64,000 nt of DNA, from NCBI GenBank assembly GCA_965249325.1, contig CBDFLP010000012.1:73555-137554 (forward strand), given 5' to 3'. Below the pieces are notes generated by a model that saw only the letters and a program-made list of their open reading frames with translations, was not told the origin of the DNA and did no database searches. The position numbers and the translations under genes were made by a program. Each line of letters begins with the position of its first letter. Positions within the stretch are counted from its first letter, which is position 1. This DNA is from Dehalococcoidia bacterium. GTDB lineage: Bacteria; Chloroflexota; Dehalococcoidia; Lucifugimonadales; Australimonadaceae. Below are positions 1 to 64,000 of the stretch, piece by piece.

Positions 1-1
1 C

Positions 2-490
2 CATTGGGACCGCGTCCGCGACATGGACCTCTCGTTCTTCGACAACGTGATGCGGACGAATCTCGGCGGGACGTTCCTCTGCACGAAGCACGTGATCCCG
101 TACATGGAAGAGCAGGGCTCCGGCCACATCATCAACGTCGGGCAGGGGACGCTCGCGCCGGAGGAGCGCACGGACTCGATAGGGTCATGCATCTACTCGG
201 TGTCCAAGCTGGCGATACGGGCCTTTACGAACAAGGTGGCCATCGAGGAGTCCGACCACAACATCTGCATCGTCAGCATGGGGCCGGGCGGCGGGAGTAT
301 GGTTGGTCCGGACGGCCAGCGGCGCCGGGGCATCGCGACCGAGGAAGCGCCGGCGGAAGCGCGAGCGCGCATGGCCAGCGTCCCCGAGGTGGTCGGGACC
401 AAGTACCTGCTCGCGGCGGAGGCCCCGATGGAGCTGAGCGGGCATCAGATAGTCGTTAAGGACGGAGTGCTCGCCATCGCGGAGGACTGA
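2..490 (+). CDS. SDR family oxidoreductase, C-terminal part (5' end outside the window)
   Basis: Frame is open from the window start. Shows SDR motifs NLGGTF, GHIINVG and catalytic YSVSK (YxxxK). Confidence 0.8.
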   Translation, partial: HWDRVRDMDLSFFDNVMRTNLGGTFLCTKHVIPYMEEQGSGHIINVGQGTLAPEERTDSIGSCIYSVSKLAIRAFTNKVAIEESDHNICIVSMGPGGGSMVGPDGQRRRGIATEEAPAEARARMASVPEVVGTKYLLAAEAPMELSGHQIVVKDGVLAIAED

Positions 491-596
491 GGCCGCCCCG
501 GGCGGCATTCTGGGATCCGGGCATGCGGGCCTCCCGGAGATACGCGAGGACTACCGACCGAACGAAACCAGCTGGGCAATCTAAGGAGGAGACACG

Positions 597-983
597 ATGG
601 GACGTCGTCAAGTAGTAGACCTGCCAGGTATGGGACACAGAGCGCCGATCTCGTTAGCCGTCAAGATCGACAACATTCTGTATTCGTCGGGGATCAGCGG
701 ACGAGACTCGGAGAACGACACGATGCCCGAGGACGCCCCGGCCCAGGCCGCGGCCATGTTCCGCAACATCGAACTGGTCATGGAGGCCGCCGGAGGCTCG
801 CCGAGCGACATTCTCTACATGCATCTGAAGCTTCAGGACCGCTCATTGCGGGAGCACGTCGACCCCCACTGGCTCGCCATGTTCCCTGACCCCGAGGACC
901 GGCCGGCGCGCCACGCGGAGAACGCCGACCTCGGCGGCGGGATGCTCATGCAGTGCCAGATCATGGCCGTCCTGCCCTCGTAG
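597..983 (+). CDS. RidA/YjgF/UK114 family protein
   Basis: 128 aa. LYSSGISG, NIELVMEAAGGS and RPAR motifs. AAGGAGGA RBS upstream. Confidence 0.85.
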   Translation: MGRRQVVDLPGMGHRAPISLAVKIDNILYSSGISGRDSENDTMPEDAPAQAAAMFRNIELVMEAAGGSPSDILYMHLKLQDRSLREHVDPHWLAMFPDPEDRPARHAENADLGGGMLMQCQIMAVLPS

Positions 984-990
984 TGGAAAC

Positions 991-1033
991 TCCAATCCTC
1001 CCCCCTCCTGTGGGGGGAGGATTGAGAAGGGGG
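991..1033. repeat. REP-like palindrome (family B) or bidirectional terminator between convergent genes
   Basis: Hairpin AATCCTCCCCCC-tcctgt-GGGGGGAGGATT followed by GAGAAGGGGG. Related copies at about 61586, 62221 and 55832. Confidence 0.65.
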
Positions 1034-1050
1034 CCAGTCTGCTGGCCTCC

Positions 1051-2322
1051 CTAGAAGAGGCTGAGGTCCTTGGGGGCCTCGACGGATTCGGGGACCCAGG
1101 TGCGGAGCACCTCCTCGATCATGGGGATGATGGGGCTTTCGCCGCCTTCGCCCGCCCGGTAGCGGCCGTCCGGTTTGATGCCGTGTTTGACGCTCTCCAT
1201 TGGCAGCTCGATGCGGGTGGCTATGGCCGGGTCGCGGAAGGTGTTGATGGGGTCGCCGCCGTCCTCAACCACCGTCATCTGCTGCTGGAGCATCTTGCGG
1301 AAGAGGATGATGCCCACGTCGGACTCGCCGAGCATCTCCTTGTCGCGGCGGGCGATGGCGCCCTGAGTGATCCAGCACATGTAGTCCTGGTTGAAGGTCA
1401 CGCCGGTGAAGAAGCGTCCGTCCGGCTCGTAGAGAGGCGTGTAGCGGTAGGCGGCGACGTCCTGCCTAGGGGCGTCGTGGCCCGGCGCGGGGCGGTAGAC
1501 GTAGTAGGAGACGTGGTAGGTAGTCTCGTCGTCGATGGGCACGCGCCACTGGGTGGTGGTCCGTACCTGGTCGCCGACGAACAGGATGTTTGGGAACATG
1601 ATGGGGTGGCCCTTGGCCCAGTCCTCGCCATCCTCGGGGAAGCCCATCTGGAGGCGGCGCTTGATGATGCCGTACTCGAAAGCATCGAAGGCGATTTTCA
1701 TGGTCTTGGGCTGGCTCTCAGGGGGGGCGGCGACGCCGTTGCGGACGTAGTTGCCGAAGTAGAAGTGCAGCCACTCGGTGTGAACGGGGTCGACCGAGTT
1801 CTCCTGACATTGGAGCCAGTTGCAGGGGAGCACGCTTATCGCGATGTCGCGCACGGCGTTGTCCCACGTCAGCTGCTCCCACCGTGGGATGAGGGGGGCG
1901 GGCTGGGGTCCCATGTAGGCGAAGAGCAGCCCGCCGAGCTCCTGGACGGGGTAGCCCGCAATCTTGACCTTCTCCTTGAAGCGCCCGTCTGGGTGGACGG
2001 TCTCCTCGAAAGGCTGCTCGATGCACTGGCCGGTCTCGTCCATCATCCAGCCGTGGTACATGCAACGGAGTCCGTTCTCCTCGGGGATGCCGTAGGAGAG
2101 GTCGACGCGTCGGTGGGGGCAGAAGCGGTCGATGAGGCCGTAGGTCCCAGACTTGTCCTGATAGAGGACGAGGTCCTCGCCAAGGAGGCGGACGGGCTTG
2201 GTGGGTCTGTCGACAAGCTCGCCCGTGGCGGCGATGGGGTGCCAGTAGCGGCGCAGGAGGTCGCCCATGGGCGTGCCGGGGCCGACTTGGGTTAGGCGTT
2301 CGTTCTGCTGGGTGGGAATCAT
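1051..2322 (-). CDS. Rieske non-heme iron oxygenase alpha subunit (phthalate 4,5-dioxygenase/LigX-like)
   Basis: Start MIPTQQNERLTQVGPGTPMGDLLRRYWHP. Rieske CPH...CMYHGW and mononuclear Fe site ENSVDPVHTEWLH. Confidence 0.92.
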   Translation of the reverse strand: MIPTQQNERLTQVGPGTPMGDLLRRYWHPIAATGELVDRPTKPVRLLGEDLVLYQDKSGTYGLIDRFCPHRRVDLSYGIPEENGLRCMYHGWMMDETGQCIEQPFEETVHPDGRFKEKVKIAGYPVQELGGLLFAYMGPQPAPLIPRWEQLTWDNAVRDIAISVLPCNWLQCQENSVDPVHTEWLHFYFGNYVRNGVAAPPESQPKTMKIAFDAFEYGIIKRRLQMGFPEDGEDWAKGHPIMFPNILFVGDQVRTTTQWRVPIDDETTYHVSYYVYRPAPGHDAPRQDVAAYRYTPLYEPDGRFFTGVTFNQDYMCWITQGAIARRDKEMLGESDVGIILFRKMLQQQMTVVEDGGDPINTFRDPAIATRIELPMESVKHGIKPDGRYRAGEGGESPIIPMIEEVLRTWVPESVEAPKDLSLF

Positions 2323-2384
2323 GTTGGATTTGCCTCGCTTGTCGTTGGAGTGGTCGTCGCCGTGCTGGATTGGCGCCTTGCGCC

Positions 2385-3476
2385 CTATAGCCGGTAGAAG
2401 CGGCGGGCGTTCTTGTGAAGGATGGCTTCCTTGTCCTCGTCGGTGAGCTGGGCGTTGTCGAGCAGTTCTTGCAGCTCTTCCTTGCAGGAGTCGGTCGTGA
2501 CCTCGTGGGGGAAGTCGGTGGAGAAGAAGAAGGGCTTGTTGCCGACCTGGCTCACGGCGAAGGCAATCGCTGGTTCCTCGCCCTCGCAGCCGATAAAGAG
2601 GCGGTCGTTGTCGATCTGGCGTTGGATGTACTCGTGGACGCTGTCGCCGATCTTCGGGCCCATCATGTCGTCGTCGCGCAGCTGGTACTCCATGTGGGTG
2701 GAGTGGGAGCGGTCGAAGCGTTCGAGGCACATGACGAACCAGCCGATGCCTCCTTCGAGGAAGCCGAAATGGACGTTGGGGAAGCGCTCGAAGACGCCGT
2801 TGAAGACCATGCCTGCGAGGGCGATGGCCTGCCCCGCTGGGTGTCCGAGGGCGTGGATGGGGGCGTAGACGTTCATGTGGTCGAGGCCGATGCCGCTGTG
2901 CGCGCCGCCGTGGACGGCGATGGCGCAGCCGAGGCACTCCGCCTCCTCGTAGACGGGCCAGTAGAGCTTGGAGCCGAGGTGGTCCGGCAGGCCGAAGGAG
3001 GGGAGCATAGCGCCGACGAAGCCGAGGTCCTCGACGCATCGGCGGAGCTCCTTGACAGCTTCGGCGGGCTCCTGCATGGGGATGAGGCCGACGCCCTTGA
3101 AGCGGGGGTCGCGCTTGACATAGGTGTCGTACAGCCAGTCGTTGTAGGCCTGGGCGGTTGCGATGGCCCAGTCGCGACTGACGATCTTGCCGTAGGAGAG
3201 GGCCTGGGTGGGATAGAGGACGGTTGCGTCGATGCCCACTTCGCTGAGGAAGACTTCCCAGCCGTCCGGCCCGACGAACGCGCCCTTGCGGTCCCGGCGT
3301 CCGGGCGTCTCGACGAAATGGCCGGCGTGCAGGTGGTCGAGGGGCGGGAAGAGGCTCGAGTTTAGATTGCGGGCGGGGTGGTCGCGGAACTTGGGCGGGA
3401 GGAACTCGGCCATCGCCTTGATGTCCTCCATGATGTGTCCATCGCCGTCAACGATGATTTCGAGGTTGGTGGTCAT
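2385..3476 (-). CDS. Amidohydrolase family protein (amidohydro_2, decarboxylase/hydratase-like)
   Basis: DGDGH, AYNDWL, AVHGG, FLEGGIGW and FSTDFPH motifs. Start at MTTNLEII. Confidence 0.9.
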   Translation of the reverse strand: MTTNLEIIVDGDGHIMEDIKAMAEFLPPKFRDHPARNLNSSLFPPLDHLHAGHFVETPGRRDRKGAFVGPDGWEVFLSEVGIDATVLYPTQALSYGKIVSRDWAIATAQAYNDWLYDTYVKRDPRFKGVGLIPMQEPAEAVKELRRCVEDLGFVGAMLPSFGLPDHLGSKLYWPVYEEAECLGCAIAVHGGAHSGIGLDHMNVYAPIHALGHPAGQAIALAGMVFNGVFERFPNVHFGFLEGGIGWFVMCLERFDRSHSTHMEYQLRDDDMMGPKIGDSVHEYIQRQIDNDRLFIGCEGEEPAIAFAVSQVGNKPFFFSTDFPHEVTTDSCKEELQELLDNAQLTDEDKEAILHKNARRFYRL

Positions 3477-3577
3477 GGCGTGCGCCTTCCTATGGGCAGG
3501 TTGGCGGGATTGTAGCACGGGCGTTCGCCCCCTCGGCGGGCCGCTGCTATACGCCTCGGCTGCACTCCCGCGCACCC

Positions 3578-3605
3578 TGGATTCCCCGCTTTCACGCGCA
3601 TGACG
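3578..3605 (-). repeat. REP/dRS3-like palindrome (family A), degenerate
   Basis: TGGATTCCCCGCTTTCACGCGCATGACG resembles the reverse complement of CGTCATTCCCGCGAAAGCGGGAATCCA at 48733. Confidence 0.5.
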
Positions 3606-3643
3606 AATCCATCTGCCTGCGGGGGAACGATGGGCGGTAGGCG

Positions 3644-3991
3644 TCAGTTGACGCCTGGAAGATCGCCGGGAGTGAGCTCCACGCCGGTGGCTAAGAACGA
3701 GTCGTCGACTGTATCCCGCTCGTGGAGGAGGGAAATGGGGACGGCCGGCAGGGTGGTGATGTGCGCGCCGGCCCGAACGCCGAGGCGTATCGAGTAGCGC
3801 GCCGCCGCGTCGTTGTCGGGCGCCTCGATGATGCTGACGAAGTCGTAGGGGCCGAGGACGCCGTAGAGGCCGAGGCCTCGCACGTCCTGCACGTGGGTCT
3901 CGGATGCGGCCTCGACGATAAAGTCGGCGTCGCGCAGGACAGCCTCTTGGCCCTCCCGCGTGAGGGTCATTAGGAGAATGTAGTTAGGCAT
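3644..3991 (-). CDS. GYD domain-containing protein
   Basis: MPNYILLMTLT...LGPYDFVSIIEAPD...TTLPA pattern typical of GYD proteins. Confidence 0.85.
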   Translation of the reverse strand: MPNYILLMTLTREGQEAVLRDADFIVEAASETHVQDVRGLGLYGVLGPYDFVSIIEAPDNDAAARYSIRLGVRAGAHITTLPAVPISLLHERDTVDDSFLATGVELTPGDLPGVN

Positions 3992-4203
3992 AGCCGTCTC
4001 CGTCCGCAGGTTAGGAGGATTCTATCGGGATGGGGCTTGCGCGCGCGAGGGGGCGGAACCGTAGACTGGGCCTACGAGCGCGCCGACTCACGGCGAAGAA
4101 AGATGGGATGCCTTGCTCTAGAGGAGCAGACCGACAGGGTGTGGCGGCGCCGGACGTTGTCGGTCATGCATAAGATGATTGTCGGAATCGAGGGGTTGTC
4201 AAC

Positions 4204-5334
4204 ATGAACGTTGCCTCACTGCGCGAGTCCATAGCCTGTATGGAAACGATGACTTACCTCAATGCGGGATGGGCCGGCCCCAGCCCAGCGGGCGTGGTCG
4301 ATCGGATGCGTGAAGCTGCGGCGCGGGAGAGCGAGGCTGGGCCCGCTGGGCCGGCCGGGCTCGCGTTCGGCGGAGAGATAGAGGAGGAGGCGAGAAGAGA
4401 GGCCGCACTACTGTTCAACGTGGACGCGGATGACGTGTTGCTCACACATGGAACGACGGCAGGCGTCAACATCGTCTTGCACGGCCTTGCCTGGGAGCCG
4501 GGCGACGTATTGCTGACGACCGACTTGGAGCACCCGGGAATCAAGGCTCCGGCCGGGGTGCTCGAGGAGCGCGGAGTGACCGTCAAACGCATCCTGATTC
4601 CACCGGATGCTTCCGTTGAGCAGTGCATGGAGGCAGTGCGGGCTGCCCTGGCTTCTCCAGTCAAAGTCCTAGCGCTCAGTCACATCATGTTTACGACTGG
4701 GCTTCGCGTGCCGGCCGAAGAGATCGTGGCAGCGGCCCATGAGGCCGGAGTGCTGGTGTTGCTGGATGGAGCGCAGACGGCGGGCCAGATTGCACTGGAC
4801 CTGGCTGCGATGGACATCGATTTCTACGCCTCGTCGGGACAGAAGTGGCTGCTGGGGCCGACGGGGAGCGGAGCTCTCTACGTTCGGCCGGACCGAAGAG
4901 AGTTGCTTACGCCGCTGTTTACTCGACCCGGCCTCGGTTCGCGCCAAGGTCTCGCAGCATATGCGCTGGCGTCGCAAGGCGTGTCGGCGCGAGCCGGGTA
5001 CGCTGAAGCAGTCCGCATCAATCGCGAGCTGGGCCCGGAAAGGGTTGAGGAGTACACGAAGGGGTTAGCCGTGATGCTCCGGGCGGGGTTGTCCGAGGTT
5101 GCGGGGGTCCGTATCAATGGGCCGGCTGAGGGTGAGACGGCGTGCGCTATCACTGCGATCAGCGTGGAGGGCTGGGACGCGCCGGAGTTCGCCGAGGCGC
5201 TTTGGCAAAGGTATCGAGTGGTCGCGCGGCATGTGCAGTACCCAGCGGGTGTACGGCTGTGCACAGCGGCGTTCAATGACGAGCGCGACGTGGAGCGTGC
5301 AATCACAACAATAGCGGAGCTAGCCGGCCGATAG
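4204..5334 (+). CDS. Aminotransferase class V PLP enzyme (cysteine desulfurase/lyase-like)
   Basis: YLNAGWAGP, EHP, LDGAQTAG and SGQKWLLGPTGSG (PLP Lys) motifs. Confidence 0.88.
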   Translation: MNVASLRESIACMETMTYLNAGWAGPSPAGVVDRMREAAARESEAGPAGPAGLAFGGEIEEEARREAALLFNVDADDVLLTHGTTAGVNIVLHGLAWEPGDVLLTTDLEHPGIKAPAGVLEERGVTVKRILIPPDASVEQCMEAVRAALASPVKVLALSHIMFTTGLRVPAEEIVAAAHEAGVLVLLDGAQTAGQIALDLAAMDIDFYASSGQKWLLGPTGSGALYVRPDRRELLTPLFTRPGLGSRQGLAAYALASQGVSARAGYAEAVRINRELGPERVEEYTKGLAVMLRAGLSEVAGVRINGPAEGETACAITAISVEGWDAPEFAEALWQRYRVVARHVQYPAGVRLCTAAFNDERDVERAITTIAELAGR

Positions 5335-5391
5335 CCGAACGGTCTGAGGCCGGTGAAGCGTGAGGCTTATGGGGAGGGGGGGCGTTCCAGC

Positions 5392-5413
5392 GGGGGGGGG
5401 GGGGGGGGGGGGG
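5392..5413 (+). repeat. Poly-G homopolymer (22 nt)
   Basis: Run of 22 G, preceded by GGGGAGGGGGGG, between convergent genes. Confidence 0.9.
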
Positions 5414-5426
5414 AATGCGTTCACCG

Positions 5427-8273
5427 CTAGCCGGCGGCGGCAATCTCATCGGGGATGGGTATCTCGATTCCGTACTCGCTGTCCTTAGCTTCGATTGACA
5501 GACGGCACGACCCTGGAGGAAAGCGCAGTGTCAGGCGGTAAGCAGCGATTTGGTAGGTGTCCTCGTGGAGGACCAAGGAGATGGCCTTTACGAGACCGCT
5601 CGTTATAGTCGACTCGATTGGTGCAGCCGTTACCCTAATATGCCCATTGGCGCGTTCAGCAACCTTGAGAGTATCCGCATCGGCGAAGAGCAGGATGGGG
5701 GTGAGTGCCGCGAACGGGCTCGTATACCTGTGATTCCAAGCCGTAGCGGCAAAGATGTCGCGGAACTCGATCTTCTCCCATTGACCTCTCGATTCGCTCC
5801 AATAGTTGGACCCCCCGACTATCAAGTAGTGGTTGGCGTCGTCTCGGAGGCGCGTCAATCCCGAACGGCTTTCCCCGATGGCGCCTATTTCGTAGTCTGC
5901 CCACCCGAACTCGGGATGGCCGCAGCTGTCCCCGTACCATCTCCCTCTCAGGCTGAAGCGGGCCGACCCTGCCTCCTGCAATGCTGCAACTGCGCGTCGA
6001 ACCATCTCATAGGCGTTGGGGCTCTGGGCGTCGAGGAGCTCGTCATCGAGGACGATGAGCTCCTCAACCTCGCGCATAGTCATATTCGGCCTAATCAGAG
6101 GATGCTGGTGGAGCCGAATCAGAGCCCTGTCAACGATGCTCAGTCTTCCTTTTCCTCCCATAAGGGCGTCCAGAGTATGCCGGTGCCCTATCGGGACCAT
6201 CACGTGTAGCAACTCGTGATAGATATCCCCCTTCACGGACTCATAGATGTCCCGAAGGTCGCCCCGATGCCAAACGCCTATCCTGCCATGTTTGACGACC
6301 CCAGCGTCTATTGACCAGTCGGCGCAGCCGTTTGCATTTGCGCAAACCTCGCCCCACCCAAGCTCAAAAGATGTGGAACGTGGGACTCCTACGTACGCTT
6401 CCACATCGGCTTCTTCCTTCGATCCGACCAGCTCAAATCTGAGACGCAGGAGTGACGGTGTCTCCTTCAGGAGGGTGTTCAGTACGCTGAGGTAGTCCGA
6501 ATCTCCAGTTGTCCATACCCGCACCGGCCTGTTCAGGCTCCATTTCTGGACTGTCTGAGATATCCATCCGCCGCATCCTTCCAGCCTTTCGTCATCACGC
6601 GGACGGTCTGGGCGATCGCTAAAGCATTCCCAGATGTATCGGTCGACGCCGAGGATGCGCTCTGGCACGTTGAAGGCGTTGGACTCCGCCGCGCCATCGG
6701 GGAGGGCGGCGTGCAGGTCCACGCCCATCGGGACGCGCAGGCGCGTCACGCGCTCCGCGGGGCCGAACCCATCCTGCAGCGTTAAGCTGTCAACGGCGCC
6801 CCCGCATTTGCTGATGGCTTCTCCTCCGTCCCGATGGCAGGTCACTGCGATGGTTAGGGCGTCCTCGATGGGACGGTAGCCGTCGCTGCTGAGCGAAAAG
6901 GACAGTTCCACCTCAGCCGTGCCGTCCGACCAGTAGCCGAGCACGTCTGCGGTTGCGTCGAGCATGAGCGCGACCGCCGGCTTGTCCGGCACGAGGATGG
7001 CGTCGTGGATGGCGTTGCGTTCGCCCCAGCGATAGCCGTTATCCGGCGCTCCGGCGTAGACGGTCACGAGCGTTCCCCCTTGTGGCAGGACGAGCGTGAG
7101 AGCGGCGTTGATGCTGCCGCCCACGGGTAGGGAGCCGAGCGTTGTGGAGGTGGAGCAGGCGGGAGGAGCGCTGCCGCAGAGCGCGCCAACCGTCAGGGAG
7201 CCGCTAGGGGAGACGCCCTCATTCGTTACGCGCAACGGGATCTCCACGATGCCGTCGCCGTCGTGCTCGTAGCCCGTGATGCGCGCCGTCTCGACCGAGA
7301 GAGTGAGGTCTACGTATTCCACCTCTACTGCGGCTTTGGCCGCGTTGTCGTCCGTCGCGGCTTCGAGGCTGGAGGTCTCGGCGGAGAGTGTGAGGTCGTA
7401 TGCGCCGGTGGGGATTGGGAGGAGAAGGGTTGTGGTCTCGCTCGCGCCCGGAGGGACGCGCTCGATGGCGGCGACGCGCTCGGCGCGCCCATCAACACCG
7501 TCGTCATCGCCGGGCCGGGCCGTCCACGTCGCGCTGACGGCGACATTCTCCGCTGCGAGGCCGCCTGCGTTGGTTACGCGCGCCTGGAACGCCATGGAGC
7601 CGTCTCCAGCGACGGCGTAATCGACCAATTCGAGCGTGAGGTCGGTTGCGAGCACGCTCACGGTCGCCGTGTGCTCCGCTCCGCCTACGCTGAACGTAAT
7701 GCTGTGCTCGCCCGGTTCACGCGGCTGTGCGATGGCGAGGGTCGCCGTTTCGCCGCTCGCCAAGCGGCTGATGGAGCCGTCGTCCCGGGACCCGCCTCCG
7801 CTAGTTACGATGAGGACCGGGATGTCCTGGCCTGCCGCCTCGCCGGTGTTCGTGACCGTAAGCGAGAGCTCAGTGTGCACGTAGCCATCGCCTGCGCCGG
7901 TGAACGAGACGCCGTTGTAGGCGATGCGGTAGGAGGCCGACAGAGGCGTCGGCGTAGGCGTGGGAGTGGGGGACGGGGTAGGCGTAGGTGACGGTGTGGC
8001 AGTAGGAGATGGCGTCGGAGTGGGGATGGGTGAAGGCGTTGGCGTAGGGGTTGGAGAAGGCGTTGGTGTTGGGATGGGGGGCGGCGTCGGCGTGGGGGTG
8101 GGAGACGGCGTTGGCGTTGGGATGGGGGACGGCGTTGGTGTGGATGGTCCGACAGACTCACCGCCGACCTCCGGCTCACCGCGAACCTCCGCGGGCGTCG
8201 GTGAGGGCGTCGGGTCGGGGCTGCACGCCGTCAGCGCAGCGGCGGCGACGCACGCGCACGCGGCCAGCGTCAT
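5427..8273 (-). CDS. Large putative lipoprotein: Pro/Thr linker, CARDB/Ig-like domains, zincin-like HExxH domain, C-terminal domain
   Basis: Lipobox-like AALTAC, then about 60 aa of PT/PS repeats. Repeated VTNxG beta-sandwich starts. [12 protein letters not shown] motif. Confidence 0.7.
7948..8140 (-). repeat. Coding low-complexity Pro-Thr/Pro-Ser repeat
   Basis: Encodes (PT/PS/PI)n within the lipoprotein. Confidence 0.85.
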
Positions 8274-8295
8274 GGCCCTGAGGGGTGGGCGCGCC

Positions 8296-9660
8296 TCACG
8301 CGAGGCCGAGCTCTCTTTCGGTTTCGGTGAGGGCGCGGTCAAAGATGCCGACCATGTCGTCGATGTCCGACTCGGTTACGGTGAGGGGCGGAGCGAAGAA
8401 GACCTGGCGAGTCGCGCGGGTGTAGAGGCCGCTGTCGTTCAGCTTCTGGTTGAGGAGCTTGGTCGCGCCGGGGAGGTCATTCAGGAGCTCTTTGGTGTCC
8501 TTGTCGGAGACGAGCTCGACGGCGCACATGAGGCCGAGGCCGCGCACGTCGCCGACAGTTGGGTGTCCGTAGAGGCCTTCGAGGTCTTGGAGAAGACGCT
8601 TGCCCATGCGCTCGGAGTTCCCGATGAGGTCTTCGCGCTCCATGATGCTCACGTTTGCGAGTCCGGCTGCGCCGCCTGCGGGATGGCCGCCGTAGGTGAT
8701 GCCGTGGCGGTAGGTCTTCTCGGGGCCGCCCTTGAACTCCTCGAAGACGGCGTTGCGAACGACGCAAGCGCCGACGGGGAAGTAGCCGCTGGTGATGCCC
8801 TTGGCCATGGTCATCATATCCGGCATGACGCCCCAGTGCTCCATGGCGAACCACTTGCCGGTGCGCCCCCATCCGGTGATGACCTCGTCGGCGATGAGGA
8901 GGACGCCGTGCTGGTCGCAGATGTCGCGGAGCATGGGCCAGTACTCGTCGCCGGGGATGGCGACTCCGGCGGAGAAAGAGACGGGCTCGGCGATGACGGC
9001 GGCGATGGTCTCGGGACCCTCCTCGATGATGATGTCCTCGACGGCCTGGGCGCACTGGACCGTGAACTCAGACAGGGATAGGGACTGGTCCTCGCGGCGG
9101 TAGAAGGCGGGTTGGGGGGCGACGCGGAAATTGTCGGGCAGAATCTCGGCGTAGCCGGGGCGGTCCAGATTACCGGAGGTCGAGACGCTCAGGGCCCCGC
9201 GCGTGGTGCCGTGGTAGGAGCCGTCGCGTCCGATGAACTTGCGCCTGCCGGGCTCGCCGCGGTTGTAGTGGTAGCGGTAGGCGATCTTCAACGCCGTCTC
9301 GACGGCCTCGGAGCCGCCACTGGTGAAGTGAACGCGGTTGAGGTCGCCCGGAGTAAGCGACGCGACCTTTTCGGCGAACCGGATGACCGGCTCGGCGCCG
9401 TACTTGAAGGTGTCGGCGTAGTGGAGCGCGCCGAGCTGCGCTGCGATGGCGTCGACGATTTCCTTACGTCCGTGGCCAACGTTCACGAGCATGAGGCCGG
9501 CAACGCCGTCGTAGCCCCAGTTGCCTTCGGAGTCCTTGATGCGGACGCCGTCGCCCTCGGTCATGACGGTCACGCCGTCCTCGGCGAGCTCGCTCCAGTC
9601 CTGAGTGGGCATCCAGAGATGGGCGAGGGCTGCTTCCTGGAGGCTGTCGCGGCGCTGCAT
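8296..9660 (-). CDS. Aminotransferase class III (omega-amino acid:pyruvate type)
   Basis: [30 protein letters not shown] and AKGITSGY motifs. Confidence 0.92.
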
Positions 9661-9687
9661 GGCGTAACTCCTTATCGCGTGGCGCTG

Positions 9688-10527
9688 CTATCGATTGGTG
9701 ATCGTTGGGCGTCCAAGCTGAGGCCAGCTGGCCGGCGCGCCGGCCTTCTCCAGACGCTCGGCTATGGGCAGGCTCTCGTCCCACAGCGCGGCGACGATGC
9801 GCCTTCCGTTGACGTCGTTAGCCTCGTCCGAGGCGAGCCAGACGGCGGGCGCGCGCATCACGTCCGGCTGAACGAGAGCGTTACGGTCGAAGGCGAGGGT
9901 TTCGGGGAGGAAGTTGGTGTTCGTGGCGCCGCCAGGCACGAGGACGTTAGCGGTGACGCCGCTACCCGTGAGATCTTGGGCCATGGAGGCGATCATCGCT
10001 TCGTGAGCGGCTTTCGACGGACCGTATGGCAGGTTGCCGCCGCGAATCATGGTGTCCAAGCTGGTGGTCACGCCGATGATGCGTCCCCAGCCCTGTTCCC
10101 GGAAGCGGCCGGCGGCGGGGAGGGACATCATGAACGAGCCATTCGCATTGATGGTGAAGACGCGGACCCACTCCTCGGGCGTCAGCTCCCAGAATGGGCC
10201 GTCGCCGGTAGGCCCGCTGCCGTAGCTCCGGACTCCTGCGTTGTTCACGAGGATGTGCAGGCCGCCGAAGCCGTCGATGGTCTCGCGCACGGCCCGCTGG
10301 GCGTCGTCCCAACTGCTGATGCTGCCGACGACGGCGATGGCCGCATCGTCGCCGCCAACCTCGCGGGCGTCGTTCACGCTGCGTCCGAGGGCGCCGTCGT
10401 CGATGTCCATCATCGCGACCCTGGCTCCGGCCTCGACCATAGCTAGGGCCATCTCGCGTCCCATTCCGATGGGGCTTCCCGCGCCGGTAACGAGGGCGAT
10501 TTTACCTTCGAGCGTCTTGACGGCCAC
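9688..10527 (-). CDS. SDR family oxidoreductase
   Basis: ALVTGAGSPIGMG, LVNNAG and YGPSK motifs. GTG start after GGAGGG. Confidence 0.9.
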   Translation of the reverse strand: MAVKTLEGKIALVTGAGSPIGMGREMALAMVEAGARVAMMDIDDGALGRSVNDAREVGGDDAAIAVVGSISSWDDAQRAVRETIDGFGGLHILVNNAGVRSYGSGPTGDGPFWELTPEEWVRVFTINANGSFMMSLPAAGRFREQGWGRIIGVTTSLDTMIRGGNLPYGPSKAAHEAMIASMAQDLTGSGVTANVLVPGGATNTNFLPETLAFDRNALVQPDVMRAPAVWLASDEANDVNGRRIVAALWDESLPIAERLEKAGAPASWPQLGRPTITNR

Positions 10528-10621
10528 GAGCCGAGCCCTCCACGGCGCCCGTGCCGGGCGCACGCCGGAGCCTATCATCGAACGGGGCGGGCCGGAATGT
10601 GGGGGTTAGAGCGCGCACCGG

Positions 10622-13072
10622 CTACTCGAATACACCCTCATCCACGAGGGCGCGGTACTCGTCGGGGGGCATGCCGAGGATTTCGCGCATGATTTGCTCG
10701 GTGTGCTCGCCTAGGAGGGGGGAGGGGCGGTACTCGGGCCGCGCTTCCGAAAGGGCGAAGCAGTTGGCGTCCGAGGCGTAGCGGCCCATGTCGGCATGGT
10801 CCATGAAGACGAAGTGGCCTCGGCTTTGGTGCTGAGGGTCGGTGAAGAGGTCGCGGGAGTCGCGGACGGCGCCGGCAGGGACTCCCGCAGCCTGGCAGCG
10901 GCGCATGACTTCGTCGGGGGAGAGGGCGGACGTCCACGACTCAATCGCGTCGTCGAGCTCGGCCTCGCGCGCTTTGCGGCCTTCGAAGCGGGCGAACTGG
11001 GGGTCGGCGCCGAGGGCGGGACGGCCAATGAGGCCAGCGAGTGCTTGCCACTGCGCGTCGTTCTCGCAGGCGATGGCGCACCAACGGTCGTCGCCCGCGC
11101 ATCGGTATATGGCGTGGGGGGCCATCGTAGAGTCACGGTTGCCGTCGCGTTGCTGGACTCGTTGGTTGGCGGTGTAGTCGAGAATGGGAGGGCCGGCGAA
11201 GTAGAGGGCCGCCTCCAACTGGGAGAGGTCGAGGTGCTGGCCTCGCCCCGTGCGCCGCTTGTGATCGAGCGCGGCGGCGACGGCGGAGAAGGCGATGTGA
11301 GGGATGAGGAAGTCAGTGTAGGCGCCGTAAGGGCTGACGGGCACCCGGTCGGGCCAGCCGGTGAAGTTGGTGTGACCGGAGAGGGCGGTGAGCACCGGCC
11401 CGAAGCCAGGTTGAGAGTCGTGGGGGCCGCCGCGCCCGAGCATGGACGCGCTGAACATCACGACGCCCGGATTCCCTTTGCTAATCTCATCGTAGCCGAG
11501 GCCCCACTTCTCCATGGTGCCTGGCGTGAAGTTTTCGGTGACGACGTCCGCCCACTCCGTGGCGAGGCGGAAGGCCAGCTTCCGAGCCCGCTCGTCGGCC
11601 ATGTTCAGGCCGAGGCCAAGCTTGCCGCTGTTGTAGTTCGCCCAGTAGCCGCTGCGGTTGAGGCCGGGCTTGCCTTCGGCGAAGGGCAAGCCGTGGCGGA
11701 TGACGTCCGGGCGCAGCGAGGACTCGACTCGCAGCACCGTCGCGCCGAAGTCGCTGAAATAGCGGGTAGTCATCGGCCCAATGACGACCCAACAGAAGTC
11801 CAGGACCCGCAGGCCCTCGAAGGGTCCGCTCATGCGGCCACTCCTGACGCTCGCAGGGCGCGAATCTCGTTCGGCGACGTCCGCCGGCGCCGGCAAGCCG
11901 GCGGCGGCGAGCGCCTCGTCGGTATGCTCGCCAAGCCGGGGCGCGCGGCGCAGTTCGATGGGCCGCTCGCTAGACCTGATCCACGGGCCAAGGTTCGTCA
12001 GCGCGCCGCCGTCCGGCGCCTCCGTCTCGCGGAAGAAGCCGCGGGCCGCGAGCTGGGGGTACGAGCAGATGTCCGCGGGGTCGTTCACGGGGAAGAGGAG
12101 CACGCGGCGCGCGATGGCTTGCTCGGATAGGTAGCGTTTCGTCCGGGGCTTGAAGAAGGCTTCGAGGGTGACGCTCATGGCGTCGAGGACTTCGTCCGGG
12201 AGCTGGCCGAAGCCGTAGGCCCCGAAGTCCGTGTCGCGCAGAAGGGGATGGCCTTCGCCCTCCTCATCCATCCATGAGCTTAGGGACGCCATCGCGCGTC
12301 CGCCGGTCGCGCCGCCGGGCTGGATGTAGTTCACGTAGCCGTCGGCGCACTCGAAGTTCACCCTGAGCGCGCGGCCGTTGCCGATGGGGCGGAAGGGCCC
12401 CGAGCGCTGGAGGATGATCTGGTTCATGTCCCAGAACTGGGGGGCGTGGGAGAGGGTGCGAGTCAGGGCCTGCTGGCATGAGACGTCGACGCGCTGGCCA
12501 CGGCCCGTGCGGAGGCGGTCCGCATGCGCGACCATGGAGCCCGCCGCGCCCGCAGCGGCGCCGAGCGTCCAGAACTGGGGCACACTGACGCGCAGGGGAG
12601 GCCGGTCCGCGTCGCCGGTGAGGTAGGCGAACCCGCTCAGCGCCGAGCCGGTCAGATCGGTGGCGAGGAAATCTCGGTAGGGTCCGTCCTGACCAAAGGG
12701 CGTAATGGAGACGTAGATCAGCCGTGGATTGAGGCGGCGGAGGTCGTCGAAGCCGAGTCCGATGGCGTCGAGGTAGCCTGGCCTGAACGATTCGACGAGG
12801 AAGTCGGCGGTCGCGACGAGCCGGAGCACCGCAGCCCTTCCTGCAGGCTGCTCAATGTCGAGCGCGGCGCTCTTCTTATTGGCAGCGTAGAGCTGCCAAT
12901 AGAGGCTGTTCTCGATGCCCGGCTCGTCTTTGTAGAACGGGCCGACGCGCCTGGCGGGGTCTCCGGCGGGAGGCTCAATCTTGATGACCTCCGCGCCGAG
13001 GTCGGCGAGCACTCTTCCGCAGAATATGCCCCGCTCGTCGGCGAGGTCGATGACGCGATAGGGAGAGAGCAA
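10622..13072 (-). CDS. Tandem two-domain CoA-transferase family III (CaiB/BaiF)
   Basis: Two CaiB units: LSPYRVIDL...LADLGAEVIKIEPPAGD and FEGLRVLDF...FGATVLRVES. Start inferred at a TTG after GGGGGA. Confidence 0.88.
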   Translation of the reverse strand: MLSPYRVIDLADERGIFCGRVLADLGAEVIKIEPPAGDPARRVGPFYKDEPGIENSLYWQLYAANKKSAALDIEQPAGRAAVLRLVATADFLVESFRPGYLDAIGLGFDDLRRLNPRLIYVSITPFGQDGPYRDFLATDLTGSALSGFAYLTGDADRPPLRVSVPQFWTLGAAAGAAGSMVAHADRLRTGRGQRVDVSCQQALTRTLSHAPQFWDMNQIILQRSGPFRPIGNGRALRVNFECADGYVNYIQPGGATGGRAMASLSSWMDEEGEGHPLLRDTDFGAYGFGQLPDEVLDAMSVTLEAFFKPRTKRYLSEQAIARRVLLFPVNDPADICSYPQLAARGFFRETEAPDGGALTNLGPWIRSSERPIELRRAPRLGEHTDEALAAAGLPAPADVAERDSRPASVRSGRMSGPFEGLRVLDFCWVVIGPMTTRYFSDFGATVLRVESSLRPDVIRHGLPFAEGKPGLNRSGYWANYNSGKLGLGLNMADERARKLAFRLATEWADVVTENFTPGTMEKWGLGYDEISKGNPGVVMFSASMLGRGGPHDSQPGFGPVLTALSGHTNFTGWPDRVPVSPYGAYTDFLIPHIAFSAVAAALDHKRRTGRGQHLDLSQLEAALYFAGPPILDYTANQRVQQRDGNRDSTMAPHAIYRCAGDDRWCAIACENDAQWQALAGLIGRPALGADPQFARFEGRKAREAELDDAIESWTSALSPDEVMRRCQAAGVPAGAVRDSRDLFTDPQHQSRGHFVFMDHADMGRYASDANCFALSEARPEYRPSPLLGEHTEQIMREILGMPPDEYRALVDEGVFE

Positions 13073-13088
13073 GTGAGGCGTCCCCCGG

Positions 13089-14192
13089 CTAGAGGTCGAG
13101 GGCCTTGGCGATCTGACGCCGGTGGGATCGGGGGCTGCCGAGATGGCCGTAGAGCGTGCGCGACATCTTGGTGTGGAGCGTGAGGCCGTACTCGCGCACA
13201 ATCCCGACGCCCGCGTGAACGTCGTGGGCGGCGTTGCAGGCGAGGTAATACCCCTCGCTCGCCAGAGCGGCGGCCATGTGGACACTCGCCTCGGCCGTCC
13301 GGCCGGTGTCGAGCTTCCAGAGGGCTTCGTTGGTAGCCCACCGGGCGGCGTCGAGATGGTTGATGATGTCGATGATGTGGTCCTGCACGCGCTGGAAGCG
13401 GCCAATGGGCTGCTGGAACTGGCGGCGCGTTTGGCTGTAGGCGAGGCACATCTCGAAGACGCGGTCGAGCCCGCCCACCTGGTAGGCGCTGAGCACGGCG
13501 GTGGCCTGAAGCAAGGCGCGGTCGAAAGCACGCGAGCCGTCGGAACCGCCATCGAGCACGGCGTGGTCGTCGACGGGAACGTTGTCAAGCCGTAGCTCGC
13601 CTAGGCCGGTCGCCATGCCGGAAACGGTCCTCGCGGAGACGCCAGGCGCGTCGGCCGGGATGATCGCGAGGCCGACGCCAGGGCCGTCACTCGTTCTGGC
13701 CGCGACTAAGAAGTGGGTTGCGGTATCGGCGTCCAACACGTTCAGACTCACGCCGCTGAGCTTACCGTCGACGGCGTCGAAATCGACGAGGGCGGTATCC
13801 CAGCCGCAGCCGGGGCCGGTGATTGCAGCAACAAACGTCTCCCTGCCTTCAGCGATTGCCGGCAGGTGGGCCGCCTTCTGCTCGTCGCTGCCCCCTTCCA
13901 AGAGCGCGAGCGCGGTGAGCACCCCGGACGAGAAGGCGGGACCAGGCACGGGGCCCTTGCCCAGTTCTTCGAATACGACGCCGGCGTCGGAGAACGTCCC
14001 GCCAACTCCTCCGTACTCCTCGGGTATGAGGCTCCCGAGGAGGCCGGTGGATGCGATAGCGCTCCAACGGGAGCCGACGTTGTCCGCGCCCGCATCGAAC
14101 GCGGCGAGCACGTTCTTGGGGAGGTCGCGACGCAGTAGGTCCTGGACGGTGGCCTGCAGCATGCGCTGTTGCTCGTTTAGGAGGAGGTCCAT
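13089..14192 (-). CDS. Acyl-CoA dehydrogenase, short partner subunit
   Basis: MDLLLNEQQ start, IPEEYGGVGG, RRQFQQPIGRFQ and HAGVG motifs. Confidence 0.88.
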   Translation of the reverse strand: MDLLLNEQQRMLQATVQDLLRRDLPKNVLAAFDAGADNVGSRWSAIASTGLLGSLIPEEYGGVGGTFSDAGVVFEELGKGPVPGPAFSSGVLTALALLEGGSDEQKAAHLPAIAEGRETFVAAITGPGCGWDTALVDFDAVDGKLSGVSLNVLDADTATHFLVAARTSDGPGVGLAIIPADAPGVSARTVSGMATGLGELRLDNVPVDDHAVLDGGSDGSRAFDRALLQATAVLSAYQVGGLDRVFEMCLAYSQTRRQFQQPIGRFQRVQDHIIDIINHLDAARWATNEALWKLDTGRTAEASVHMAAALASEGYYLACNAAHDVHAGVGIVREYGLTLHTKMSRTLYGHLGSPRSHRRQIAKALDL

Positions 14193-14197
14193 CGCCG

Positions 14198-15433
14198 TTA
14201 GCGGAGCTTTCCCGGTTCTTCGCGGGCGTCGCGGCCGATGCCCAGGCGGCGCGCGATGATGACGCGCTGAATCTCGGCGGTGCCGCCGGGGTGCTGGTCG
14301 ACGATCGATGCGCGCTGGTGCGCCTCGATATGGCCGTCCGCTACCGCCCACTCGTCGGGCTCGGCGACCAGCGCCTGCGGCCCCATGATGTCGAGCACAG
14401 CGCGGGCTTTCGTGAGCTGGCCGCGCTTCTGGTAAAGGTAGGCTTGGGGCCCCTCGTAGGTGAGCTGCTTGCCCTGGCCCCGCCAGGCGTAGTTTCTGAA
14501 ATGCAGCAGCCGCGTGACCTCCGAGTCGATGTAGAAGTCGACGAGACGGTCCTGCACGTCCGGGTCGTCCGCGAGGCGCACGCCCCCGCGCTTCGTCGTC
14601 CGCGCGTACTCGAATATGCGCTCGGTCAGCGGGTCCTCGCGCACTGCGCTGCGCAGCAACCCGTGCTCGATTTCGAGGTGCGTTCCGGCGACCTTCCAGC
14701 CGTTGTTCTCGCCGCCGATGAGGTTGAAGGCGGGCACGCGGACGTTGTCGAAGAAGATGGTGTTCTTCACGCCGCTGGCGGCGCCGCGCTCGCCGCCCAC
14801 GAAGAGCAGGTCCATCGGCTCGACGGTGATTCCGGGCAAGTCCATGGGAATCATGAGCCAGCCGAGGTTGTTGTGGCGATCGCCGCTGGGATCCGTGACT
14901 ACGATTGTCCACGAGTATTCCGCGCCATGGTTGCTTCCCACGAATATCTTCGTGCCGTTGACGACGTACTCGTCGCCGTCGCGGGCGGCGGTGGTCTTGA
15001 CGCTGGCGAGGTCGGAGCCGGACTCGGGCTCGGTGAGCAGCTGCCAGGTTCGTACCTCGCCACGCAGAATCCTGGGGAGGAAGTGGGCCTTCTGGTCGTC
15101 GTCGCCCCAAACGAGGATGGCCATGGAGCCGAGCTTGCCGCCGGTGTCGTAGTAGGGGGGCAACGGCAGGTTGTAGGCGTCGAGCTCTTCCTCCAGAATC
15201 ATGGCCAGTTCCATGGAAAGGCCGCCCCCGCCGCACTCGGCGGGCATGGCGGGGTAGAGCCAACCCTTGGCGCCGAGCCTGCGTCCGAAATCGCGCTGCT
15301 GCTCGTACTCGGAGCGCGTCAGCTTGGCGGGGTCGGCGTGGTCGGGTATGCGAGGGACGTTGGCTTCGAGCCAGGACTTGACCTCCTTGCGGAAGGTCTC
15401 CTGCTCAGGCGTCCATGCGAGTTCGAAGTCCAT
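14198..15433 (-). CDS. Acyl-CoA dehydrogenase
   Basis: LTEPESGSDLAS, NGTKIF, FFDNVRVP and GGTAEIQR motifs. Confidence 0.92.
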   Translation of the reverse strand: MDFELAWTPEQETFRKEVKSWLEANVPRIPDHADPAKLTRSEYEQQRDFGRRLGAKGWLYPAMPAECGGGGLSMELAMILEEELDAYNLPLPPYYDTGGKLGSMAILVWGDDDQKAHFLPRILRGEVRTWQLLTEPESGSDLASVKTTAARDGDEYVVNGTKIFVGSNHGAEYSWTIVVTDPSGDRHNNLGWLMIPMDLPGITVEPMDLLFVGGERGAASGVKNTIFFDNVRVPAFNLIGGENNGWKVAGTHLEIEHGLLRSAVREDPLTERIFEYARTTKRGGVRLADDPDVQDRLVDFYIDSEVTRLLHFRNYAWRGQGKQLTYEGPQAYLYQKRGQLTKARAVLDIMGPQALVAEPDEWAVADGHIEAHQRASIVDQHPGGTAEIQRVIIARRLGIGRDAREEPGKLR

Positions 15434-15497
15434 GGTGGCGGATGTTACCGGATAGCGGGGCGCCGTGCGTGAGGGTAGCGTGGCCTCCCGGCTTCGC

Positions 15498-18400
15498 TCA
15501 CAACGTGATTTTCTTGTACAGCTGGGGGAGGCGGCGGGGGAGCTCGAGGATGTCGGGGAGGACTTCGTAGTTCAGGTCGCCGGTCATGGTGCGGAGGTAG
15601 TCGTGGCCGTTACGGTCGACGGTGAGGCAGAAGGGCGTGATGTCGTACTTGCGGGCCTCCATCAGCGCCATGCGGGTGTCCTGGACCGCGTATTCCTTCT
15701 CGACGCCCTCGCGAGAGTACCCGCGGTCTTGGGGACGGCCGTCGCTGATGACGAACATGAATTTCGTCTTGGCGTCGATAGCAGCGAGCTTGGTCGTCGC
15801 GTGGCGGATGGCGGGGCCCATGCGGGTAGCGTGGAGGGGGGCGACTTTGTCGAGGCGGCGCTTCACGCGGTCGGTGAGGTGCTCCTCGACCTCCTTGATG
15901 ACGTAGAACTCGACATTCTCGCGGCCGAAGCCGGAGAAGCCGTAGACGCCGTAGCGGTCGCCGATAGTCTCCAAAGCGTTCATGAGGAGGACCATCGACT
16001 CCTTCTCCACGTCGATGATGCGCTTGTAGGGGCGTCGGGCCGTCTCGCCGCGGCGGGCGCGCAGCCAGGCGGTGTAGGCGACGGGATCGCCCGGCGCGTT
16101 CCAGTCGGCGTCTCTGGAGCTTTCCTCCACGGCCTCGGCGGTCGACGCGCTCATATCGAGGAGAAAGACGACGCCGACATCGCGCTCGTCCTTGTTGCGG
16201 CGCCAGTAGATGCGCTCGTCCGGGGTCATGCGGTTTCGGAGGTCGATCAGCGCTTCGATGCCGGCGTCGATGTCGATGTCCTCGCCCTCCGGAAGACGCT
16301 TGACCTTGCGGTACATCTCCGGTCGGACCGATTCGAACTGGCGCTTGATTTGGTCCACGAGTCCGGCGTAGGAGTGCAAGGTATCGGCGTAGAACCCGGG
16401 CTCGCCTGCCACGGCGATGCGCTCCTGCACAATGCACCAGCGGGGGCGGTAATCATTGGCCCGGAAGTCCCATTCGTCGTAGGCATAGGAGCGGGGCTCG
16501 CGTGGTTCGAGCGGGCCGCCGTCCTCATCAACGTGGGGGATCTGGTTGTAGCCGGAACCCGCGGGGTTCTGGGGGGCGTCCGCGCCCATCTCCTTCATCA
16601 TGTTCGCGGCGACGGTCGTTACTTCGGCGTCGTCGCCTAAGTCGACTTCCGTCGAGTCTCGCAGGGCCTGTTCGAGCTCGGCCTGCGAGATGCCCTGAGC
16701 GCCCTCGGCGCCTTCGTCGTCGCCAGGTTCCGCTTGACCGCGCATCTGTGCGAGGAGCTGGACCATCTCCGGCTTGAAGTCTCCCCGGTACTCGACGTCC
16801 TCGGGGGACTCGTAGTCGTCGCCGGCGGCCTCTTCCTCCATCTGTTCGGCCTCGGCGCGCAGGCGGTCGATGATTTCCTGGAGCTCAGGCTCTTCGTACC
16901 GGGCGCGGGTGAGGTCGACCTCTTCCCAATCGTCGAGGGGCACGAGCTCGTTTGGCACGTGGGAGAGGGCGTAGTACATCCGCAGCGCCGCTTCCGAGGA
17001 GTCTTCGACGCTGGTGTCGCGGTTCTGGACGGTCTTGAGGAGTCCCGCGAGCTGCTCGGCGTGCCGGACGTATTTCGTGGGCACGCGGGCGTTCGACGTC
17101 TGATACAGGCTGAGACGGATGAGCATCTCGACCAGCGACTGCTGGGCCGGCATCATCTCGATTGGCCCGCGGTTCGCGAGGGCCTCGCTCTGCACCTGGG
17201 AGTAGTCTTGAGCTAGGCCGCGGTACTGGGTCGTCAACTGGTGGTCGACGCGGGCGTCCTCGACGATCGAGAAGACGTCGGCGGCCATGGCGCGTACAGG
17301 AAACAGGTCGAAGAAGGAGGCTATGTCTGTAGAGCCGGGCTCCGCGTTGAGGGCCTCGGCCAGCCCTTCGCGGTAGTCGCTGAAGCTGTTAGAGGGCGCG
17401 TGGAAGTCGAACTTGAAGCTCTCGAACTCCAAGTGTCCCACCTGGTGAGTTGTGACGACCTTCAGCCAGGCGAAGTTTCCTTTCTTGGTGTCGCGTAGGT
17501 CCACCATTGCCGGGAGGAATACGCTCTTGCCGTCCGTGGTGGCGAGCTCGACGGAAACCCAGCCGATGTTCCGGTGGGTGATGTCGTCCGCAGGTTGGAG
17601 CTCGACTTCGGTCCCGGCCAGGGCATTGGCGTACATGCGGAGCAGGCCATGGACCTTCTCCAGCTCAATGCTGGAAGACAGCTGGTCGATGAGGGTTTCC
17701 GCGCGGGCGGACTCCAGCTTGAAGTAGGCGACTCCGCCGTCGGGATTATCACGCAGGTACTCGACGCCACGGCCGAACCAGGTGTCGAGCTGGGCAGGGC
17801 TGATGCGATCAAGGACCTGGGGAGCAGTGCGGAGGAAGGCGCTGACTGCCTCGGCCGACGTATCGGCAAGGTCTTCCGCGCGCTCCAAGACGATCATCTG
17901 CTGGTCTTGGGGGAGTCTCGCGAGGGACTGGGCGCTCTCCACCATGAAACTCGACACGTTGCCGAGTCCCTGGCGGGCGAGCCTCTCCGCTAGTGCGAAG
18001 TAGCGGGGCCGGAGGCGACGGTCCAAGCTGGCGCCGACGCGGGTGGCCGCTTCGAACGAGCCGCGCACCTCGCGCCAGCTCGTCTCCGCGAGCACCGTCG
18101 CCAGCGATATCAGCTCCTCGCGCTCGCTGACGGCAGGGAGCACCCGCTGTCCGAGGACGAGGGCCTCAGCCGCGAGGTCGTAGGAGCGGTTCGCCAGGGT
18201 CTGCACGAGCGAGACGAACAGCTGCATCTCATGGAAGCTGACTTGCTGGACGAGGTCGTCGCTGACGTCGAAGAACCGGGCTGCGAGGCTGGACGACTTC
18301 CATGTGCCCTTCGACAGCCCGCGTCCCAGCGCGGCCCACCCTGCGATGTGCCTCGGCGCTAGCGTCGGAAGGACCCGCGGGCTCGCGCGGAAGTAGGACG

Positions 18401-18692
18401 CCGCTATGACCGGCGCGTCGACAGTAAGCTCGATGCCGCTCTCGACCCAGCGCTCCAGTTGTGGAAAACCGATGACCTGCACGACGGCCGGCGACGCCTT
18501 GAAGTACTCGGCTGCGGCCTCCCAAGCGCGGGGGCCCTGCTGAGCGATGCGGACGCCCTCCTGCGCCCAGCGAAGGGCTGGCGCGGGACCGACGACGGCG
18601 GCCACGGACTCGACCGCAGCCTCATAGGCGGATATGAGCGCCGAGGGGTGCTTTTTCATCTCTTCGATGACGTTGTCGTGCTCGTTGGTCAC
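15498..18692 (-). CDS. NorD/CbbO-like VWA domain protein with long N-terminal helical-repeat extension
   Basis: YDEWDF, MIDAS LLDMSAS, TRMGPAIRHA and SDGRPQD motifs typical of the NorD/CbbO C-terminus. Confidence 0.88.
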   Translation of the reverse strand: MTNEHDNVIEEMKKHPSALISAYEAAVESVAAVVGPAPALRWAQEGVRIAQQGPRAWEAAAEYFKASPAVVQVIGFPQLERWVESGIELTVDAPVIAASYFRASPRVLPTLAPRHIAGWAALGRGLSKGTWKSSSLAARFFDVSDDLVQQVSFHEMQLFVSLVQTLANRSYDLAAEALVLGQRVLPAVSEREELISLATVLAETSWREVRGSFEAATRVGASLDRRLRPRYFALAERLARQGLGNVSSFMVESAQSLARLPQDQQMIVLERAEDLADTSAEAVSAFLRTAPQVLDRISPAQLDTWFGRGVEYLRDNPDGGVAYFKLESARAETLIDQLSSSIELEKVHGLLRMYANALAGTEVELQPADDITHRNIGWVSVELATTDGKSVFLPAMVDLRDTKKGNFAWLKVVTTHQVGHLEFESFKFDFHAPSNSFSDYREGLAEALNAEPGSTDIASFFDLFPVRAMAADVFSIVEDARVDHQLTTQYRGLAQDYSQVQSEALANRGPIEMMPAQQSLVEMLIRLSLYQTSNARVPTKYVRHAEQLAGLLKTVQNRDTSVEDSSEAALRMYYALSHVPNELVPLDDWEEVDLTRARYEEPELQEIIDRLRAEAEQMEEEAAGDDYESPEDVEYRGDFKPEMVQLLAQMRGQAEPGDDEGAEGAQGISQAELEQALRDSTEVDLGDDAEVTTVAANMMKEMGADAPQNPAGSGYNQIPHVDEDGGPLEPREPRSYAYDEWDFRANDYRPRWCIVQERIAVAGEPGFYADTLHSYAGLVDQIKRQFESVRPEMYRKVKRLPEGEDIDIDAGIEALIDLRNRMTPDERIYWRRNKDERDVGVVFLLDMSASTAEAVEESSRDADWNAPGDPVAYTAWLRARRGETARRPYKRIIDVEKESMVLLMNALETIGDRYGVYGFSGFGRENVEFYVIKEVEEHLTDRVKRRLDKVAPLHATRMGPAIRHATTKLAAIDAKTKFMFVISDGRPQDRGYSREGVEKEYAVQDTRMALMEARKYDITPFCLTVDRNGHDYLRTMTGDLNYEVLPDILELPRRLPQLYKKITL

Positions 18693-19324
18693 ACCCGCTC
18701 CTTGTCGCCACGCAGGCCGTTAGCTCGCGTTAGTCCCTGCGCAATCTCCACCAACTGAGTGAGTATCCAAGCGGTTGCTCCGAACACTAAGTGTTCGTTG
18801 TGAGCATATGCGACTCGCTCGACAAGCTGGCCGCCGGGGCCCAACCGGGCCTCACGCCGGACCGCGGACTCGCTCAAGAGATAAGTTAGGGGTATCTCGA
18901 TAACCTCTGCGACTTCCCCTTCATCCACCGTGTACGCGTAAGGGTGAGGAACAACGCCAACGGACGGCCAGACGATGTAGTTCGTACGCGTCATGATGGG
19001 GTCCAGCGGGCCGAGCACGTCCACGTCGCCTGGACTGATCCCCATCTCCTCCCAGGTCTCGCGGAGGGCGCAGGCGAGCATGTCCCGATCGGCCGGTTCC
19101 AGCTTTCCGCCGGGAAAGGCAATCTCGCCTTGATGGAGCCCGACGTGCTGCGAGCGGACGTTCAGGATCACGTGCCAATCGCCGTCGTGATACTGGAGTG
19201 GAACGAGGACGGCCGCCGGGCGGGCTCCGTCGACGGGGTCGAACGAGGGCTCCCGGCCTGCCAAGGCTTGCCGGATGGCCTCGATCAACGCGGACGCCTC
19301 CGCTGGGATAGTGGTGGTCTGCAA
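18689..19324 (-). CDS. Nudix hydrolase, CoA pyrophosphatase (NudL/PCD1) type
   Basis: AAVLVPL, HQGEIAFPGGK, Nudix box ALRETWEEMG and VFGATA. Start is approximate. Confidence 0.88.
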   Translation of the reverse strand: MQTTTIPAEASALIEAIRQALAGREPSFDPVDGARPAAVLVPLQYHDGDWHVILNVRSQHVGLHQGEIAFPGGKLEPADRDMLACALRETWEEMGISPGDVDVLGPLDPIMTRTNYIVWPSVGVVPHPYAYTVDEGEVAEVIEIPLTYLLSESAVRREARLGPGGQLVERVAYAHNEHLVFGATAWILTQLVEIAQGLTRANGLRGDKERV

Positions 19325-19335
19325 CAGGTCGTTCC

Positions 19336-20205
19336 CTAGGGGAAGATCGAGGTAACGATCTCCATCACGCTTGCCTGGATGTCGTGGTCGTCGGTGAGGC
19401 CCCACACCACGGCAACCTCGCAGGACCGCCGGGGCGATATGCCTTGCTCCATGAGCTTGCCGGCGTAGATGAGCAGGCGCGTGCTGACGCCTTCCTGCAG
19501 ACCTTGACCTACGAGATTACGAATCTTCTCGCCGAGTAGGGCGAGCTGCTGCGCAGTCACCCGGTCCACGCCGCTCTCGTGCTCGATGATGGGGCCTTCC
19601 AAGTCCCTAGGTGGGAAGTCGAACTCGATAGCTACAAACCGCTGGCGGGTCGAGTGCTTCAGGTCCTTCAGGGCGCTCTGGTAGCCTGGGTTGTAGGAGA
19701 TGACGAGGAGGAAGTTCGGGTGAGCTCCCAAGACCTCGCCGATCTTCTCAATGTGCAGCAGTCGACGGTGGTCGGATAGCGGGTGGATGAGGACGGTGGT
19801 GTCCTTCCGCGCTTCGACGACCTCGTCCAGGTAGCAGATGCCGCCGTGCTTGACCGCCCGCGTGAGGGGCCCGTCGATCCAGCGGGTGCCGTCCGGCTCC
19901 AGGAGGTAGCGTCCGACGAGGTCGCTGGCAGTGAGGTCTTCGTGGCAGGCGACCGTGACCAGCGGGGATACCTGATGCCCCCGGCCATCGCGTTTCCGGG
20001 CGTCGTTCAGGCTCCAGGACATGTATTCGACGAACCGGGTCTTGCCTGAGCCGGTGGGTCCCTTGAGGAGGATAGGGACGCGCTGGGCGTACGCCGCCTC
20101 GAAGATGTCGACTTCGTCGGCGACAGGCAGGTAGAACGGCTCCTCCTCGATGAAGTATTCCTCAATGCTGTGTTGCTGATAAAGCTGGCTAGTCTGCTCT
20201 GCCAT
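19336..20205 (-). CDS. CbbQ/NirQ/NorQ family AAA+ ATPase (MoxR group)
   Basis: GPTGSGKTRFVE, CHEDLTASDLVGRY, YLDEVVEARKD and SYNPGYQ...KDLKHSTRQRF motifs. Confidence 0.93.
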   Translation of the reverse strand: MAEQTSQLYQQHSIEEYFIEEEPFYLPVADEVDIFEAAYAQRVPILLKGPTGSGKTRFVEYMSWSLNDARKRDGRGHQVSPLVTVACHEDLTASDLVGRYLLEPDGTRWIDGPLTRAVKHGGICYLDEVVEARKDTTVLIHPLSDHRRLLHIEKIGEVLGAHPNFLLVISYNPGYQSALKDLKHSTRQRFVAIEFDFPPRDLEGPIIEHESGVDRVTAQQLALLGEKIRNLVGQGLQEGVSTRLLIYAGKLMEQGISPRRSCEVAVVWGLTDDHDIQASVMEIVTSIFP

Positions 20206-20812
20206 GGATTGCACTGCCCTTAGATAAGATTCTCTCTTCCCACAACTGCCGTATGCGATTACCGAGGTCGTCGAGCGAGCCTGAGTTGTCGATGAGCGCG
20301 TCCGCCCTTGCGAGGAGGAGCTCGGTCTGCCCCTGGGCCTCGAGCCTGCGCTGTATGTCGTCCGGCGACAGCCCGCGGCCCCTTAGCTGTTCGACGATGG
20401 CGACAGGCGATGCGGACACCGCCCATACTTCGTCCGTCAGGTCGTCCCAGCCCGCCTGGTAGAGGAGCGCGGCGTCGAGAACGACGACGCCTTGTCCTGA
20501 GTCGCGGTGCTCCCCGATAGCCTGGCTAACCCTTTGACGGATGAGGGGATGGATGGCGGCGTTCAGCCAGGCAAGGGCCTGGGGCTTTGCGAAAACGAGA
20601 GCGCCAAGCCGCGCGCGGTCGACTCCGCCGTCGTCGTCTAGGATTTCGCTACTGAAGATCTCGACGATCCGCCTCCAGCCGATGGAGCCCTTTGCGTAAG
20701 CCCGGTGTCCCTCGGCGTCGGCATCGATGACAGCTGCGCCTAGTCCTGCAAGGACGTTGGCTGCTTCAGTCTTGCCTGTGCCGATTCCTCCCGTAAGACC
20801 AATGACCCGCAC
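20189..20812 (-). CDS. coaE: Dephospho-CoA kinase
   Basis: VIGLTGGIGTGKT, IDAD, DRARLGALVF, IHP and IDNSGS motifs. Confidence 0.92.
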   Translation of the reverse strand: MRVIGLTGGIGTGKTEAANVLAGLGAAVIDADAEGHRAYAKGSIGWRRIVEIFSSEILDDDGGVDRARLGALVFAKPQALAWLNAAIHPLIRQRVSQAIGEHRDSGQGVVVLDAALLYQAGWDDLTDEVWAVSASPVAIVEQLRGRGLSPDDIQRRLEAQGQTELLLARADALIDNSGSLDDLGNRIRQLWEERILSKGSAIHGRAD

Positions 20813-20931
20813 AGCAACCCCAAGTTCCGCTTTTGCGTCACGGCCTTGGCGGTCACGGCGCAATAGCTCAGTCTAGCATGCGGCGGGAGGGCGTACCACA
20901 GGCTGACTAGGCCCCTGTAGAATTGCCTTGG

Positions 20932-23331
20932 ATGTCGGACCTTCCAGACCCAATACCCGTTCCCCCTAGCGGGGCTGAGCTGCGCGAGCGCTCCATCGAG
21001 CTCTTGGAGTTCCCGAAAGTCCGCGAGGCGCTCGCGGAGCATACCCGGTCTCCTATGTCGCGGGAGCAAGCGCTCGGCTTGAGGCCGTCGTACAACGCGG
21101 CGGCGGTCGCCGATCTCCAGCAGGAGACGGCGGAGGCCGCGCGGCTGGTTGACGGCGGCGCCGATCTGACGCTCTCTCGTGACCCACGGCCGCTTCTCGA
21201 ACGAGCTGCAATGCACGGCGTGCTGGCGGGGGACGAGCTGATCGCCGTCGCAGACGCCCTCGATCTGGTCAGGAAAGCGAAGGCGCTGGGAGGGTCGGAG
21301 CGGGGTAAGACGCCGCTGCTGCGCAACCTCACGCGGAACATTGCCGACCTGCGTCCGCTCGAACGCGAGATCCGGGGAAAGCTCACGCCCTTCGGCGAGC
21401 TGAAGGACGACGCCACCCCCATGCTGCGCCAGTTCCGGCGCGAGAGCCGCGACGCCTACCAGTCGGCGTCCAGCAGCATCCAGGCCGTCATGGACACGGA
21501 CGCCGCCGCGGAAGCGCTCCAAGACCGGCTTTTCACCGTGCGTGGAGACCGCCTCGTGCTGCCGATCAAGGCCGACTTCAAGGGCAAGATCCCCGGCATC
21601 GTCCACGGGGTCTCGGACTCCGGGGCCACCCTCTTCATCGAGCCGCTGGCCAACGTGTCCAAGACGAACCGCTGGCGCGAGGCGGCAGCGGCGGAGCAGG
21701 AGGCGGAGGTCCGCATCCTGCGGCAGCTGTCGGCGAGCGTGTCGCGCCGGGCCGTCGAGGCCTCACGGGCCCTGGAAATCACCGCGCGTCTGGACGCGGC
21801 GCTCGCGAAGGCGCGGTACGCCAAGACCTACAACGGCGTGACGCTGTCGGAGCACGCGGACCACGTTGACCTCGTCGAGGGCCGCCATCCCCTGCTGGGG
21901 TCCGCCGCTGTGCCGGTGACGCTCGCGCTGCGGCCGCCGGTAAGCGTGCTGATCGTGACCGGGCCCAACACCGGCGGCAAGACCGTGGCGCTGAAGACGC
22001 TCGGCCTGATGGCGCTGATGCGACAGAGCGGCATGATGCCGCCGTGCGATCCCGCCACCAAGCTCCCGCTCTTCGATGGAGTGTACGCCGACATCGGTGA
22101 TCAGCAGAGCATCGAGCGCGCGGTCTCATCGTTCGGCTCGCACGTTACGGCGATTGCCGGCGTCCTGGCCCACGCGACGCCGAACTCGCTGGTGTTACTG
22201 GACGAGCTTGGCGCGTCGACCGACCCCGCGGAGGGCTCGGCGCTGGCTAAGGCGGTCGTCGCACGTCTCGTAGAGAGGGGGGCGCCGACGGTCGTAACGA
22301 CGCACCATCGTTCGCTGGCCGGGTTCGCTGACGAGCAGGAAGGGGTCGAGAACGCAAGTGTCGAGCTCCATCCTGTGACGCTGAGGCCCACCTACAAGCT
22401 GACGATGGGCCTGCCGGGCCGCAGCTACGCGATGGACATCGCCGCGCGCATCGGGCTGGATGCAGGGGTCATCGAGACGGCGCACCGCTATCTCGACCCG
22501 CGCGACCGCGAGGTGGAGAATCTCCTCGCGAGCATTCAGCAGGAGCGGTATAGCGCCCGCGAGAAGCTTGATGAGGCAGAGGCTGAGCGCGCCAAGGCCG
22601 CGCGGTTGTCGGCAGAGCTCGAGCGAAAGATCGAGGAGCTGGAGGCGGCGCAGGCGACAGTCGTCGAAGAGGCACGTGCGGAGCTGTTGGCGGAGGCCAA
22701 GCGCGTTCAAGGAAGGCTAAGGCAGGCCGCGTCAGCGGCGGAATGGCAGACCTTCAGAGGCGAGCCGCCGCCTCCGCGCGTCATCGAGCAGGCGTCGGAT
22801 GACGTGGCCGACGTGCAGCGCTCCGTCAGGTCGAAGGTCTGGGGCAAGAGCCCGTCGCCGTCGCGTCGGAAGGCCAAGCTCCGGGTGGGCGAGACGGTCG
22901 AGATAGGCTCGTTCGGTTTCACGGGCGTTGTACTCACGGAAGCAGACGCTTCGGAGCGCATCGAGGTGCAGGTCGGCTCGGCGCGTCTCAAGTTGGATGC
23001 GTCACGGCTGCGCAGGTCTGGGGAGCCCGTCGTAGAGCGGGAGGGTCGTTCGAGCATCAGCCTCGCCTATCCGCAAGCGACGCCCAGGGTGAGCGAGGAG
23101 ATCGACCTTCGAGGCGCGCGTGTCCACGAGGCCCTGGAGGAGCTCGATAGGCGTCTCGACGCGGCGGTTGCCCAGGGGTTGTCGAACGTGAGAATCGTCC
23201 ATGGGAAGGGCACGGGCGCGCTGCGCCAGGCAGTTTGGCGTCACTTGGCCGGCAACGGCGTGGTGGGCAACTATGCTTTCGCGCCTACAGAGCGCGGGGG
23301 GGATGGCGCCACTGAGGTGGAGCTGGTCTGA
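20932..23331 (+). CDS. mutS2: MutS2 endonuclease/ribosome collision sensor
   Basis: LEFPKV, SDSGATLFIEP, TGPNTGGKT, DIGDQQSI, LLDELGASTDP, coiled coil, KOW region and C-terminal Smr IVHGKGTG. Confidence 0.95.
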   Translation: MSDLPDPIPVPPSGAELRERSIELLEFPKVREALAEHTRSPMSREQALGLRPSYNAAAVADLQQETAEAARLVDGGADLTLSRDPRPLLERAAMHGVLAGDELIAVADALDLVRKAKALGGSERGKTPLLRNLTRNIADLRPLEREIRGKLTPFGELKDDATPMLRQFRRESRDAYQSASSSIQAVMDTDAAAEALQDRLFTVRGDRLVLPIKADFKGKIPGIVHGVSDSGATLFIEPLANVSKTNRWREAAAAEQEAEVRILRQLSASVSRRAVEASRALEITARLDAALAKARYAKTYNGVTLSEHADHVDLVEGRHPLLGSAAVPVTLALRPPVSVLIVTGPNTGGKTVALKTLGLMALMRQSGMMPPCDPATKLPLFDGVYADIGDQQSIERAVSSFGSHVTAIAGVLAHATPNSLVLLDELGASTDPAEGSALAKAVVARLVERGAPTVVTTHHRSLAGFADEQEGVENASVELHPVTLRPTYKLTMGLPGRSYAMDIAARIGLDAGVIETAHRYLDPRDREVENLLASIQQERYSAREKLDEAEAERAKAARLSAELERKIEELEAAQATVVEEARAELLAEAKRVQGRLRQAASAAEWQTFRGEPPPPRVIEQASDDVADVQRSVRSKVWGKSPSPSRRKAKLRVGETVEIGSFGFTGVVLTEADASERIEVQVGSARLKLDASRLRRSGEPVVEREGRSSISLAYPQATPRVSEEIDLRGARVHEALEELDRRLDAAVAQGLSNVRIVHGKGTGALRQAVWRHLAGNGVVGNYAFAPTERGGDGATEVELV

Positions 23332-23343
23332 CAGGGGGTTGGC

Positions 23344-23577
23344 ATGGAGAAGATTGCGTGGGTCCTCTTAGCCGGGGCCGCCGCCATTCTTATCGGGTAT
23401 GCGCTGGACGACTTGGTCGAGGGTCTCGGTGACTTCCTTGGGTACGAGGGCGTACCCGTGCTGGTCCGGGTCGCTGTGCTTGCCATACTGGCGGGCCTGT
23501 TGCTGCTTGTGGGCGTAGTCGTGCGGGATAGAATTGCCGAGCGGAAACGTGCGCGATTCGAGGAGAACGAGAGATGA
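23344..23577 (+). CDS. Small membrane protein (2 TM)
   Basis: Two hydrophobic helices. Stop overlaps the next start (ATGA). Confidence 0.7.
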   Translation: MEKIAWVLLAGAAAILIGYALDDLVEGLGDFLGYEGVPVLVRVAVLAILAGLLLLVGVVVRDRIAERKRARFEENER

Positions 23578-23897
23578 TTCTTGCTACGACAGACCAGGTG
23601 GCCGGCAAGCGGGTAACCGAGGTGAAGGGCTTGGTGCAAGGAAACACCATCCGCGCGAGGCACGTGGGGCGCGACATCATGGCTGGGCTCCGCAACATCG
23701 TGGGAGGCGAGATATCCGAATACACCAAGCTGCTGACGGAGTCCCGCGCCCAGGCGACGCAGCGGATGGTCGCCGAGGCAGAGGCGCGGGGAGCGAACGC
23801 CGTCGTCGGCATTCGCTTCGTCACCTCCATGGTGATGTCCGGCGCGTCGGAGCTCCTGGCTTACGGCACGGCGGTGGTCGTGGAGGATGAAGCGTAG
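23574..23897 (+). CDS. ybjQ: YbjQ/UPF0145 family protein
   Basis: RDIMAGLRNIVGGE...GANAVVG...AYGTAV. Confidence 0.92.
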   Translation: MILATTDQVAGKRVTEVKGLVQGNTIRARHVGRDIMAGLRNIVGGEISEYTKLLTESRAQATQRMVAEAEARGANAVVGIRFVTSMVMSGASELLAYGTAVVVEDEA

Positions 23898-23920
23898 AGG
23901 CCGGGACAGGAAGCCGCGGC

Positions 23921-24382
23921 CTAGCCCGCGTGCTCCTTCCGGTACTCGGCAATCGCGTCTTGGAGCGTGGTCCAGCCGAGTAGGGCGCACTTGATGCGGA
24001 TGGGGAACGCGCGCACGCCCCGGAGGGCGACGATCTCGCCGAGGTCCTCCTCCTGTTCCTCGCTCAGCTCTGAGCCCTGCATGACGCCCTTGAACGTGTG
24101 GACGAGCGCCTCTGCCTCGTCCAGCGTCATGCCCGCAAGGTGGTCGGTTAGCATCGACGCCGACGCCTGGCTGATAGAGCAGCCTTGGCCCTCGAATGCC
24201 GCCTCGTCGATACAGCCGTCGTCGCCTAGACCAAGGGTAAGGATGACCTGATCGCCGCAGAAGGGGTTGAAGCCTTCGGACCTCAGGTCGGGGTGGTCCA
24301 GGACGCCCTGATGGCGCGGTCGCTTGTAATGGTCCAAGATGACCTCTTGGTAGAGGTCATCGAGGCCTTCGGGCGCCTGCAT
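23921..24382 (-). CDS. sufU: SUF system NifU-family protein SufU
   Basis: LYQEVILDHYKRP, NPFCGD, GCSISQASAS and RIKCALL motifs. Confidence 0.93.
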   Translation of the reverse strand: MQAPEGLDDLYQEVILDHYKRPRHQGVLDHPDLRSEGFNPFCGDQVILTLGLGDDGCIDEAAFEGQGCSISQASASMLTDHLAGMTLDEAEALVHTFKGVMQGSELSEEQEEDLGEIVALRGVRAFPIRIKCALLGWTTLQDAIAEYRKEHAG

Positions 24383-25607
24383 CGCTGAAATACTCCATTG
24401 TCTGCTTGAGGCCGGCTATGAGGACGTCGACCTCTTCCTCGGTATTGTAGAGGTAGAAGCTGGCCCGCGCCGTCGCCGGAACGTGGAGCTTGCTGCGGAC
24501 GAGGGGCATCGCGCAGTGATGGCCCGCCCTGATTGCGACTCCGCAGTTGTCGAGGACCTGGCTGATGTCGTGCGGGTGCACGTCGCTCATGTAGAAAGAG
24601 ACGACGCCACCCCGCACGGAAAGGTTCGTCGGGCCGTAGGTCTCGACGTCCTCCAGTTCCTTGAAGCGCTCCAGCGCGTAGCGGGTGATGGCGGTCTCGT
24701 GCTCGCGCACGTTCTCCATGCCGAGGCCCGTGAGATAGTCGACCGCCGCGCCCAGGGCTATCGCGTCGGCGATGTTGGGCGTGCCGGCCTCGTATTTCAT
24801 CGGGGCTGGGGCCCAGCTGGCATCCTCGTAGGTCACCTCGAGGACCATCTCGCCGCCCCGCAGAAATGGCTGGACCTCGTCGATGACGTCCGGCGAGATG
24901 TAGAGCGCGCCGATGCCCGTGGGGCCAAGCATCTTGTGGCCGGAGAACGCGAAGAAGTCGCACCCGATGTCTTGTACGTCAACCGGCATGTGGGGGATGC
25001 TCTGCGCGCCGTCGACCAGCACGCGCGCGCCCGCTCTGTGCGCGGCGGCGGAGACCTGCTTCACGGGCGTAATCGTCCCCAGCACGTTCGATACGTGGGT
25101 AAGCGTGACAAGCTTTGCGCTCGGCGTGAGGAGGTCGTCTAGATCGGAGAGGTCGAGCGTGGAGTCGGCGCCGACGGCCATGAGCTTGAGCTCTCCGCCC
25201 TTGACCCGTGCGACATGCTGCCAGGGCACTAAGTTGGAGTGGTGCTCCATCTCCGTCGCCACGATCCGGTCGCCCTTGCTTAGGTTGTCCATGGCCCACG
25301 TGTGGGCCACGAGATTGATTGCCTCGGTTGTGTTCCGCACGAAGACGATGTTCTCGGGCGAGGGAGCGTTGATGAAGCGGGCGACCTTCTCGCGGGCTTC
25401 CTCGTAGGCGATTGTCGCTTCCATCGCGAGCGTGTGCGCTCCACGGTGGACGTTCGCGTTATAGCCCTCGTAGTAATCGACGAGCGCCTTGATCACCGAC
25501 GTCGGCTTCTGGGACGTAGCGGCGTTGTCGAGATAGACGAGCGGAACGCCGTTGACCTTTCGCTCCAGAATGGGGAAGTCTTCGCGGACACGCTGGATGT
25601 CGTACAT
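24357..25607 (-). CDS. sufS: Cysteine desulfurase SufS
   Basis: YLDNAATSQKP, MEHHSN, SGHKMLGPTGIG and RAGHHCA motifs. Confidence 0.96.
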   Translation of the reverse strand: MYDIQRVREDFPILERKVNGVPLVYLDNAATSQKPTSVIKALVDYYEGYNANVHRGAHTLAMEATIAYEEAREKVARFINAPSPENIVFVRNTTEAINLVAHTWAMDNLSKGDRIVATEMEHHSNLVPWQHVARVKGGELKLMAVGADSTLDLSDLDDLLTPSAKLVTLTHVSNVLGTITPVKQVSAAAHRAGARVLVDGAQSIPHMPVDVQDIGCDFFAFSGHKMLGPTGIGALYISPDVIDEVQPFLRGGEMVLEVTYEDASWAPAPMKYEAGTPNIADAIALGAAVDYLTGLGMENVREHETAITRYALERFKELEDVETYGPTNLSVRGGVVSFYMSDVHPHDISQVLDNCGVAIRAGHHCAMPLVRSKLHVPATARASFYLYNTEEEVDVLIAGLKQTMEYFSDAGARRPR

Positions 25608-26965
25608 CACGCGCCCTCGCCCAAGCGCTCGGCGACTGCCGATTCGATGTACTGGCGGACGGCATCGTCCTCGATTGCTTCCGCCACTTCGGCCACGAAC
25701 CCTTGCACCAAGAGCCGGCGCGCCGCGTCTTCCCCGATGCCCCGGCTCTTGAGGTAAAAGAGCGCTTCTCCGTCGAGCTGCCCGACGGCCGCGCCGTGGG
25801 TGCAGACGACATCGTCGGCGAATATCTCCAGCTTGGGCTGGGTGTCAATCTCAGCGCTATCCGACAATAAGAGGTTCTTGTTCACCTGATGCGCCTCGGT
25901 GTGCTGGGCGTCGGGCCGGACGAGCACGCGCCCAACGAACACGCCGTGCGATGCGTCGCCCAAAATGCCCTTGTAGACCTCGTTGGAGGAAGCGCCGGGA
26001 ACGGCGTGATCGATGAACGTGTGGTTGTCCACATGACGGCTGCCGTCGCCGTAGTACAGGCCGAACAGGCCCACGCTTGCGCCGGACTCGGCGAGGGCTG
26101 CGTTGAGGTCGCGCCGGACGAGCTTGCCCCCGAGGTCGACGGTGACGGACGCGACGCGGCTGTCCCTCGACTGCTCGATCTGGGTCGTCGAGACGTGGTA
26201 GCCGGACTCGCTCTCACGCTGCAGCTTGTAGAGGCGCAGGTCCGAGCCGGGCCCCGCGAAGACCTCCGTGACCGCGTTCGTGAGGTACGAGCCTCCATCG
26301 AGGCTCTCGAAGCTTTCCAGAACTGTCGCGCTACTGTCGCGCCCGGCGGCGACAAGCACGCGGGGGTGCGTCGCCACGTTCTGGGCGCCCGTGGAGATGA
26401 ATAGTAGATAGATTGGCTCGCGCGCTGATACGCCGTCGGGTATCTGGACGAACGCTCCATCGTGAAGGAACGCGGTGTTGAGCGCCGTGAACCCGCTCTC
26501 GGCAGTGGAGGCTAGCTGTCCGAGATGCTCCCGAACGGCCGGCACGTGGTATTCGATGGCGTCGGCCAGTCGGCCAACAATCGGCCCATCGCCGGGATGG
26601 CCGATAACGTCGCTGCGAAGGGCGGCCTCACTCGGCGGCTCCGTGGACAGGCTGGGCTCGTACCTGCCGTCGACGAACACGACCTGATGCACGCGAGGGC
26701 AGGGGAGCTCGTAAGCGGCGAGATCGACCGTGGCGCCGGGGTGGCCTTGGGCCAGGGTGAAGGGAGCTTCGGCAATGGGGCGCGGGTTGGTGTACTTCCA
26801 CGCCTCGTTGCCGCGGCGCGCCGTTGGGAAGCCGAGACGTTCGAAATCGGCGAGGGCGGCCCTCCTGGCGTCGCGGAGCCATGCCGGGTCAATCGACGCG
26901 CCGTTGCGCTCGAACGCCCGGGACTGCTCCAGGTAGCGTGCCGTGGACTCGGAGAGCTGGGTCAT
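25607..26965 (-). CDS. sufD: Fe-S assembly protein SufD
   Basis: EAWKYT and PKLEIFADDVVCTHGA...FYLKSRGI motifs. Confidence 0.94.
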   Translation of the reverse strand: MTQLSESTARYLEQSRAFERNGASIDPAWLRDARRAALADFERLGFPTARRGNEAWKYTNPRPIAEAPFTLAQGHPGATVDLAAYELPCPRVHQVVFVDGRYEPSLSTEPPSEAALRSDVIGHPGDGPIVGRLADAIEYHVPAVREHLGQLASTAESGFTALNTAFLHDGAFVQIPDGVSAREPIYLLFISTGAQNVATHPRVLVAAGRDSSATVLESFESLDGGSYLTNAVTEVFAGPGSDLRLYKLQRESESGYHVSTTQIEQSRDSRVASVTVDLGGKLVRRDLNAALAESGASVGLFGLYYGDGSRHVDNHTFIDHAVPGASSNEVYKGILGDASHGVFVGRVLVRPDAQHTEAHQVNKNLLLSDSAEIDTQPKLEIFADDVVCTHGAAVGQLDGEALFYLKSRGIGEDAARRLLVQGFVAEVAEAIEDDAVRQYIESAVAERLGEGA

Positions 26966-26972
26966 CGCACGG

Positions 26973-27725
26973 CTACGCGCTGACGGCGGAATCGAGCCAG
27001 TCGTAACCTCGGGACTCGATCTCGGCGGCGAGCGACTTGTCGCCCGAGCGCACTATCCGCCCGTCGATGAGGATGTGGATGTAGTCCGGCTCCAGGTAGG
27101 AGAGCACCCGCTCGTAGTGGGTGATGATGACTGTTGATGCGGTGGGCCCCGTTAGCTCCGTGATGCCCGCCGACACCTCGCGGAGGGCGTCTACGTCGAG
27201 CCCTGAGTCGATTTCGTCGAGGATGCGCAGCCGGGGTTCGAGCACGGCCATCTGGAGCACCTCGTTCCGCTTCTTCTCGCCGCCCGAGAAGCCCTCGTTC
27301 ACCGATCGCTTGGTGAGGGCCGGGTCCATATCGACGACTTTCACCTTGGCGCGGATGAGGCGGTCGAACTTGAGCGGATCGAGCTCCTCGCCGCCCTTGC
27401 TCTTCATGAGCTCGTTGTAGCCGGCGCGTAGGAAGTGGTCCATTCGCACGCCGGGAATCTCGATGGGGTGCTGGAACGACAGGAACAACCCCTTGCGCGC
27501 GCGCTCCTCCGCCGCCAGTGCGAGGAGGTCGGCGCCGTCGAACGTCACGGCGCCCGCCGTGACCTCGTAGCCCGGCCTGCCGGCCAGGACGTAAGCCAAG
27601 GTGCTCTTTCCGGAGCCGTTCGGTCCCATGATTGCATGTGTTTCGCCGTCGCCGATGGAGAGGTCGATTCCCTTCAGTATCTCGACCCCGCCGACCTCAG
27701 CGCGCAGTCCTCGGATTTCCAGCAT
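26973..27725 (-). CDS. sufC: Fe-S assembly ATPase SufC
   Basis: GPNGSGKST, NEGFSGGEKKRNE and LDEIDSGLD motifs. Confidence 0.96.
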   Translation of the reverse strand: MLEIRGLRAEVGGVEILKGIDLSIGDGETHAIMGPNGSGKSTLAYVLAGRPGYEVTAGAVTFDGADLLALAAEERARKGLFLSFQHPIEIPGVRMDHFLRAGYNELMKSKGGEELDPLKFDRLIRAKVKVVDMDPALTKRSVNEGFSGGEKKRNEVLQMAVLEPRLRILDEIDSGLDVDALREVSAGITELTGPTASTVIITHYERVLSYLEPDYIHILIDGRIVRSGDKSLAAEIESRGYDWLDSAVSA

Positions 27726-29176
27726 CAGCCGACCGTCCCTTCGAGGTTCATGTCCAGCAGACGGTTCGCCTCCACGGCGAACTCCAGCGGCAGGCGGCGG
27801 ACGACCTCGCGCACGAACCCGTTGACGATGACCGACTGCGCGTCCTCGCGGCTCAGTCCGCGCTGCTGGCAGTAGAAGATCTGGTCCTCGCTCACCTTCG
27901 TGGTCGACGCCTCATGCTCGACGCTCGCCGACCTATTCTCGACCTCGATGTAGGGGACCGTGTGCGCGCCGCACTGATCGCCGATGAGCAGCGAGTCGCA
28001 TTGGGTGAAATTGACCGCGCCGCGCGCGTTTGGCAGCATCTTTACGAGGCCGCGGTAGGTGTTGTTCCCGTGGCCGGCGGAGATGCCCTTGGAGATGATC
28101 CGGCTAGACGTATTCTTGCCGATGTGGGTCATCTTCGTGCCGGTGTCCGCCTGCTGACGGCCCTTCGCGAGGGCCACCGAGTAGAACTCGCCGGTGGAGT
28201 CGTCGCCCTGCAGCAGCACGCTGGGGTACTTCCACGTGATGGCGGAGCCGGTCTCGACCTGCGTCCAAGAAATCTTCGACCTCGCGCCCGCGCACTTGCC
28301 GCGCTTGGTGACGAAGTTGAAGATGCCGCCCTTGCCGTTCTCGTCGCCGGGGTACCAGTTCTGGATCGTCGAGTACTTAATCTCGGCATCGTCCATCGCG
28401 ACGAGCTCGACGACCGCTGCGTGCAGCTGGTTCGTGTCGCGCATCGGCGCCGAGCATCCTTCCAGGTAGCTCACGTATGAGCCCTTGTCGGCGATGATCA
28501 GCGTGCGCTCGAACTGCCCGGACCCCTCCGCGTTGATGCGGAAGTAGGTCGATAGCTCAAGGGGGCAGCGAACACCCGGCGGGATGTAGACGAACGAGCC
28601 GTCCGAGAAGACCGCCGAGTTGAGCGCCGCGTAGAAATTGTCGGAGTAGGGCACCACGGAGCCGAGGTATTTCCGCACCAGCTCCGGGTAGTCCTTCACT
28701 GCTTCCGAGACGGAAGAGAAGATGACGCCGTACTTGGCCAGCGTGTCCTTGGCGGTGGTGGCCACGCTTACGCTGTCGAAGATGGCGTCGACAGCGACGC
28801 CGGCCAGCCGCTTCTGTTCTTGCAGCGGGATGCCAAGCTTCTCGTAGGTGCGGAGAATCTCCTCGTCGACTTGGTCGAGGCTCTCCAAATCCAACTTGGG
28901 CTTGGGGGCGGCGTAGTAGTAAATGCCCTGGTAGTCGATGGGCGGATGGGCGATGTTCGCCCACGTGGGGGTCTGCTCCTCATCGAGGAGCTTCACGAAG
29001 TGGCGGTACGCCCTGAGCCGCCAATCGAGCAGCCATTCAGGCTCGCCCTTCTTGGCCGATATCCAGCGGACGATGTCCTCGCTGAGACCGGGCGGGGCGG
29101 ACTCCTCCTCGACATCGGTCGTCCACCCGTACTTGTACGACTCCTCGGCGATTTCTTCGACGGTGCGATTGGTCAT
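27725..29176 (-). CDS. sufB: Fe-S assembly protein SufB
   Basis: [20 protein letters not shown] and TWKYPS motifs. Confidence 0.96.
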
Positions 29177-29217
29177 GTAACGTGCAGGGGGAGGGCCCTG
29201 GCGACAGCCTTTCTGTA

Positions 29218-29242
29218 ATTGTCGATTGATTAGGTCAACAAT
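29218..29242. promoter_or_regulatory. Putative Rrf2/IscR-type operator upstream of sufB
   Basis: 9-7-9 inverted repeat ATTGTCGAT-TGATTAG-GTCAACAAT (7 of 9 symmetric), about 42 bp upstream of the sufB start. Confidence 0.6.
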
Positions 29243-29844
29243 AGGCTAGAGCGCGCCACGGCCTATGTCAAGGTTGATTGGGCCGGCGCAGCTCCTCCTC
29301 TTCAGTTCTTGCCGCCTTCGCGGGAATCCAGGGCGCGCAGAAGCGCAGATGGGGCTGGTTCCCGCCTCGGCGCCCAAGCGCAAGCGTCGCTATTATGACA
29401 TCTATTCGTTGCGCAAACGACCATCGCTCCCTATCCTGTCTCCCATGCCCAACCACACGGCGCTTTCCACGCTCCGATGCCCCTACGGGCCCCTGGATCT
29501 TGTCTGGGGGGAAGGGTCGTGGGGGAGGGAAATAAAAGAGTTCATCAGTCAGAAAGTAGTTTTAGACTCCAGGAAGCAGGCCAGGGCCATGAAAACGCTC
29601 TCTGTCAACCCCTCTTTGTCGTCGACTTTCGGATACTTTTTTACTCGTAACGTCATCGAAAATCGGGGACTTCCTATCCGTAATCTTCCCGAAAACCGAA
29701 GTCGCTTCACCCGCGCGTGGGACTGGGCAGGGGACTACGCAAAGGTCTCCCAAACGGGAGACCTTGCGTAACCTGATCCCTGGGGCGTCTGAAGGGAATT
29801 AGAGCCGGGGCGCCAGGCCCTATTGTCACTGACTAGCGTTCGCT

Positions 29845-31504
29845 TCACCCCGCCCCGAGAGTTGCCCCGGTCGTCGCGGCGATTGCCTGGCAGAACGGCA
29901 GATCACTAGTCGTGAGAGTCACCCAGCTGGGCTTGCAAGCTGGCCGGTATGCACCCGCTTAGCTGGTTGTCAGGGATGGCCAGCTCGCTCACGTTGGCGA
30001 GATTGTCCAGGGCCGGCGGTATCGGCCTGCCCAATTGGTTGGCATGGAGGAACAACGTGCGCAGGTTGGCGAGATTGCCCAGGTCCGGGGGTATCGGCCC
30101 GCTCAATTGGTTGGCATTGAGGTCCAACGTGCTCAGGTCGGCGAGATTGCCCAGGTCCGGGGGTATCGGCCCGCTTAGCTGGTTGGCATTGAGGTCCAAC
30201 GTGCGCAGGTTGGCGAGATTGCCCAGGTCCGGCGGTATCGGCCCGCTCAATTGGTTGGATTCGAGGGACAGCCCCTCAACGCGGCCATCGTCATTCGTGG
30301 TGACACCGTACCAATCGCCGAGAGGGGCGTCGCTCAGCCAATTGGCGTTGTTCGTCCAGTCCGGGCCGTTCGTGGCGTTGTAGAGCGCGATGAAGACGGC
30401 CCTGTCCGTCGTCGCGGCGATTGCCTGGCAGAACGGCAGATCACTGTCGTGGGAGTCACCCAGCTGGGCTTGCAAGCTGGCCGGTATGCACCCGCTCAGC
30501 TGGTTGCCACTGAGGTTCAACGAGCTCAGGTTGGCGAGATTGCCCAGCTCCGGCGGTATCGGCCCGCTTAGCTGGTTGTCATTGAGCCACAGCCCTATCA
30601 GGTTGGCGAGATTGCCCAGTTCCGGCGGTATCGGCCCGCTCAATTGGTTGTCATGGAGGTATAACACGCTCAGGTTGGCGAGATTGCCCAGGTTCGGCGG
30701 TATTGGCCCGCTCAATTGGTTGTCCCAGAGGACAGCAGCTGCAGGTTGGCGAGGTTGCCCAGCTCCGGCGGTATCGGCCCGCTCAGCTGGTTGCCACCGA
30801 GGCGCAGATCGCTCAGGTTGGCGAGATTGCCCAGGTCCGGCGGTATCGGCCCGCTTAGCTGGTTGACAGCGAGGAACAGCCCCTCAACGCGGCCATCGTC
30901 ATTCGTGGTCACACCGTACCAATCGCCGAGAGGGGCGTCGCTCAGCCAATTGGCGTTGTTCGTCCAGTCCGGGCCGTTCGTGGCGTTGTAGAGCGCGATG
31001 AGGACGGCCCTGTCCGTCGTCGCGGGCGTCGGCGCGCCGATGGTGACGGGGGTGCTCACGAACCATTGATCGAGAGGCGGCTCAGCAGGGAGGAACCGGT
31101 TGCGCGGGACGATTCGGGTGCTCCAGCCGTTGCTTTCGCGCTGCTGGAGGGCGAACTCGGTGCGCCCGTCTTGCAGGAGCTGGGCGGTAATGCGGACTTC
31201 GATCCCGCCACCGCTCTCGCCGCCGCTCTCGGGCTGCAGCATAGTCTGTGCTGCGGTTGTGACGGGAATGCTGAATAGCCATCGGTTGACTGGCGGCTCC
31301 GCGGGGAGGAAGCGGGCGCGCGGAGCGATTCGCTCGCTCCAGCCGCCTCCTTGCCGCTGCTGGATGGCGAACTCGGTGCGCCCGTCTTGCAGGCGCTGCA
31401 CGGCGGACTTCGACCTCGCCAGCACTTTGGGCCTGCGCGACCATCGTGGAGGAGTCGGCGGCGGCGATAATCAGCAGGACGACGACGGCAGCGTTCTTCA
31501 GCAT
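29845..31504 (-). pseudogene. Secreted leucine-rich-repeat protein (plant-type 24-aa LRR), frameshifted
   Basis: Signal peptide MLKNAAVVVLLII after GGAGG. Two about 55-aa N-terminal repeats. Two cap+LRR modules (LSGPIPPxLGNLANLxxLxLxxNQ). Indels near 31403, 30730 and 29908. Confidence 0.85.
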
Positions 31505-31573
31505 GGGACCTCCCGGTGCAGCTGGAATTCGCCAGCACGGGGCGCATCCGTACCGGGGGCATCCTAATACTAC

Positions 31574-31651
31574 CCGCAGACGGAGTTGCTGTCCAAGTGC
31601 ATGGCGTACAACCTGCGGAGGGCGGACCGGCTCGTGCTCGCCGCCGCCTAA
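31574..31651 (+). pseudogene. Probable transposase C-terminal remnant
   Basis: Reads QTELLSKCMAYNLRRADRLVLAAA*, resembling the AYNL(K/R)R tail of IS5/IS1182-type DDE transposases. Ends about 140 bp before the right IR. Confidence 0.55.
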
Positions 31652-31837
31652 TCGCTGGGGGCGGCGGAGGCCCCGGAAGGCCGTGAGAACCAGGGGCAAC
31701 GGGGGAGGAACGACCCGCCACCGGCCGCCATCAGACCCCTCAACCGCCTGTCGAACCCCACATTCCAACCGAACGGCAGCTCAGGAAACATTACGCAAAG
31801 GTCTCCCAAACGGGGGAGAGGAATTGCCCAGGCAAAA

Positions 31838-34093
31838 CTAGTGGTCGCGCAGGGCTCGCCAGATGCGCTCGGGAGTGAGAGGGAGGTCTTTGACGCGAAC
31901 GCCGGTTGCGTTGAAGAGGGCGTTTGCGACGGCGGGGGCCACGGCGACGATGCCGCCTTCTCCGACGCCCTTCGCTCCGTAAGGCCCGGGGCCGTCGCCG
32001 TTCTCGATGAGCACGGTCTCAAAGACCTCCGGCAAGTCGGTGAATATGGGCACTCGATAGTCGATGAGGTTGGGGTTGAGGAGCTGGCCGCCCTCGTAGA
32101 GCATCTCCTCGAAGAGCGTGTGGCCGATGGCCTGCATTGCGGCCCCTTCGTCCTGTCCCTCGACCTGCTTCGGGTTGATGGCCTTGCCGGGGTCGGAAGC
32201 TGAGTAGTAACGGAGCAGCCGCAGCTCGCCGGTGGCGGTGTCCACTTCTATTTCGGCCGCGCCGATGCTGACCTCCCAGAAGACCGGGTCCATGCGGAGC
32301 CTGCCGCTCGGGTGCTTGGGCGTTACGTATCCCCTGCCGATCAGCTCGCCGCCGGAGCCGCCGAACATGTCCCGGACGAGCGCCGCGAACGTAACCGTCT
32401 CGCCCTTGAAGGTCACCTTCTCGTCTTCCGCCTCCAACTGCTCGGGGAAGGTCTCGAAGTACTCGGCCGCCAGCCTGATCACCTGCTCGCGTATATCGAC
32501 TGCGGCGTCGTGGACCGCCAGGCCCATGAGCGTCGTCGACCTGCTGGAGCCGGTCGAACGGTCGAACGGGACCGCGTCCGTGTCCGACCCGATGACTCGG
32601 ACCTTCTCGTAGGGGATGCGTAGCTCCTCGGCGGCGATCTGCGCCATCGCCGAGCGGGACCCCTGTCCCATCTCGGCGCTGCCGATGTAGATGGTCGCGC
32701 TGCCGTCGGCATGCAGGCGGGCCAGGGACGTCGATGTGGGGCTGGCCCCCGAGTTGGTGACGCTGCACGCGAATCCAATGCCGCGCTTTACGCCCGGCGG
32801 CGTGGGAGCGGGCGTGTACGACGACCAGCCGAACTCTTCGGCGACCAGGCGGAGGGAGGGTTCCAGGCTGCCCTCGATGGGCCGCTTGCCGCGCCGGACC
32901 TCTTCGCCCTGCGGGACGAGGTTCTTAATGCGCAGCTCGACCGGGTCCATGCCGAGGGCGGCGGCGATGATGTCGATCTGGGACTCGCCCGCCCAGACGG
33001 CCTGCGGGCCGCCGATGGACCGGTAGGAGCCTGCGGGCGTGCTATTCGTGAAGACGCCGTAGGACTTTGTGCGGACGTGCGCCAGCTTGTAGGGGCCGGG
33101 CATACGGTCCGCGATGCGCTCCGTCACGCGGACGCCGTTGTCGGTGTAGCCGCCCGTGTCCACGTAGGCGACGCACTCTCGCGCGACGATCAGTCCGTCC
33201 TGCATGACCCCCGTCCGAATCGTCGCCTTGGCGGCGTGACGGCGAACGGTGCGCATCGCCTCCTCGACGGTCAGGGCCAGCCTCACCGGCCTTCCAGCCT
33301 CCCTGCTCAACGCCGTTACGACCGGCTCAATCTTCGTGTACGACTTGCTGCCGTAGCCGCCGCCAACGAACGGAGAGACGACCTGCACCTGGTCGAGCTG
33401 ACGCCGGAACAGCCGCGCGATCTCGGCCCTGACCAGGAACGGGTGCTGGGCCGACGTCCAAAGCCGGATACGGTCCGGCTCGTAGCTGGCGATGCAGGCG
33501 TGGGGCTCCATCGCATAGTGGTAGACCATCGGGAAAGTGAAAGTGTCCTCGAATACGTGGTCACAGCTACGGAACGCCGCATCGACGTCGCCCCACTCGT
33601 AGCCGTACTCGTGGCAGAGGTTGGAGTCGTGGATGGCGGCGCTGGAGGGGTCAAGCGCGGTCTCCAATCCCATCACCGTGGGGAGTTCCTTGTACTCCAC
33701 GTCCACCAACTCGACCGCCGCCTCGGCCGTGGTCAAGTCGACGGCGGCGATTGCGGCAATCGGCTCTCCTTGGAAGCGCACTTTGTCGATGGCGACAACG
33801 GGTCGGTCTTTCTTGTCGGAGCCGAAGTGGGTCTCCATGCCGACCAGCTCTGCGCTGGTGAGCACGGCGTAGACGCCCGGCAGCGCGCGGGCCTTGCTCG
33901 CGTCCACGCTCAGTATCCGCGCGTGCGGCAGCGGGCTCGTAACGAGCTTGGCGTAGGCCATCCCCGAGATCTGGATGTCCCCGGTGAACTGCGCGCGCCC
34001 GGAGAGCTTTTCGTCCGAGTCCACACGGCGGACCGCTTGGCCGACGGTCCGGAAGCCGCGCGCGGACTGTCCTGTGTTCGGCGAGCTAGTCAT
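31838..34093 (-). CDS. Xanthine dehydrogenase family molybdopterin-binding large subunit
   Basis: VGGGYGSK, GSYRSIGGPQ, EMGQG, GKAINP and AKGVGEGG motifs. Confidence 0.92.
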   Translation of the reverse strand: MTSSPNTGQSARGFRTVGQAVRRVDSDEKLSGRAQFTGDIQISGMAYAKLVTSPLPHARILSVDASKARALPGVYAVLTSAELVGMETHFGSDKKDRPVVAIDKVRFQGEPIAAIAAVDLTTAEAAVELVDVEYKELPTVMGLETALDPSSAAIHDSNLCHEYGYEWGDVDAAFRSCDHVFEDTFTFPMVYHYAMEPHACIASYEPDRIRLWTSAQHPFLVRAEIARLFRRQLDQVQVVSPFVGGGYGSKSYTKIEPVVTALSREAGRPVRLALTVEEAMRTVRRHAAKATIRTGVMQDGLIVARECVAYVDTGGYTDNGVRVTERIADRMPGPYKLAHVRTKSYGVFTNSTPAGSYRSIGGPQAVWAGESQIDIIAAALGMDPVELRIKNLVPQGEEVRRGKRPIEGSLEPSLRLVAEEFGWSSYTPAPTPPGVKRGIGFACSVTNSGASPTSTSLARLHADGSATIYIGSAEMGQGSRSAMAQIAAEELRIPYEKVRVIGSDTDAVPFDRSTGSSRSTTLMGLAVHDAAVDIREQVIRLAAEYFETFPEQLEAEDEKVTFKGETVTFAALVRDMFGGSGGELIGRGYVTPKHPSGRLRMDPVFWEVSIGAAEIEVDTATGELRLLRYYSASDPGKAINPKQVEGQDEGAAMQAIGHTLFEEMLYEGGQLLNPNLIDYRVPIFTDLPEVFETVLIENGDGPGPYGAKGVGEGGIVAVAPAVANALFNATGVRVKDLPLTPERIWRALRDH

Positions 34094-34572
34094 CGTCCAC
34101 CCTCCGCTGCTTGTAGCACAGCTTCGACGATCTTCTTGTATCCAGTGCAGCGGCAGAGGTTACCGCGCATGTAGTCCTTGATCTCGTCCTCGGAAGCCGC
34201 AGGGCGCGCGTCCAAGAGCGACTTCGCGGTGAGCAGCATTCCGGGCGTGCAATACCCGCACTGGAACGCGGCGTTATCGACGAACGCCTCGGTCAGCGGG
34301 CGGGCGTCCTCGTCCGCGGCGAGGCCTTCGATCGTCAGGACTGCCTTGTTCCGCGCCTCGAAGGCGGGCACGGTGCAGGAGCTCACGGCCTTGCCGTCGA
34401 GCAGGACGGTGCAGGCGCCGCACACTTGCAGGTCGCAGGAACGCTTTGCGCCGCGCATCTCGAACTTGTCGCGGAGCATGTCGATAAGCGCGGCCTGCGG
34501 CTCGACGACCGTCTCCACCGGCTTCCCGTTCAGCTCGAATGCGACGTTGACGCCCGGCACCTGCTCGCTCAC
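34090..34572 (-). CDS. 2Fe-2S small subunit (CoxS/CutS family)
   Basis: CDLQVCGAC, QCGYCTPG and NLCRCTGY motifs. Confidence 0.93.
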   Translation of the reverse strand: MSEQVPGVNVAFELNGKPVETVVEPQAALIDMLRDKFEMRGAKRSCDLQVCGACTVLLDGKAVSSCTVPAFEARNKAVLTIEGLAADEDARPLTEAFVDNAAFQCGYCTPGMLLTAKSLLDARPAASEDEIKDYMRGNLCRCTGYKKIVEAVLQAAEGGR

Positions 34573-35445
34573 CTACCTGCCTCCGTTCTTCGACAGCGCC
34601 GCGAGGAGCGCGCGTTCCACGAACACGCTCGTCAGGTGCTCTTTGTACTCCGCCGACCCGTGCAGGTCGGTGACGGCTTCCGCGTCTTCCGCCGCGAGAC
34701 GGCCGGCTTCTCTGAGCGCCGCCGACCCTTCGGTCAGCGCGCCGACGCCGACGCCCCTGAGCACGTCCTCGGAGCGAGTGAGCCGCGATGCGACCGGCGA
34801 GACGCAGCCGAGGGCAAGCCGCACGTCGGCGAGGACGCCGTCTCGAACGGAGAGCGCCGCCGCGACGCCCAAAGTTGGCCTGTGGTGATAGCCGAACTTC
34901 ATATAGGCCGCGCGCATGCCGCTCGGCGGCAGGGGTATGCGGACATCGACGAGCATCTCGTCGTCGGCCAGCGAGGTCTCGTAGGGGCCTGCCTGCAAAT
35001 CGGCCATGGCCGATTTGCGTACGCCAGACGGGCCGGCCACCGTGGCGGATGCTCCCAAGACCAGCAGTAGAGTGGCGGGGTCCGAGTGCGGCTCGGCGAA
35101 ACAGAGGTTGCCCGCAAGCGTTCCCACGTTCCGCACACGCACATTCGCGACGCTGTGCTCGACCTCGGCCAGCAGGGGCAGCCGTTCCTGAACGAGCGCG
35201 TCGTGCTCGATGTCGCTGTGCGTCGCCGCTGCGCCTATAACGAGCTCGTCGCCTTCCACTGCAATCTGGTCCAACCCCGGAATGCTCTTCACGTTGACAA
35301 GCGCGTCGTATTGGAGCAGGCCGGTCTTCATGGCCAGCAGCAGCTCGGTGCCACCCGCATAGAGTTTCGCTGCGCCGCCGAGCTCCGTGAGCAGCTCAAC
35401 AGCTTCTTCAACGGTGGTGGGTTCGTGTAGTTGAAAGGGTTTCAT
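34573..35445 (-). CDS. FAD-binding medium subunit (CoxM/CutM family)
   Basis: AGGTELL, VRNVGTLAGNL and DLHGSAEYK motifs. Confidence 0.92.
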   Translation of the reverse strand: MKPFQLHEPTTVEEAVELLTELGGAAKLYAGGTELLLAMKTGLLQYDALVNVKSIPGLDQIAVEGDELVIGAAATHSDIEHDALVQERLPLLAEVEHSVANVRVRNVGTLAGNLCFAEPHSDPATLLLVLGASATVAGPSGVRKSAMADLQAGPYETSLADDEMLVDVRIPLPPSGMRAAYMKFGYHHRPTLGVAAALSVRDGVLADVRLALGCVSPVASRLTRSEDVLRGVGVGALTEGSAALREAGRLAAEDAEAVTDLHGSAEYKEHLTSVFVERALLAALSKNGGR

Positions 35446-35588
35446 CGCGCCACGCCAGGCGCGAGCGATGCTATCCGCGCCGGCAAGCGGGGGCAAGGGA
35501 GGAGGTGGCGTGCGTACCTCCGACGGTTGACGCCTCGCTTGCGTCTGCCTACCCTCAGCGCCCATTACTCTGCACGAGAGCGCCTGAC

Positions 35589-36407
35589 ATGACCACTGCC
35601 ACGCCCCCAACCTCCCATACCGTGAAGGCCCACGGCCTCGACCTGTACTACCTCGATTGGGGGAACCCGGGCGCGCCGCCATTGCTGCTGCTTCACGGAT
35701 TGCAGGACTCCGCCGCGCTCTGGGCCGCCTTTGCTGAGTCGGTCTGCGGCGACTTCCACGTGGTCGCGCTGGACCACCGAGGGCACGGCGACAGCCCGCG
35801 GGCTAAGACGTACCGCCTCGCCGACTATGTCGCGGAGGCGAAGGAGGTCGTTGAGCGCCTTGGGCTGGCCGGGGTCACGCTGATTGGCCACTCGGCGGGC
35901 AGCAAGAACGCGTGGATGTGCATCGCCGAGCATCCGGGTATCGCTTCGAGGCTCGTCATCACGGACATGGACCCGGACTCGTACAACCCCGGCTCGGTCG
36001 CCATGATCTCGCGGTACAAGGGCGAGTCCGACGACTACGCCGACTTCGACGCGGTCGTCGAGCGCTTGCGCTCCCGTCAGCCGAACGCGAGCGAGGAGGA
36101 GCTGCGGCGGGACGTCGCTGCGCTGGCGAAGCCGACAGACAACGGCGGCTACACCTGGAAGCGCAGCCGCGACGTGGTGAGTCAGTACGACCGGCCTGAC
36201 GTGTGGGACCAGCTGGCGCGGGTCGGCGTCCCAACGCTCATCGTCCGGGGAGCGGACAGCACGCTGCTCCGGCACGACGTGGCGGTCCGCATGGAGGCGG
36301 CGATCCCCGACTGCCGCCTTGTCGAGATTCCGGACGGGGGGCACTGGGTGCATCTCGAACAACCGGAGGCTTACGCGGCGACCGTGCGGGCGTTCCTGTT
36401 GGAGTGA
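35589..36407 (+). CDS. Alpha/beta hydrolase
   Basis: LLHG, DHRGHGDS, GHSAG nucleophile and GHWVH. Confidence 0.9.
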   Translation: MTTATPPTSHTVKAHGLDLYYLDWGNPGAPPLLLLHGLQDSAALWAAFAESVCGDFHVVALDHRGHGDSPRAKTYRLADYVAEAKEVVERLGLAGVTLIGHSAGSKNAWMCIAEHPGIASRLVITDMDPDSYNPGSVAMISRYKGESDDYADFDAVVERLRSRQPNASEEELRRDVAALAKPTDNGGYTWKRSRDVVSQYDRPDVWDQLARVGVPTLIVRGADSTLLRHDVAVRMEAAIPDCRLVEIPDGGHWVHLEQPEAYAATVRAFLLE

Positions 36408-36470
36408 GTGTGCTTGCATAATGCTTGCAATACTGGCATTGTGATTGCATCTTCGCTTAGGAGAGACGGT

Positions 36471-36719
36471 ATGGCCGTGCAGATCACCATCAGGAATGTG
36501 AGCGAAGAGGTGCGCAATCAGTTGGCGGCGCGCGCCGCGCTGAAGCACCAGTCTATGCAGCAGTTCCTCCACGAGAAGTTGGAGGAACTCGCGTCGAAGC
36601 CTTCGCACGAGATGCTGCTCGACCGGATACGCCAGCGCGTGAATGCGTCAGGCAGAGGAGTCTCTCGAGAGACCATCTTGGCAACGCTGGATGCCGACAA
36701 GGCACATGATCGTCGTTGA
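36471..36719 (+). CDS. Ribbon-helix-helix antitoxin (FitA/VapB-like)
   Basis: MAVQITIRNVSEEVRNQLAARAA...SMQQFL. Overlaps the downstream PIN gene. Confidence 0.8.
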   Translation: MAVQITIRNVSEEVRNQLAARAALKHQSMQQFLHEKLEELASKPSHEMLLDRIRQRVNASGRGVSRETILATLDADKAHDRR

Positions 36720-37104
36720 CGCTTCAGCATTCATATCCGCTGTGACCGGCAGGAATCCGGATGGCGATTGGGTGAACCGACAGCTTCAGAATCAGCGGAT
36801 ACTCAGCACCCAGATGATGCCCGCAGAAGTCTACAACGGTATCAGGCGCGTGGAGTTGGCGGGTGAGGTCACGTCGCCGGACGCCATGAGCGCGCGAGAG
36901 GAATTCTCCGAGTTTAGGCTGGAGCTGTTCCCCTTTGCCCCGTACGCCCGGCGGGTATGGGCGCTGCGAAACAACCTGACCAGTTACGACGCTTGGTACG
37001 TGGCGCTCGCGGAAGCACTCGACTGCCCGCTCGTAACTCTCGATGAACGGCTCGGCCGCGCCGCCGGCCCCACCTGCACGTTCATTCTCCCTCCGTCCGC
37101 GTGA
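36706..37104 (+). CDS. vapC: PIN-domain toxin (VapC family)
   Basis: MIVVDASA, YDAWYVALAE and LVTLDERL motifs. Confidence 0.88.
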   Translation: MIVVDASAFISAVTGRNPDGDWVNRQLQNQRILSTQMMPAEVYNGIRRVELAGEVTSPDAMSAREEFSEFRLELFPFAPYARRVWALRNNLTSYDAWYVALAEALDCPLVTLDERLGRAAGPTCTFILPPSA

Positions 37105-37153
37105 CCAGCCTTCGTCTCCCCATGTCGCGCGCCGCTCTGGTAGGCTCTAGCCC

Positions 37154-38149
37154 ATGGAGTTTGGCCTCTACCTGCGGTCTTTCCTGACCGATCGCGCACG
37201 TCCGTTGTACGAGCAGATCGACGAACTTGTGGAGATTTGTCACGTTGCTCGAGACGCCGGGTTCTCGGCGGTGACGATGCCGCAGCACTGGGTGTCGCAT
37301 CCCACGATCTGGCCTCAGCCGTTCCAAGTGCTTGCGCGCCTCGCGCCCGAGACGGGCGACATGCGCCTGCTCACCGGCATCATCCTGCTGCCTCTCCACA
37401 ATCCGGTGCAGATTGCTGAGGACGCGGCTACGCTCGATCACATATGTCACGGGAGATTCACGCTGGGCGTCGGCATCGGGTACAGAGAGACCGAGCTCGA
37501 GGCCGTCGGCGCGACCAGGAAGGACCGAGCGCCTCGTCTCGCTGAGTCCATCGAGCTGATGAAGAAGCTGTGGTCCGGCGAGGAGGTCAATCACGCGGGC
37601 CGCTACTGGAGCGTTCATGAAGCCCGTATGGGGTTCCTGCCAGTCCAGCAGCCGCATCCCCCCATTTGGATAGCTTGCCAGAGCGACGGCGCTGTCCGTC
37701 GCTCGGCTCGCATCGCGGACGCCTGCTACATCGCTCCTCAAGTTGGTTTTGACGATCTTCCGGCGCTCATCGGCGTCTATCGAGAGGAGCGCGAGGCGAA
37801 CGGCCAGCCGGCCGGGCGCGTGACAGTCTCCCGAGGCGTGGCTTTCGCCAAGGACCGTTCGAGCGCTATCGCCGAGGCGCAGGCCGCCGCCGAGTCCTCT
37901 TACCGCATGTACAGCACCTGGAACATGCAGGAGGACACGATGGTGCGGATCAATATAGACAGCGATTCAATGGTCGACGATTGGGCGGTGGCCGGGAATA
38001 GCGGCGATTGCCTGGAACAGTTCGGCCGGCTCGCGGAGCAAGGCGTCAGCTACGTGGGCATGACTTTCTATAACTTGCCGAAGACGCTCGAAGCGCGCAA
38101 GGAGTACCTCCTCAGCTTTGCCGAGGACGTTATCCGGAAGTCGGCCTAA
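37154..38149 (+). CDS. LLM class flavin-dependent oxidoreductase
   Basis: MEFGLY, LPLHNPVQIAEDAATLD, GVGIGYR and PVQQPHPPIW motifs. Confidence 0.92.
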   Translation: MEFGLYLRSFLTDRARPLYEQIDELVEICHVARDAGFSAVTMPQHWVSHPTIWPQPFQVLARLAPETGDMRLLTGIILLPLHNPVQIAEDAATLDHICHGRFTLGVGIGYRETELEAVGATRKDRAPRLAESIELMKKLWSGEEVNHAGRYWSVHEARMGFLPVQQPHPPIWIACQSDGAVRRSARIADACYIAPQVGFDDLPALIGVYREEREANGQPAGRVTVSRGVAFAKDRSSAIAEAQAAAESSYRMYSTWNMQEDTMVRINIDSDSMVDDWAVAGNSGDCLEQFGRLAEQGVSYVGMTFYNLPKTLEARKEYLLSFAEDVIRKSA

Positions 38150-38153
38150 CGCT

Positions 38154-39017
38154 ATGCAGCCCTTCGAATACGTCCGTCCGTCCACCGTCGCCGAAGCGAC
38201 GAAGTTCCTGGCCAAACACGAGGACGAATCCCTCGTCCTCGGCGGGGGTAGCGCTGCCGTCGTTATGCTGGAGCTTGGCGTCGTCCGACCGGCGTACGTC
38301 GTTGATTTGGGGGGTATCGAGGAGCTCAACGGAATCGAGCGGAACGGCAGCCTGCACATTGGCGCGCTCACGCGAATCCGCACGCTGGAGCTGGACCCCA
38401 ACATCCGGCGCGACTACGGGCTTCTGGCGGAGGCCGCGTCGCAGGTCGCCAACGTGCGCGTCAGGAACGTCGCGACCGTTGGAGGGGCAGTCGCTTACGG
38501 CGAGCCGCAGACGGACACGCCCACCGCTTTGACGGCGCTCGGGGCTACGGTGCGAATCGCCGGACCCGGAGGCAGCCGCGCGGCGCCGATCGAGGAGTTC
38601 TACCTAGGACCGTACGAGACGGTGCTGCGTCCAGGGGAGCTAGTGTCGGGTATCGATACGCCTCGTCCGGCGCCCGGCTCCGGCGGGAGCCATCTCAAGT
38701 TCACCGTTGGCTCTCCGGAGAACAAGCCGGTTGCGAATGCGTCCGCACTGGTGACGGTGGACGCCTCTTCCGGAGTGTGCAGCGCGGCTCGCGTCGTCAT
38801 GGGGGCTACGGGGCCAGTGCCCGTTGTCGCTCAGGCCGTCGCCGGGCTCGTCGGTGATGTCCCGTCCCCGGCGCGGGTGGCGGAGGCCGCCGCCGCCGCC
38901 GCTGAGGAGACCGACCCCATCGAAGACCTGCGGGGGCCAGTCTGGTACAAGCGTAGGATCACGAAGGTGTTGGTGGAGCGAGCACTGACATGTGCGCTGC
39001 AACGGGCCCAAGAGTAA
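38154..39017 (+). CDS. FAD-binding medium subunit (CoxM family)
   Basis: PFEYVRP, VRNVATVGG and DLRGPVWYK motifs. Confidence 0.9.
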   Translation: MQPFEYVRPSTVAEATKFLAKHEDESLVLGGGSAAVVMLELGVVRPAYVVDLGGIEELNGIERNGSLHIGALTRIRTLELDPNIRRDYGLLAEAASQVANVRVRNVATVGGAVAYGEPQTDTPTALTALGATVRIAGPGGSRAAPIEEFYLGPYETVLRPGELVSGIDTPRPAPGSGGSHLKFTVGSPENKPVANASALVTVDASSGVCSAARVVMGATGPVPVVAQAVAGLVGDVPSPARVAEAAAAAAEETDPIEDLRGPVWYKRRITKVLVERALTCALQRAQE

Positions 39018-41308
39018 CGCGCCTCGTTGGCACCTCGATGCCTACCCTGGAAGCTGCTGAGAAAGCGGCGGGGCGCATTGAGTACATGGGCGACCTCGTC
39101 GTGCCGGGCATGGCGCATGCGAAAGTCGTCCGCAGCCCATTGCCCCACGCGCGCATCGTTTCCATCGACGCGTCCGCCGCCCGCGCGCTCCCGGGGGTCA
39201 TCTGCGTCCTTACCCGCGACGAGATTTGGGCCGACCCGGACATCGAGGATCTGTATGGGTTCGTCTACCGGGACGCTCCTCTGGTGGCGATGGACAAGGT
39301 CAGACACCACGGTGATATCGTGGCCGTAGTGGTCGCGGAAGACATCGCCACAGCGGAGGCGGGCGCCGAGCAGGTGGACGTCGAGTACGACGAGCTTCCC
39401 GCCGTGATGGACGTGAGGGCCGCGCTGGTGGAAGGGGCGTCTCGCGTCCACCAGGAGTTCTTTCCCATCGCGCCGGAGCTGCGTCCGGTGGAAGGCACCA
39501 ACATCTGCCACCAGGCGACGCTGGCGCACGGCGACGTGGAGCAAGGGTTCGCGGAGGCCGACTTCATATACGAGGACGAGTTCTCAGCGCCGCCGGTACA
39601 GCACTGCGCGCTCGACCTGCATGCGGTGATCTCTCAGGTCGACGATGGACGTATCACGGTCTGGACGAACTGCCAGTCGCCCTTTCCCCTCAGCCGCGAG
39701 CTCGAGCGCATGTTCAAGATGCCTGCGCGGGTCATCGTGCCGTACGTCGGCGGCGGGTTCGGCAGCAAGAGCAGGGATCGCATCGAGTGCGTCATCACGG
39801 CGGCGGCGAAGCTTGCCGGCAGGCCGGTGCGTTACGTCTTCACCCAAGAGGAGACGTTCCTGACCTACCTCCGCCCCGCCTACGCCAACCGCATGAGGAC
39901 CGGCGTGAAGCGCGACGGCACTATCGTGGCGCGGCACAACAGCTTCTACGTGGACGTGGGGGCGTACGCCATCAGCGGCGCCCGCAGCGCGAATAATACC
40001 CTCAAGGTGGCGACCGGCCCTTACAAGGTCCCCCACGCGCGCGTCGACTGCTACGCCGTCTACACGAACAAGCCTCCGTCGGCGCCGTACCGCGGCCTGC
40101 CGACGACGCAGCACACGATGTCCTACGAGGGCCAGCTCGACCGCATCGCGCGGGACCTCGGCATCGACCGCCTCGAAATACGGCGGAAGAACCTGGTCCG
40201 CGACGGCGATATCCACATCACGGGCGACTACTTGCGCTCGGCTCACGCCCACGAGTGCCTCGATAGGGCAGCAGCCGCGATTGGCTGGGGCGAACCGCTC
40301 GCTCCCTCGTTGGACGGCAAGACGCTGCGCGGGCGCGGAGTCTCCTGCACCATCAAGTACACGCTCACTCCCCCGCGGCAGATGTCCGAGAACAGCGCCG
40401 AGATCGTCCTTGGCGAGGATGGCGTCTTTGAGACGCGTATCGGGACGGTGAACATCGGACAGGGGTCCGACACCGCGATGGCGCAGATAGCGGGCGACGC
40501 GCTGGGAGTTGGTCTCGATTCGATACGAATCGTCCACAGCGACACCGGCCGCGTCCCCGTCGACAGCTCGACGACGGCGAGCCGGTCGACGTACCACATG
40601 GGCGTCGCGGTCGTCGAAGCCGCGGGGAAGGTCAAGCAGCAGATCGTCGAGGCCGCCTCGCATCTGCTGGAACGCGAGGCCTCCGAGCTGACGGTCAGCG
40701 GCGAGGGCGTCGTTGGGCCGGATGGGGACGGCGCCGGCGTTAGCCTGTCGGACCTGGTTCGCCATGTTGGGGAGCCATTGGCCGCGACCGGGGAGTGCGT
40801 CGTTGGCGGCACGTATCGCGCGCCGGACGGCAAGGACTATCCGATAGCCTCGACATTCTGGACGTTCGCATCGTGTGCGGCGGAGGTGGAGGTCGATACG
40901 GAGACGGGGCAGGTGCGTTTGGTCATGGCCGGGGCCGCCGCAACCACCGGCACCGCCGTGAACCCGCACTCCATCGAGACGCAGCTCGAGGGCGGAGTCG
41001 GCCAGGAGCTCGGGCCGACACTCTTCGAGCAGATGGTCTGGGATGACGGCGGCCAGCTCATCAACTCAGCGCTCATGGACTATCCGCTCCCCACCATGGA
41101 AACGATGCCAAGCTACGCGTCCGAGCTGGTCGATCACCCCTTCGAGGGGGGGCCGTTCGGGGCTAAGGGCATGGGCGAAATCGGTGCCGTTATCCTGCCT
41201 GGCGCGGTGGTGAATGCGGTGTACGACGCGACAGGCGTCCTCTTCCACGACATTCCGCTGCTCCCGTACAAGGTGCTCGAAGCGCTTTACGCGGCGGAGA
41301 AGGAGTAG
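38990..41308 (+). CDS. Xanthine dehydrogenase family molybdopterin-binding large subunit
   Basis: VGGGFGSK, APYRGLP, NIGQGS and AKGMGE motifs. Exact start uncertain. Confidence 0.92.
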   Translation: MCAATGPRVTRLVGTSMPTLEAAEKAAGRIEYMGDLVVPGMAHAKVVRSPLPHARIVSIDASAARALPGVICVLTRDEIWADPDIEDLYGFVYRDAPLVAMDKVRHHGDIVAVVVAEDIATAEAGAEQVDVEYDELPAVMDVRAALVEGASRVHQEFFPIAPELRPVEGTNICHQATLAHGDVEQGFAEADFIYEDEFSAPPVQHCALDLHAVISQVDDGRITVWTNCQSPFPLSRELERMFKMPARVIVPYVGGGFGSKSRDRIECVITAAAKLAGRPVRYVFTQEETFLTYLRPAYANRMRTGVKRDGTIVARHNSFYVDVGAYAISGARSANNTLKVATGPYKVPHARVDCYAVYTNKPPSAPYRGLPTTQHTMSYEGQLDRIARDLGIDRLEIRRKNLVRDGDIHITGDYLRSAHAHECLDRAAAAIGWGEPLAPSLDGKTLRGRGVSCTIKYTLTPPRQMSENSAEIVLGEDGVFETRIGTVNIGQGSDTAMAQIAGDALGVGLDSIRIVHSDTGRVPVDSSTTASRSTYHMGVAVVEAAGKVKQQIVEAASHLLEREASELTVSGEGVVGPDGDGAGVSLSDLVRHVGEPLAATGECVVGGTYRAPDGKDYPIASTFWTFASCAAEVEVDTETGQVRLVMAGAAATTGTAVNPHSIETQLEGGVGQELGPTLFEQMVWDDGGQLINSALMDYPLPTMETMPSYASELVDHPFEGGPFGAKGMGEIGAVILPGAVVNAVYDATGVLFHDIPLLPYKVLEALYAAEKE

Positions 41309-41310
41309 GC

Positions 41311-41772
41311 GTGCGCCTAGAGCTCACGGTGAACGGCGCGGCCTGCAGCATGGACGTTCCCCCGTCCACGACGCTGCTCGACCTGCTCCGCGACCGTCTC
41401 GGCCTGAAGGGGACCAAGGAATACTGTCATAGCGGCGTCTGCGGGGCTTGCACCGTCCTCCTCGACGGTCGCGCCGCGAGCTCGTGCAGTCTCTTGGCGG
41501 GCCAGGCCGAGGGGCATGACGTCGTGACGATCGAGGGCCTCACGCCGGCCGATGGCCTGCACCCGATACAGCAAGCCTTCGTCGACAACTTCGGGCTGCA
41601 GTGCGGCTACTGCACGCCGGGGATGATTCTGCTTGCGAAGGCGCTTCTCGACGAGAACCCAAGCCCGAGCCGGGAGGAGATCATCCGGTACATGGGCGGC
41701 AACATCTGCCGCTGCACCGGGTATGCGGGCATACTGCGGTCGGTCGAGGCCGCCGTCCGGGGCAAGGGCTAG
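41311..41772 (+). CDS. 2Fe-2S small subunit (CoxS family)
   Basis: CHSGVCGAC, QCGYCTPG and NICRCTGY motifs. Confidence 0.93.
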   Translation: MRLELTVNGAACSMDVPPSTTLLDLLRDRLGLKGTKEYCHSGVCGACTVLLDGRAASSCSLLAGQAEGHDVVTIEGLTPADGLHPIQQAFVDNFGLQCGYCTPGMILLAKALLDENPSPSREEIIRYMGGNICRCTGYAGILRSVEAAVRGKG

Positions 41773-42218
41773 TGGAGCTAGCGGACAATTTCGCCGTGAG
41801 CGCGTCGGCGGATGAGACGTGGGCCTTCTTCTGGGACCTGCCGCGCGTGGCCCGCTGTCTGCCCGGCTGCGAGAGCATTGAGACGACCAGCGACTCCACG
41901 TACAGGGCGCGGCTGGTCCAGAAGGTTGGCCCTTTCCAAGTCGCCATGGACATCGACATGGCGGTCGACGAGGTCGAACAGGGGCGTCGCATCGTCGTCT
42001 CGGGCGGAGGGAAGGACCGTATGGGCAACAGGCTTCGCATCAATAGGCTCGCGCTTGAGCTCAGCGAGCCGTCGGCGGACCGGACCGAGGTCAGCTACGA
42101 GCTGGACTTCAACCTGTTCGGTAGACTTGCGACGCTGGGGAACACGGTAGTGAAGCGCAAGGCGGAAGAGACCCGCGTCGAGTTCAGCCGGAACATTGCG
42201 GCGGAGCTGGGGGGCTGA
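41772..42218 (+). CDS. coxG: CoxG/SRPBCC family protein
   Basis: TWAFFWDLPRVARCLPGC, KVGP and GRLATLG. GTG start overlaps the coxS-like stop. Confidence 0.82.
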   Translation: MELADNFAVSASADETWAFFWDLPRVARCLPGCESIETTSDSTYRARLVQKVGPFQVAMDIDMAVDEVEQGRRIVVSGGGKDRMGNRLRINRLALELSEPSADRTEVSYELDFNLFGRLATLGNTVVKRKAEETRVEFSRNIAAELGG

Positions 42219-42279
42219 CCAGCGGCCGCGACCAGTACAGTGGCTGTACGTCGGTCTAGCAGGGTGGGAAGCAGCCCCC

Positions 42280-42669
42280 TTAACCTGCCTCTCTCGGCGG
42301 ACGCGACTCCGGGGGGCCGATGCAGAACTCGTTCCCGTCCGGGTCCGCGCACACCGTGAAATCGGCCAGGCCGTTGTCGATGGTTCGGAGCGCCTGGCCG
42401 CCGAGCTCCACGACGAGGGCCACTGCGGCGTCCATCTCGTCCGTTTCGAAGTCGAAGTGGACGCGGTTCTTGCCCGCCTTGGGCTCGTCGCTCTGCTGCA
42501 GCAGGAAGCAGAGACCGCTGGGTAGTTGCGCCCGGCGGAAGCCTGACTGGGTGGGCGCGGCGAACGCGCACCCCAGCAGCCGCGACCAGAACGCCGCCGC
42601 GCGATCGATGTCCGCAACGTCTATCACGACGGCTTCGAGGAAACCGATAAGTGGGTGTTCCGTGGTCAT
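42280..42669 (-). CDS. VOC/glyoxalase family protein
   Basis: AAAFWSRLLG, KNRVHFD and ADPDGNEFC motifs. Confidence 0.88.
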   Translation of the reverse strand: MTTEHPLIGFLEAVVIDVADIDRAAAFWSRLLGCAFAAPTQSGFRRAQLPSGLCFLLQQSDEPKAGKNRVHFDFETDEMDAAVALVVELGGQALRTIDNGLADFTVCADPDGNEFCIGPPESRPPREAG

Positions 42670-42826
42670 CCCAGCTGATCCTAAGGCTCGCGGTACATAT
42701 TGCGAGGGTTCTCGCGGAGGATAGCATCCGGCGCTCCTCCTCGATGTCTGCCCATCGATGTGGCTTCTTCTGCGCCTCCTGCCTCCGTCCGCTACAATCC
42801 CGCTCGACTCGCTAAAGGAGGCCGAC

Positions 42827-44308
42827 ATGCCAGTGCAGGACCTGCGTGAGTGGATCGCGCGCATCGAGGAGATGGGCGAGCTGACCCGCATCGAGGGCGC
42901 CGACCCCAACCTGGAGATAGGCGGGCTCACCGACCTCTACCAGTGGGACATGGAGAACCCCGCCTTGCTCTTCGAGAAGATCAAGGGCCACTCGGAGGGC
43001 TACCGGCTCATCTCGAACGTCCTCACGTCGCTCCCGCGCATCTGCCTGAGCCTCGACCTCCCGACCGAGCTGACGCGCCAGGAGTTCGTCAAGACGTGGC
43101 GCGACCGCCTCAAGGAGTTCACGCCCATCGCGCCGAGACAGGTGGAGGACGGGCCTGTGCTCGACAACCGTCAGGAGGAAGGCGAGGTGGACGTGACGCA
43201 ATTCCCCGCGCCGTTCTGGCACTCCGAGGACGGCGGCAATTTCCTCGGCACCGGTAACATCGTCATCATGCGCGACCCGGACACCGGCTGGGTGAACGCG
43301 GGCACGTATCGCGTTCAGGTGCACGACAAGAACACGCTCGGCATCATGATTTCGCCCGGCAAGCACGGCCGCATGATCCGCGAGAAGTACTGGGCGAAGG
43401 GCAAGGCGTGCCCGGTCGCGGTGTCGTTCGGACAGGACCCGCTGCTGCTGCTGCTCGGCGGGCTGGAGGTCGACTACGGCGAGGACGAGTTCGCGGTTGC
43501 GGGCGGCATGCGCAACGAGCCGCTGGACGTCATCGCCGCGCCGCTCACCGGTCTGCCCGTCCCCGCGACGTCCGAGATAGTTATCGAGGGCGAGATACCG
43601 CCGGACCAGTTCCACCAGGAAGGTCCGTTCGGCGAGTGGACGGGTTACTACGCGGGCGGCGAGCGCGACATGCCCATCATCAACGTGAAGTCGATCAACT
43701 GGCGGAACAACCCCATCGTGATGGGCTGCCTGCCGGGCAAGCCGCCGAACGACAACACGTACTTCCGCAGTCCGCTGCGCGCGGCGATGCTCTGGAACGA
43801 GCTGGAGCGCGCGGGAGTGCCGGGCATCGTCGGCGCGTGGTCGCACGAGGCCGGCGGTGGGCGCTTCCTGAACGTCATCTCCATCAAGCAGATGTACCCC
43901 GGCCACGCGAAACAGGTCGGTCACGCGACGACCGCCGTCCACGCGGGCGCGTACGCCAACCGGTTCGTCATCGTGGTCGACGACGACATCGACCCCACCG
44001 ACACGAACGAGGTGCTGTGGGCGCTCTGCACGCGCACGGAGGTGACGGAGGACGTCGACATCGTGAAGCGGATGTGGAGCACGTCGCTCGACCCGATGGC
44101 CTACGCCGGAGACGAGGGGCCGCGCTACTACAACAACCGCATGATCATCGACGCGTGCCGTCCGTACGACCGCCTGGCGACGTTCCCGCCCGTGGCGCGG
44201 GCGACGCAGGAGCAGGCCGCCGACCTCCGCGCCCAGTGGCCGCAGCTCTTCACCGCCGACGGCAAGGTCCGCAAGGACGTGCGGAAGGCGTCGCGGAATG
44301 GGGGCTGA
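42827..44308 (+). CDS. UbiD family (prFMN-dependent) decarboxylase
   Basis: DLREWI, NAGTYR, EGPFGEWTGYY, VVDDDID and IIDACRP motifs. AAGGAGG RBS. Confidence 0.93.
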   Translation: MPVQDLREWIARIEEMGELTRIEGADPNLEIGGLTDLYQWDMENPALLFEKIKGHSEGYRLISNVLTSLPRICLSLDLPTELTRQEFVKTWRDRLKEFTPIAPRQVEDGPVLDNRQEEGEVDVTQFPAPFWHSEDGGNFLGTGNIVIMRDPDTGWVNAGTYRVQVHDKNTLGIMISPGKHGRMIREKYWAKGKACPVAVSFGQDPLLLLLGGLEVDYGEDEFAVAGGMRNEPLDVIAAPLTGLPVPATSEIVIEGEIPPDQFHQEGPFGEWTGYYAGGERDMPIINVKSINWRNNPIVMGCLPGKPPNDNTYFRSPLRAAMLWNELERAGVPGIVGAWSHEAGGGRFLNVISIKQMYPGHAKQVGHATTAVHAGAYANRFVIVVDDDIDPTDTNEVLWALCTRTEVTEDVDIVKRMWSTSLDPMAYAGDEGPRYYNNRMIIDACRPYDRLATFPPVARATQEQAADLRAQWPQLFTADGKVRKDVRKASRNGG

Positions 44309-44358
44309 CCCCGATAGCTCACAGGGATGCACCGGATGGGCGCTGCGCTTTCAGACGT

Positions 44359-44397
44359 TGTCATGCTGAGCGGAGCGCAGCGGAGTCGAAGCATCTC
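44359..44397 (+). repeat. REP-like element (family C, GTCATGCTGAGCG...GAAGCATCT)
   Basis: Imperfect palindrome of a widespread extragenic repeat type, downstream of the UbiD gene. Confidence 0.5.
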
Positions 44398-44475
44398 TCG
44401 GGTTGTGTGACACGCAGGGCTTGCGCGAACGTTCTCATGAGGCATTAGGGTGAGGTCAGAGGCTCCTGCCTCGCG

Positions 44476-44505
44476 TTGACCACTACCCGCAGGTGTACAT
44501 ACACT
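44476..44505 (+). promoter_or_regulatory. Sigma70-type promoter with palindromic operator for brnTA
   Basis: TTGACC-N18-TACACT. Palindrome GTGTA-CA-TACAC (44493-44504) overlaps the -10. ATG follows 4 nt later. Confidence 0.6.
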
Positions 44506-44509
44506 AGAC

Positions 44510-44770
44510 ATGCCTTACGAATGGGACGAGACCAAGCGCCAGACAAACCTGGGGAAGCACGGGATAGACTTCGAGCAGGTGGAAGCATTCGAGTGGGGAA
44601 CAGCACATGTGGAGGCCCAAGTGCGCTTCGGAGAACAACGCTACCTTGCTTATGGCTACATCGGCGACCGCCTACACGCCCTCGCTTACGTGACGCGCGG
44701 CAGTAACATCCGAGTCGTCAGCCTCCGGAAGACCAATCCAAGGGAGGAGAATCGCTATGCCGCCTCTTAA
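44510..44770 (+). CDS. brnT: BrnT family toxin
   Basis: YEWDETKRQTNLGKHGIDFE...IRVVSLRK. Confidence 0.92.
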   Translation: MPYEWDETKRQTNLGKHGIDFEQVEAFEWGTAHVEAQVRFGEQRYLAYGYIGDRLHALAYVTRGSNIRVVSLRKTNPREENRYAAS

Positions 44771-45071
44771 GCCAGGCCACATAAGCCCGACGCCCGAAGA
44801 AGCGGCTGCAATCGATGCCGCCATCGCCGACGACCCCGACACATGGGAAGCAACCGGCCCATTGCTTCCGGCCGAGGAGGTTGTTCCGCACATCGTGAAG
44901 GCGTACCGCGAGGGCAGGCTAACCCTGCCGCCCTACGCGCGCAAGGAGCATGCCAAGACGCGCGTGACGATCCGCCTCGACGCCGACGTCGTTGCGCGGC
45001 TCCGCGCCGACGGCCCCGGCTGGCAGACTCGCGCGAACGCCGCCCTCCGCGAGGCCGTGCTGGGGTCGTGA
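44757..45071 (+). CDS. brnA: BrnA family antitoxin
   Basis: KTRVTIRLDADVV...GPGWQTRANAALR. Confidence 0.9.
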   Translation: MPPLKPGHISPTPEEAAAIDAAIADDPDTWEATGPLLPAEEVVPHIVKAYREGRLTLPPYARKEHAKTRVTIRLDADVVARLRADGPGWQTRANAALREAVLGS

Positions 45072-45081
45072 GGGGCATCTA

Positions 45082-46098
45082 GTGGACATCAACCTCAGCA
45101 GCCGTGCAATAGAAAAACTCCTCGATTACACAGCCAGCGGAATCGGCAGTGTTGCTGGCCTAGTGTTTGCGCGATGGAAGGCTCGCAGGGAAGCTGACGC
45201 GCAGAGAATTTTAGCCGAAGGGAAAGCAGACACAATACGAATTATTGCAAACGCCCAAGCCGAGGCTCGTGAGATTCTGATATCGCCAGATTCCAAGGTT
45301 CTTGGTGAAATTCAAATGGGGAAGGCTATAGACCAAAGAATTCAGTTTCAAGAAGAAAAAAGGTTTAGCAATATCCGAGCAGTCGTGCAGCAAGCAGCTT
45401 CACAACTTGGCGACAATGAGGTTCCAGATACCGAACCCGACCACGACTGGACTGCACGTTTCTTCAACGAAGTACAAGACGTATCTTCCGAAGACATGCA
45501 GGCGCTATGGGCAAGAGTGCTCGCGGGTGAGGTTGAGCGACCTGGAAGCGTATTCCTACGGACACTTGATATTTTAAGAAACCTTGATCAAGCAACTGCT
45601 ACACTTTTCAGAAAGCTTTGTTCCGCTTCTATTTCGATTAGGCTGAATGAAGGCCTGTCTCTGAATGAAGGCCTGTCTATTGATGCTCATGTTCCCTCAT
45701 TGGGCCGCGATGCAGGAGATAACTCGTTGCAAGAGTATGGATTAGGCTTCGGCAATCTCAATAGATTGAATGAATATGGATTGATAATCTCTGACTACAA
45801 CTCTTGGCGTGACTATCACCTGTCCATTGTGAGTCGTTCTGAATCCGAGCAGCCACTATCGCCATTCACTTTCCAGAGCCGGAATTGGGTTTTGGTATCG
45901 ACAGATCAGCGACAGCCCCCAGAATTTAGGGTGAATGGCGTTGCACTCACCCAATCAGGGCAAGAGTTATCAAGGATCGTTGACATTGAGCCTATGGACG
46001 AATACGTTCAGGGCCTAAGAAAGTTCTTTGGAACAAAGAACCTACAAATGACTGAAGTTGAAGACTGGCACCCGACCATCGTGCGTGCTTCCTGCTGA
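45082..46098 (+). CDS. DUF2806-like protein, low-GC accessory gene
   Basis: DHDWTARFF...VSSEDMQALWARVLAGEVERPGS...LRTL motif. Visibly more AT-rich than its flanks. Confidence 0.75.
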   Translation: MDINLSSRAIEKLLDYTASGIGSVAGLVFARWKARREADAQRILAEGKADTIRIIANAQAEAREILISPDSKVLGEIQMGKAIDQRIQFQEEKRFSNIRAVVQQAASQLGDNEVPDTEPDHDWTARFFNEVQDVSSEDMQALWARVLAGEVERPGSVFLRTLDILRNLDQATATLFRKLCSASISIRLNEGLSLNEGLSIDAHVPSLGRDAGDNSLQEYGLGFGNLNRLNEYGLIISDYNSWRDYHLSIVSRSESEQPLSPFTFQSRNWVLVSTDQRQPPEFRVNGVALTQSGQELSRIVDIEPMDEYVQGLRKFFGTKNLQMTEVEDWHPTIVRASC

Positions 46099-46171
46099 AC
46101 CTCAGACGGCGCGCCAGCACAGCGCCCTTCTCTAACTCACCCACGCTGTCCCCCCTCAGGTTATCCGCCCC

Positions 46172-46915
46172 CTAGATATCCGCTGACCTTGGCCGCAGGG
46201 ACTCCGGGTTGGCGTCGACCCATTTCCAGTAGTGCTCCCACGCTTCGGAGACTTCGCCTCGGGCGCGGCGGTCGAGCGACGGCTGTAGGACGAGCGACGG
46301 CATCGCCTCCGGCGCGCCGATGAGCTGCGCGCGCCACGTCATCTCCGCCAGGTGCTCGATCGCGATGGCGTCTATCGTCGTGGTCTCGACGTTCGGGCCG
46401 GTGAAGACCATGCCGTGGTTCTGCAGGTGGCAGGCGTTCGCGCCCTGCATCCGCGCGGCGACCGTCTTGCCCTGCTCCACGCTGCGTATCAGCGCTTTGT
46501 CCTCGTCGAACATAACGGGCTCGTGGGCGACGGCGGTCGCGAGCTCGGGGTCGAGGAGAGGGAGGATGGTCGCGCCCGCGACGCCCATCATCGTCGCCCA
46601 CTTCTGGTGGGTGTGGATGATGGAGCCGACGTCCGGATGCGTGCGGTAGATCTCGGCGTGGATGGGCCACTCGCTGACCTTGGTGATCTTGCGGTCGCCC
46701 GCGCCGACGATGTTGCCGTCGAAGTCCATCACGATGAGGTCCTCGGCGCGGACGCGGTGCATCTGGATGTGGGGCCACGGCTTGATGAAGAAGGTGTCGG
46801 TATCGGGGATGCGCGCACTGGTGTGGCCGCGCGTCGTTCCGAGGCCGGTGAGGTAGAGGAGGCGGTGGGAGACCGCGACCGTCTCGCGTAGGGCTGCCAG
46901 CGCGTCGTTGTCCAT
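46172..46915 (-). CDS. Class II aldolase/adducin family protein
   Basis: GHTSAR, EWPIHAEIY, IIHTH and LQNHG motifs. Confidence 0.9.
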   Translation of the reverse strand: MDNDALAALRETVAVSHRLLYLTGLGTTRGHTSARIPDTDTFFIKPWPHIQMHRVRAEDLIVMDFDGNIVGAGDRKITKVSEWPIHAEIYRTHPDVGSIIHTHQKWATMMGVAGATILPLLDPELATAVAHEPVMFDEDKALIRSVEQGKTVAARMQGANACHLQNHGMVFTGPNVETTTIDAIAIEHLAEMTWRAQLIGAPEAMPSLVLQPSLDRRARGEVSEAWEHYWKWVDANPESLRPRSADI

Positions 46916-47065
46916 CGGTTCGCCTCCTACACTCTGCGCTTGGCCCAACGTTCTTCTTCCCATCCACCCGCCCGAACGCCTGTGGGGGACACTCCCACAT
47001 CCCCGGCAGAGGCGCGGGCCCCTCTGCACTCCCTCACACTACGAGCGGCCTTCTGCGCCGCTCAC

Positions 47066-47092
47066 TGGATTCTCGCTTTCGCAGGAATGACG
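47066..47092 (-). repeat. REP/dRS3-like palindrome (family A)
   Basis: TGGATTCTCGCTTTCGCAGGAATGACG. Confidence 0.65.
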
Positions 47093-47121
47093 GCGGAGGG
47101 CGGGAATGGCAGAGGGATTGG

Positions 47122-47889
47122 TCATATCCCCGGGTGGCGGACGTAGGATGCGTCGCGGTGCTCGTCCAGCCACTCCTGGTTGCCCCATTCGCCGCGGGCG
47201 ACGCCGTCGCGCACGTCGGGGCGGGGCGGCTCCCAGCGCTTCGCGGCGTCGTCGGCGAGGTAGCGCTGTTCGATGGACTCCGGCGTGCCGATGAGCATCG
47301 CGCGCCACGTCAGCTCGGCCTGCTCCTCGGCGTCGGCGGCGGCAAGCATCGACTTCGAGACTGTCGTGCCGACGAACACCATGCCGTGTCCGCGCAGGTG
47401 GCAGGCGACGTTTCCGCCGAGCAGCGCCGCGACCGCCGCTCCCTTCTCCGGCGAGTCGACGGCGTCAGGCGGGCCGGTGTAGACCGGCCACCGCTCTGCC
47501 GCGACGGACGCCGTCGGGGGGTGGATGACGGGGAGGACGTCGCGTCCGGCGAGCCCGAACACGGTGCACCACTTCTGGTGCGTGTGGGTGACGGCGCTCA
47601 CTTCGGGCCGCGCCTTGTATATCTCCGTGTGCAGCGCCCACGAGCCGACGCGCCCCGGATAGCGCTCGCTTGCCTCGACGACGTTGCCGTCGAGGTCGAT
47701 GAGCATGAGGTCGTCCGCCTCGACGCGCTCGAGGCTGACGGCGGGCGTCGCGCGGACCAGGACGAGGTCGGAGTCCGGCACCCGCGCGCTGACGTGTCCC
47801 TGGTAGGCACCGAGGCCGTAGTGGTGCAGGAGACGGTTCGCGAGAGCGACCTGCTCACGAAGGGCTTTGGTTTGGGCGTCGTCGGCCAT
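47122..47889 (-). CDS. Class II aldolase/adducin family protein
   Basis: GHVSAR, LHTEIY, VTHTH and LRGHG motifs. Paralogue of the neighbouring gene. Confidence 0.9.
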   Translation of the reverse strand: MADDAQTKALREQVALANRLLHHYGLGAYQGHVSARVPDSDLVLVRATPAVSLERVEADDLMLIDLDGNVVEASERYPGRVGSWALHTEIYKARPEVSAVTHTHQKWCTVFGLAGRDVLPVIHPPTASVAAERWPVYTGPPDAVDSPEKGAAVAALLGGNVACHLRGHGMVFVGTTVSKSMLAAADAEEQAELTWRAMLIGTPESIEQRYLADDAAKRWEPPRPDVRDGVARGEWGNQEWLDEHRDASYVRHPGI

Positions 47890-48510
47890 AGCGTGGCGGA
47901 TGCTAACACAGGCGGAAAGTGGGGCTCGCGGTCGCTTGGCGGATGAAGCGCGGCACTTCTATGCATGTCAACGCCAAGGGCTCTTTCTGCTCGCTTGCTG
48001 GTAACTGTTCAGAGTCGAAGAGGCCCATCCCATCCGTCATTGCCTCGAAAATAGGGCTCAGCAGAGGTGATGTAGCCGTCCTCCACCCCCTATTTTCGTC
48101 GGTTGTGGTGTGGGACGACAGCCCCACATGAGAGATTCCCGCGTAGGCGGGATCCCAGGTATCGACCCCGCCCCAATCGGTCGTGGTGAGCCAGTCGAAC
48201 CACGAGGCCCGCCAATCAACGCCGTGCCCCCTGATCCGGCGGGAAGACTGACACTTGCCCCTTCCCCAACGCCCCCAGACATCTTACAATGCGATGTCGG
48301 AATGTCGTCATGCCTAGGCCGCAGTATCCCAACCACCGGCGCCGGACTTGTTTCCGCCCTCCCTCTGCGGAAGGAGTGCGAGAAGGGAGGGCGGGGCCGG
48401 ACGCCGCTGCGAAAACATTAAAAATCTCGAACGAGGAAGTTCTGAGGCCCAGGAAGCAGGCCACGGCCATGGAACACCCTCCAAAACCCCCGGTTCACCC
48501 CGCGTTTTTG

Positions 48511-48637
48511 GGGAACTTTCACGCCTGGAGCCATGCAAAACGGGGAACTTTTTACTCGTAGCCAAAATGAACTTGGGAACTTTTTCACTGGTAACGAAAA
48601 TGAGCTGGGGAACTTTTTCACGCAAAACCGGGAACTT
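48511..48637 (+). repeat. Five phased GGGAACTT repeats
   Basis: Copies start at 48511, 48543, 48575, 48608 and 48630 (spacing 32, 32, 33, 22). Confidence 0.85.
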
Positions 48638-48732
48638 CCTGTACCCAGCCTCCACAAGTGAAGGGGCGGGGCGCCGGAGGGCTGCGAGGGAAGCGCGGGT
48701 AACTGTTCAGAGTCGAGGAGGCCCATCCCATC

Positions 48733-48759
48733 CGTCATTCCCGCGAAAGCGGGAATCCA
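48733..48759 (+). repeat. REP/dRS3-like palindrome (family A)
   Basis: CGTCATTCCCGCGAAAGCGGGAATCCA (ATTCCC-N8-GGGAAT core). Confidence 0.75.
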
Positions 48760-48924
48760 TCCCTACGGCGAGTGTCTGGAGCGGCGCATCAGCCGTCGCC
48801 AACCAGGTTCCCGGAGATTTCAACCCCCGAAGTCTGAACAGTTACGCTTGCTGGGGCGTGTTGACACCCCTTGTCGGCGCGCCTAGCCTCACGCAAACCA
48901 CTAGGCACGAGGCGGAGGAGAGGA

Positions 48925-49932
48925 ATGACGACCGACGGCGTACTGCCTGAGGAGCTTGGGGAGCTTTCTCCCGAAGAGCTCTACGCGCTCTACATGGAGA
49001 AGCAGGTCAACTTCGGGCGTGCGGCGCTCGCGCTGGACAAGCGGCGCAAGGCGGGCCGCGTCCATGTTTCGGCCGCTGAGGCGAACGTGCAGGGGGCCGG
49101 GCCCAACCAGCGCATGATCGTTGGGCCGGAGCTCGGCTTCAATGTCCACAACCTCCACGTCTTCACCTCGGGACGCGCCGGCGGCTCCGAGCGCTATCAC
49201 ACCCACGGCGACGCGCTCAAGTACTACGTCAAAGGGGCTGGCCAGGAGCTCATCGAGGACGTCCGCTTCGACGTGGAGGTCGGCGACTTCTGCCACGTCC
49301 CGGCCAACATCTGGCACGGGACTGAGAACCCTCACCCGGAGCCGCTCGTTTTCCTGGCCGCGCAGCAGTTCCCCGGCACCTACCGGCAGGTCGCGACGCC
49401 GTTCGTCCACTTCACGGCGCCAAACAAGGCGCCGGAGGTCAGCGACCTCTCCGACGCCGAGCTCTCCAAGCTCGAGCCGTGGCCGCTTTACCTGCGGTAC
49501 CTCGAAGAGCAGATGGTGTTCGGACGGGTCGCGCTCGAGATGCAGCGCAGGCGGGAGCAGAAGCGCCTCTACGTCAAAGCCGCCGCCGCTCCGATCATGG
49601 AATGGGGCCCCGGCAGGCACCACATCATCTCCCCGGAGCTTGGGTTCGACATCTACTCGTTCCAGCTCTTCATGGAGAACGTGCCGGGGAAGACCGATCA
49701 GGGCGCTCCCCAAACGTCCGGCGACGCCGTTCGCTACTACATCGCGGGCCAAGGGGTTGAGGTCATCGGCGAGCAGCGGGTCAACGTGCAGGCGGGCGAC
49801 TTCACCTGTATCCCCGCGGGGAGCAGACACGAGACGCTCAACCCGCACGACGAAGACCTGCGGTTCATCTGCTGGCAGCAGATTCCGGGCACCTACGTAC
49901 AGGTCCACATTCCGGTATTGCCGGTGGACTAG
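48925..49932 (+). CDS. Bicupin protein (internal duplication)
   Basis: Two homologous halves: PELGFxxxx...HTHGDA...WHGTENP and PELGF...QTSGDA...RHETLNP. Confidence 0.85.
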   Translation: MTTDGVLPEELGELSPEELYALYMEKQVNFGRAALALDKRRKAGRVHVSAAEANVQGAGPNQRMIVGPELGFNVHNLHVFTSGRAGGSERYHTHGDALKYYVKGAGQELIEDVRFDVEVGDFCHVPANIWHGTENPHPEPLVFLAAQQFPGTYRQVATPFVHFTAPNKAPEVSDLSDAELSKLEPWPLYLRYLEEQMVFGRVALEMQRRREQKRLYVKAAAAPIMEWGPGRHHIISPELGFDIYSFQLFMENVPGKTDQGAPQTSGDAVRYYIAGQGVEVIGEQRVNVQAGDFTCIPAGSRHETLNPHDEDLRFICWQQIPGTYVQVHIPVLPVD

Positions 49933-49934
49933 CC

Positions 49935-52118
49935 ATGACCACCTATCGGGGTCAGGGCATGGCCCGCATGGAGGACGACCGGTTGCTGCGCGGCGGCGGG
50001 CAGTTCGTGGACGACATCCAGCTGGACGGGATGCTCCACGCCTCCGTGCTCCGCAGCACGGAACCGCATGCCCGTATCCGCTCCGTGGACGTGGCCGGAG
50101 CGCTAGCGAGTCCGGGCGTCGCCGCCGTCTATACCGGGGCAGACCTGGACGGCGTCGTGCCTGACATCGGCGCGATACGCCGCGAGGGCATGGGCGAGAC
50201 GCCAGTGCCCGAGCACCCCGTGCTGGCGCGCGACCGCGTCTGCTACGTCGGCCAGCCCGTCGCCATCGTCGTGGCGTCAACCAAGGCGGCGGCCTTCGAC
50301 GCACGGGACCGCATCGTCGTCGACTACGAGCCGCTCCAGCCCCTGCTCGACCCGCGCATATCGGCGGCGGACGCCAGCCCGCTGCACCCGCACATCGGCA
50401 CGAACGTCGTGATGCGCACGGAGGCGGGCGCGGGCGACGTCGCGGAGGCGTTCGAGAACGCGGACGAGATCGTTGAGGCGACCTACGAGATACCGCGCCT
50501 CGTCGCGATGCCGATGGAGTGCCGGGGCATCGTGGCCGCGCCGGACGCGGAGAGCGGACGGCTCACGGTGTGGACGTCCACGCAGGTGCCGCACCGCGTG
50601 AAGACGTACCTCGCAATGCTGCTCCCCGGCGATCTGGACGTGCGCGTCATCACCCCGGACGTAGGCGGCGGTTTCGGGCGGAAGATCGAGGTGTGGCCGG
50701 AGGAGGTGGCGACGACGTACGCGGCGGTGCAGCTCGGCGCGCCGATCAAGTGGACGGAGCAGCGTTCGGAGAGCACGCTTGCGTCGCACGGTCGCGGCTT
50801 CACGGCGGACGTGCAGGCCGCCGTGCGGAGGGACGGCAAGGTTCTTGGCGTCCGTATCCGCATGCTGGCGGACATGGGCGCGTACTTCCTCACGTCCAGC
50901 GGCGGGCCGCTCGGCAACGCCGTGCAGCGCGTCGCCGGGCCGTACGCCATCCCGGCGATGGACGTGGAATGCCTCGGCGTGACGACCAACCGTCCGCCCA
51001 CCGGCCCTTACCGGGGCGCGGGCGGACCGGAGGCCGCCGTGCCCATCGAGCGCATCATGGACGACGCCGCACGGCAGCTCGGCATGGACCCCGCCGAGAT
51101 ACGCCGACGCAACTTCATCCCCGCCGACGCCTTCCCCTACGAGACGGCCACAGGCCTCGTCTACGACTCCGGCAACTTCGACGCCGCGTTCGACCGCGCG
51201 CTCGACATGGCCGGGTACGGCGCGCTCCGCGAGCGGCAGGCATCCGAGAGCGGCCCGTTCCGCACCGGCGTCGGCGTCGCGACAGTCACCAAGGCGTCGG
51301 GCGGCAAGGCGAACGTGCGGAAGAGCCTCGCCCGCGTCGAGATGACGCCGAACGGGCGCGTCGTCATCGTCACGGACGTATCCCCGCATGGACAGGGCAC
51401 GGCCACGTCGTTCTCGCAGATAGCGGCGGACACGCTCGGCGTGCCTCCAGAGGCGGTGGAGCTGCACCACGGCGACACGGACGAACTCGCGTCGGGCGGC
51501 GGCACCACGTCGAGCCGGGGCCTCGCGGTGGGCGGCAACGCGGCCTATCTGGCGCTCTTGGAAGTGAAACAACAGATGGACGCGGCAGGCGGCAGCGTCC
51601 CGGCGGACGGCATCACCGTGGAACTGGAGTACGAACTGCCCGCCAACCCGTTCGGGTTCGCTGCGCACGTGGCGGTCGTTGAATTGGACGAGGGCACCGG
51701 GGACGTGCACCTCACAGACTACGCGGCGGTGCACGACTGCGGGCCGATGATCAACCCGGTCATCGTGCGCGGGCAGATACAGGGTGGCATCGCGCAGGGC
51801 ATCGGGCAGGCGCTGAGCGAAGGGATGCTCTACACGGCGGCTGGCTATCCGCAGACGGGCAGCTTCATGTCGTACGGCATACCCATCGCGGAGTCGTTGC
51901 CCGTGTTCCAGCTGGAGAACCAGCAGACGCCGTCGCCGACCAACCCGCTGGGCATCAAGGGCATCGGCGAGCTGCCGACGGTGGCCGCGCCCGTGGCCGT
52001 GACCAACGCCGTCGTCGACGCCCTCATACGCGCGGGCGCCGGGTCCGGGGCCGTCGACATGCCGCTGCTCGCCGAGCGCGTCTGGCGCGCGCTCCCGAGA
52101 GAGGGCAGCGAGCTCTAG
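49935..52118 (+). CDS. Xanthine dehydrogenase/CoxL-like molybdopterin large subunit (orphan)
   Basis: RMEDDRLLRGGG, DVGGGFG, GPYRGAG, HGQG, DCGPMINP and KGIGE motifs. Confidence 0.92.
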   Translation: MTTYRGQGMARMEDDRLLRGGGQFVDDIQLDGMLHASVLRSTEPHARIRSVDVAGALASPGVAAVYTGADLDGVVPDIGAIRREGMGETPVPEHPVLARDRVCYVGQPVAIVVASTKAAAFDARDRIVVDYEPLQPLLDPRISAADASPLHPHIGTNVVMRTEAGAGDVAEAFENADEIVEATYEIPRLVAMPMECRGIVAAPDAESGRLTVWTSTQVPHRVKTYLAMLLPGDLDVRVITPDVGGGFGRKIEVWPEEVATTYAAVQLGAPIKWTEQRSESTLASHGRGFTADVQAAVRRDGKVLGVRIRMLADMGAYFLTSSGGPLGNAVQRVAGPYAIPAMDVECLGVTTNRPPTGPYRGAGGPEAAVPIERIMDDAARQLGMDPAEIRRRNFIPADAFPYETATGLVYDSGNFDAAFDRALDMAGYGALRERQASESGPFRTGVGVATVTKASGGKANVRKSLARVEMTPNGRVVIVTDVSPHGQGTATSFSQIAADTLGVPPEAVELHHGDTDELASGGGTTSSRGLAVGGNAAYLALLEVKQQMDAAGGSVPADGITVELEYELPANPFGFAAHVAVVELDEGTGDVHLTDYAAVHDCGPMINPVIVRGQIQGGIAQGIGQALSEGMLYTAAGYPQTGSFMSYGIPIAESLPVFQLENQQTPSPTNPLGIKGIGELPTVAAPVAVTNAVVDALIRAGAGSGAVDMPLLAERVWRALPREGSEL

Positions 52119-52124
52119 AGCCGG

Positions 52125-53087
52125 TCAGCCGCGCTGGAGGTACGACTCCAGCGCCGCGCGGGATGAGTGCGCGAAGTGGTGGCCCAGCTCGGCTTCCAGC
52201 TTGGCCGTGCTGACGGTCCACGGCCATCGTATGAAGTCGAGGCCGATTGCGGGCGCGTCGCTCTGCGCTCGGGCCGTCCACGCCAGGTTAGTCAGCCCGT
52301 AGGCGAGGGAAGCGGGTAGGGAGAGCATTCGCTTGCCCGCCATCGCCACGACCTCCGACCAACGCACGCCTCCCGGCGCGGCGACGTTGTAGACGCCGGG
52401 GTGGGACTCCGTCATGAACCGCGCGAGCAGGTCCACGAGGTCGTCCTCGTGGACGAACTGCATCGCCGGGTCCGCGCCTCGTACGCCGATCAGCAGGGGC
52501 TTGTCCAGCGCGCTCGTGATGAAATTGCTCGCGTTCGGCCCCATCACGACGCACCCCCGGAGGACCGAGACTTCGCGATCGTTCCCTTGCTTCTGGAACC
52601 GCAGGAAGTGCTCCTCGCACGCCGCTTTGTCTTCCGCGTACGCGAACCCCTTTGGCGGATAGAGCGCCGCTTCCTCCGTAAGCGCGTCGGGATTGCCGGG
52701 TCGGGGGCCGTAGACGGTAGCGCTCGACATGAGCACGACGCGCCGCACGTCCGCCGACTCGCACGCCCTGAGCAGGCTGGCCGCGCCGCCGACGTTGACG
52801 CCCCAGCCCTCCTCGCGCTTGCGCGTCTGGCGCAGGACGAACGCGAGATGCGCGGCAACCTCGACGCCCGCGTTCTCGAATACGGCGCCGAGGGGAGCGC
52901 GGATGTCCTGTTGGACGTGGGTGTAGCGGACGTCCTCGATGATCGAGGGCCGGATATCCACGCCTACGATGCGGCGGACGCTATCCTCCCGCAGGAGACG
53001 TTCCACGAGGCGCTTACCGATGTACCCGGCTGCGCCGGTGACGGCCACGGTCGAGGGGGGGCCACCGCCGGTCTGCTGCGCGGTCAT
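52125..53087 (-). CDS. NAD-dependent epimerase/dehydratase (extended SDR)
   Basis: VTGAAGYIG, SSATVYG, YAEDK and QFVHEDD motifs. Confidence 0.9.
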   Translation of the reverse strand: MTAQQTGGGPPSTVAVTGAAGYIGKRLVERLLREDSVRRIVGVDIRPSIIEDVRYTHVQQDIRAPLGAVFENAGVEVAAHLAFVLRQTRKREEGWGVNVGGAASLLRACESADVRRVVLMSSATVYGPRPGNPDALTEEAALYPPKGFAYAEDKAACEEHFLRFQKQGNDREVSVLRGCVVMGPNASNFITSALDKPLLIGVRGADPAMQFVHEDDLVDLLARFMTESHPGVYNVAAPGGVRWSEVVAMAGKRMLSLPASLAYGLTNLAWTARAQSDAPAIGLDFIRWPWTVSTAKLEAELGHHFAHSSRAALESYLQRG

Positions 53088-53091
53088 CGCG

Positions 53092-53460
53092 TCAGCCGGG
53101 AGCGGCGTTGTCGGTGAATTCGAAGCCCATCTCGCCGAGCCCGGCCACCTCGAACCGCATCCCCACCGTGTGCGGCCCCGCCGCGATTGCGCCCCCGGAG
53201 TAGGCCACTATCGTCGTCTTGTTCATCGCGAGGGTGAAGGGCGTGTCGCCGGACACGGCGTCGAATGTGGCCTGCTTCCCCTCGATCTCGAACGTCGTCG
53301 CGGACATATCGAGCTCGTCGCCGTCGAGCGTGAGGGGAAGCAGACGCTTGGCATACCCCGATCCAAGCTGGTTCCGCAGCTCGAACGCGAAGCCGTCCGC
53401 CGTCGCCCGCAGACTCCCCTTCACGTACAGCCGCCGCAGCAGGAATGAGGGGACCTTCAT
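53092..53460 (-). CDS. Conserved hypothetical beta-rich protein
   Basis: MKVPSFLLRRLYVKGSLR...GFAFELRNQL. Start overlaps the upstream stop (ATGA). GGAGG RBS. Confidence 0.75.
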   Translation of the reverse strand: MKVPSFLLRRLYVKGSLRATADGFAFELRNQLGSGYAKRLLPLTLDGDELDMSATTFEIEGKQATFDAVSGDTPFTLAMNKTTIVAYSGGAIAAGPHTVGMRFEVAGLGEMGFEFTDNAAPG

Positions 53461-54146
53461 CGAATGCCTCCTCCCTCCTGCTCTGCCCCCCTGCGCATCC
53501 TGAACAGCTCCATCTCCGTCGCCACCGCATCCTCCGGGAGCGGTGAGGCGTTGCCGAGCGCATTGGCCACCGCATAGATGTGGGCAATGCGCTCGGCGAG
53601 CAGACACACGTTCAGCGCCAGCCCGACGCTCCCTCCGACGCCGACCAGCCCGTGGTTGCGGATGAGCGCGGCGTTGCGCTCGCCCAGCGCCGCCACGACA
53701 GCGTCGCCGATCTCCTCGGTGCCGGGGAAGGTGTACTCCGACACCTGAATGCTGTCGCCCAGGAGCACAACCATCTCGTCGATCAGCGGCGGGAGCGGTT
53801 GCCCTGCCACTGCCAGAGCGCTCGCGTACACCGAATGGGTGTGCATCACCGCGCTAACGTCGGGCCGCGCACGGTAGATGGCCACGTGCAATAGCATCTC
53901 CGTGGACGGCAGCCCATCCCCTTCGATCGGCTCCCCGTCGAAATCGACGACAACGACCTGCTCCATCCCCATCGACTCGTAGTCCTTGCCGGCGGTCGTG
54001 ATGGCGAGCAGCTCGGCATCGCCAAATATGCGCGCGCTGACGTTCCCCGACGACGCCACGACGAGGCCGTTGCGGTGCATCGCCCGCGCCGCGTCGAGCA
54101 CCCCGCGCCGCTGTTGCTCATAGCGTGTGTAGTCGGCGTTGGTCAT
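53457..54146 (-). CDS. Class II aldolase (L-fuculose-1-phosphate aldolase-like)
   Basis: SSGNVSAR, PSTEMLLH, VMHTHS and IRNHG motifs. Confidence 0.9.
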   Translation of the reverse strand: MTNADYTRYEQQRRGVLDAARAMHRNGLVVASSGNVSARIFGDAELLAITTAGKDYESMGMEQVVVVDFDGEPIEGDGLPSTEMLLHVAIYRARPDVSAVMHTHSVYASALAVAGQPLPPLIDEMVVLLGDSIQVSEYTFPGTEEIGDAVVAALGERNAALIRNHGLVGVGGSVGLALNVCLLAERIAHIYAVANALGNASPLPEDAVATEMELFRMRRGAEQEGGGIR

Positions 54147-54251
54147 CCGTCTAAGGATAGCAGTCAGCAGGGATGGTTCGGTTGAGCCTATCTGGCGGTT
54201 TGCGGTGGCCCATCCAATGGTTCAGAGAGGACCGAGGGGAGAGCCCGCAGC

Positions 54252-55544
54252 CTAGGACGGAGGCTGGCCGGCCTCCTCCGCCTGCCGCGCCCGCACGCGA
54301 GGGCCGACGATCCCCATGGCGATGCCGACCGGCACCATGAAGAGGAAGACCACGCCGATGACGTAGAACGCCGTCGCCAGCCCGAAAAGGTCCGCGATGC
54401 CGCCGACGGCGAAAGGGCCGACGAACGTCGCCAGGTGCCCCGCCGCCTGCGTCTGACCAAAGAACCGCCCTCGCGCCCCGCGCGGCGAGACGTCGATGGA
54501 GAAGGCGTGCGTGCCGACCATGACAAGGCTTGCGGCCCCGCCGAGCGCCGCCGCCAGAAGCACCATGCCGGCGAGGCCCGGGCCCTGCGCCGTCAATGCT
54601 AGGCCGGCTGCCGCCGCGAGTGCGCCGGGCACGAGCACGGCCTGCACCCCCCATCGGTCCGTCGCCCATCCGCCGCCGAACGAGGTCAGCAGCCCGCCGA
54701 TGCCCATCGCCGCGATTACGATGCCCAGCTGTGATTCCGCCAACCCGAGCGCCTCCTCCACGTAGACCGGCAGTATCAGGTCCTGCACCGTCGAGCGCAT
54801 CAGGTTCACCGCGAAGGTCCCGATCAACACGTACAGAAACCCCGTCGCGGCCAGGGCGGCTATGGCCGACGGCACGCCGCCCAAGCGGACAAAGAGGTTG
54901 GGCCTCGCGAGACGCGCCGTTTCTCTGGCGGCGGCTGGCGTGGCGGGCGTGGCGCGCGCCGAAAGCTGTCGCGTTTCGACCATGATGAAGATCATCACCA
55001 GGAGGCAGGCCATCTTGCTGAAGCCGTTGATGAAGAACGGCACGCGGATATCGTCGGTCAGGGCCCACGCCGCGCCGCCCACGATCGGCCCGATGATGCC
55101 GCCGAACTGCGCGAACCCCTGCTTGCGCCCGCTGATGCGGCCGCGGTCCTGAGGTGTCGAAACGTCCGCCGTGATGGTCTGCTGCGCCGTGCCCCAGATC
55201 GACGTGCCGATGCCGGAGCCGAACCGGAAGGCCAAGAGCGAGAAATAGGTCGGCGACAGGCCTTCCAGGAACGAGAACACCATGCGGATGAACACGCCGA
55301 TGCCCCCGATGCCCTGACGTCCGAACCTGTCCAGCAGGGGCCCGGTGATGTAACTCACGAAGAACCGCCCGGCGCCGCCTATCGAGACGACCAGCCCTGC
55401 CATCGCGAGGTTGTCGTTCAGCTGCAGCGAGAGGATGGGGATGACGGGCACCGCCGCCCAGAGGCCGAGGCTCCACGAGAAGGACATGAAGTATTGCGCC
55501 CAGATGACGCGGCGGCGCGGGAAGGCGGCGAGCTGCGGGTCCAC
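54252..55544 (-). CDS. MFS transporter
   Basis: About 12 hydrophobic segments. GPLLDRFGR and ATDRWG motif-A copies. Confidence 0.9.
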   Translation of the reverse strand: MDPQLAAFPRRRVIWAQYFMSFSWSLGLWAAVPVIPILSLQLNDNLAMAGLVVSIGGAGRFFVSYITGPLLDRFGRQGIGGIGVFIRMVFSFLEGLSPTYFSLLAFRFGSGIGTSIWGTAQQTITADVSTPQDRGRISGRKQGFAQFGGIIGPIVGGAAWALTDDIRVPFFINGFSKMACLLVMIFIMVETRQLSARATPATPAAARETARLARPNLFVRLGGVPSAIAALAATGFLYVLIGTFAVNLMRSTVQDLILPVYVEEALGLAESQLGIVIAAMGIGGLLTSFGGGWATDRWGVQAVLVPGALAAAAGLALTAQGPGLAGMVLLAAALGGAASLVMVGTHAFSIDVSPRGARGRFFGQTQAAGHLATFVGPFAVGGIADLFGLATAFYVIGVVFLFMVPVGIAMGIVGPRVRARQAEEAGQPPS

Positions 55545-57086
55545 CTACAGCTCCCCCGCCAGCGCATCGAGCTTGGCGCCCAGACGCAGCCAGCGCTCGT
55601 AGAGCTCGTTCGCTTCCAGCGAGCCTTCCCCGGGCTCAACGGTCTCTCCCTCCGCCGCGAGCGCCGCCGACCGCGCCGCCAGCTCCAAGGGCGGAGTCGT
55701 CACGATCATTGCTGCGCCGGTGGCCGTCGCCTTGCGATGGACCCGTACCGGCTCGTCGAGCACGTCCGCCAAGAGGCTGGGAAAGACGCTACTCTCCGCC
55801 ATCCCCCCCGACAATGCAACGCCTCCCGCGGCCCCCTCTCTAGTCCTTCCCCGCAGACGATGGAGAGGACTTTCGGAGGAATGACGGGACCGGGTTTCCG
55901 CCACCTCGCGGGCCAAGGACAAACTCTCACGGATAGCGAACGCCACGTTCTCCAGCGCTGCGCGGGCGACCGTGCCCGGATCGAGGCCCTCCCGAGTGAT
56001 GGGGACCGGCGACAGCAGACCCCCCATCGTCATACCGGGGTTCGACAGGTCGAGCGCCCGTGGGCCAAGGAATGCCGCGACGACGCGCGTGGTCTCCGGC
56101 GCATTGGCCGCGAGCGCGTCGAACCGCGCGGGCGTGACGCGCGGTCCGAGCAGGCGGCGGATGATGTCGACGGCGCCCCCCGTGTCGCCGGGGTTGGCCT
56201 CGACGACCCATCGCCCGTCTACGGATTGGAGCGTTGTCCACGTTCGCCGCCGGGGGTCGAAGGTCGGGGCCGCCGTCGTCACCTGTGCGGGCGCGCTCCA
56301 TCCCGCTGGGACCGATGCCGAGCCCTCCGATGCGGCGCCGCTCCCGACCGCCGCGGCCTGCGCGTCCGGCCCCGCCAGGCGCACCTCGACGGTGGCCGGG
56401 AGGCCTGTCGCATCGGCGGCGCCGCACGTCAGACGGCCCGCCGCGGCGCCCAGCGGCAGCATGCAAGGCAGGATGTCCGCGGATATGCGAAGCGTGTCGA
56501 GCAGGCCGGTCGCGGGCGCACGCGTGGACACGTCGAGCAGACCAAGCTCGGCCAGCCCCTGGGGCGTCTCGGCCAGCGCGCCGGTGAGCTGGAGCGCGGC
56601 CCACGCGTCCAGCCCTGACGCTTTGGCGATGCGGCTCGCCGTGCGCGGACGCTGCGCCCGCCACCAGCGGAGCTTGGCGGGAACGAGCATCAGCGACGGC
56701 AGATGACCGGCTGTTGCATGTACGAGCGGGCCGTGCTCCTCGTCTATAGCGCCGCCCTCGAAGACCGCGCGTATATCGTTCTGCGGCCCGGCGTATATCG
56801 TCCGCAGCTCCGCGTCGAAGAAACAGACCGCGCATCGCTGCCCGACGACCGCGACCGTCTCGACGTTTCCCTGCCCGACCTCGCGGGCTCCCTTCGCGAG
56901 CACGTCGAACAGCCGTCTTCGCAGAAGGCGCAGGTTGAAGCTCCGGTCCAGTCCGCCGACCCGAGCGCCGACGGTGGGGTAGGGGGCCGACGCCACCTCG
57001 ACCGTCTGCGCCGGACGCGAGCCCGCAACGCTCACGCAGCGCATCCGGCTGCTGCCGAGGTCCAGGACGAGCGTCACGCAGCCCAT
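55545..57086 (-). CDS. FGGY family carbohydrate kinase (LsrK-like)
   Basis: LDLGSSRMR, GQR, NDIRA, GPDAQAA, RAALENVAF and SGG motifs. Confidence 0.85.
   Translation of the reverse strand: MGCVTLVLDLGSSRMRCVSVAGSRPAQTVEVASAPYPTVGARVGGLDRSFNLRLLRRRLFDVLAKGAREVGQGNVETVAVVGQRCAVCFFDAELRTIYAGPQNDIRAVFEGGAIDEEHGPLVHATAGHLPSLMLVPAKLRWWRAQRPRTASRIAKASGLDAWAALQLTGALAETPQGLAELGLLDVSTRAPATGLLDTLRISADILPCMLPLGAAAGRLTCGAADATGLPATVEVRLAGPDAQAAAVGSGAASEGSASVPAGWSAPAQVTTAAPTFDPRRRTWTTLQSVDGRWVVEANPGDTGGAVDIIRRLLGPRVTPARFDALAANAPETTRVVAAFLGPRALDLSNPGMTMGGLLSPVPITREGLDPGTVARAALENVAFAIRESLSLAREVAETRSRHSSESPLHRLRGRTREGAAGGVALSGGMAESSVFPSLLADVLDEPVRVHRKATATGAAMIVTTPPLELAARSAALAAEGETVEPGEGSLEANELYERWLRLGAKLDALAGEL
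55832..55886. repeat. REP-like palindrome inside the kinase CDS
   Basis: CCCCCTCTCTAGTCCTTCCCCGCAGACGATGGAGAGGAC resembles the intergenic copy at 61586. It is followed by TTTCGGAGGAATGACG, resembling the family A end at 47077-47092. Confidence 0.65.
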
Positions 57087-57994
57087 CACGCCACCAGCGC
57101 CAACGAGCCGGCGACGGCCGCTGCGACTCCGGCGAGGGTGCGCGGATGGAAGCTTTCGTAGCGCCGGTTCACCACGTACCCAAGCGCCAGTGCGAAGATC
57201 GTCTGCGACCTGAGCAGCGGTATGACGATGGTGACGGGCGCGAGGCTCAGGGCGAGGAATCGGAACATGTGTCCGAGGAAGATGGTGAGTCCGCCGCTGA
57301 GGAACCAGACCTGCGTCCCGCGGTCGAGGTTCAGTGCGCCGGACGCCTGCCCGCTGAATAGCGCGATAGGCGCGAGAATCGCCGCCGCCGCGGCATAGGA
57401 GACCAGTCCGCCAAGCACGCCCAATCCGCCGCTGTCTTCGAGGGCGAAGCGGATCAGGATGGGGCTTACGCCGAACATCAGCGTGCCGAGCGCGGCGAAG
57501 CCGTAGCCTTCCAGGAGCCGGGCGGGGGCCTCGGCGTCCTCGGACGCTCCCGCGGGCGCGCGTCGGGGCTGCGGGCTGCTCGCGGCCAGGGCGGGCCCGA
57601 TAAAGATGAGCCCAATCCCAACGGCCTTCAGGGGAGTCATCGCCTCGTCGAGAAACGTGAGGGCGAAGAGCACGGAGAGGAGCGCCGTCCCTTGGAGCAC
57701 CGGAGAGCTTCGGTTCGCCCCGATGGCGGCGTAGGCCCGGAACGTGCAGTACCGCCCGATGAGGAAGTGAATGACTCCGGCAGCCGTCAGGGCCGCGTAC
57801 CCCCGGCCGGTGATGTCGCCGGTGGAGAAGAGCTGACCGCTCACCAGCGCCGCGATGAGGAATAACGGGACTCCGCCGATGACGGTTATCACGAGCCCCT
57901 GGCCCGCGGATCCCGCGACGGTCCCACGCCGCAGAAGGACGGTCGTTACGCCGAACAGCGTGGAGGAGATGAGCGTAAAGACGATGCCGAGCAC
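57086..57994 (-). CDS. DMT/EamA family transporter
   Basis: About 10 TM helices in two EamA-like halves. Confidence 0.85.
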   Translation of the reverse strand: MLGIVFTLISSTLFGVTTVLLRRGTVAGSAGQGLVITVIGGVPLFLIAALVSGQLFSTGDITGRGYAALTAAGVIHFLIGRYCTFRAYAAIGANRSSPVLQGTALLSVLFALTFLDEAMTPLKAVGIGLIFIGPALAASSPQPRRAPAGASEDAEAPARLLEGYGFAALGTLMFGVSPILIRFALEDSGGLGVLGGLVSYAAAAAILAPIALFSGQASGALNLDRGTQVWFLSGGLTIFLGHMFRFLALSLAPVTIVIPLLRSQTIFALALGYVVNRRYESFHPRTLAGVAAAVAGSLALVA

Positions 57995-58047
57995 TTGGGG
58001 AGCTTACACCTTCCCGTCACGCCTGGCGGGGAGAGTAAGATATCCCC

Positions 58048-59181
58048 ATGAAGAACGGCTTCCGCATCCTCGATAGCGACATCCACGTCATCGAGCCAGC
58101 CTCCCTATTCGAGGACTTCTTGGACGGTCCGTTCAGGTCGCGTATGCCGGTGATGCGGCGCAGCGACGTGACCGGCGTCGATACCTGGGTCATCAATGAC
58201 CAAGTCTTCCCTATCTGGAACGAGTGGCCGGACTTCGCTCACGCCAACGCGGCATTGAAGGAGAAGAAGGAGAAGACGCCGTTCCAGGTCAAAGCGTTCT
58301 CCCACGGCTTCGACGCGCGGACCACGCTGGAGGCGATGGACATTGAAGGCGTCGATGTCGCGGCGCTCTTCCGCACGAACGGCGGGACCTGGATCCTCGG
58401 CCTCGACGACCTGGACCCGGAGTACGCCGCCGCCCTGTGCCGCGCCTACAACGACTGGATGCACGACTACTGCAAGGCCGACCCCGAACGCCTGAAGGGC
58501 ATCGCGCTCCTCCCGTTGCAAGCCATCGACCTCGCCGTCGAGGAGGCGCGGCGGGCCGTCGCTGAGCTGGGGTTCGTCGGCGTGACGGTCCATCCCGAGC
58601 CCGTCAATGGACGACTCTTCTATGACCCGGAGGTCGAGCCCCTATGGAGTGAGATCGAGCGCCTGGGGACGGCGGTCTGCCTGCACGGGACCTCGACCGC
58701 GCCTGGACGGGAGGACATCAGCCGTAAGTACCTGCGTCACCCCGGGGCCCGCACGATGACCCACGCTCTCAGCTTCCCCACCCAGATGATGTCCGCGCTC
58801 GCGGGCCTGACGGTCACCGGAGTCCTGGAGCGTCATCCCGCCCTGCGCGTCGCCTTCCTGGAGGCGAACTGCTCGTGGCTGCCTTGGCTTCTCTACCGCC
58901 TCGACGATCAGCAGGAGAAGTACCGGGAGAACCTCCTGCCGCTCAAGCCCAGCGAGTATTTCCTGCGCCAGTGCCTGATCTCCATGGAGGCCGATGAGGC
59001 GATGGCTAAGGACGTCATGGCGCGTTACGGCGACGATTTCATGGTCATCTCGACCGACTATCCGCACCCCGACAGCCCCTTCCCCCACGCGATGGACGAG
59101 TTCTTCGAGCTCGACCTTCCGGACGAGGCCCGCCGTAAAGTCCTCTGGGACAACTGCGCGAAGCTCTACCTGCTGGACTAG
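58048..59181 (+). CDS. Amidohydrolase family protein (amidohydro_2)
   Basis: DSDIH, AYNDW, LHG, FLEANCSW and STDYPH motifs. Confidence 0.9.
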   Translation: MKNGFRILDSDIHVIEPASLFEDFLDGPFRSRMPVMRRSDVTGVDTWVINDQVFPIWNEWPDFAHANAALKEKKEKTPFQVKAFSHGFDARTTLEAMDIEGVDVAALFRTNGGTWILGLDDLDPEYAAALCRAYNDWMHDYCKADPERLKGIALLPLQAIDLAVEEARRAVAELGFVGVTVHPEPVNGRLFYDPEVEPLWSEIERLGTAVCLHGTSTAPGREDISRKYLRHPGARTMTHALSFPTQMMSALAGLTVTGVLERHPALRVAFLEANCSWLPWLLYRLDDQQEKYRENLLPLKPSEYFLRQCLISMEADEAMAKDVMARYGDDFMVISTDYPHPDSPFPHAMDEFFELDLPDEARRKVLWDNCAKLYLLD

Positions 59182-60161
59182 CGGCGCTGGCGCCACACGT
59201 CGGGGTTTGCCAGGCGCACGGGCTTTACCCCGGCGGCGAAACGCTCTAGGTCTTCCGCGGCCATCGCTGAGTGACGTTCGACTGTCTCGCGCGTCGCGCC
59301 GCCGATGTGAGGGGTGAGCAGCACGTTCGGCAGACCGAGGAATGGCGAATCGGGCGGGATGGGATGCGCCTCGTGCACGTCGAGCGCCGCCCCAGCCAGA
59401 CTGCCCGCCGCGAGCGCCTCGGCGAGCGCTTGCTGATCCACCACGTAGGGCGAGGTCACGTTCACCAGGAACGCGCCGCGCTTCATGGCCGCGATGCGGT
59501 CGGCGTTCAGCATCCGGGCGGTCGAGTCGGTGTCCGGCACGTGCAGGGAGACGAAGTCCGCGGCCCTCAGCAGGTCGTCGAGCTCCATGAGCTCCACCTC
59601 GTCCGCCTGCGCCACGTAAGGGTCATGGGCCAGCGTCCGCATGCCGATTCCCGCCGCGAGGCGCGCGACGGCCCCGCCGATGGCGCCGAGGCCGACGATT
59701 CCTAGGGTTGCGCCGGCCAGCTCTCGGCCCTGGAACCGGGTGTAAGCGTCTGTCGGGTCGGCCCATCGGCCCTCGCGGACGTATCGCTCCGCCTCCGCCG
59801 TATGCCGGGCTAGAGCGAACATCTGCCCGATAACCAGCTCGGCCACCGCCTCCGCGTTCCTGCCCGGCGTGTGAACGACTGCCACGCCCTGCTCCGTCGC
59901 AGCATCCATGTCCACTTGGTTGAGCGCACCGCGGCACACGGCGACGATCCTGAGCTCCGGCGCGGCGGCGAAGAGCTCCTCGAACACGAAATCGGCCTCG
60001 ACCACAAGCGCGTCGAAACCCTCCGCCGCCAGGCGCGCCCCAAGCTCTTCCGGGTCCCAGAGGACTTGCGTTTCGGTCCACGGCTCATGGGTCACCGGGC
60101 CGAGCGCTTGGAGGCGTGCGATGCCGTCCGGCGAGAAGGGAGCGAGGACGAGCGATTTCAT
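59178..60161 (-). CDS. D-isomer-specific 2-hydroxyacid dehydrogenase (SerA-like)
   Basis: TPGRNAEAVAE, GIVGLGAIG, SLHVP, GAALDV and TPHIGGAT motifs. Confidence 0.9.
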   Translation of the reverse strand: MKSLVLAPFSPDGIARLQALGPVTHEPWTETQVLWDPEELGARLAAEGFDALVVEADFVFEELFAAAPELRIVAVCRGALNQVDMDAATEQGVAVVHTPGRNAEAVAELVIGQMFALARHTAEAERYVREGRWADPTDAYTRFQGRELAGATLGIVGLGAIGGAVARLAAGIGMRTLAHDPYVAQADEVELMELDDLLRAADFVSLHVPDTDSTARMLNADRIAAMKRGAFLVNVTSPYVVDQQALAEALAAGSLAGAALDVHEAHPIPPDSPFLGLPNVLLTPHIGGATRETVERHSAMAAEDLERFAAGVKPVRLANPDVWRQRR

Positions 60162-60215
60162 TGTGCGGCGCCCATCATGGCCGGCGGGCAAACGCTCGCC
60201 CGGCTGCCGGCGCGC

Positions 60216-61568
60216 TCAGCCTCCAAGCTCCTCGATAAGCTCGGCGGTGTGGAGGATGCCCAGCCGGAAGTAATCGCGGCGGATGTTCTCGTTGGGCGCG
60301 TGGATGCGGTTGCCGGGATAGTCGATGCCGCAGGAGGCGACGGGGACTCCTAGGATGTGCTGGATGGGGTGCTGCGGTCCCGTGCCGGTCATGCTCGGCA
60401 TGATGTACGGCTCGCTGTCGTATGCGCGCCGTGCCGAGTCGACGACCTGCTTGACGAACGGGTCGTCGATCGACGTCCGCGCCGGGTGCTCGGAGCTGTG
60501 AACCTTCACGTCGATATCGCTGAAGCCGTGCTCGTCGAGGTGCTGCCGCAGGCTCGCGAGTACCTCGTCTGGGTCCTGGTTGGGGACGAGCCGGAAGTCG
60601 AGCTTCGCGCGCGCCACGGCGGGAAGGATCGTCTTAGCGCCTTCGCCGGTGTATCCCGCGCCAAACCCGGCAATGTTCGCGGTCGGGTCCATGATGAGCC
60701 GCCGCCAGAGCTCGTAACCCGACGCCTCCCCGACGGCCATCTCGACGCCTAGGTTGTGCAGGAACTCGCGCGACGTGTCCGGCAGCCCTTCGATTGCCGC
60801 GACCTCCTGCTGGAGCGCGGGCCGCACGCGGTCGTAGAAGCCGCGCAGCGCGATGCGCTCGCTGGAGTCCTTGAGGGTGTTGAGCGCCCAGACCAGCCGC
60901 CAAGCGGGGTTTGGAACGACGGGCGCGTAGGACGAGTGGGAGTCGGTGCTCGCTGAGCGGCATTCCAACTCGACGTACAGCAGCCCCTTCACTCCGAGCA
61001 TCACCATGGGACGGCCGTCCCAGTTCACCCCGCCGCCCTCCCAGATGCACACGTCCGACGCGATGCGCTCCGCGTTCGCCTCGACGAAGTCCTGGAAGCC
61101 GAGGCTGCCGATCTCCTCGGCGCCCTCCAAGCACCAACGGATGGTGACAGGCAGATCACCCTTGGAGTCGCGCAGCGCCCGCACCGCTGCCAGCCTGGCG
61201 ACGATAGGGCCCTTATCGTCCGAGATGCCGCGCCCGTAGATGTAGCCGTCGCGCTCCGTGGGCTCGAAAGGCGGCGTCTCCCACTCGTCGAGCGGGTCGG
61301 GGGGCTGCACGTCGTAGTGGTTATAGAAGAGGAGCGTCTTGTCCGACGCGCCCTTCGCCTCGGCGATGATGCCAGGGTAGTCGGGGTCGGCGGTCGGTAC
61401 GAGGTCGGCCTCGAACCCGGCGTCGCGGAGCATCCCGACGACCATCTCGCCGCACTCGCGGACGCCCAACCGCTGCGCGCTAACGCTCGGCTGCGCGGCG
61501 AGCCGCTTCAGCTCGTCGATGGTCTCTTCGAGGTGGTCGTCGATGTGTTGCCGGGTTGCGTGGTCCAT
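60216..61568 (-). CDS. M20/M25/M40 family metallo-hydrolase (dipeptidase-like)
   Basis: YNHYDVQP, GRGISDDKG, EGAEEIGS and HAPNE motifs. Confidence 0.92.
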   Translation of the reverse strand: MDHATRQHIDDHLEETIDELKRLAAQPSVSAQRLGVRECGEMVVGMLRDAGFEADLVPTADPDYPGIIAEAKGASDKTLLFYNHYDVQPPDPLDEWETPPFEPTERDGYIYGRGISDDKGPIVARLAAVRALRDSKGDLPVTIRWCLEGAEEIGSLGFQDFVEANAERIASDVCIWEGGGVNWDGRPMVMLGVKGLLYVELECRSASTDSHSSYAPVVPNPAWRLVWALNTLKDSSERIALRGFYDRVRPALQQEVAAIEGLPDTSREFLHNLGVEMAVGEASGYELWRRLIMDPTANIAGFGAGYTGEGAKTILPAVARAKLDFRLVPNQDPDEVLASLRQHLDEHGFSDIDVKVHSSEHPARTSIDDPFVKQVVDSARRAYDSEPYIMPSMTGTGPQHPIQHILGVPVASCGIDYPGNRIHAPNENIRRDYFRLGILHTAELIEELGG

Positions 61569-61584
61569 TGCTGCTCCGTGGAGG

Positions 61585-61624
61585 AACCCCCTCCTCAATC
61601 CTCCCCTGCAGACGAGGGAGGAGG
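61585..61624. repeat. REP-like palindrome (family B)
   Basis: AACCCCCTCCTCAATCCTCCCCTGCAGACGAGGGAGGAGG, related to 991-1033 in inverted orientation. Confidence 0.6.
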
Positions 61625-62140
61625 TTAGTTTGAGGCCTTCTGTCGCTGCTGCCGGCGTTTCTCGGCGCGGGTCTCGTGGACGACGGGCCAGACTGACTCC
61701 GCCTCACAGTCCTCTCCGTCGGCCAGGCTGCGAAGGTCGGTGATGTAGACCTCGCGGGCCGGCTCGCCGGTCGATTGCACGTCGTTCGTGTGCATCCAGC
61801 TGTGGACGGCGCGGTGGGCGTCGGCGATGTCCTTGTGTGGGCCTTTGTAGACCGCGACCGCGCACCGGCCGCCGGGCAGCTCGTCCGCCCGCACCCGCTC
61901 GTTGCCCTCGACCTCCACGTCCACCGGATAGCCCACTTGGACGTCGACGAGGAAGCTGCCTACCTCGTAGTACACGCCCATGCCGGGCCCTGTAGGCGTC
62001 ACGCCGACAGAATCGAGGTATTCGGCGGTCTCCTGCAGCAGCTGAGTGACCTTTGGAGTGACCTTGTCAATAGTCGTCTTGGCGCGTATCGCCGCGATCT
62101 TCTGGGGCCTATACTCGCGTATCTGGATGCCGATATCCAT
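61625..62140 (-). CDS. GyrI-like small-molecule-binding protein
   Basis: LPGGRCAVAVYKGPH...REVY pattern. Confidence 0.85.
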   Translation of the reverse strand: MDIGIQIREYRPQKIAAIRAKTTIDKVTPKVTQLLQETAEYLDSVGVTPTGPGMGVYYEVGSFLVDVQVGYPVDVEVEGNERVRADELPGGRCAVAVYKGPHKDIADAHRAVHSWMHTNDVQSTGEPAREVYITDLRSLADGEDCEAESVWPVVHETRAEKRRQQRQKASN

Positions 62141-62178
62141 AACTCCACCCTCCGGTCGCAACTTCTCTCCGTCCTTGC

Positions 62179-62259
62179 CGTCATTTCCGCGAAGACGGGA
62201 ACCTCGCATCCTCCCGTCATTCTCCCCTACGACAGGGGAGGGAATCGAGGAGGGGAGGG
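62179..62259. repeat. Composite REP cluster (family A and family B copies)
   Basis: CGTCATTTCCGCGAAGACGGGAACC, then TCTCCCCTACGACAGGGGAGGGAATCGAGGAGGGG. Confidence 0.55.
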
Positions 62260-62260
62260 G

Positions 62261-63673
62261 CTACCCCCCGCCTCCCGATGCGCCCTCGACGATGCCCGGC
62301 GCGGTCATGCGCGCGGGATCGAGGAGGTGTTGCAGCTGTTCGTCGGTCAGTCCGGCCTCGGCCTTCGCGAGTTCGCGGATCGTGACTCCCTGGGCCGCGG
62401 CCGCCTTTGCAATGGCAGTCGCCTTATCGTAGCCGATGGCCGGAGTGAGCCCTGTCGCCATCATCAGTCCCTGCTCGACCATATCCGGTCCCTTGCTCGT
62501 CGCCTTGATGCCGCGCAGGCACTGGACCACGAAGTTCTCCGTGGCCGATGCGAGCAACGTGATGGCCTGATGCAGATTGTAGGCGGCGACGGGCCAGTAG
62601 GTGTTGAGCTCCAAGTAGCCGCCCTGGGCCGCGGCGGCGACGGCGGCGTCATTGCCGATGACCTGGCAGACCACCTGCACGACCGACTCCGGAATTACCG
62701 GGTTCACCTTGCCCGGCATGATTGACGAGCCCGGCTGGACCGTCGGCAGATCGAGCTCCGCGAGCCCGGCGCGCGGCCCGGACGACAGCCAGCGCAGGTC
62801 GTTCGCGATCTTCTGCAGCGAGACCGCTGCCCCTCGGACGGCGCCGCTGGCCGCGAGCATCGTGTCCTGTGTGCCTTGCGCTTGGAAGTGGTGCTCCGTC
62901 TCTCTGACCGGCAGACCCAGCTCGTCGGACAGGAAGGCGCAGGTCCGAGCCGCAAACTCCTCGTGGGCGTTTATCCCGGTGCCGACGGCCGTCCCGCCGA
63001 GCGCGACTTCGCAGAGCGCGTCCGCGTGCGGCTGCAGCCGGGCGATCGCGAGCTCCATCTGGCTCGCGTATCCGGCGAACTCCTGCCCAAGCCGGATCGG
63101 GGTCGCGTCCTGAAGGTGTGTGCGGCCCGTCTTGATGATCTCCCAGAACTCCTCGGACTTGGCGGCGAGGGCCTCTCGCGCCATCTCCAGGGCGGGAACC
63201 AGCTCATTCCGCAGGGCCCGCGCGGCGGTCAGGTGGCTGGCGGTGGGGATGACGTCGTTGGACGACTGCGCCATGTTGACGTGGTCGTTGGGATGAACGT
63301 TCACGCCGGGCGCGAGCTCGCGCGCTCGTCTGGCGATGACCTCGTTGGCGTTCGTGTTCGTCGAGGTGCCCGACCCTGTCTGGAAGAGGTCGACGACGAA
63401 ATGCTCGTCCCAGGCGCCGTCGACCACCTCCCCGGCGGCTGCGTTGATGGCGTCGGCGACCTCCTGGTCCAGCAGACCGAGGCCTGCGTTCGTATGGGCT
63501 CCGGCGCGCTTGATTCGTCCGAGCATGTGAATGAAGTCGGCGGGGTAGCGCATGTTGCTGATGGGGAAGTTGAGGACGGCGCGCTGGGTCGATGCTCCCC
63601 AGTACGCCTCCGCGGGCACTTCCATCTCCCCCATGGTGTCCTTCTCTATCCGGCTGGCCTGTTTCTCGGTCAT
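62261..63673 (-). CDS. fumC: Class II fumarate hydratase
   Basis: EKDTMG, QTGSGTSTN, KTGRTHLQDA and signature GSSIMPGKVNP. Aspartase not strictly excluded. Confidence 0.88.
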   Translation of the reverse strand: MTEKQASRIEKDTMGEMEVPAEAYWGASTQRAVLNFPISNMRYPADFIHMLGRIKRAGAHTNAGLGLLDQEVADAINAAAGEVVDGAWDEHFVVDLFQTGSGTSTNTNANEVIARRARELAPGVNVHPNDHVNMAQSSNDVIPTASHLTAARALRNELVPALEMAREALAAKSEEFWEIIKTGRTHLQDATPIRLGQEFAGYASQMELAIARLQPHADALCEVALGGTAVGTGINAHEEFAARTCAFLSDELGLPVRETEHHFQAQGTQDTMLAASGAVRGAAVSLQKIANDLRWLSSGPRAGLAELDLPTVQPGSSIMPGKVNPVIPESVVQVVCQVIGNDAAVAAAAQGGYLELNTYWPVAAYNLHQAITLLASATENFVVQCLRGIKATSKGPDMVEQGLMMATGLTPAIGYDKATAIAKAAAAQGVTIRELAKAEAGLTDEQLQHLLDPARMTAPGIVEGASGGGG

Positions 63674-63885
63674 GTGGGCGTGGGCTCCTGCAACGGTGAT
63701 AGGCGGCGTCCGCCAGTCCGTCATGTTATCGCCGTCGTCGGGCGGCTGCCAGAGCAGGGCGCCAACAACTGCCGAAACGGGAGGGCATAACCCGTTCCTA
63801 CGCTGGGTTACGGGCGGTAGGTTACGATAGTAGAATCCTACGGAAACTGCCCCCGGCGCCCTGTCGCCGCCTTGGTTGACACAAT

Positions 63886-64000
63886 ATGTCTGAACGATCC
63901 ACCTCCTGGCAGGCGCTCTACGTGGTTTTGATGTCCGCTCTCATCTGGGGGCTAGCTCTGGCGGCCGCCTGGTTTGCCGACCAGACAGGCTCATCGTTGG
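63886..64000 (+). CDS. Start of a probable membrane protein (runs off the window)
   Basis: MSERSTSWQALYVVLMSALIWGLALAAAWF, open to the end of the window. Confidence 0.45.
   Translation, partial: MSERSTSWQALYVVLMSALIWGLALAAAWFADQTGSSL

Follow-up and report, generated by a model that had tools for sequence, protein, structure and literature searches.

A segment of 2,048 bp at positions 29758–31805 of the window (the whole 64,000-nt stretch of Dehalococcoidia DNA analysed here) is, with a probability that we put at roughly 80%, a mobile insertion cassette (MIC): a non-autonomous unit, derived from an IS5-family element, that was formed elsewhere and then inserted whole. Its passenger is a gene for an LRR protein.

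The terminal inverted repeats of 14–15 bp listed in the first-pass annotation were confirmed. The left repeat, GAGACCTTGCGTAA (29758–29771, plus strand), and the right repeat, TTACGCAAAGGTCTC (31791–31805, minus strand), were both read in the sequence and match at 14 of 15 positions, the left copy lacking one T. The 8-bp duplication reported around them is exact on both sides (CCAAACGG at 29750–29757 and again at 31806–31813); a repeat search showed, however, that the direct repeat really extends over 26 nt, 25 of them identical (29736–29761 versus 31792–31817). It is this long because the left neighbour, repeat unit E (∼29500–29749, upstream of sufB), has that inverted repeat at its end as well, in the right-type form TACGCAAAGGTCTC (29736–29749). 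Unit E has 82% identity over 261 bp to C18:225431–225688 of the same genome, and further copies exist. On the other side of the cassette we observed a G-rich half-palindrome, GGGGGAGAGG (31812–31821); the loop of such palindromes is the usual landing site of the IS and MITEs with these ends. An Rfam search of positions 29100–31900 gave no match up to E = 0.1.

Comparison with relatives revealed the site in its empty state. In the congener G005, positions 739776–741234 of contig C2 correspond to window positions 28300–29762 (95% identity) and positions 741209–742316 to 31792–32900 (96%), so that the two flank matches overlap by 26 bp; the same pattern was observed in a second congener, G004. 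In both genomes the sufB side runs straight into the Mo-enzyme side; unit E is present to the left of the join, and the repeat occurs once, as CCAAACGG in G005 and as the variant CCAGACAG in G004. Contigs of two metagenome runs, X3 (depth 92) and X4 (depth 12), also skip from 29740 to 31798; as ∼4–5% of their positions differ from the window, they represent relatives and not the same strain. The first-pass annotation had proposed looking in relatives for sufB next to the Mo-enzyme gene with a single repeat, and had named an LRR gene residing at this locus in relatives as evidence against transposition. The former arrangement was found, and no LRR gene was seen at the site, in G005, G004, X3 and X4. 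In another genome, G006, ankyrin genes are located at the sufB/Mo-enzyme site. Empty sites with a single repeat indicate that the unit was inserted whole. The earlier claim of movement as a whole is thereby borne out by the empty sites and the duplication, while mobilization by a trans-acting transposase, which was part of the same claim, is something that we infer.

Whether the cassette was gained here or was precisely lost in the relatives via the 26-nt repeat was judged by parsimony, with three congeners compared. If the cassette were old, precise deletion between the direct repeats, which a 25/26 match could support, would have produced the empty sites seen in G004, G005 and X3/X4; the decay of the cargo and the DNA identity of only ∼80% to its nearest gene relatives would also suit an old element. 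We consider this unlikely, as the cassette is missing in all three nearest congeners, with flanks 91–96% identical, and the IS remnant described below has kept 90% identity to a living IS. Even so, great age would alter the timing only; the repeat structure would still require transposition.

The right end of the cassette is IS DNA. Positions 31579–31805 (plus strand; 227 bp, cassette positions 1822–2048) align to the last 245 bp of an IS5-family element in G005 (IS positions 968–1212); identity is 89.8%, and 18 bp are deleted. The rest of the cassette has no match to the IS except the 15–17-nt repeat. With the right end as a query we obtained 10 matches in G004 (72% identity) and one in G005 (90%). 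At eight of the 10 G004 loci both ends were present, 1,208 bp apart, and at two the left end was missing. An IS with these ends, the absence of which the first-pass annotation had regarded as fatal to its reading, thus exists in at least eight full copies of 1,208 bp in G004 and in one of 1,212 bp in G005. The transposases of the two genomes (338 and 341 aa) have Pfam matches to DUF772 and DDE_Tnp_1, and the G004 and G005 copies score 312.9 and 285.8 bits against NF033581, ‘IS5 family transposase’ (cut-off 140). Assignment of the ends to the IS5 family, as in the first pass, where they were likened to IS1106, is supported by these intact 1.2-kb elements and by the first 11 nt of the ISNme1 repeat, GAGACCTTTGC, which the cassette ends share as that repeat is given in Table 2 of PMC4596501.

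The transposase-like tail reported near the right end proved to be real, but with 23 codons plus stop instead of 25 codons. The sequence TELLSKCMAYNLRRADRLVLAAA, followed by the stop (31580–31651, plus strand), has 21 of 23 residues identical to the C-terminus of the 341-aa G005 transposase, and another stop codon is located four codons upstream. The 27-residue tail alone had neither a Pfam match nor any other tblastn match in its own genome; its nature was settled only via the congener DNA.

The left end has another source. Its repeat is of the GCGTAA type that is seen 3′ of resident LRR paralogs, while the IS type is GCATAA. Left-type repeats with a similar 3′ flank were found beside LRR paralogs in contig C20 of the same genome, in G001 and at three loci of G005, in each case as a solo repeat directly 3′ of the LRR gene. 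The 3′ flank of the cassette LRR gene (29772–29905) was recognized by sequence comparison with the C20 paralog, to the 3′ flank of which positions 29758–29845 are 76% identical over 90 columns; positions 29870–29907 are a 38-nt exact copy of 30408–30445. Upstream of the resident paralogs no sensible right-type repeat was found within four edits, and these loci are therefore not two-ended cassettes. The description of the whole as an IS-derived cassette holds for the right end, whereas the left repeat belongs to the 3′ flank of the LRR gene family itself.

Such a mixed parentage might also have arisen in situ, if a complete IS had inserted here and its left 80% had later been replaced by an LRR segment via recombination, for which the solo left repeats by LRR genes would give 15 nt of homology. 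This course of events is quite improbable: it needs a simultaneous crossover within a 14–15-nt repeat plus an illegitimate join, the LRR-locus form of the left repeat extends as far as the duplicated bases, and no relative was seen to have a full IS here, which would be the intermediate. Formation elsewhere followed by insertion as a unit is the reading that we retain.

The LRR gene is on the minus strand, from an ATG at 31504 to a stop at 29906–29908, and has Pfam matches to LRR_1, LRR_4, LRR_8 and LRR_14. A hydrophobic N-terminus is followed by two N-terminal repeats of ∼100 aa and then by 24-residue LRRs; judged by eye, this N-terminus is the sole basis for the label ‘secreted’ given to the protein earlier. 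The LRRs read LxxLxLxxNQLSGPIPxxLGNLxN, also LxxLxLxxNQLSGPIPPxLGNLAN; the consensus of the plant-specific type is LxxLxLxxNxLSGxIPxxLGxLxx, of 24 residues, and it is from this comparison that the earlier label ‘plant-type’ derives its basis. The best relatives with nearly full cover, P0063 and P0110, were 73% and 72% identical among 6,038 matches (‘longer’ size class).

An LRR gene on the strand opposite to the transposase tail had thus been correctly noted, but its reading frame is interrupted in the assembly. With the intact 386-aa paralog of C20 as the frame reference, we observed a first frameshift at a 5-nt gap beside 31404 and a second one within 30722–30738, where a unit of 71 nt stands in place of a 72-nt repeat unit. 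An internal duplication has produced a second cap-plus-LRR module, and the stop at 29906–29908 arises from one extra base. Metagenome runs X1 and X2 yielded contigs that neither cover 31337–31433 nor offer a clean piece across 30722–30738, so that both frameshifts are known from the assembly alone; the extra base at 29908 is absent from one X2 contig (depth 2.6). The cargo looks like a pseudogene.

Upstream of the gene, the region 31505–31581 (minus strand), which travelled with it, shares homology with the corresponding DNA of the paralogs; blastn follows the homology to 31549, and beyond this it could be followed by eye to ∼31581 (...TAATACTACCCGCA). A sigma-70-like promoter match, TGGACA-17-TAGTAT (31567–31595, minus strand), spans the junction of IS remnant and LRR region and is aimed at the LRR gene; it is the only such match in 29100–32000 and a weak one, given one found versus 0.5 expected from shuffles.

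In the genome under study the 15-mer consensus of the ends has 25 exact occurrences, and three congeners have 103, 16 and 24; read backwards, the same 15-mer has none in any of the 31 genomes. The ends of the cassette are therefore not chance sequences. The family's ends abound, with 95–113 counted in 2.8 Mb. Among them we found 11 MITE-sized pairs (120–580 bp) in the genome under study with exact 5–6-nt flanking repeats, and such repeats also flank five of the nine full IS copies. The target of the IS/MITE family is a palindrome, CTCTCCCCC-N5-6-GGGGGAGAG, with insertion into the loop. Elements of the IS5 group duplicate 4 bp of target; the parent IS departs from this with 5–6 nt, and the 8 nt at the cassette differ from the 5–6 nt of every other clean case with the same ends. 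The cassette duplication fits 6 nt only if each end takes in one extra base pair.

One more inward pair, C11:14491–20923 (6,433 bp, with GCAGGC on both sides), was considered as a cassette and rejected. It holds a sugar-metabolism operon, with genes for a HAD hydrolase, inositol-1-phosphate synthase, a ROK kinase and a glycosyltransferase, and it is likely a chance pair, as by our own estimate ∼1 chance match is expected among 79 pairs and GTCTGC together with GCAGAC accounts for 20 of the 55 spacers.

With ends this common, and with at least one inward pair (that of C11) whose identical 6-nt flanks look like chance, one could suppose that independently inserted repeat remnants flank a resident LRR gene by accident or that the contig is chimeric at the repeats, but this is very unlikely given that the empty sites join exactly at the repeat, that the spacer CCAAAC is unique among the 55 (one of 55 ends beside the G-rich half-palindrome), that the shared repeat has only 26 nt, and that X1 and X2 contigs bridge the left junction without mismatch. 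This bridging is by a 675-nt X1 contig and one X2 contig covering 29300–29899 with zero differences, from runs that may share their source with the assembly; none of the contig pieces listed for X1 and X2 shows the right junction.

The assembly under study (91% complete) contains no cognate transposase. Both IS (in blastn) and both transposases (in tblastn) matched in this genome only the remnant in the window and two relatives at 27–31%. The sole PF01609 (DDE_Tnp_1) match, in contig C18, belongs to an IS1182-like element with ends CTAGCAGCCCGTCCGAG and is not an autonomous copy. The autonomous copies that the first-pass annotation had proposed to search for are thus present in the congeners G004 and G005, but there are none in the genome of the cassette itself, and with no cognate transposase in the assembly the cassette is presumably now stranded. 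No second copy of the cassette was found in this genome, and a 23-nt pattern across the LRR/IS junction had zero exact matches in genome contigs and zero in metagenome contigs, own-genome records being perhaps excluded. As there is one copy only, the proposed role of the cassette as a vehicle for spreading repeat-protein genes is unsupported. A different unit in the same genome, C17:39486–43542 (4,057 bp), carries LRR-fn3-cadherin and PD40 genes and has GTCTGC on both sides.

In its composition the segment is bounded by inverted repeats of the G004/G005 IS, with the right 227 bp homologous to it; it has no transposase inside, apart from the 23-codon tail behind a stop; it holds a passenger gene (29906–31504, frameshifted as assembled); and it has a target duplication and an empty site, the 8 nt being atypical for the family. 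This composition is that of a MIC. A MITE would be under ∼1 kb and non-coding, while the cassette has 2,048 bp with a gene; a composite transposon would have two complete IS, while here a 227-bp remnant is on one side and a 14-nt repeat on the other. The kind of element is already known; the cassette is a new case with an unusual LRR passenger.

We infer the following order of events at the donor site. The starting point would have been a different locus, where one copy of a resident LRR gene had a solo left-type repeat 3′ of it and the 1.2-kb IS upstream. An illegitimate deletion of IS positions 1–967 would have fused the 3′ end of the IS to the LRR promoter region (at ∼31581), leaving a unit composed of left repeat, LRR gene, IS remnant and right repeat, which the transposase of an intact IS could have excised or copied. 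The unit would then have landed between sufB and the molybdenum-hydroxylase gene, in a spacer beside the older repeat unit and the G-rich half-palindrome, the family's usual target, with duplication of eight bases.

Host-associated bacteria are reported to have expanded sets of genes for eukaryote-like repeat proteins, LRR and ankyrin proteins among them. The locus presents one concrete case, checkable in sequence, of an LRR gene in a unit with all the marks of transposition, with a living parent IS in sister species and empty sites as controls; the case is limited to one copy with a decayed cargo, of an element kind already known. One could speculate, and this is a tentative idea that we think rather less likely to be right than wrong, that in this genus a single hairpin-seeking IS5 clade repeatedly makes cassettes of genes for eukaryote-like repeat proteins and drops them in intergenic hairpins; the solo LRR repeats of C20, G001 and G005 would then be scars, the C17 unit a second cassette, and sites like that between sufB and the Mo-enzyme gene shared landing pads. 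If true, the IS with its MITE swarm would be a working vehicle for expanding and exchanging families of host-interaction genes.

MICs were reportedly described by Chen et al. in 1999 and De Palmenaer et al. in 2004, first as MIC231 of Bacillus cereus, with ends of IS231. The cassette has in common with MIC231 a passenger gene, IS-type repeats, no transposase, a target duplication and presumed mobilization by the cognate element. The differences are that the parent IS belongs here to the IS5 and not the IS4 family, that the cargo is an LRR protein gene, and that one end is a 3′ remnant of the IS with a piece of its transposase gene and the other a solo repeat residing beside the cargo gene. The definition of a MIC in PMC4337579 is passenger gene(s) between IS-type repeats with no transposase of their own.

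According to the same paper (PMC4337579), repeats of the Tn3-family element TnXax1 bound MICs with TALE genes in Xanthomonas, 55 TALE genes being in MICs. Common to both systems are genes of repeat proteins that deal with the host (a role presumed for the LRR protein) in transposase-less units bounded by repeats, with target duplications; other TALE genes described there have a solo repeat at one end, like the resident LRR paralogs. The TALE MICs differ in transposon family, in a 5-bp duplication and in many copies, versus one clear case here.

IS5-family elements with GAGACC ends and related MITEs are presented in PMC4596501: ISNme1 and ATR in Neisseria, and ISPg1, ISPg4 and BrickBuilt in Porphyromonas, with duplications of variable length (2–9 bp) for the ISPg elements. 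Likened by ends as given there, and not by transposases, ISNme1-type elements share with our clade the first 11 nt and a MITE swarm having the same ends. Unlike them, the clade described here enters hairpin loops and duplicates 5–6 nt. Loops of the REP/PU palindromes are the insertion sites of IS1397 and ISKpn1, which belong to the IS3 family. Like these elements, the clade that gave rise to the cassette inserts into the loops of short, G+C-rich palindromes that occur as repeats; the palindromes used here are of another family.

The inverted repeats noticed in the first-pass annotation between sufB (27725-29176, minus strand; Pfam SUFBD_core) and a molybdenum-hydroxylase large-subunit gene (31838-34093, minus strand; Pfam MoCoBD_1/2 and Ald_Xan_dh_C) are real: GAGACCTTGCGTAA on the left (29758-29771) and TTACGCAAAGGTCTC on the right (31791-31805) match at 14 of 15 positions, the left one being one T short. 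The 8-nt repeat CCAAACGG was also found at both ends (29750-29757 and 31806-31813); still, the direct repeat around the cassette is actually 26 nt, not 8 (29736-29761 versus 31792-31817, 25 of 26 nt identical), because the same inverted repeat also closes a neighbouring repeat unit on the left, unit E. Across the left junction the order is right-type repeat, 8 nt, left-type repeat, and the inserted DNA amounts to 2,056 bp, the 2,048 bp of the cassette plus one 8-nt repeat. Unit E (∼29500-29749, upstream of sufB) has a G-rich half-palindrome immediately before it and a right-type repeat at its end; a left-type repeat was not observed in it. Several copies of unit E occur in the same assembly (the 'own genome' below), among them one in contig C18 (225431-225688) with 82% identity over 261 bp. 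A second abutted junction like that at 29736-29771 was observed in contig C11 (3299-3335), with a right-type repeat, 6 nt (GTTTAC) and a left-type repeat.

The state of the site without the cassette was found in relatives. In G005, another genome of the genus, positions 28300-29762 (95% identity) are joined directly to 31792-32900 (96%), with the two matches overlapping by 26 bp; G004, of the same genus, has the same joined pattern with 91% and 95% identity. The empty site reads ...TACGCAAGGTCTC CCAAACGG GAGACAGG... in G005 and ...TACGCAAGGTCTC CCAGACAG GGGAGAGG... in G004, in each case unit E, one spacer and a G-rich half-palindrome. It had been anticipated that relatives would carry a single flanking copy at this site, as is the case: one CCAAACGG in G005 and one spacer, CCAGACAG, in G004. 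In three more genomes of the genus (G001, G002 and G006) the two genes are neighbours, separated by different spacers. Logan contigs from two metagenome runs of other studies (depth 92 and 12) skip from 29740 to 31798; as ∼4-5% of their positions diverge from the window, they belong to relatives and not to the same strain. Two further runs from one sample, X1 and X2, may share a source with the assembly; their contigs (depth ∼2) cover 29300-29899 with zero differences, and therefore the filled left junction is present there.

Neither an IS with these ends nor a cognate transposase for the cassette was found in the own genome (2.79 Mb, 20 contigs, 91% complete). The only DDE_Tnp_1 match in it was rejected as the source, being an IS1182-like element with different ends. 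This element (C18:113538-115105; L001:1289-2856) has perfect 17-nt inverted repeats, CTAGCAGCCCGTCCGAG, and its transposase is divided between two ORFs (255 and 231 aa).

A search with 304 bp spanning the right end of the cassette gave 10 matches in G004 (72% identity) and one in G005 (90%). At eight of the 10 loci in G004 the two ends are present at a distance of 1,208 bp, and two loci have no left end; the copy in G005 is 1,212 bp long. Thus, an IS bearing these ends does exist. Its transposases, of 338 aa (ending ...FKCMAYNLRRADRLLLGVA) and 341 aa (ending ...FKCMAYNLRRADRLVLAAV), contain the Pfam domains DUF772 and DDE_Tnp_1 and match the NCBIfam model 'IS5 family transposase' (NF033581; 312.9 and 285.8 bits, cut-off 140). 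The transposase-like tail reported near the right end (31580-31651), reading TELLSKCMAYNLRRADRLVLAAA followed by a stop, is identical to the G005 protein at 21 of 23 residues, and window positions 31579-31805 align with IS positions 968-1212 at 89.8% DNA identity; 18 bp are deleted on the window side. The remainder of the cassette has only the terminal repeat in common with the IS. The proposal of an IS-derived unit therefore holds for the right end but not for the left repeat, which is of the GCGTAA type seen at LRR loci, whereas the IS has GCATAA. The earlier idea of an IS5-family end of the Neisseria type is reasonable in light of the ISNme1 repeat GAGACCTTTGCAAAA given among IS5-family repeats in Table 2 of PMC4596501. 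Related ISs of 1,200-1,222 bp, with 58-75% protein identity and GAGACC... ends, are present in three Dehalococcoidia MAG records; four of the seven copies examined have a C-rich half-palindrome on one side and a G-rich one on the other, with repeats of 5-6 nt.

The 15-mer end has 113 matches in the own genome at up to two edits and 95 at up to two substitutions; 25 are exact, with none for the same pattern read backwards. MITEs of 120-580 bp account for most of these ends. Exact matches were present in 9 of the 31 genomes searched; within the genus, counts in the six others were 103 (G001), 16 (G004), 24 (G005), 1 (G006) and 0 (G002 and G003). In G001 nothing matched the IS body at its 3′ side, despite the 103 exact ends; the swarm of MITEs therefore outlives its transposase.

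The ends have a favoured landing site, the neighbourhood of a G-rich half-palindrome: 55 of the 95 ends in the own genome lie 4-9 nt from the G-rich half of a short palindrome, CTCTCCCCC - spacer - GGGGGAGAG, versus 299 of 20,000 random positions. The spacers are mostly GTCTGC or GCAGAC (10 each). The right flank of the cassette, CCAAAC followed by GGGGGAGAGG (31806-31821), matches this pattern. The IS5 clade and the MITEs insert in the loop of such palindromes (CTCTCCCCC-N5-6-GGGGGAGAG), duplicating 5-6 nt, and the IS copies in G004 and in the three MAG records land likewise. All other clean cases (IS copies and MITE pairs) have 5-6 nt, less than the 8-nt repeat of the cassette; the sole explanation we can offer is variable cutting at an unusual target abutting another end.

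The cargo gene runs on the minus strand from an ATG at 31504 and encodes a hydrophobic N-terminus, two ∼100-aa repeats, a cap-like segment and 24-residue LRRs (Pfam LRR_1, 5.7e-28). Compared with an intact 386-aa paralog in contig C20 (615546-616706), it has a 5-nt gap adjoining 31404, one LRR unit of 71 rather than 72 nt (within 30722-30738), an extra cap-plus-LRR module made by internal duplication (repeats spaced by 538 and 608 nt) and a stop (29906-29908) created by one extra base. Given these frame defects, the gene as assembled reads as a pseudogene. The stop-creating base at 29908 is absent in one X2 contig (depth 2.6) and present in the matching X1 contig, a difference that is either a variant or an error. 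The nearest relatives of the cargo that we found have ∼80% DNA and 72-73% protein identity.

G001, G004 and G005 have orthologs of the C20 paralog in the corresponding position, with a shared downstream neighbour. A left-type repeat, GAGACCTTTGCGTAA, lies directly 3′ of the LRR gene, by a C-rich half-palindrome, in C20 (616841-616855; L032), in G001 and at three loci in G005, two of them further paralogs (L023:810, L024:841, L026 and L027 for G001 and G005); at the G004 locus none was found within 2-4 edits. No right-type repeat was found upstream of the resident paralogs. In the cassette, 29758-29845 is similar to the flank of the C20 paralog, and LRR-locus homology extends upstream of the ATG to ∼31581 (...TAATACTACCCGCA), where IS sequence begins (GACGGAGTTG...). 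There is no clear microhomology at this junction, and exact search of the genome and metagenome contigs found no second copy of it. A promoter-like TGGACA-17-TAGTAT on the minus strand (31567-31595) places its -35 element within the IS remnant and its -10 element within upstream sequence of the LRR gene; spanning the junction and pointing at the LRR gene, it is the only such match in 29100-32000, a weak signal with 0.5 expected.

The simplest history would have four steps. A copy of the LRR gene would already have borne a solo left repeat; an IS would have arrived upstream of it; a deletion would have fused the promoter region of the LRR gene with IS position 968; and a transposase made elsewhere would have moved the two-ended unit into the spacer adjoining unit E.

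A search for other cassettes with the same ends had been suggested. Pairing of ends within 12 kb in the own genome gave 79 pairs, 14 of them flanked by exact repeats of 5 nt or more: 11 MITE-sized pairs with repeats of 5-6 nt and three larger ones, the cassette and units in C17 and C11. The C11 unit (14491-20923) has an operon for sugar metabolism inside it, and chance is the best explanation for its match. The C17 unit (39486-43542; L031:1187-5243; 4,057 bp) has inward-facing ends, GTCTGC on both sides and no transposase; inside it are genes for an LRR-fn3-cadherin protein (408 aa) and a PD40 beta-propeller protein (438 aa). At this position two convergent genes in G006 are separated by a single hairpin, and G001, G004 and G005 have other inserts with putative toxin-antitoxin (addiction-module) genes, as judged by eye. 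This unit may be a second cassette, a chance flank match being the alternative; it stays a candidate only, because GTCTGC is the commonest spacer. At the sufB site itself, G006 (contig C91; L115:386-2400) has two ankyrin-repeat genes (453 and 164 aa; Ank_2 at 1e-76 and 1e-39) with direct copies of short hairpin motifs on their flanks and no IS5-type ends. Eukaryote-like repeat genes may have a hotspot at this site.

By its structure the cassette appears to be what the literature names a mobile insertion cassette (MIC), described in PMC4337579 as passenger genes between IS-type repeats, without a transposase, activated by a cognate transposase. Elements of this kind have been described before; what this case adds is an IS5 parent, a hybrid origin of the two ends, an LRR cargo and a new host group. 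According to the same source, TALE genes of Xanthomonas are located in MICs, with other TALE genes having a solo repeat only, and this combination of cassette and solo-repeat gene copies closely parallels the LRR cassette and solo-repeat paralogs described here.
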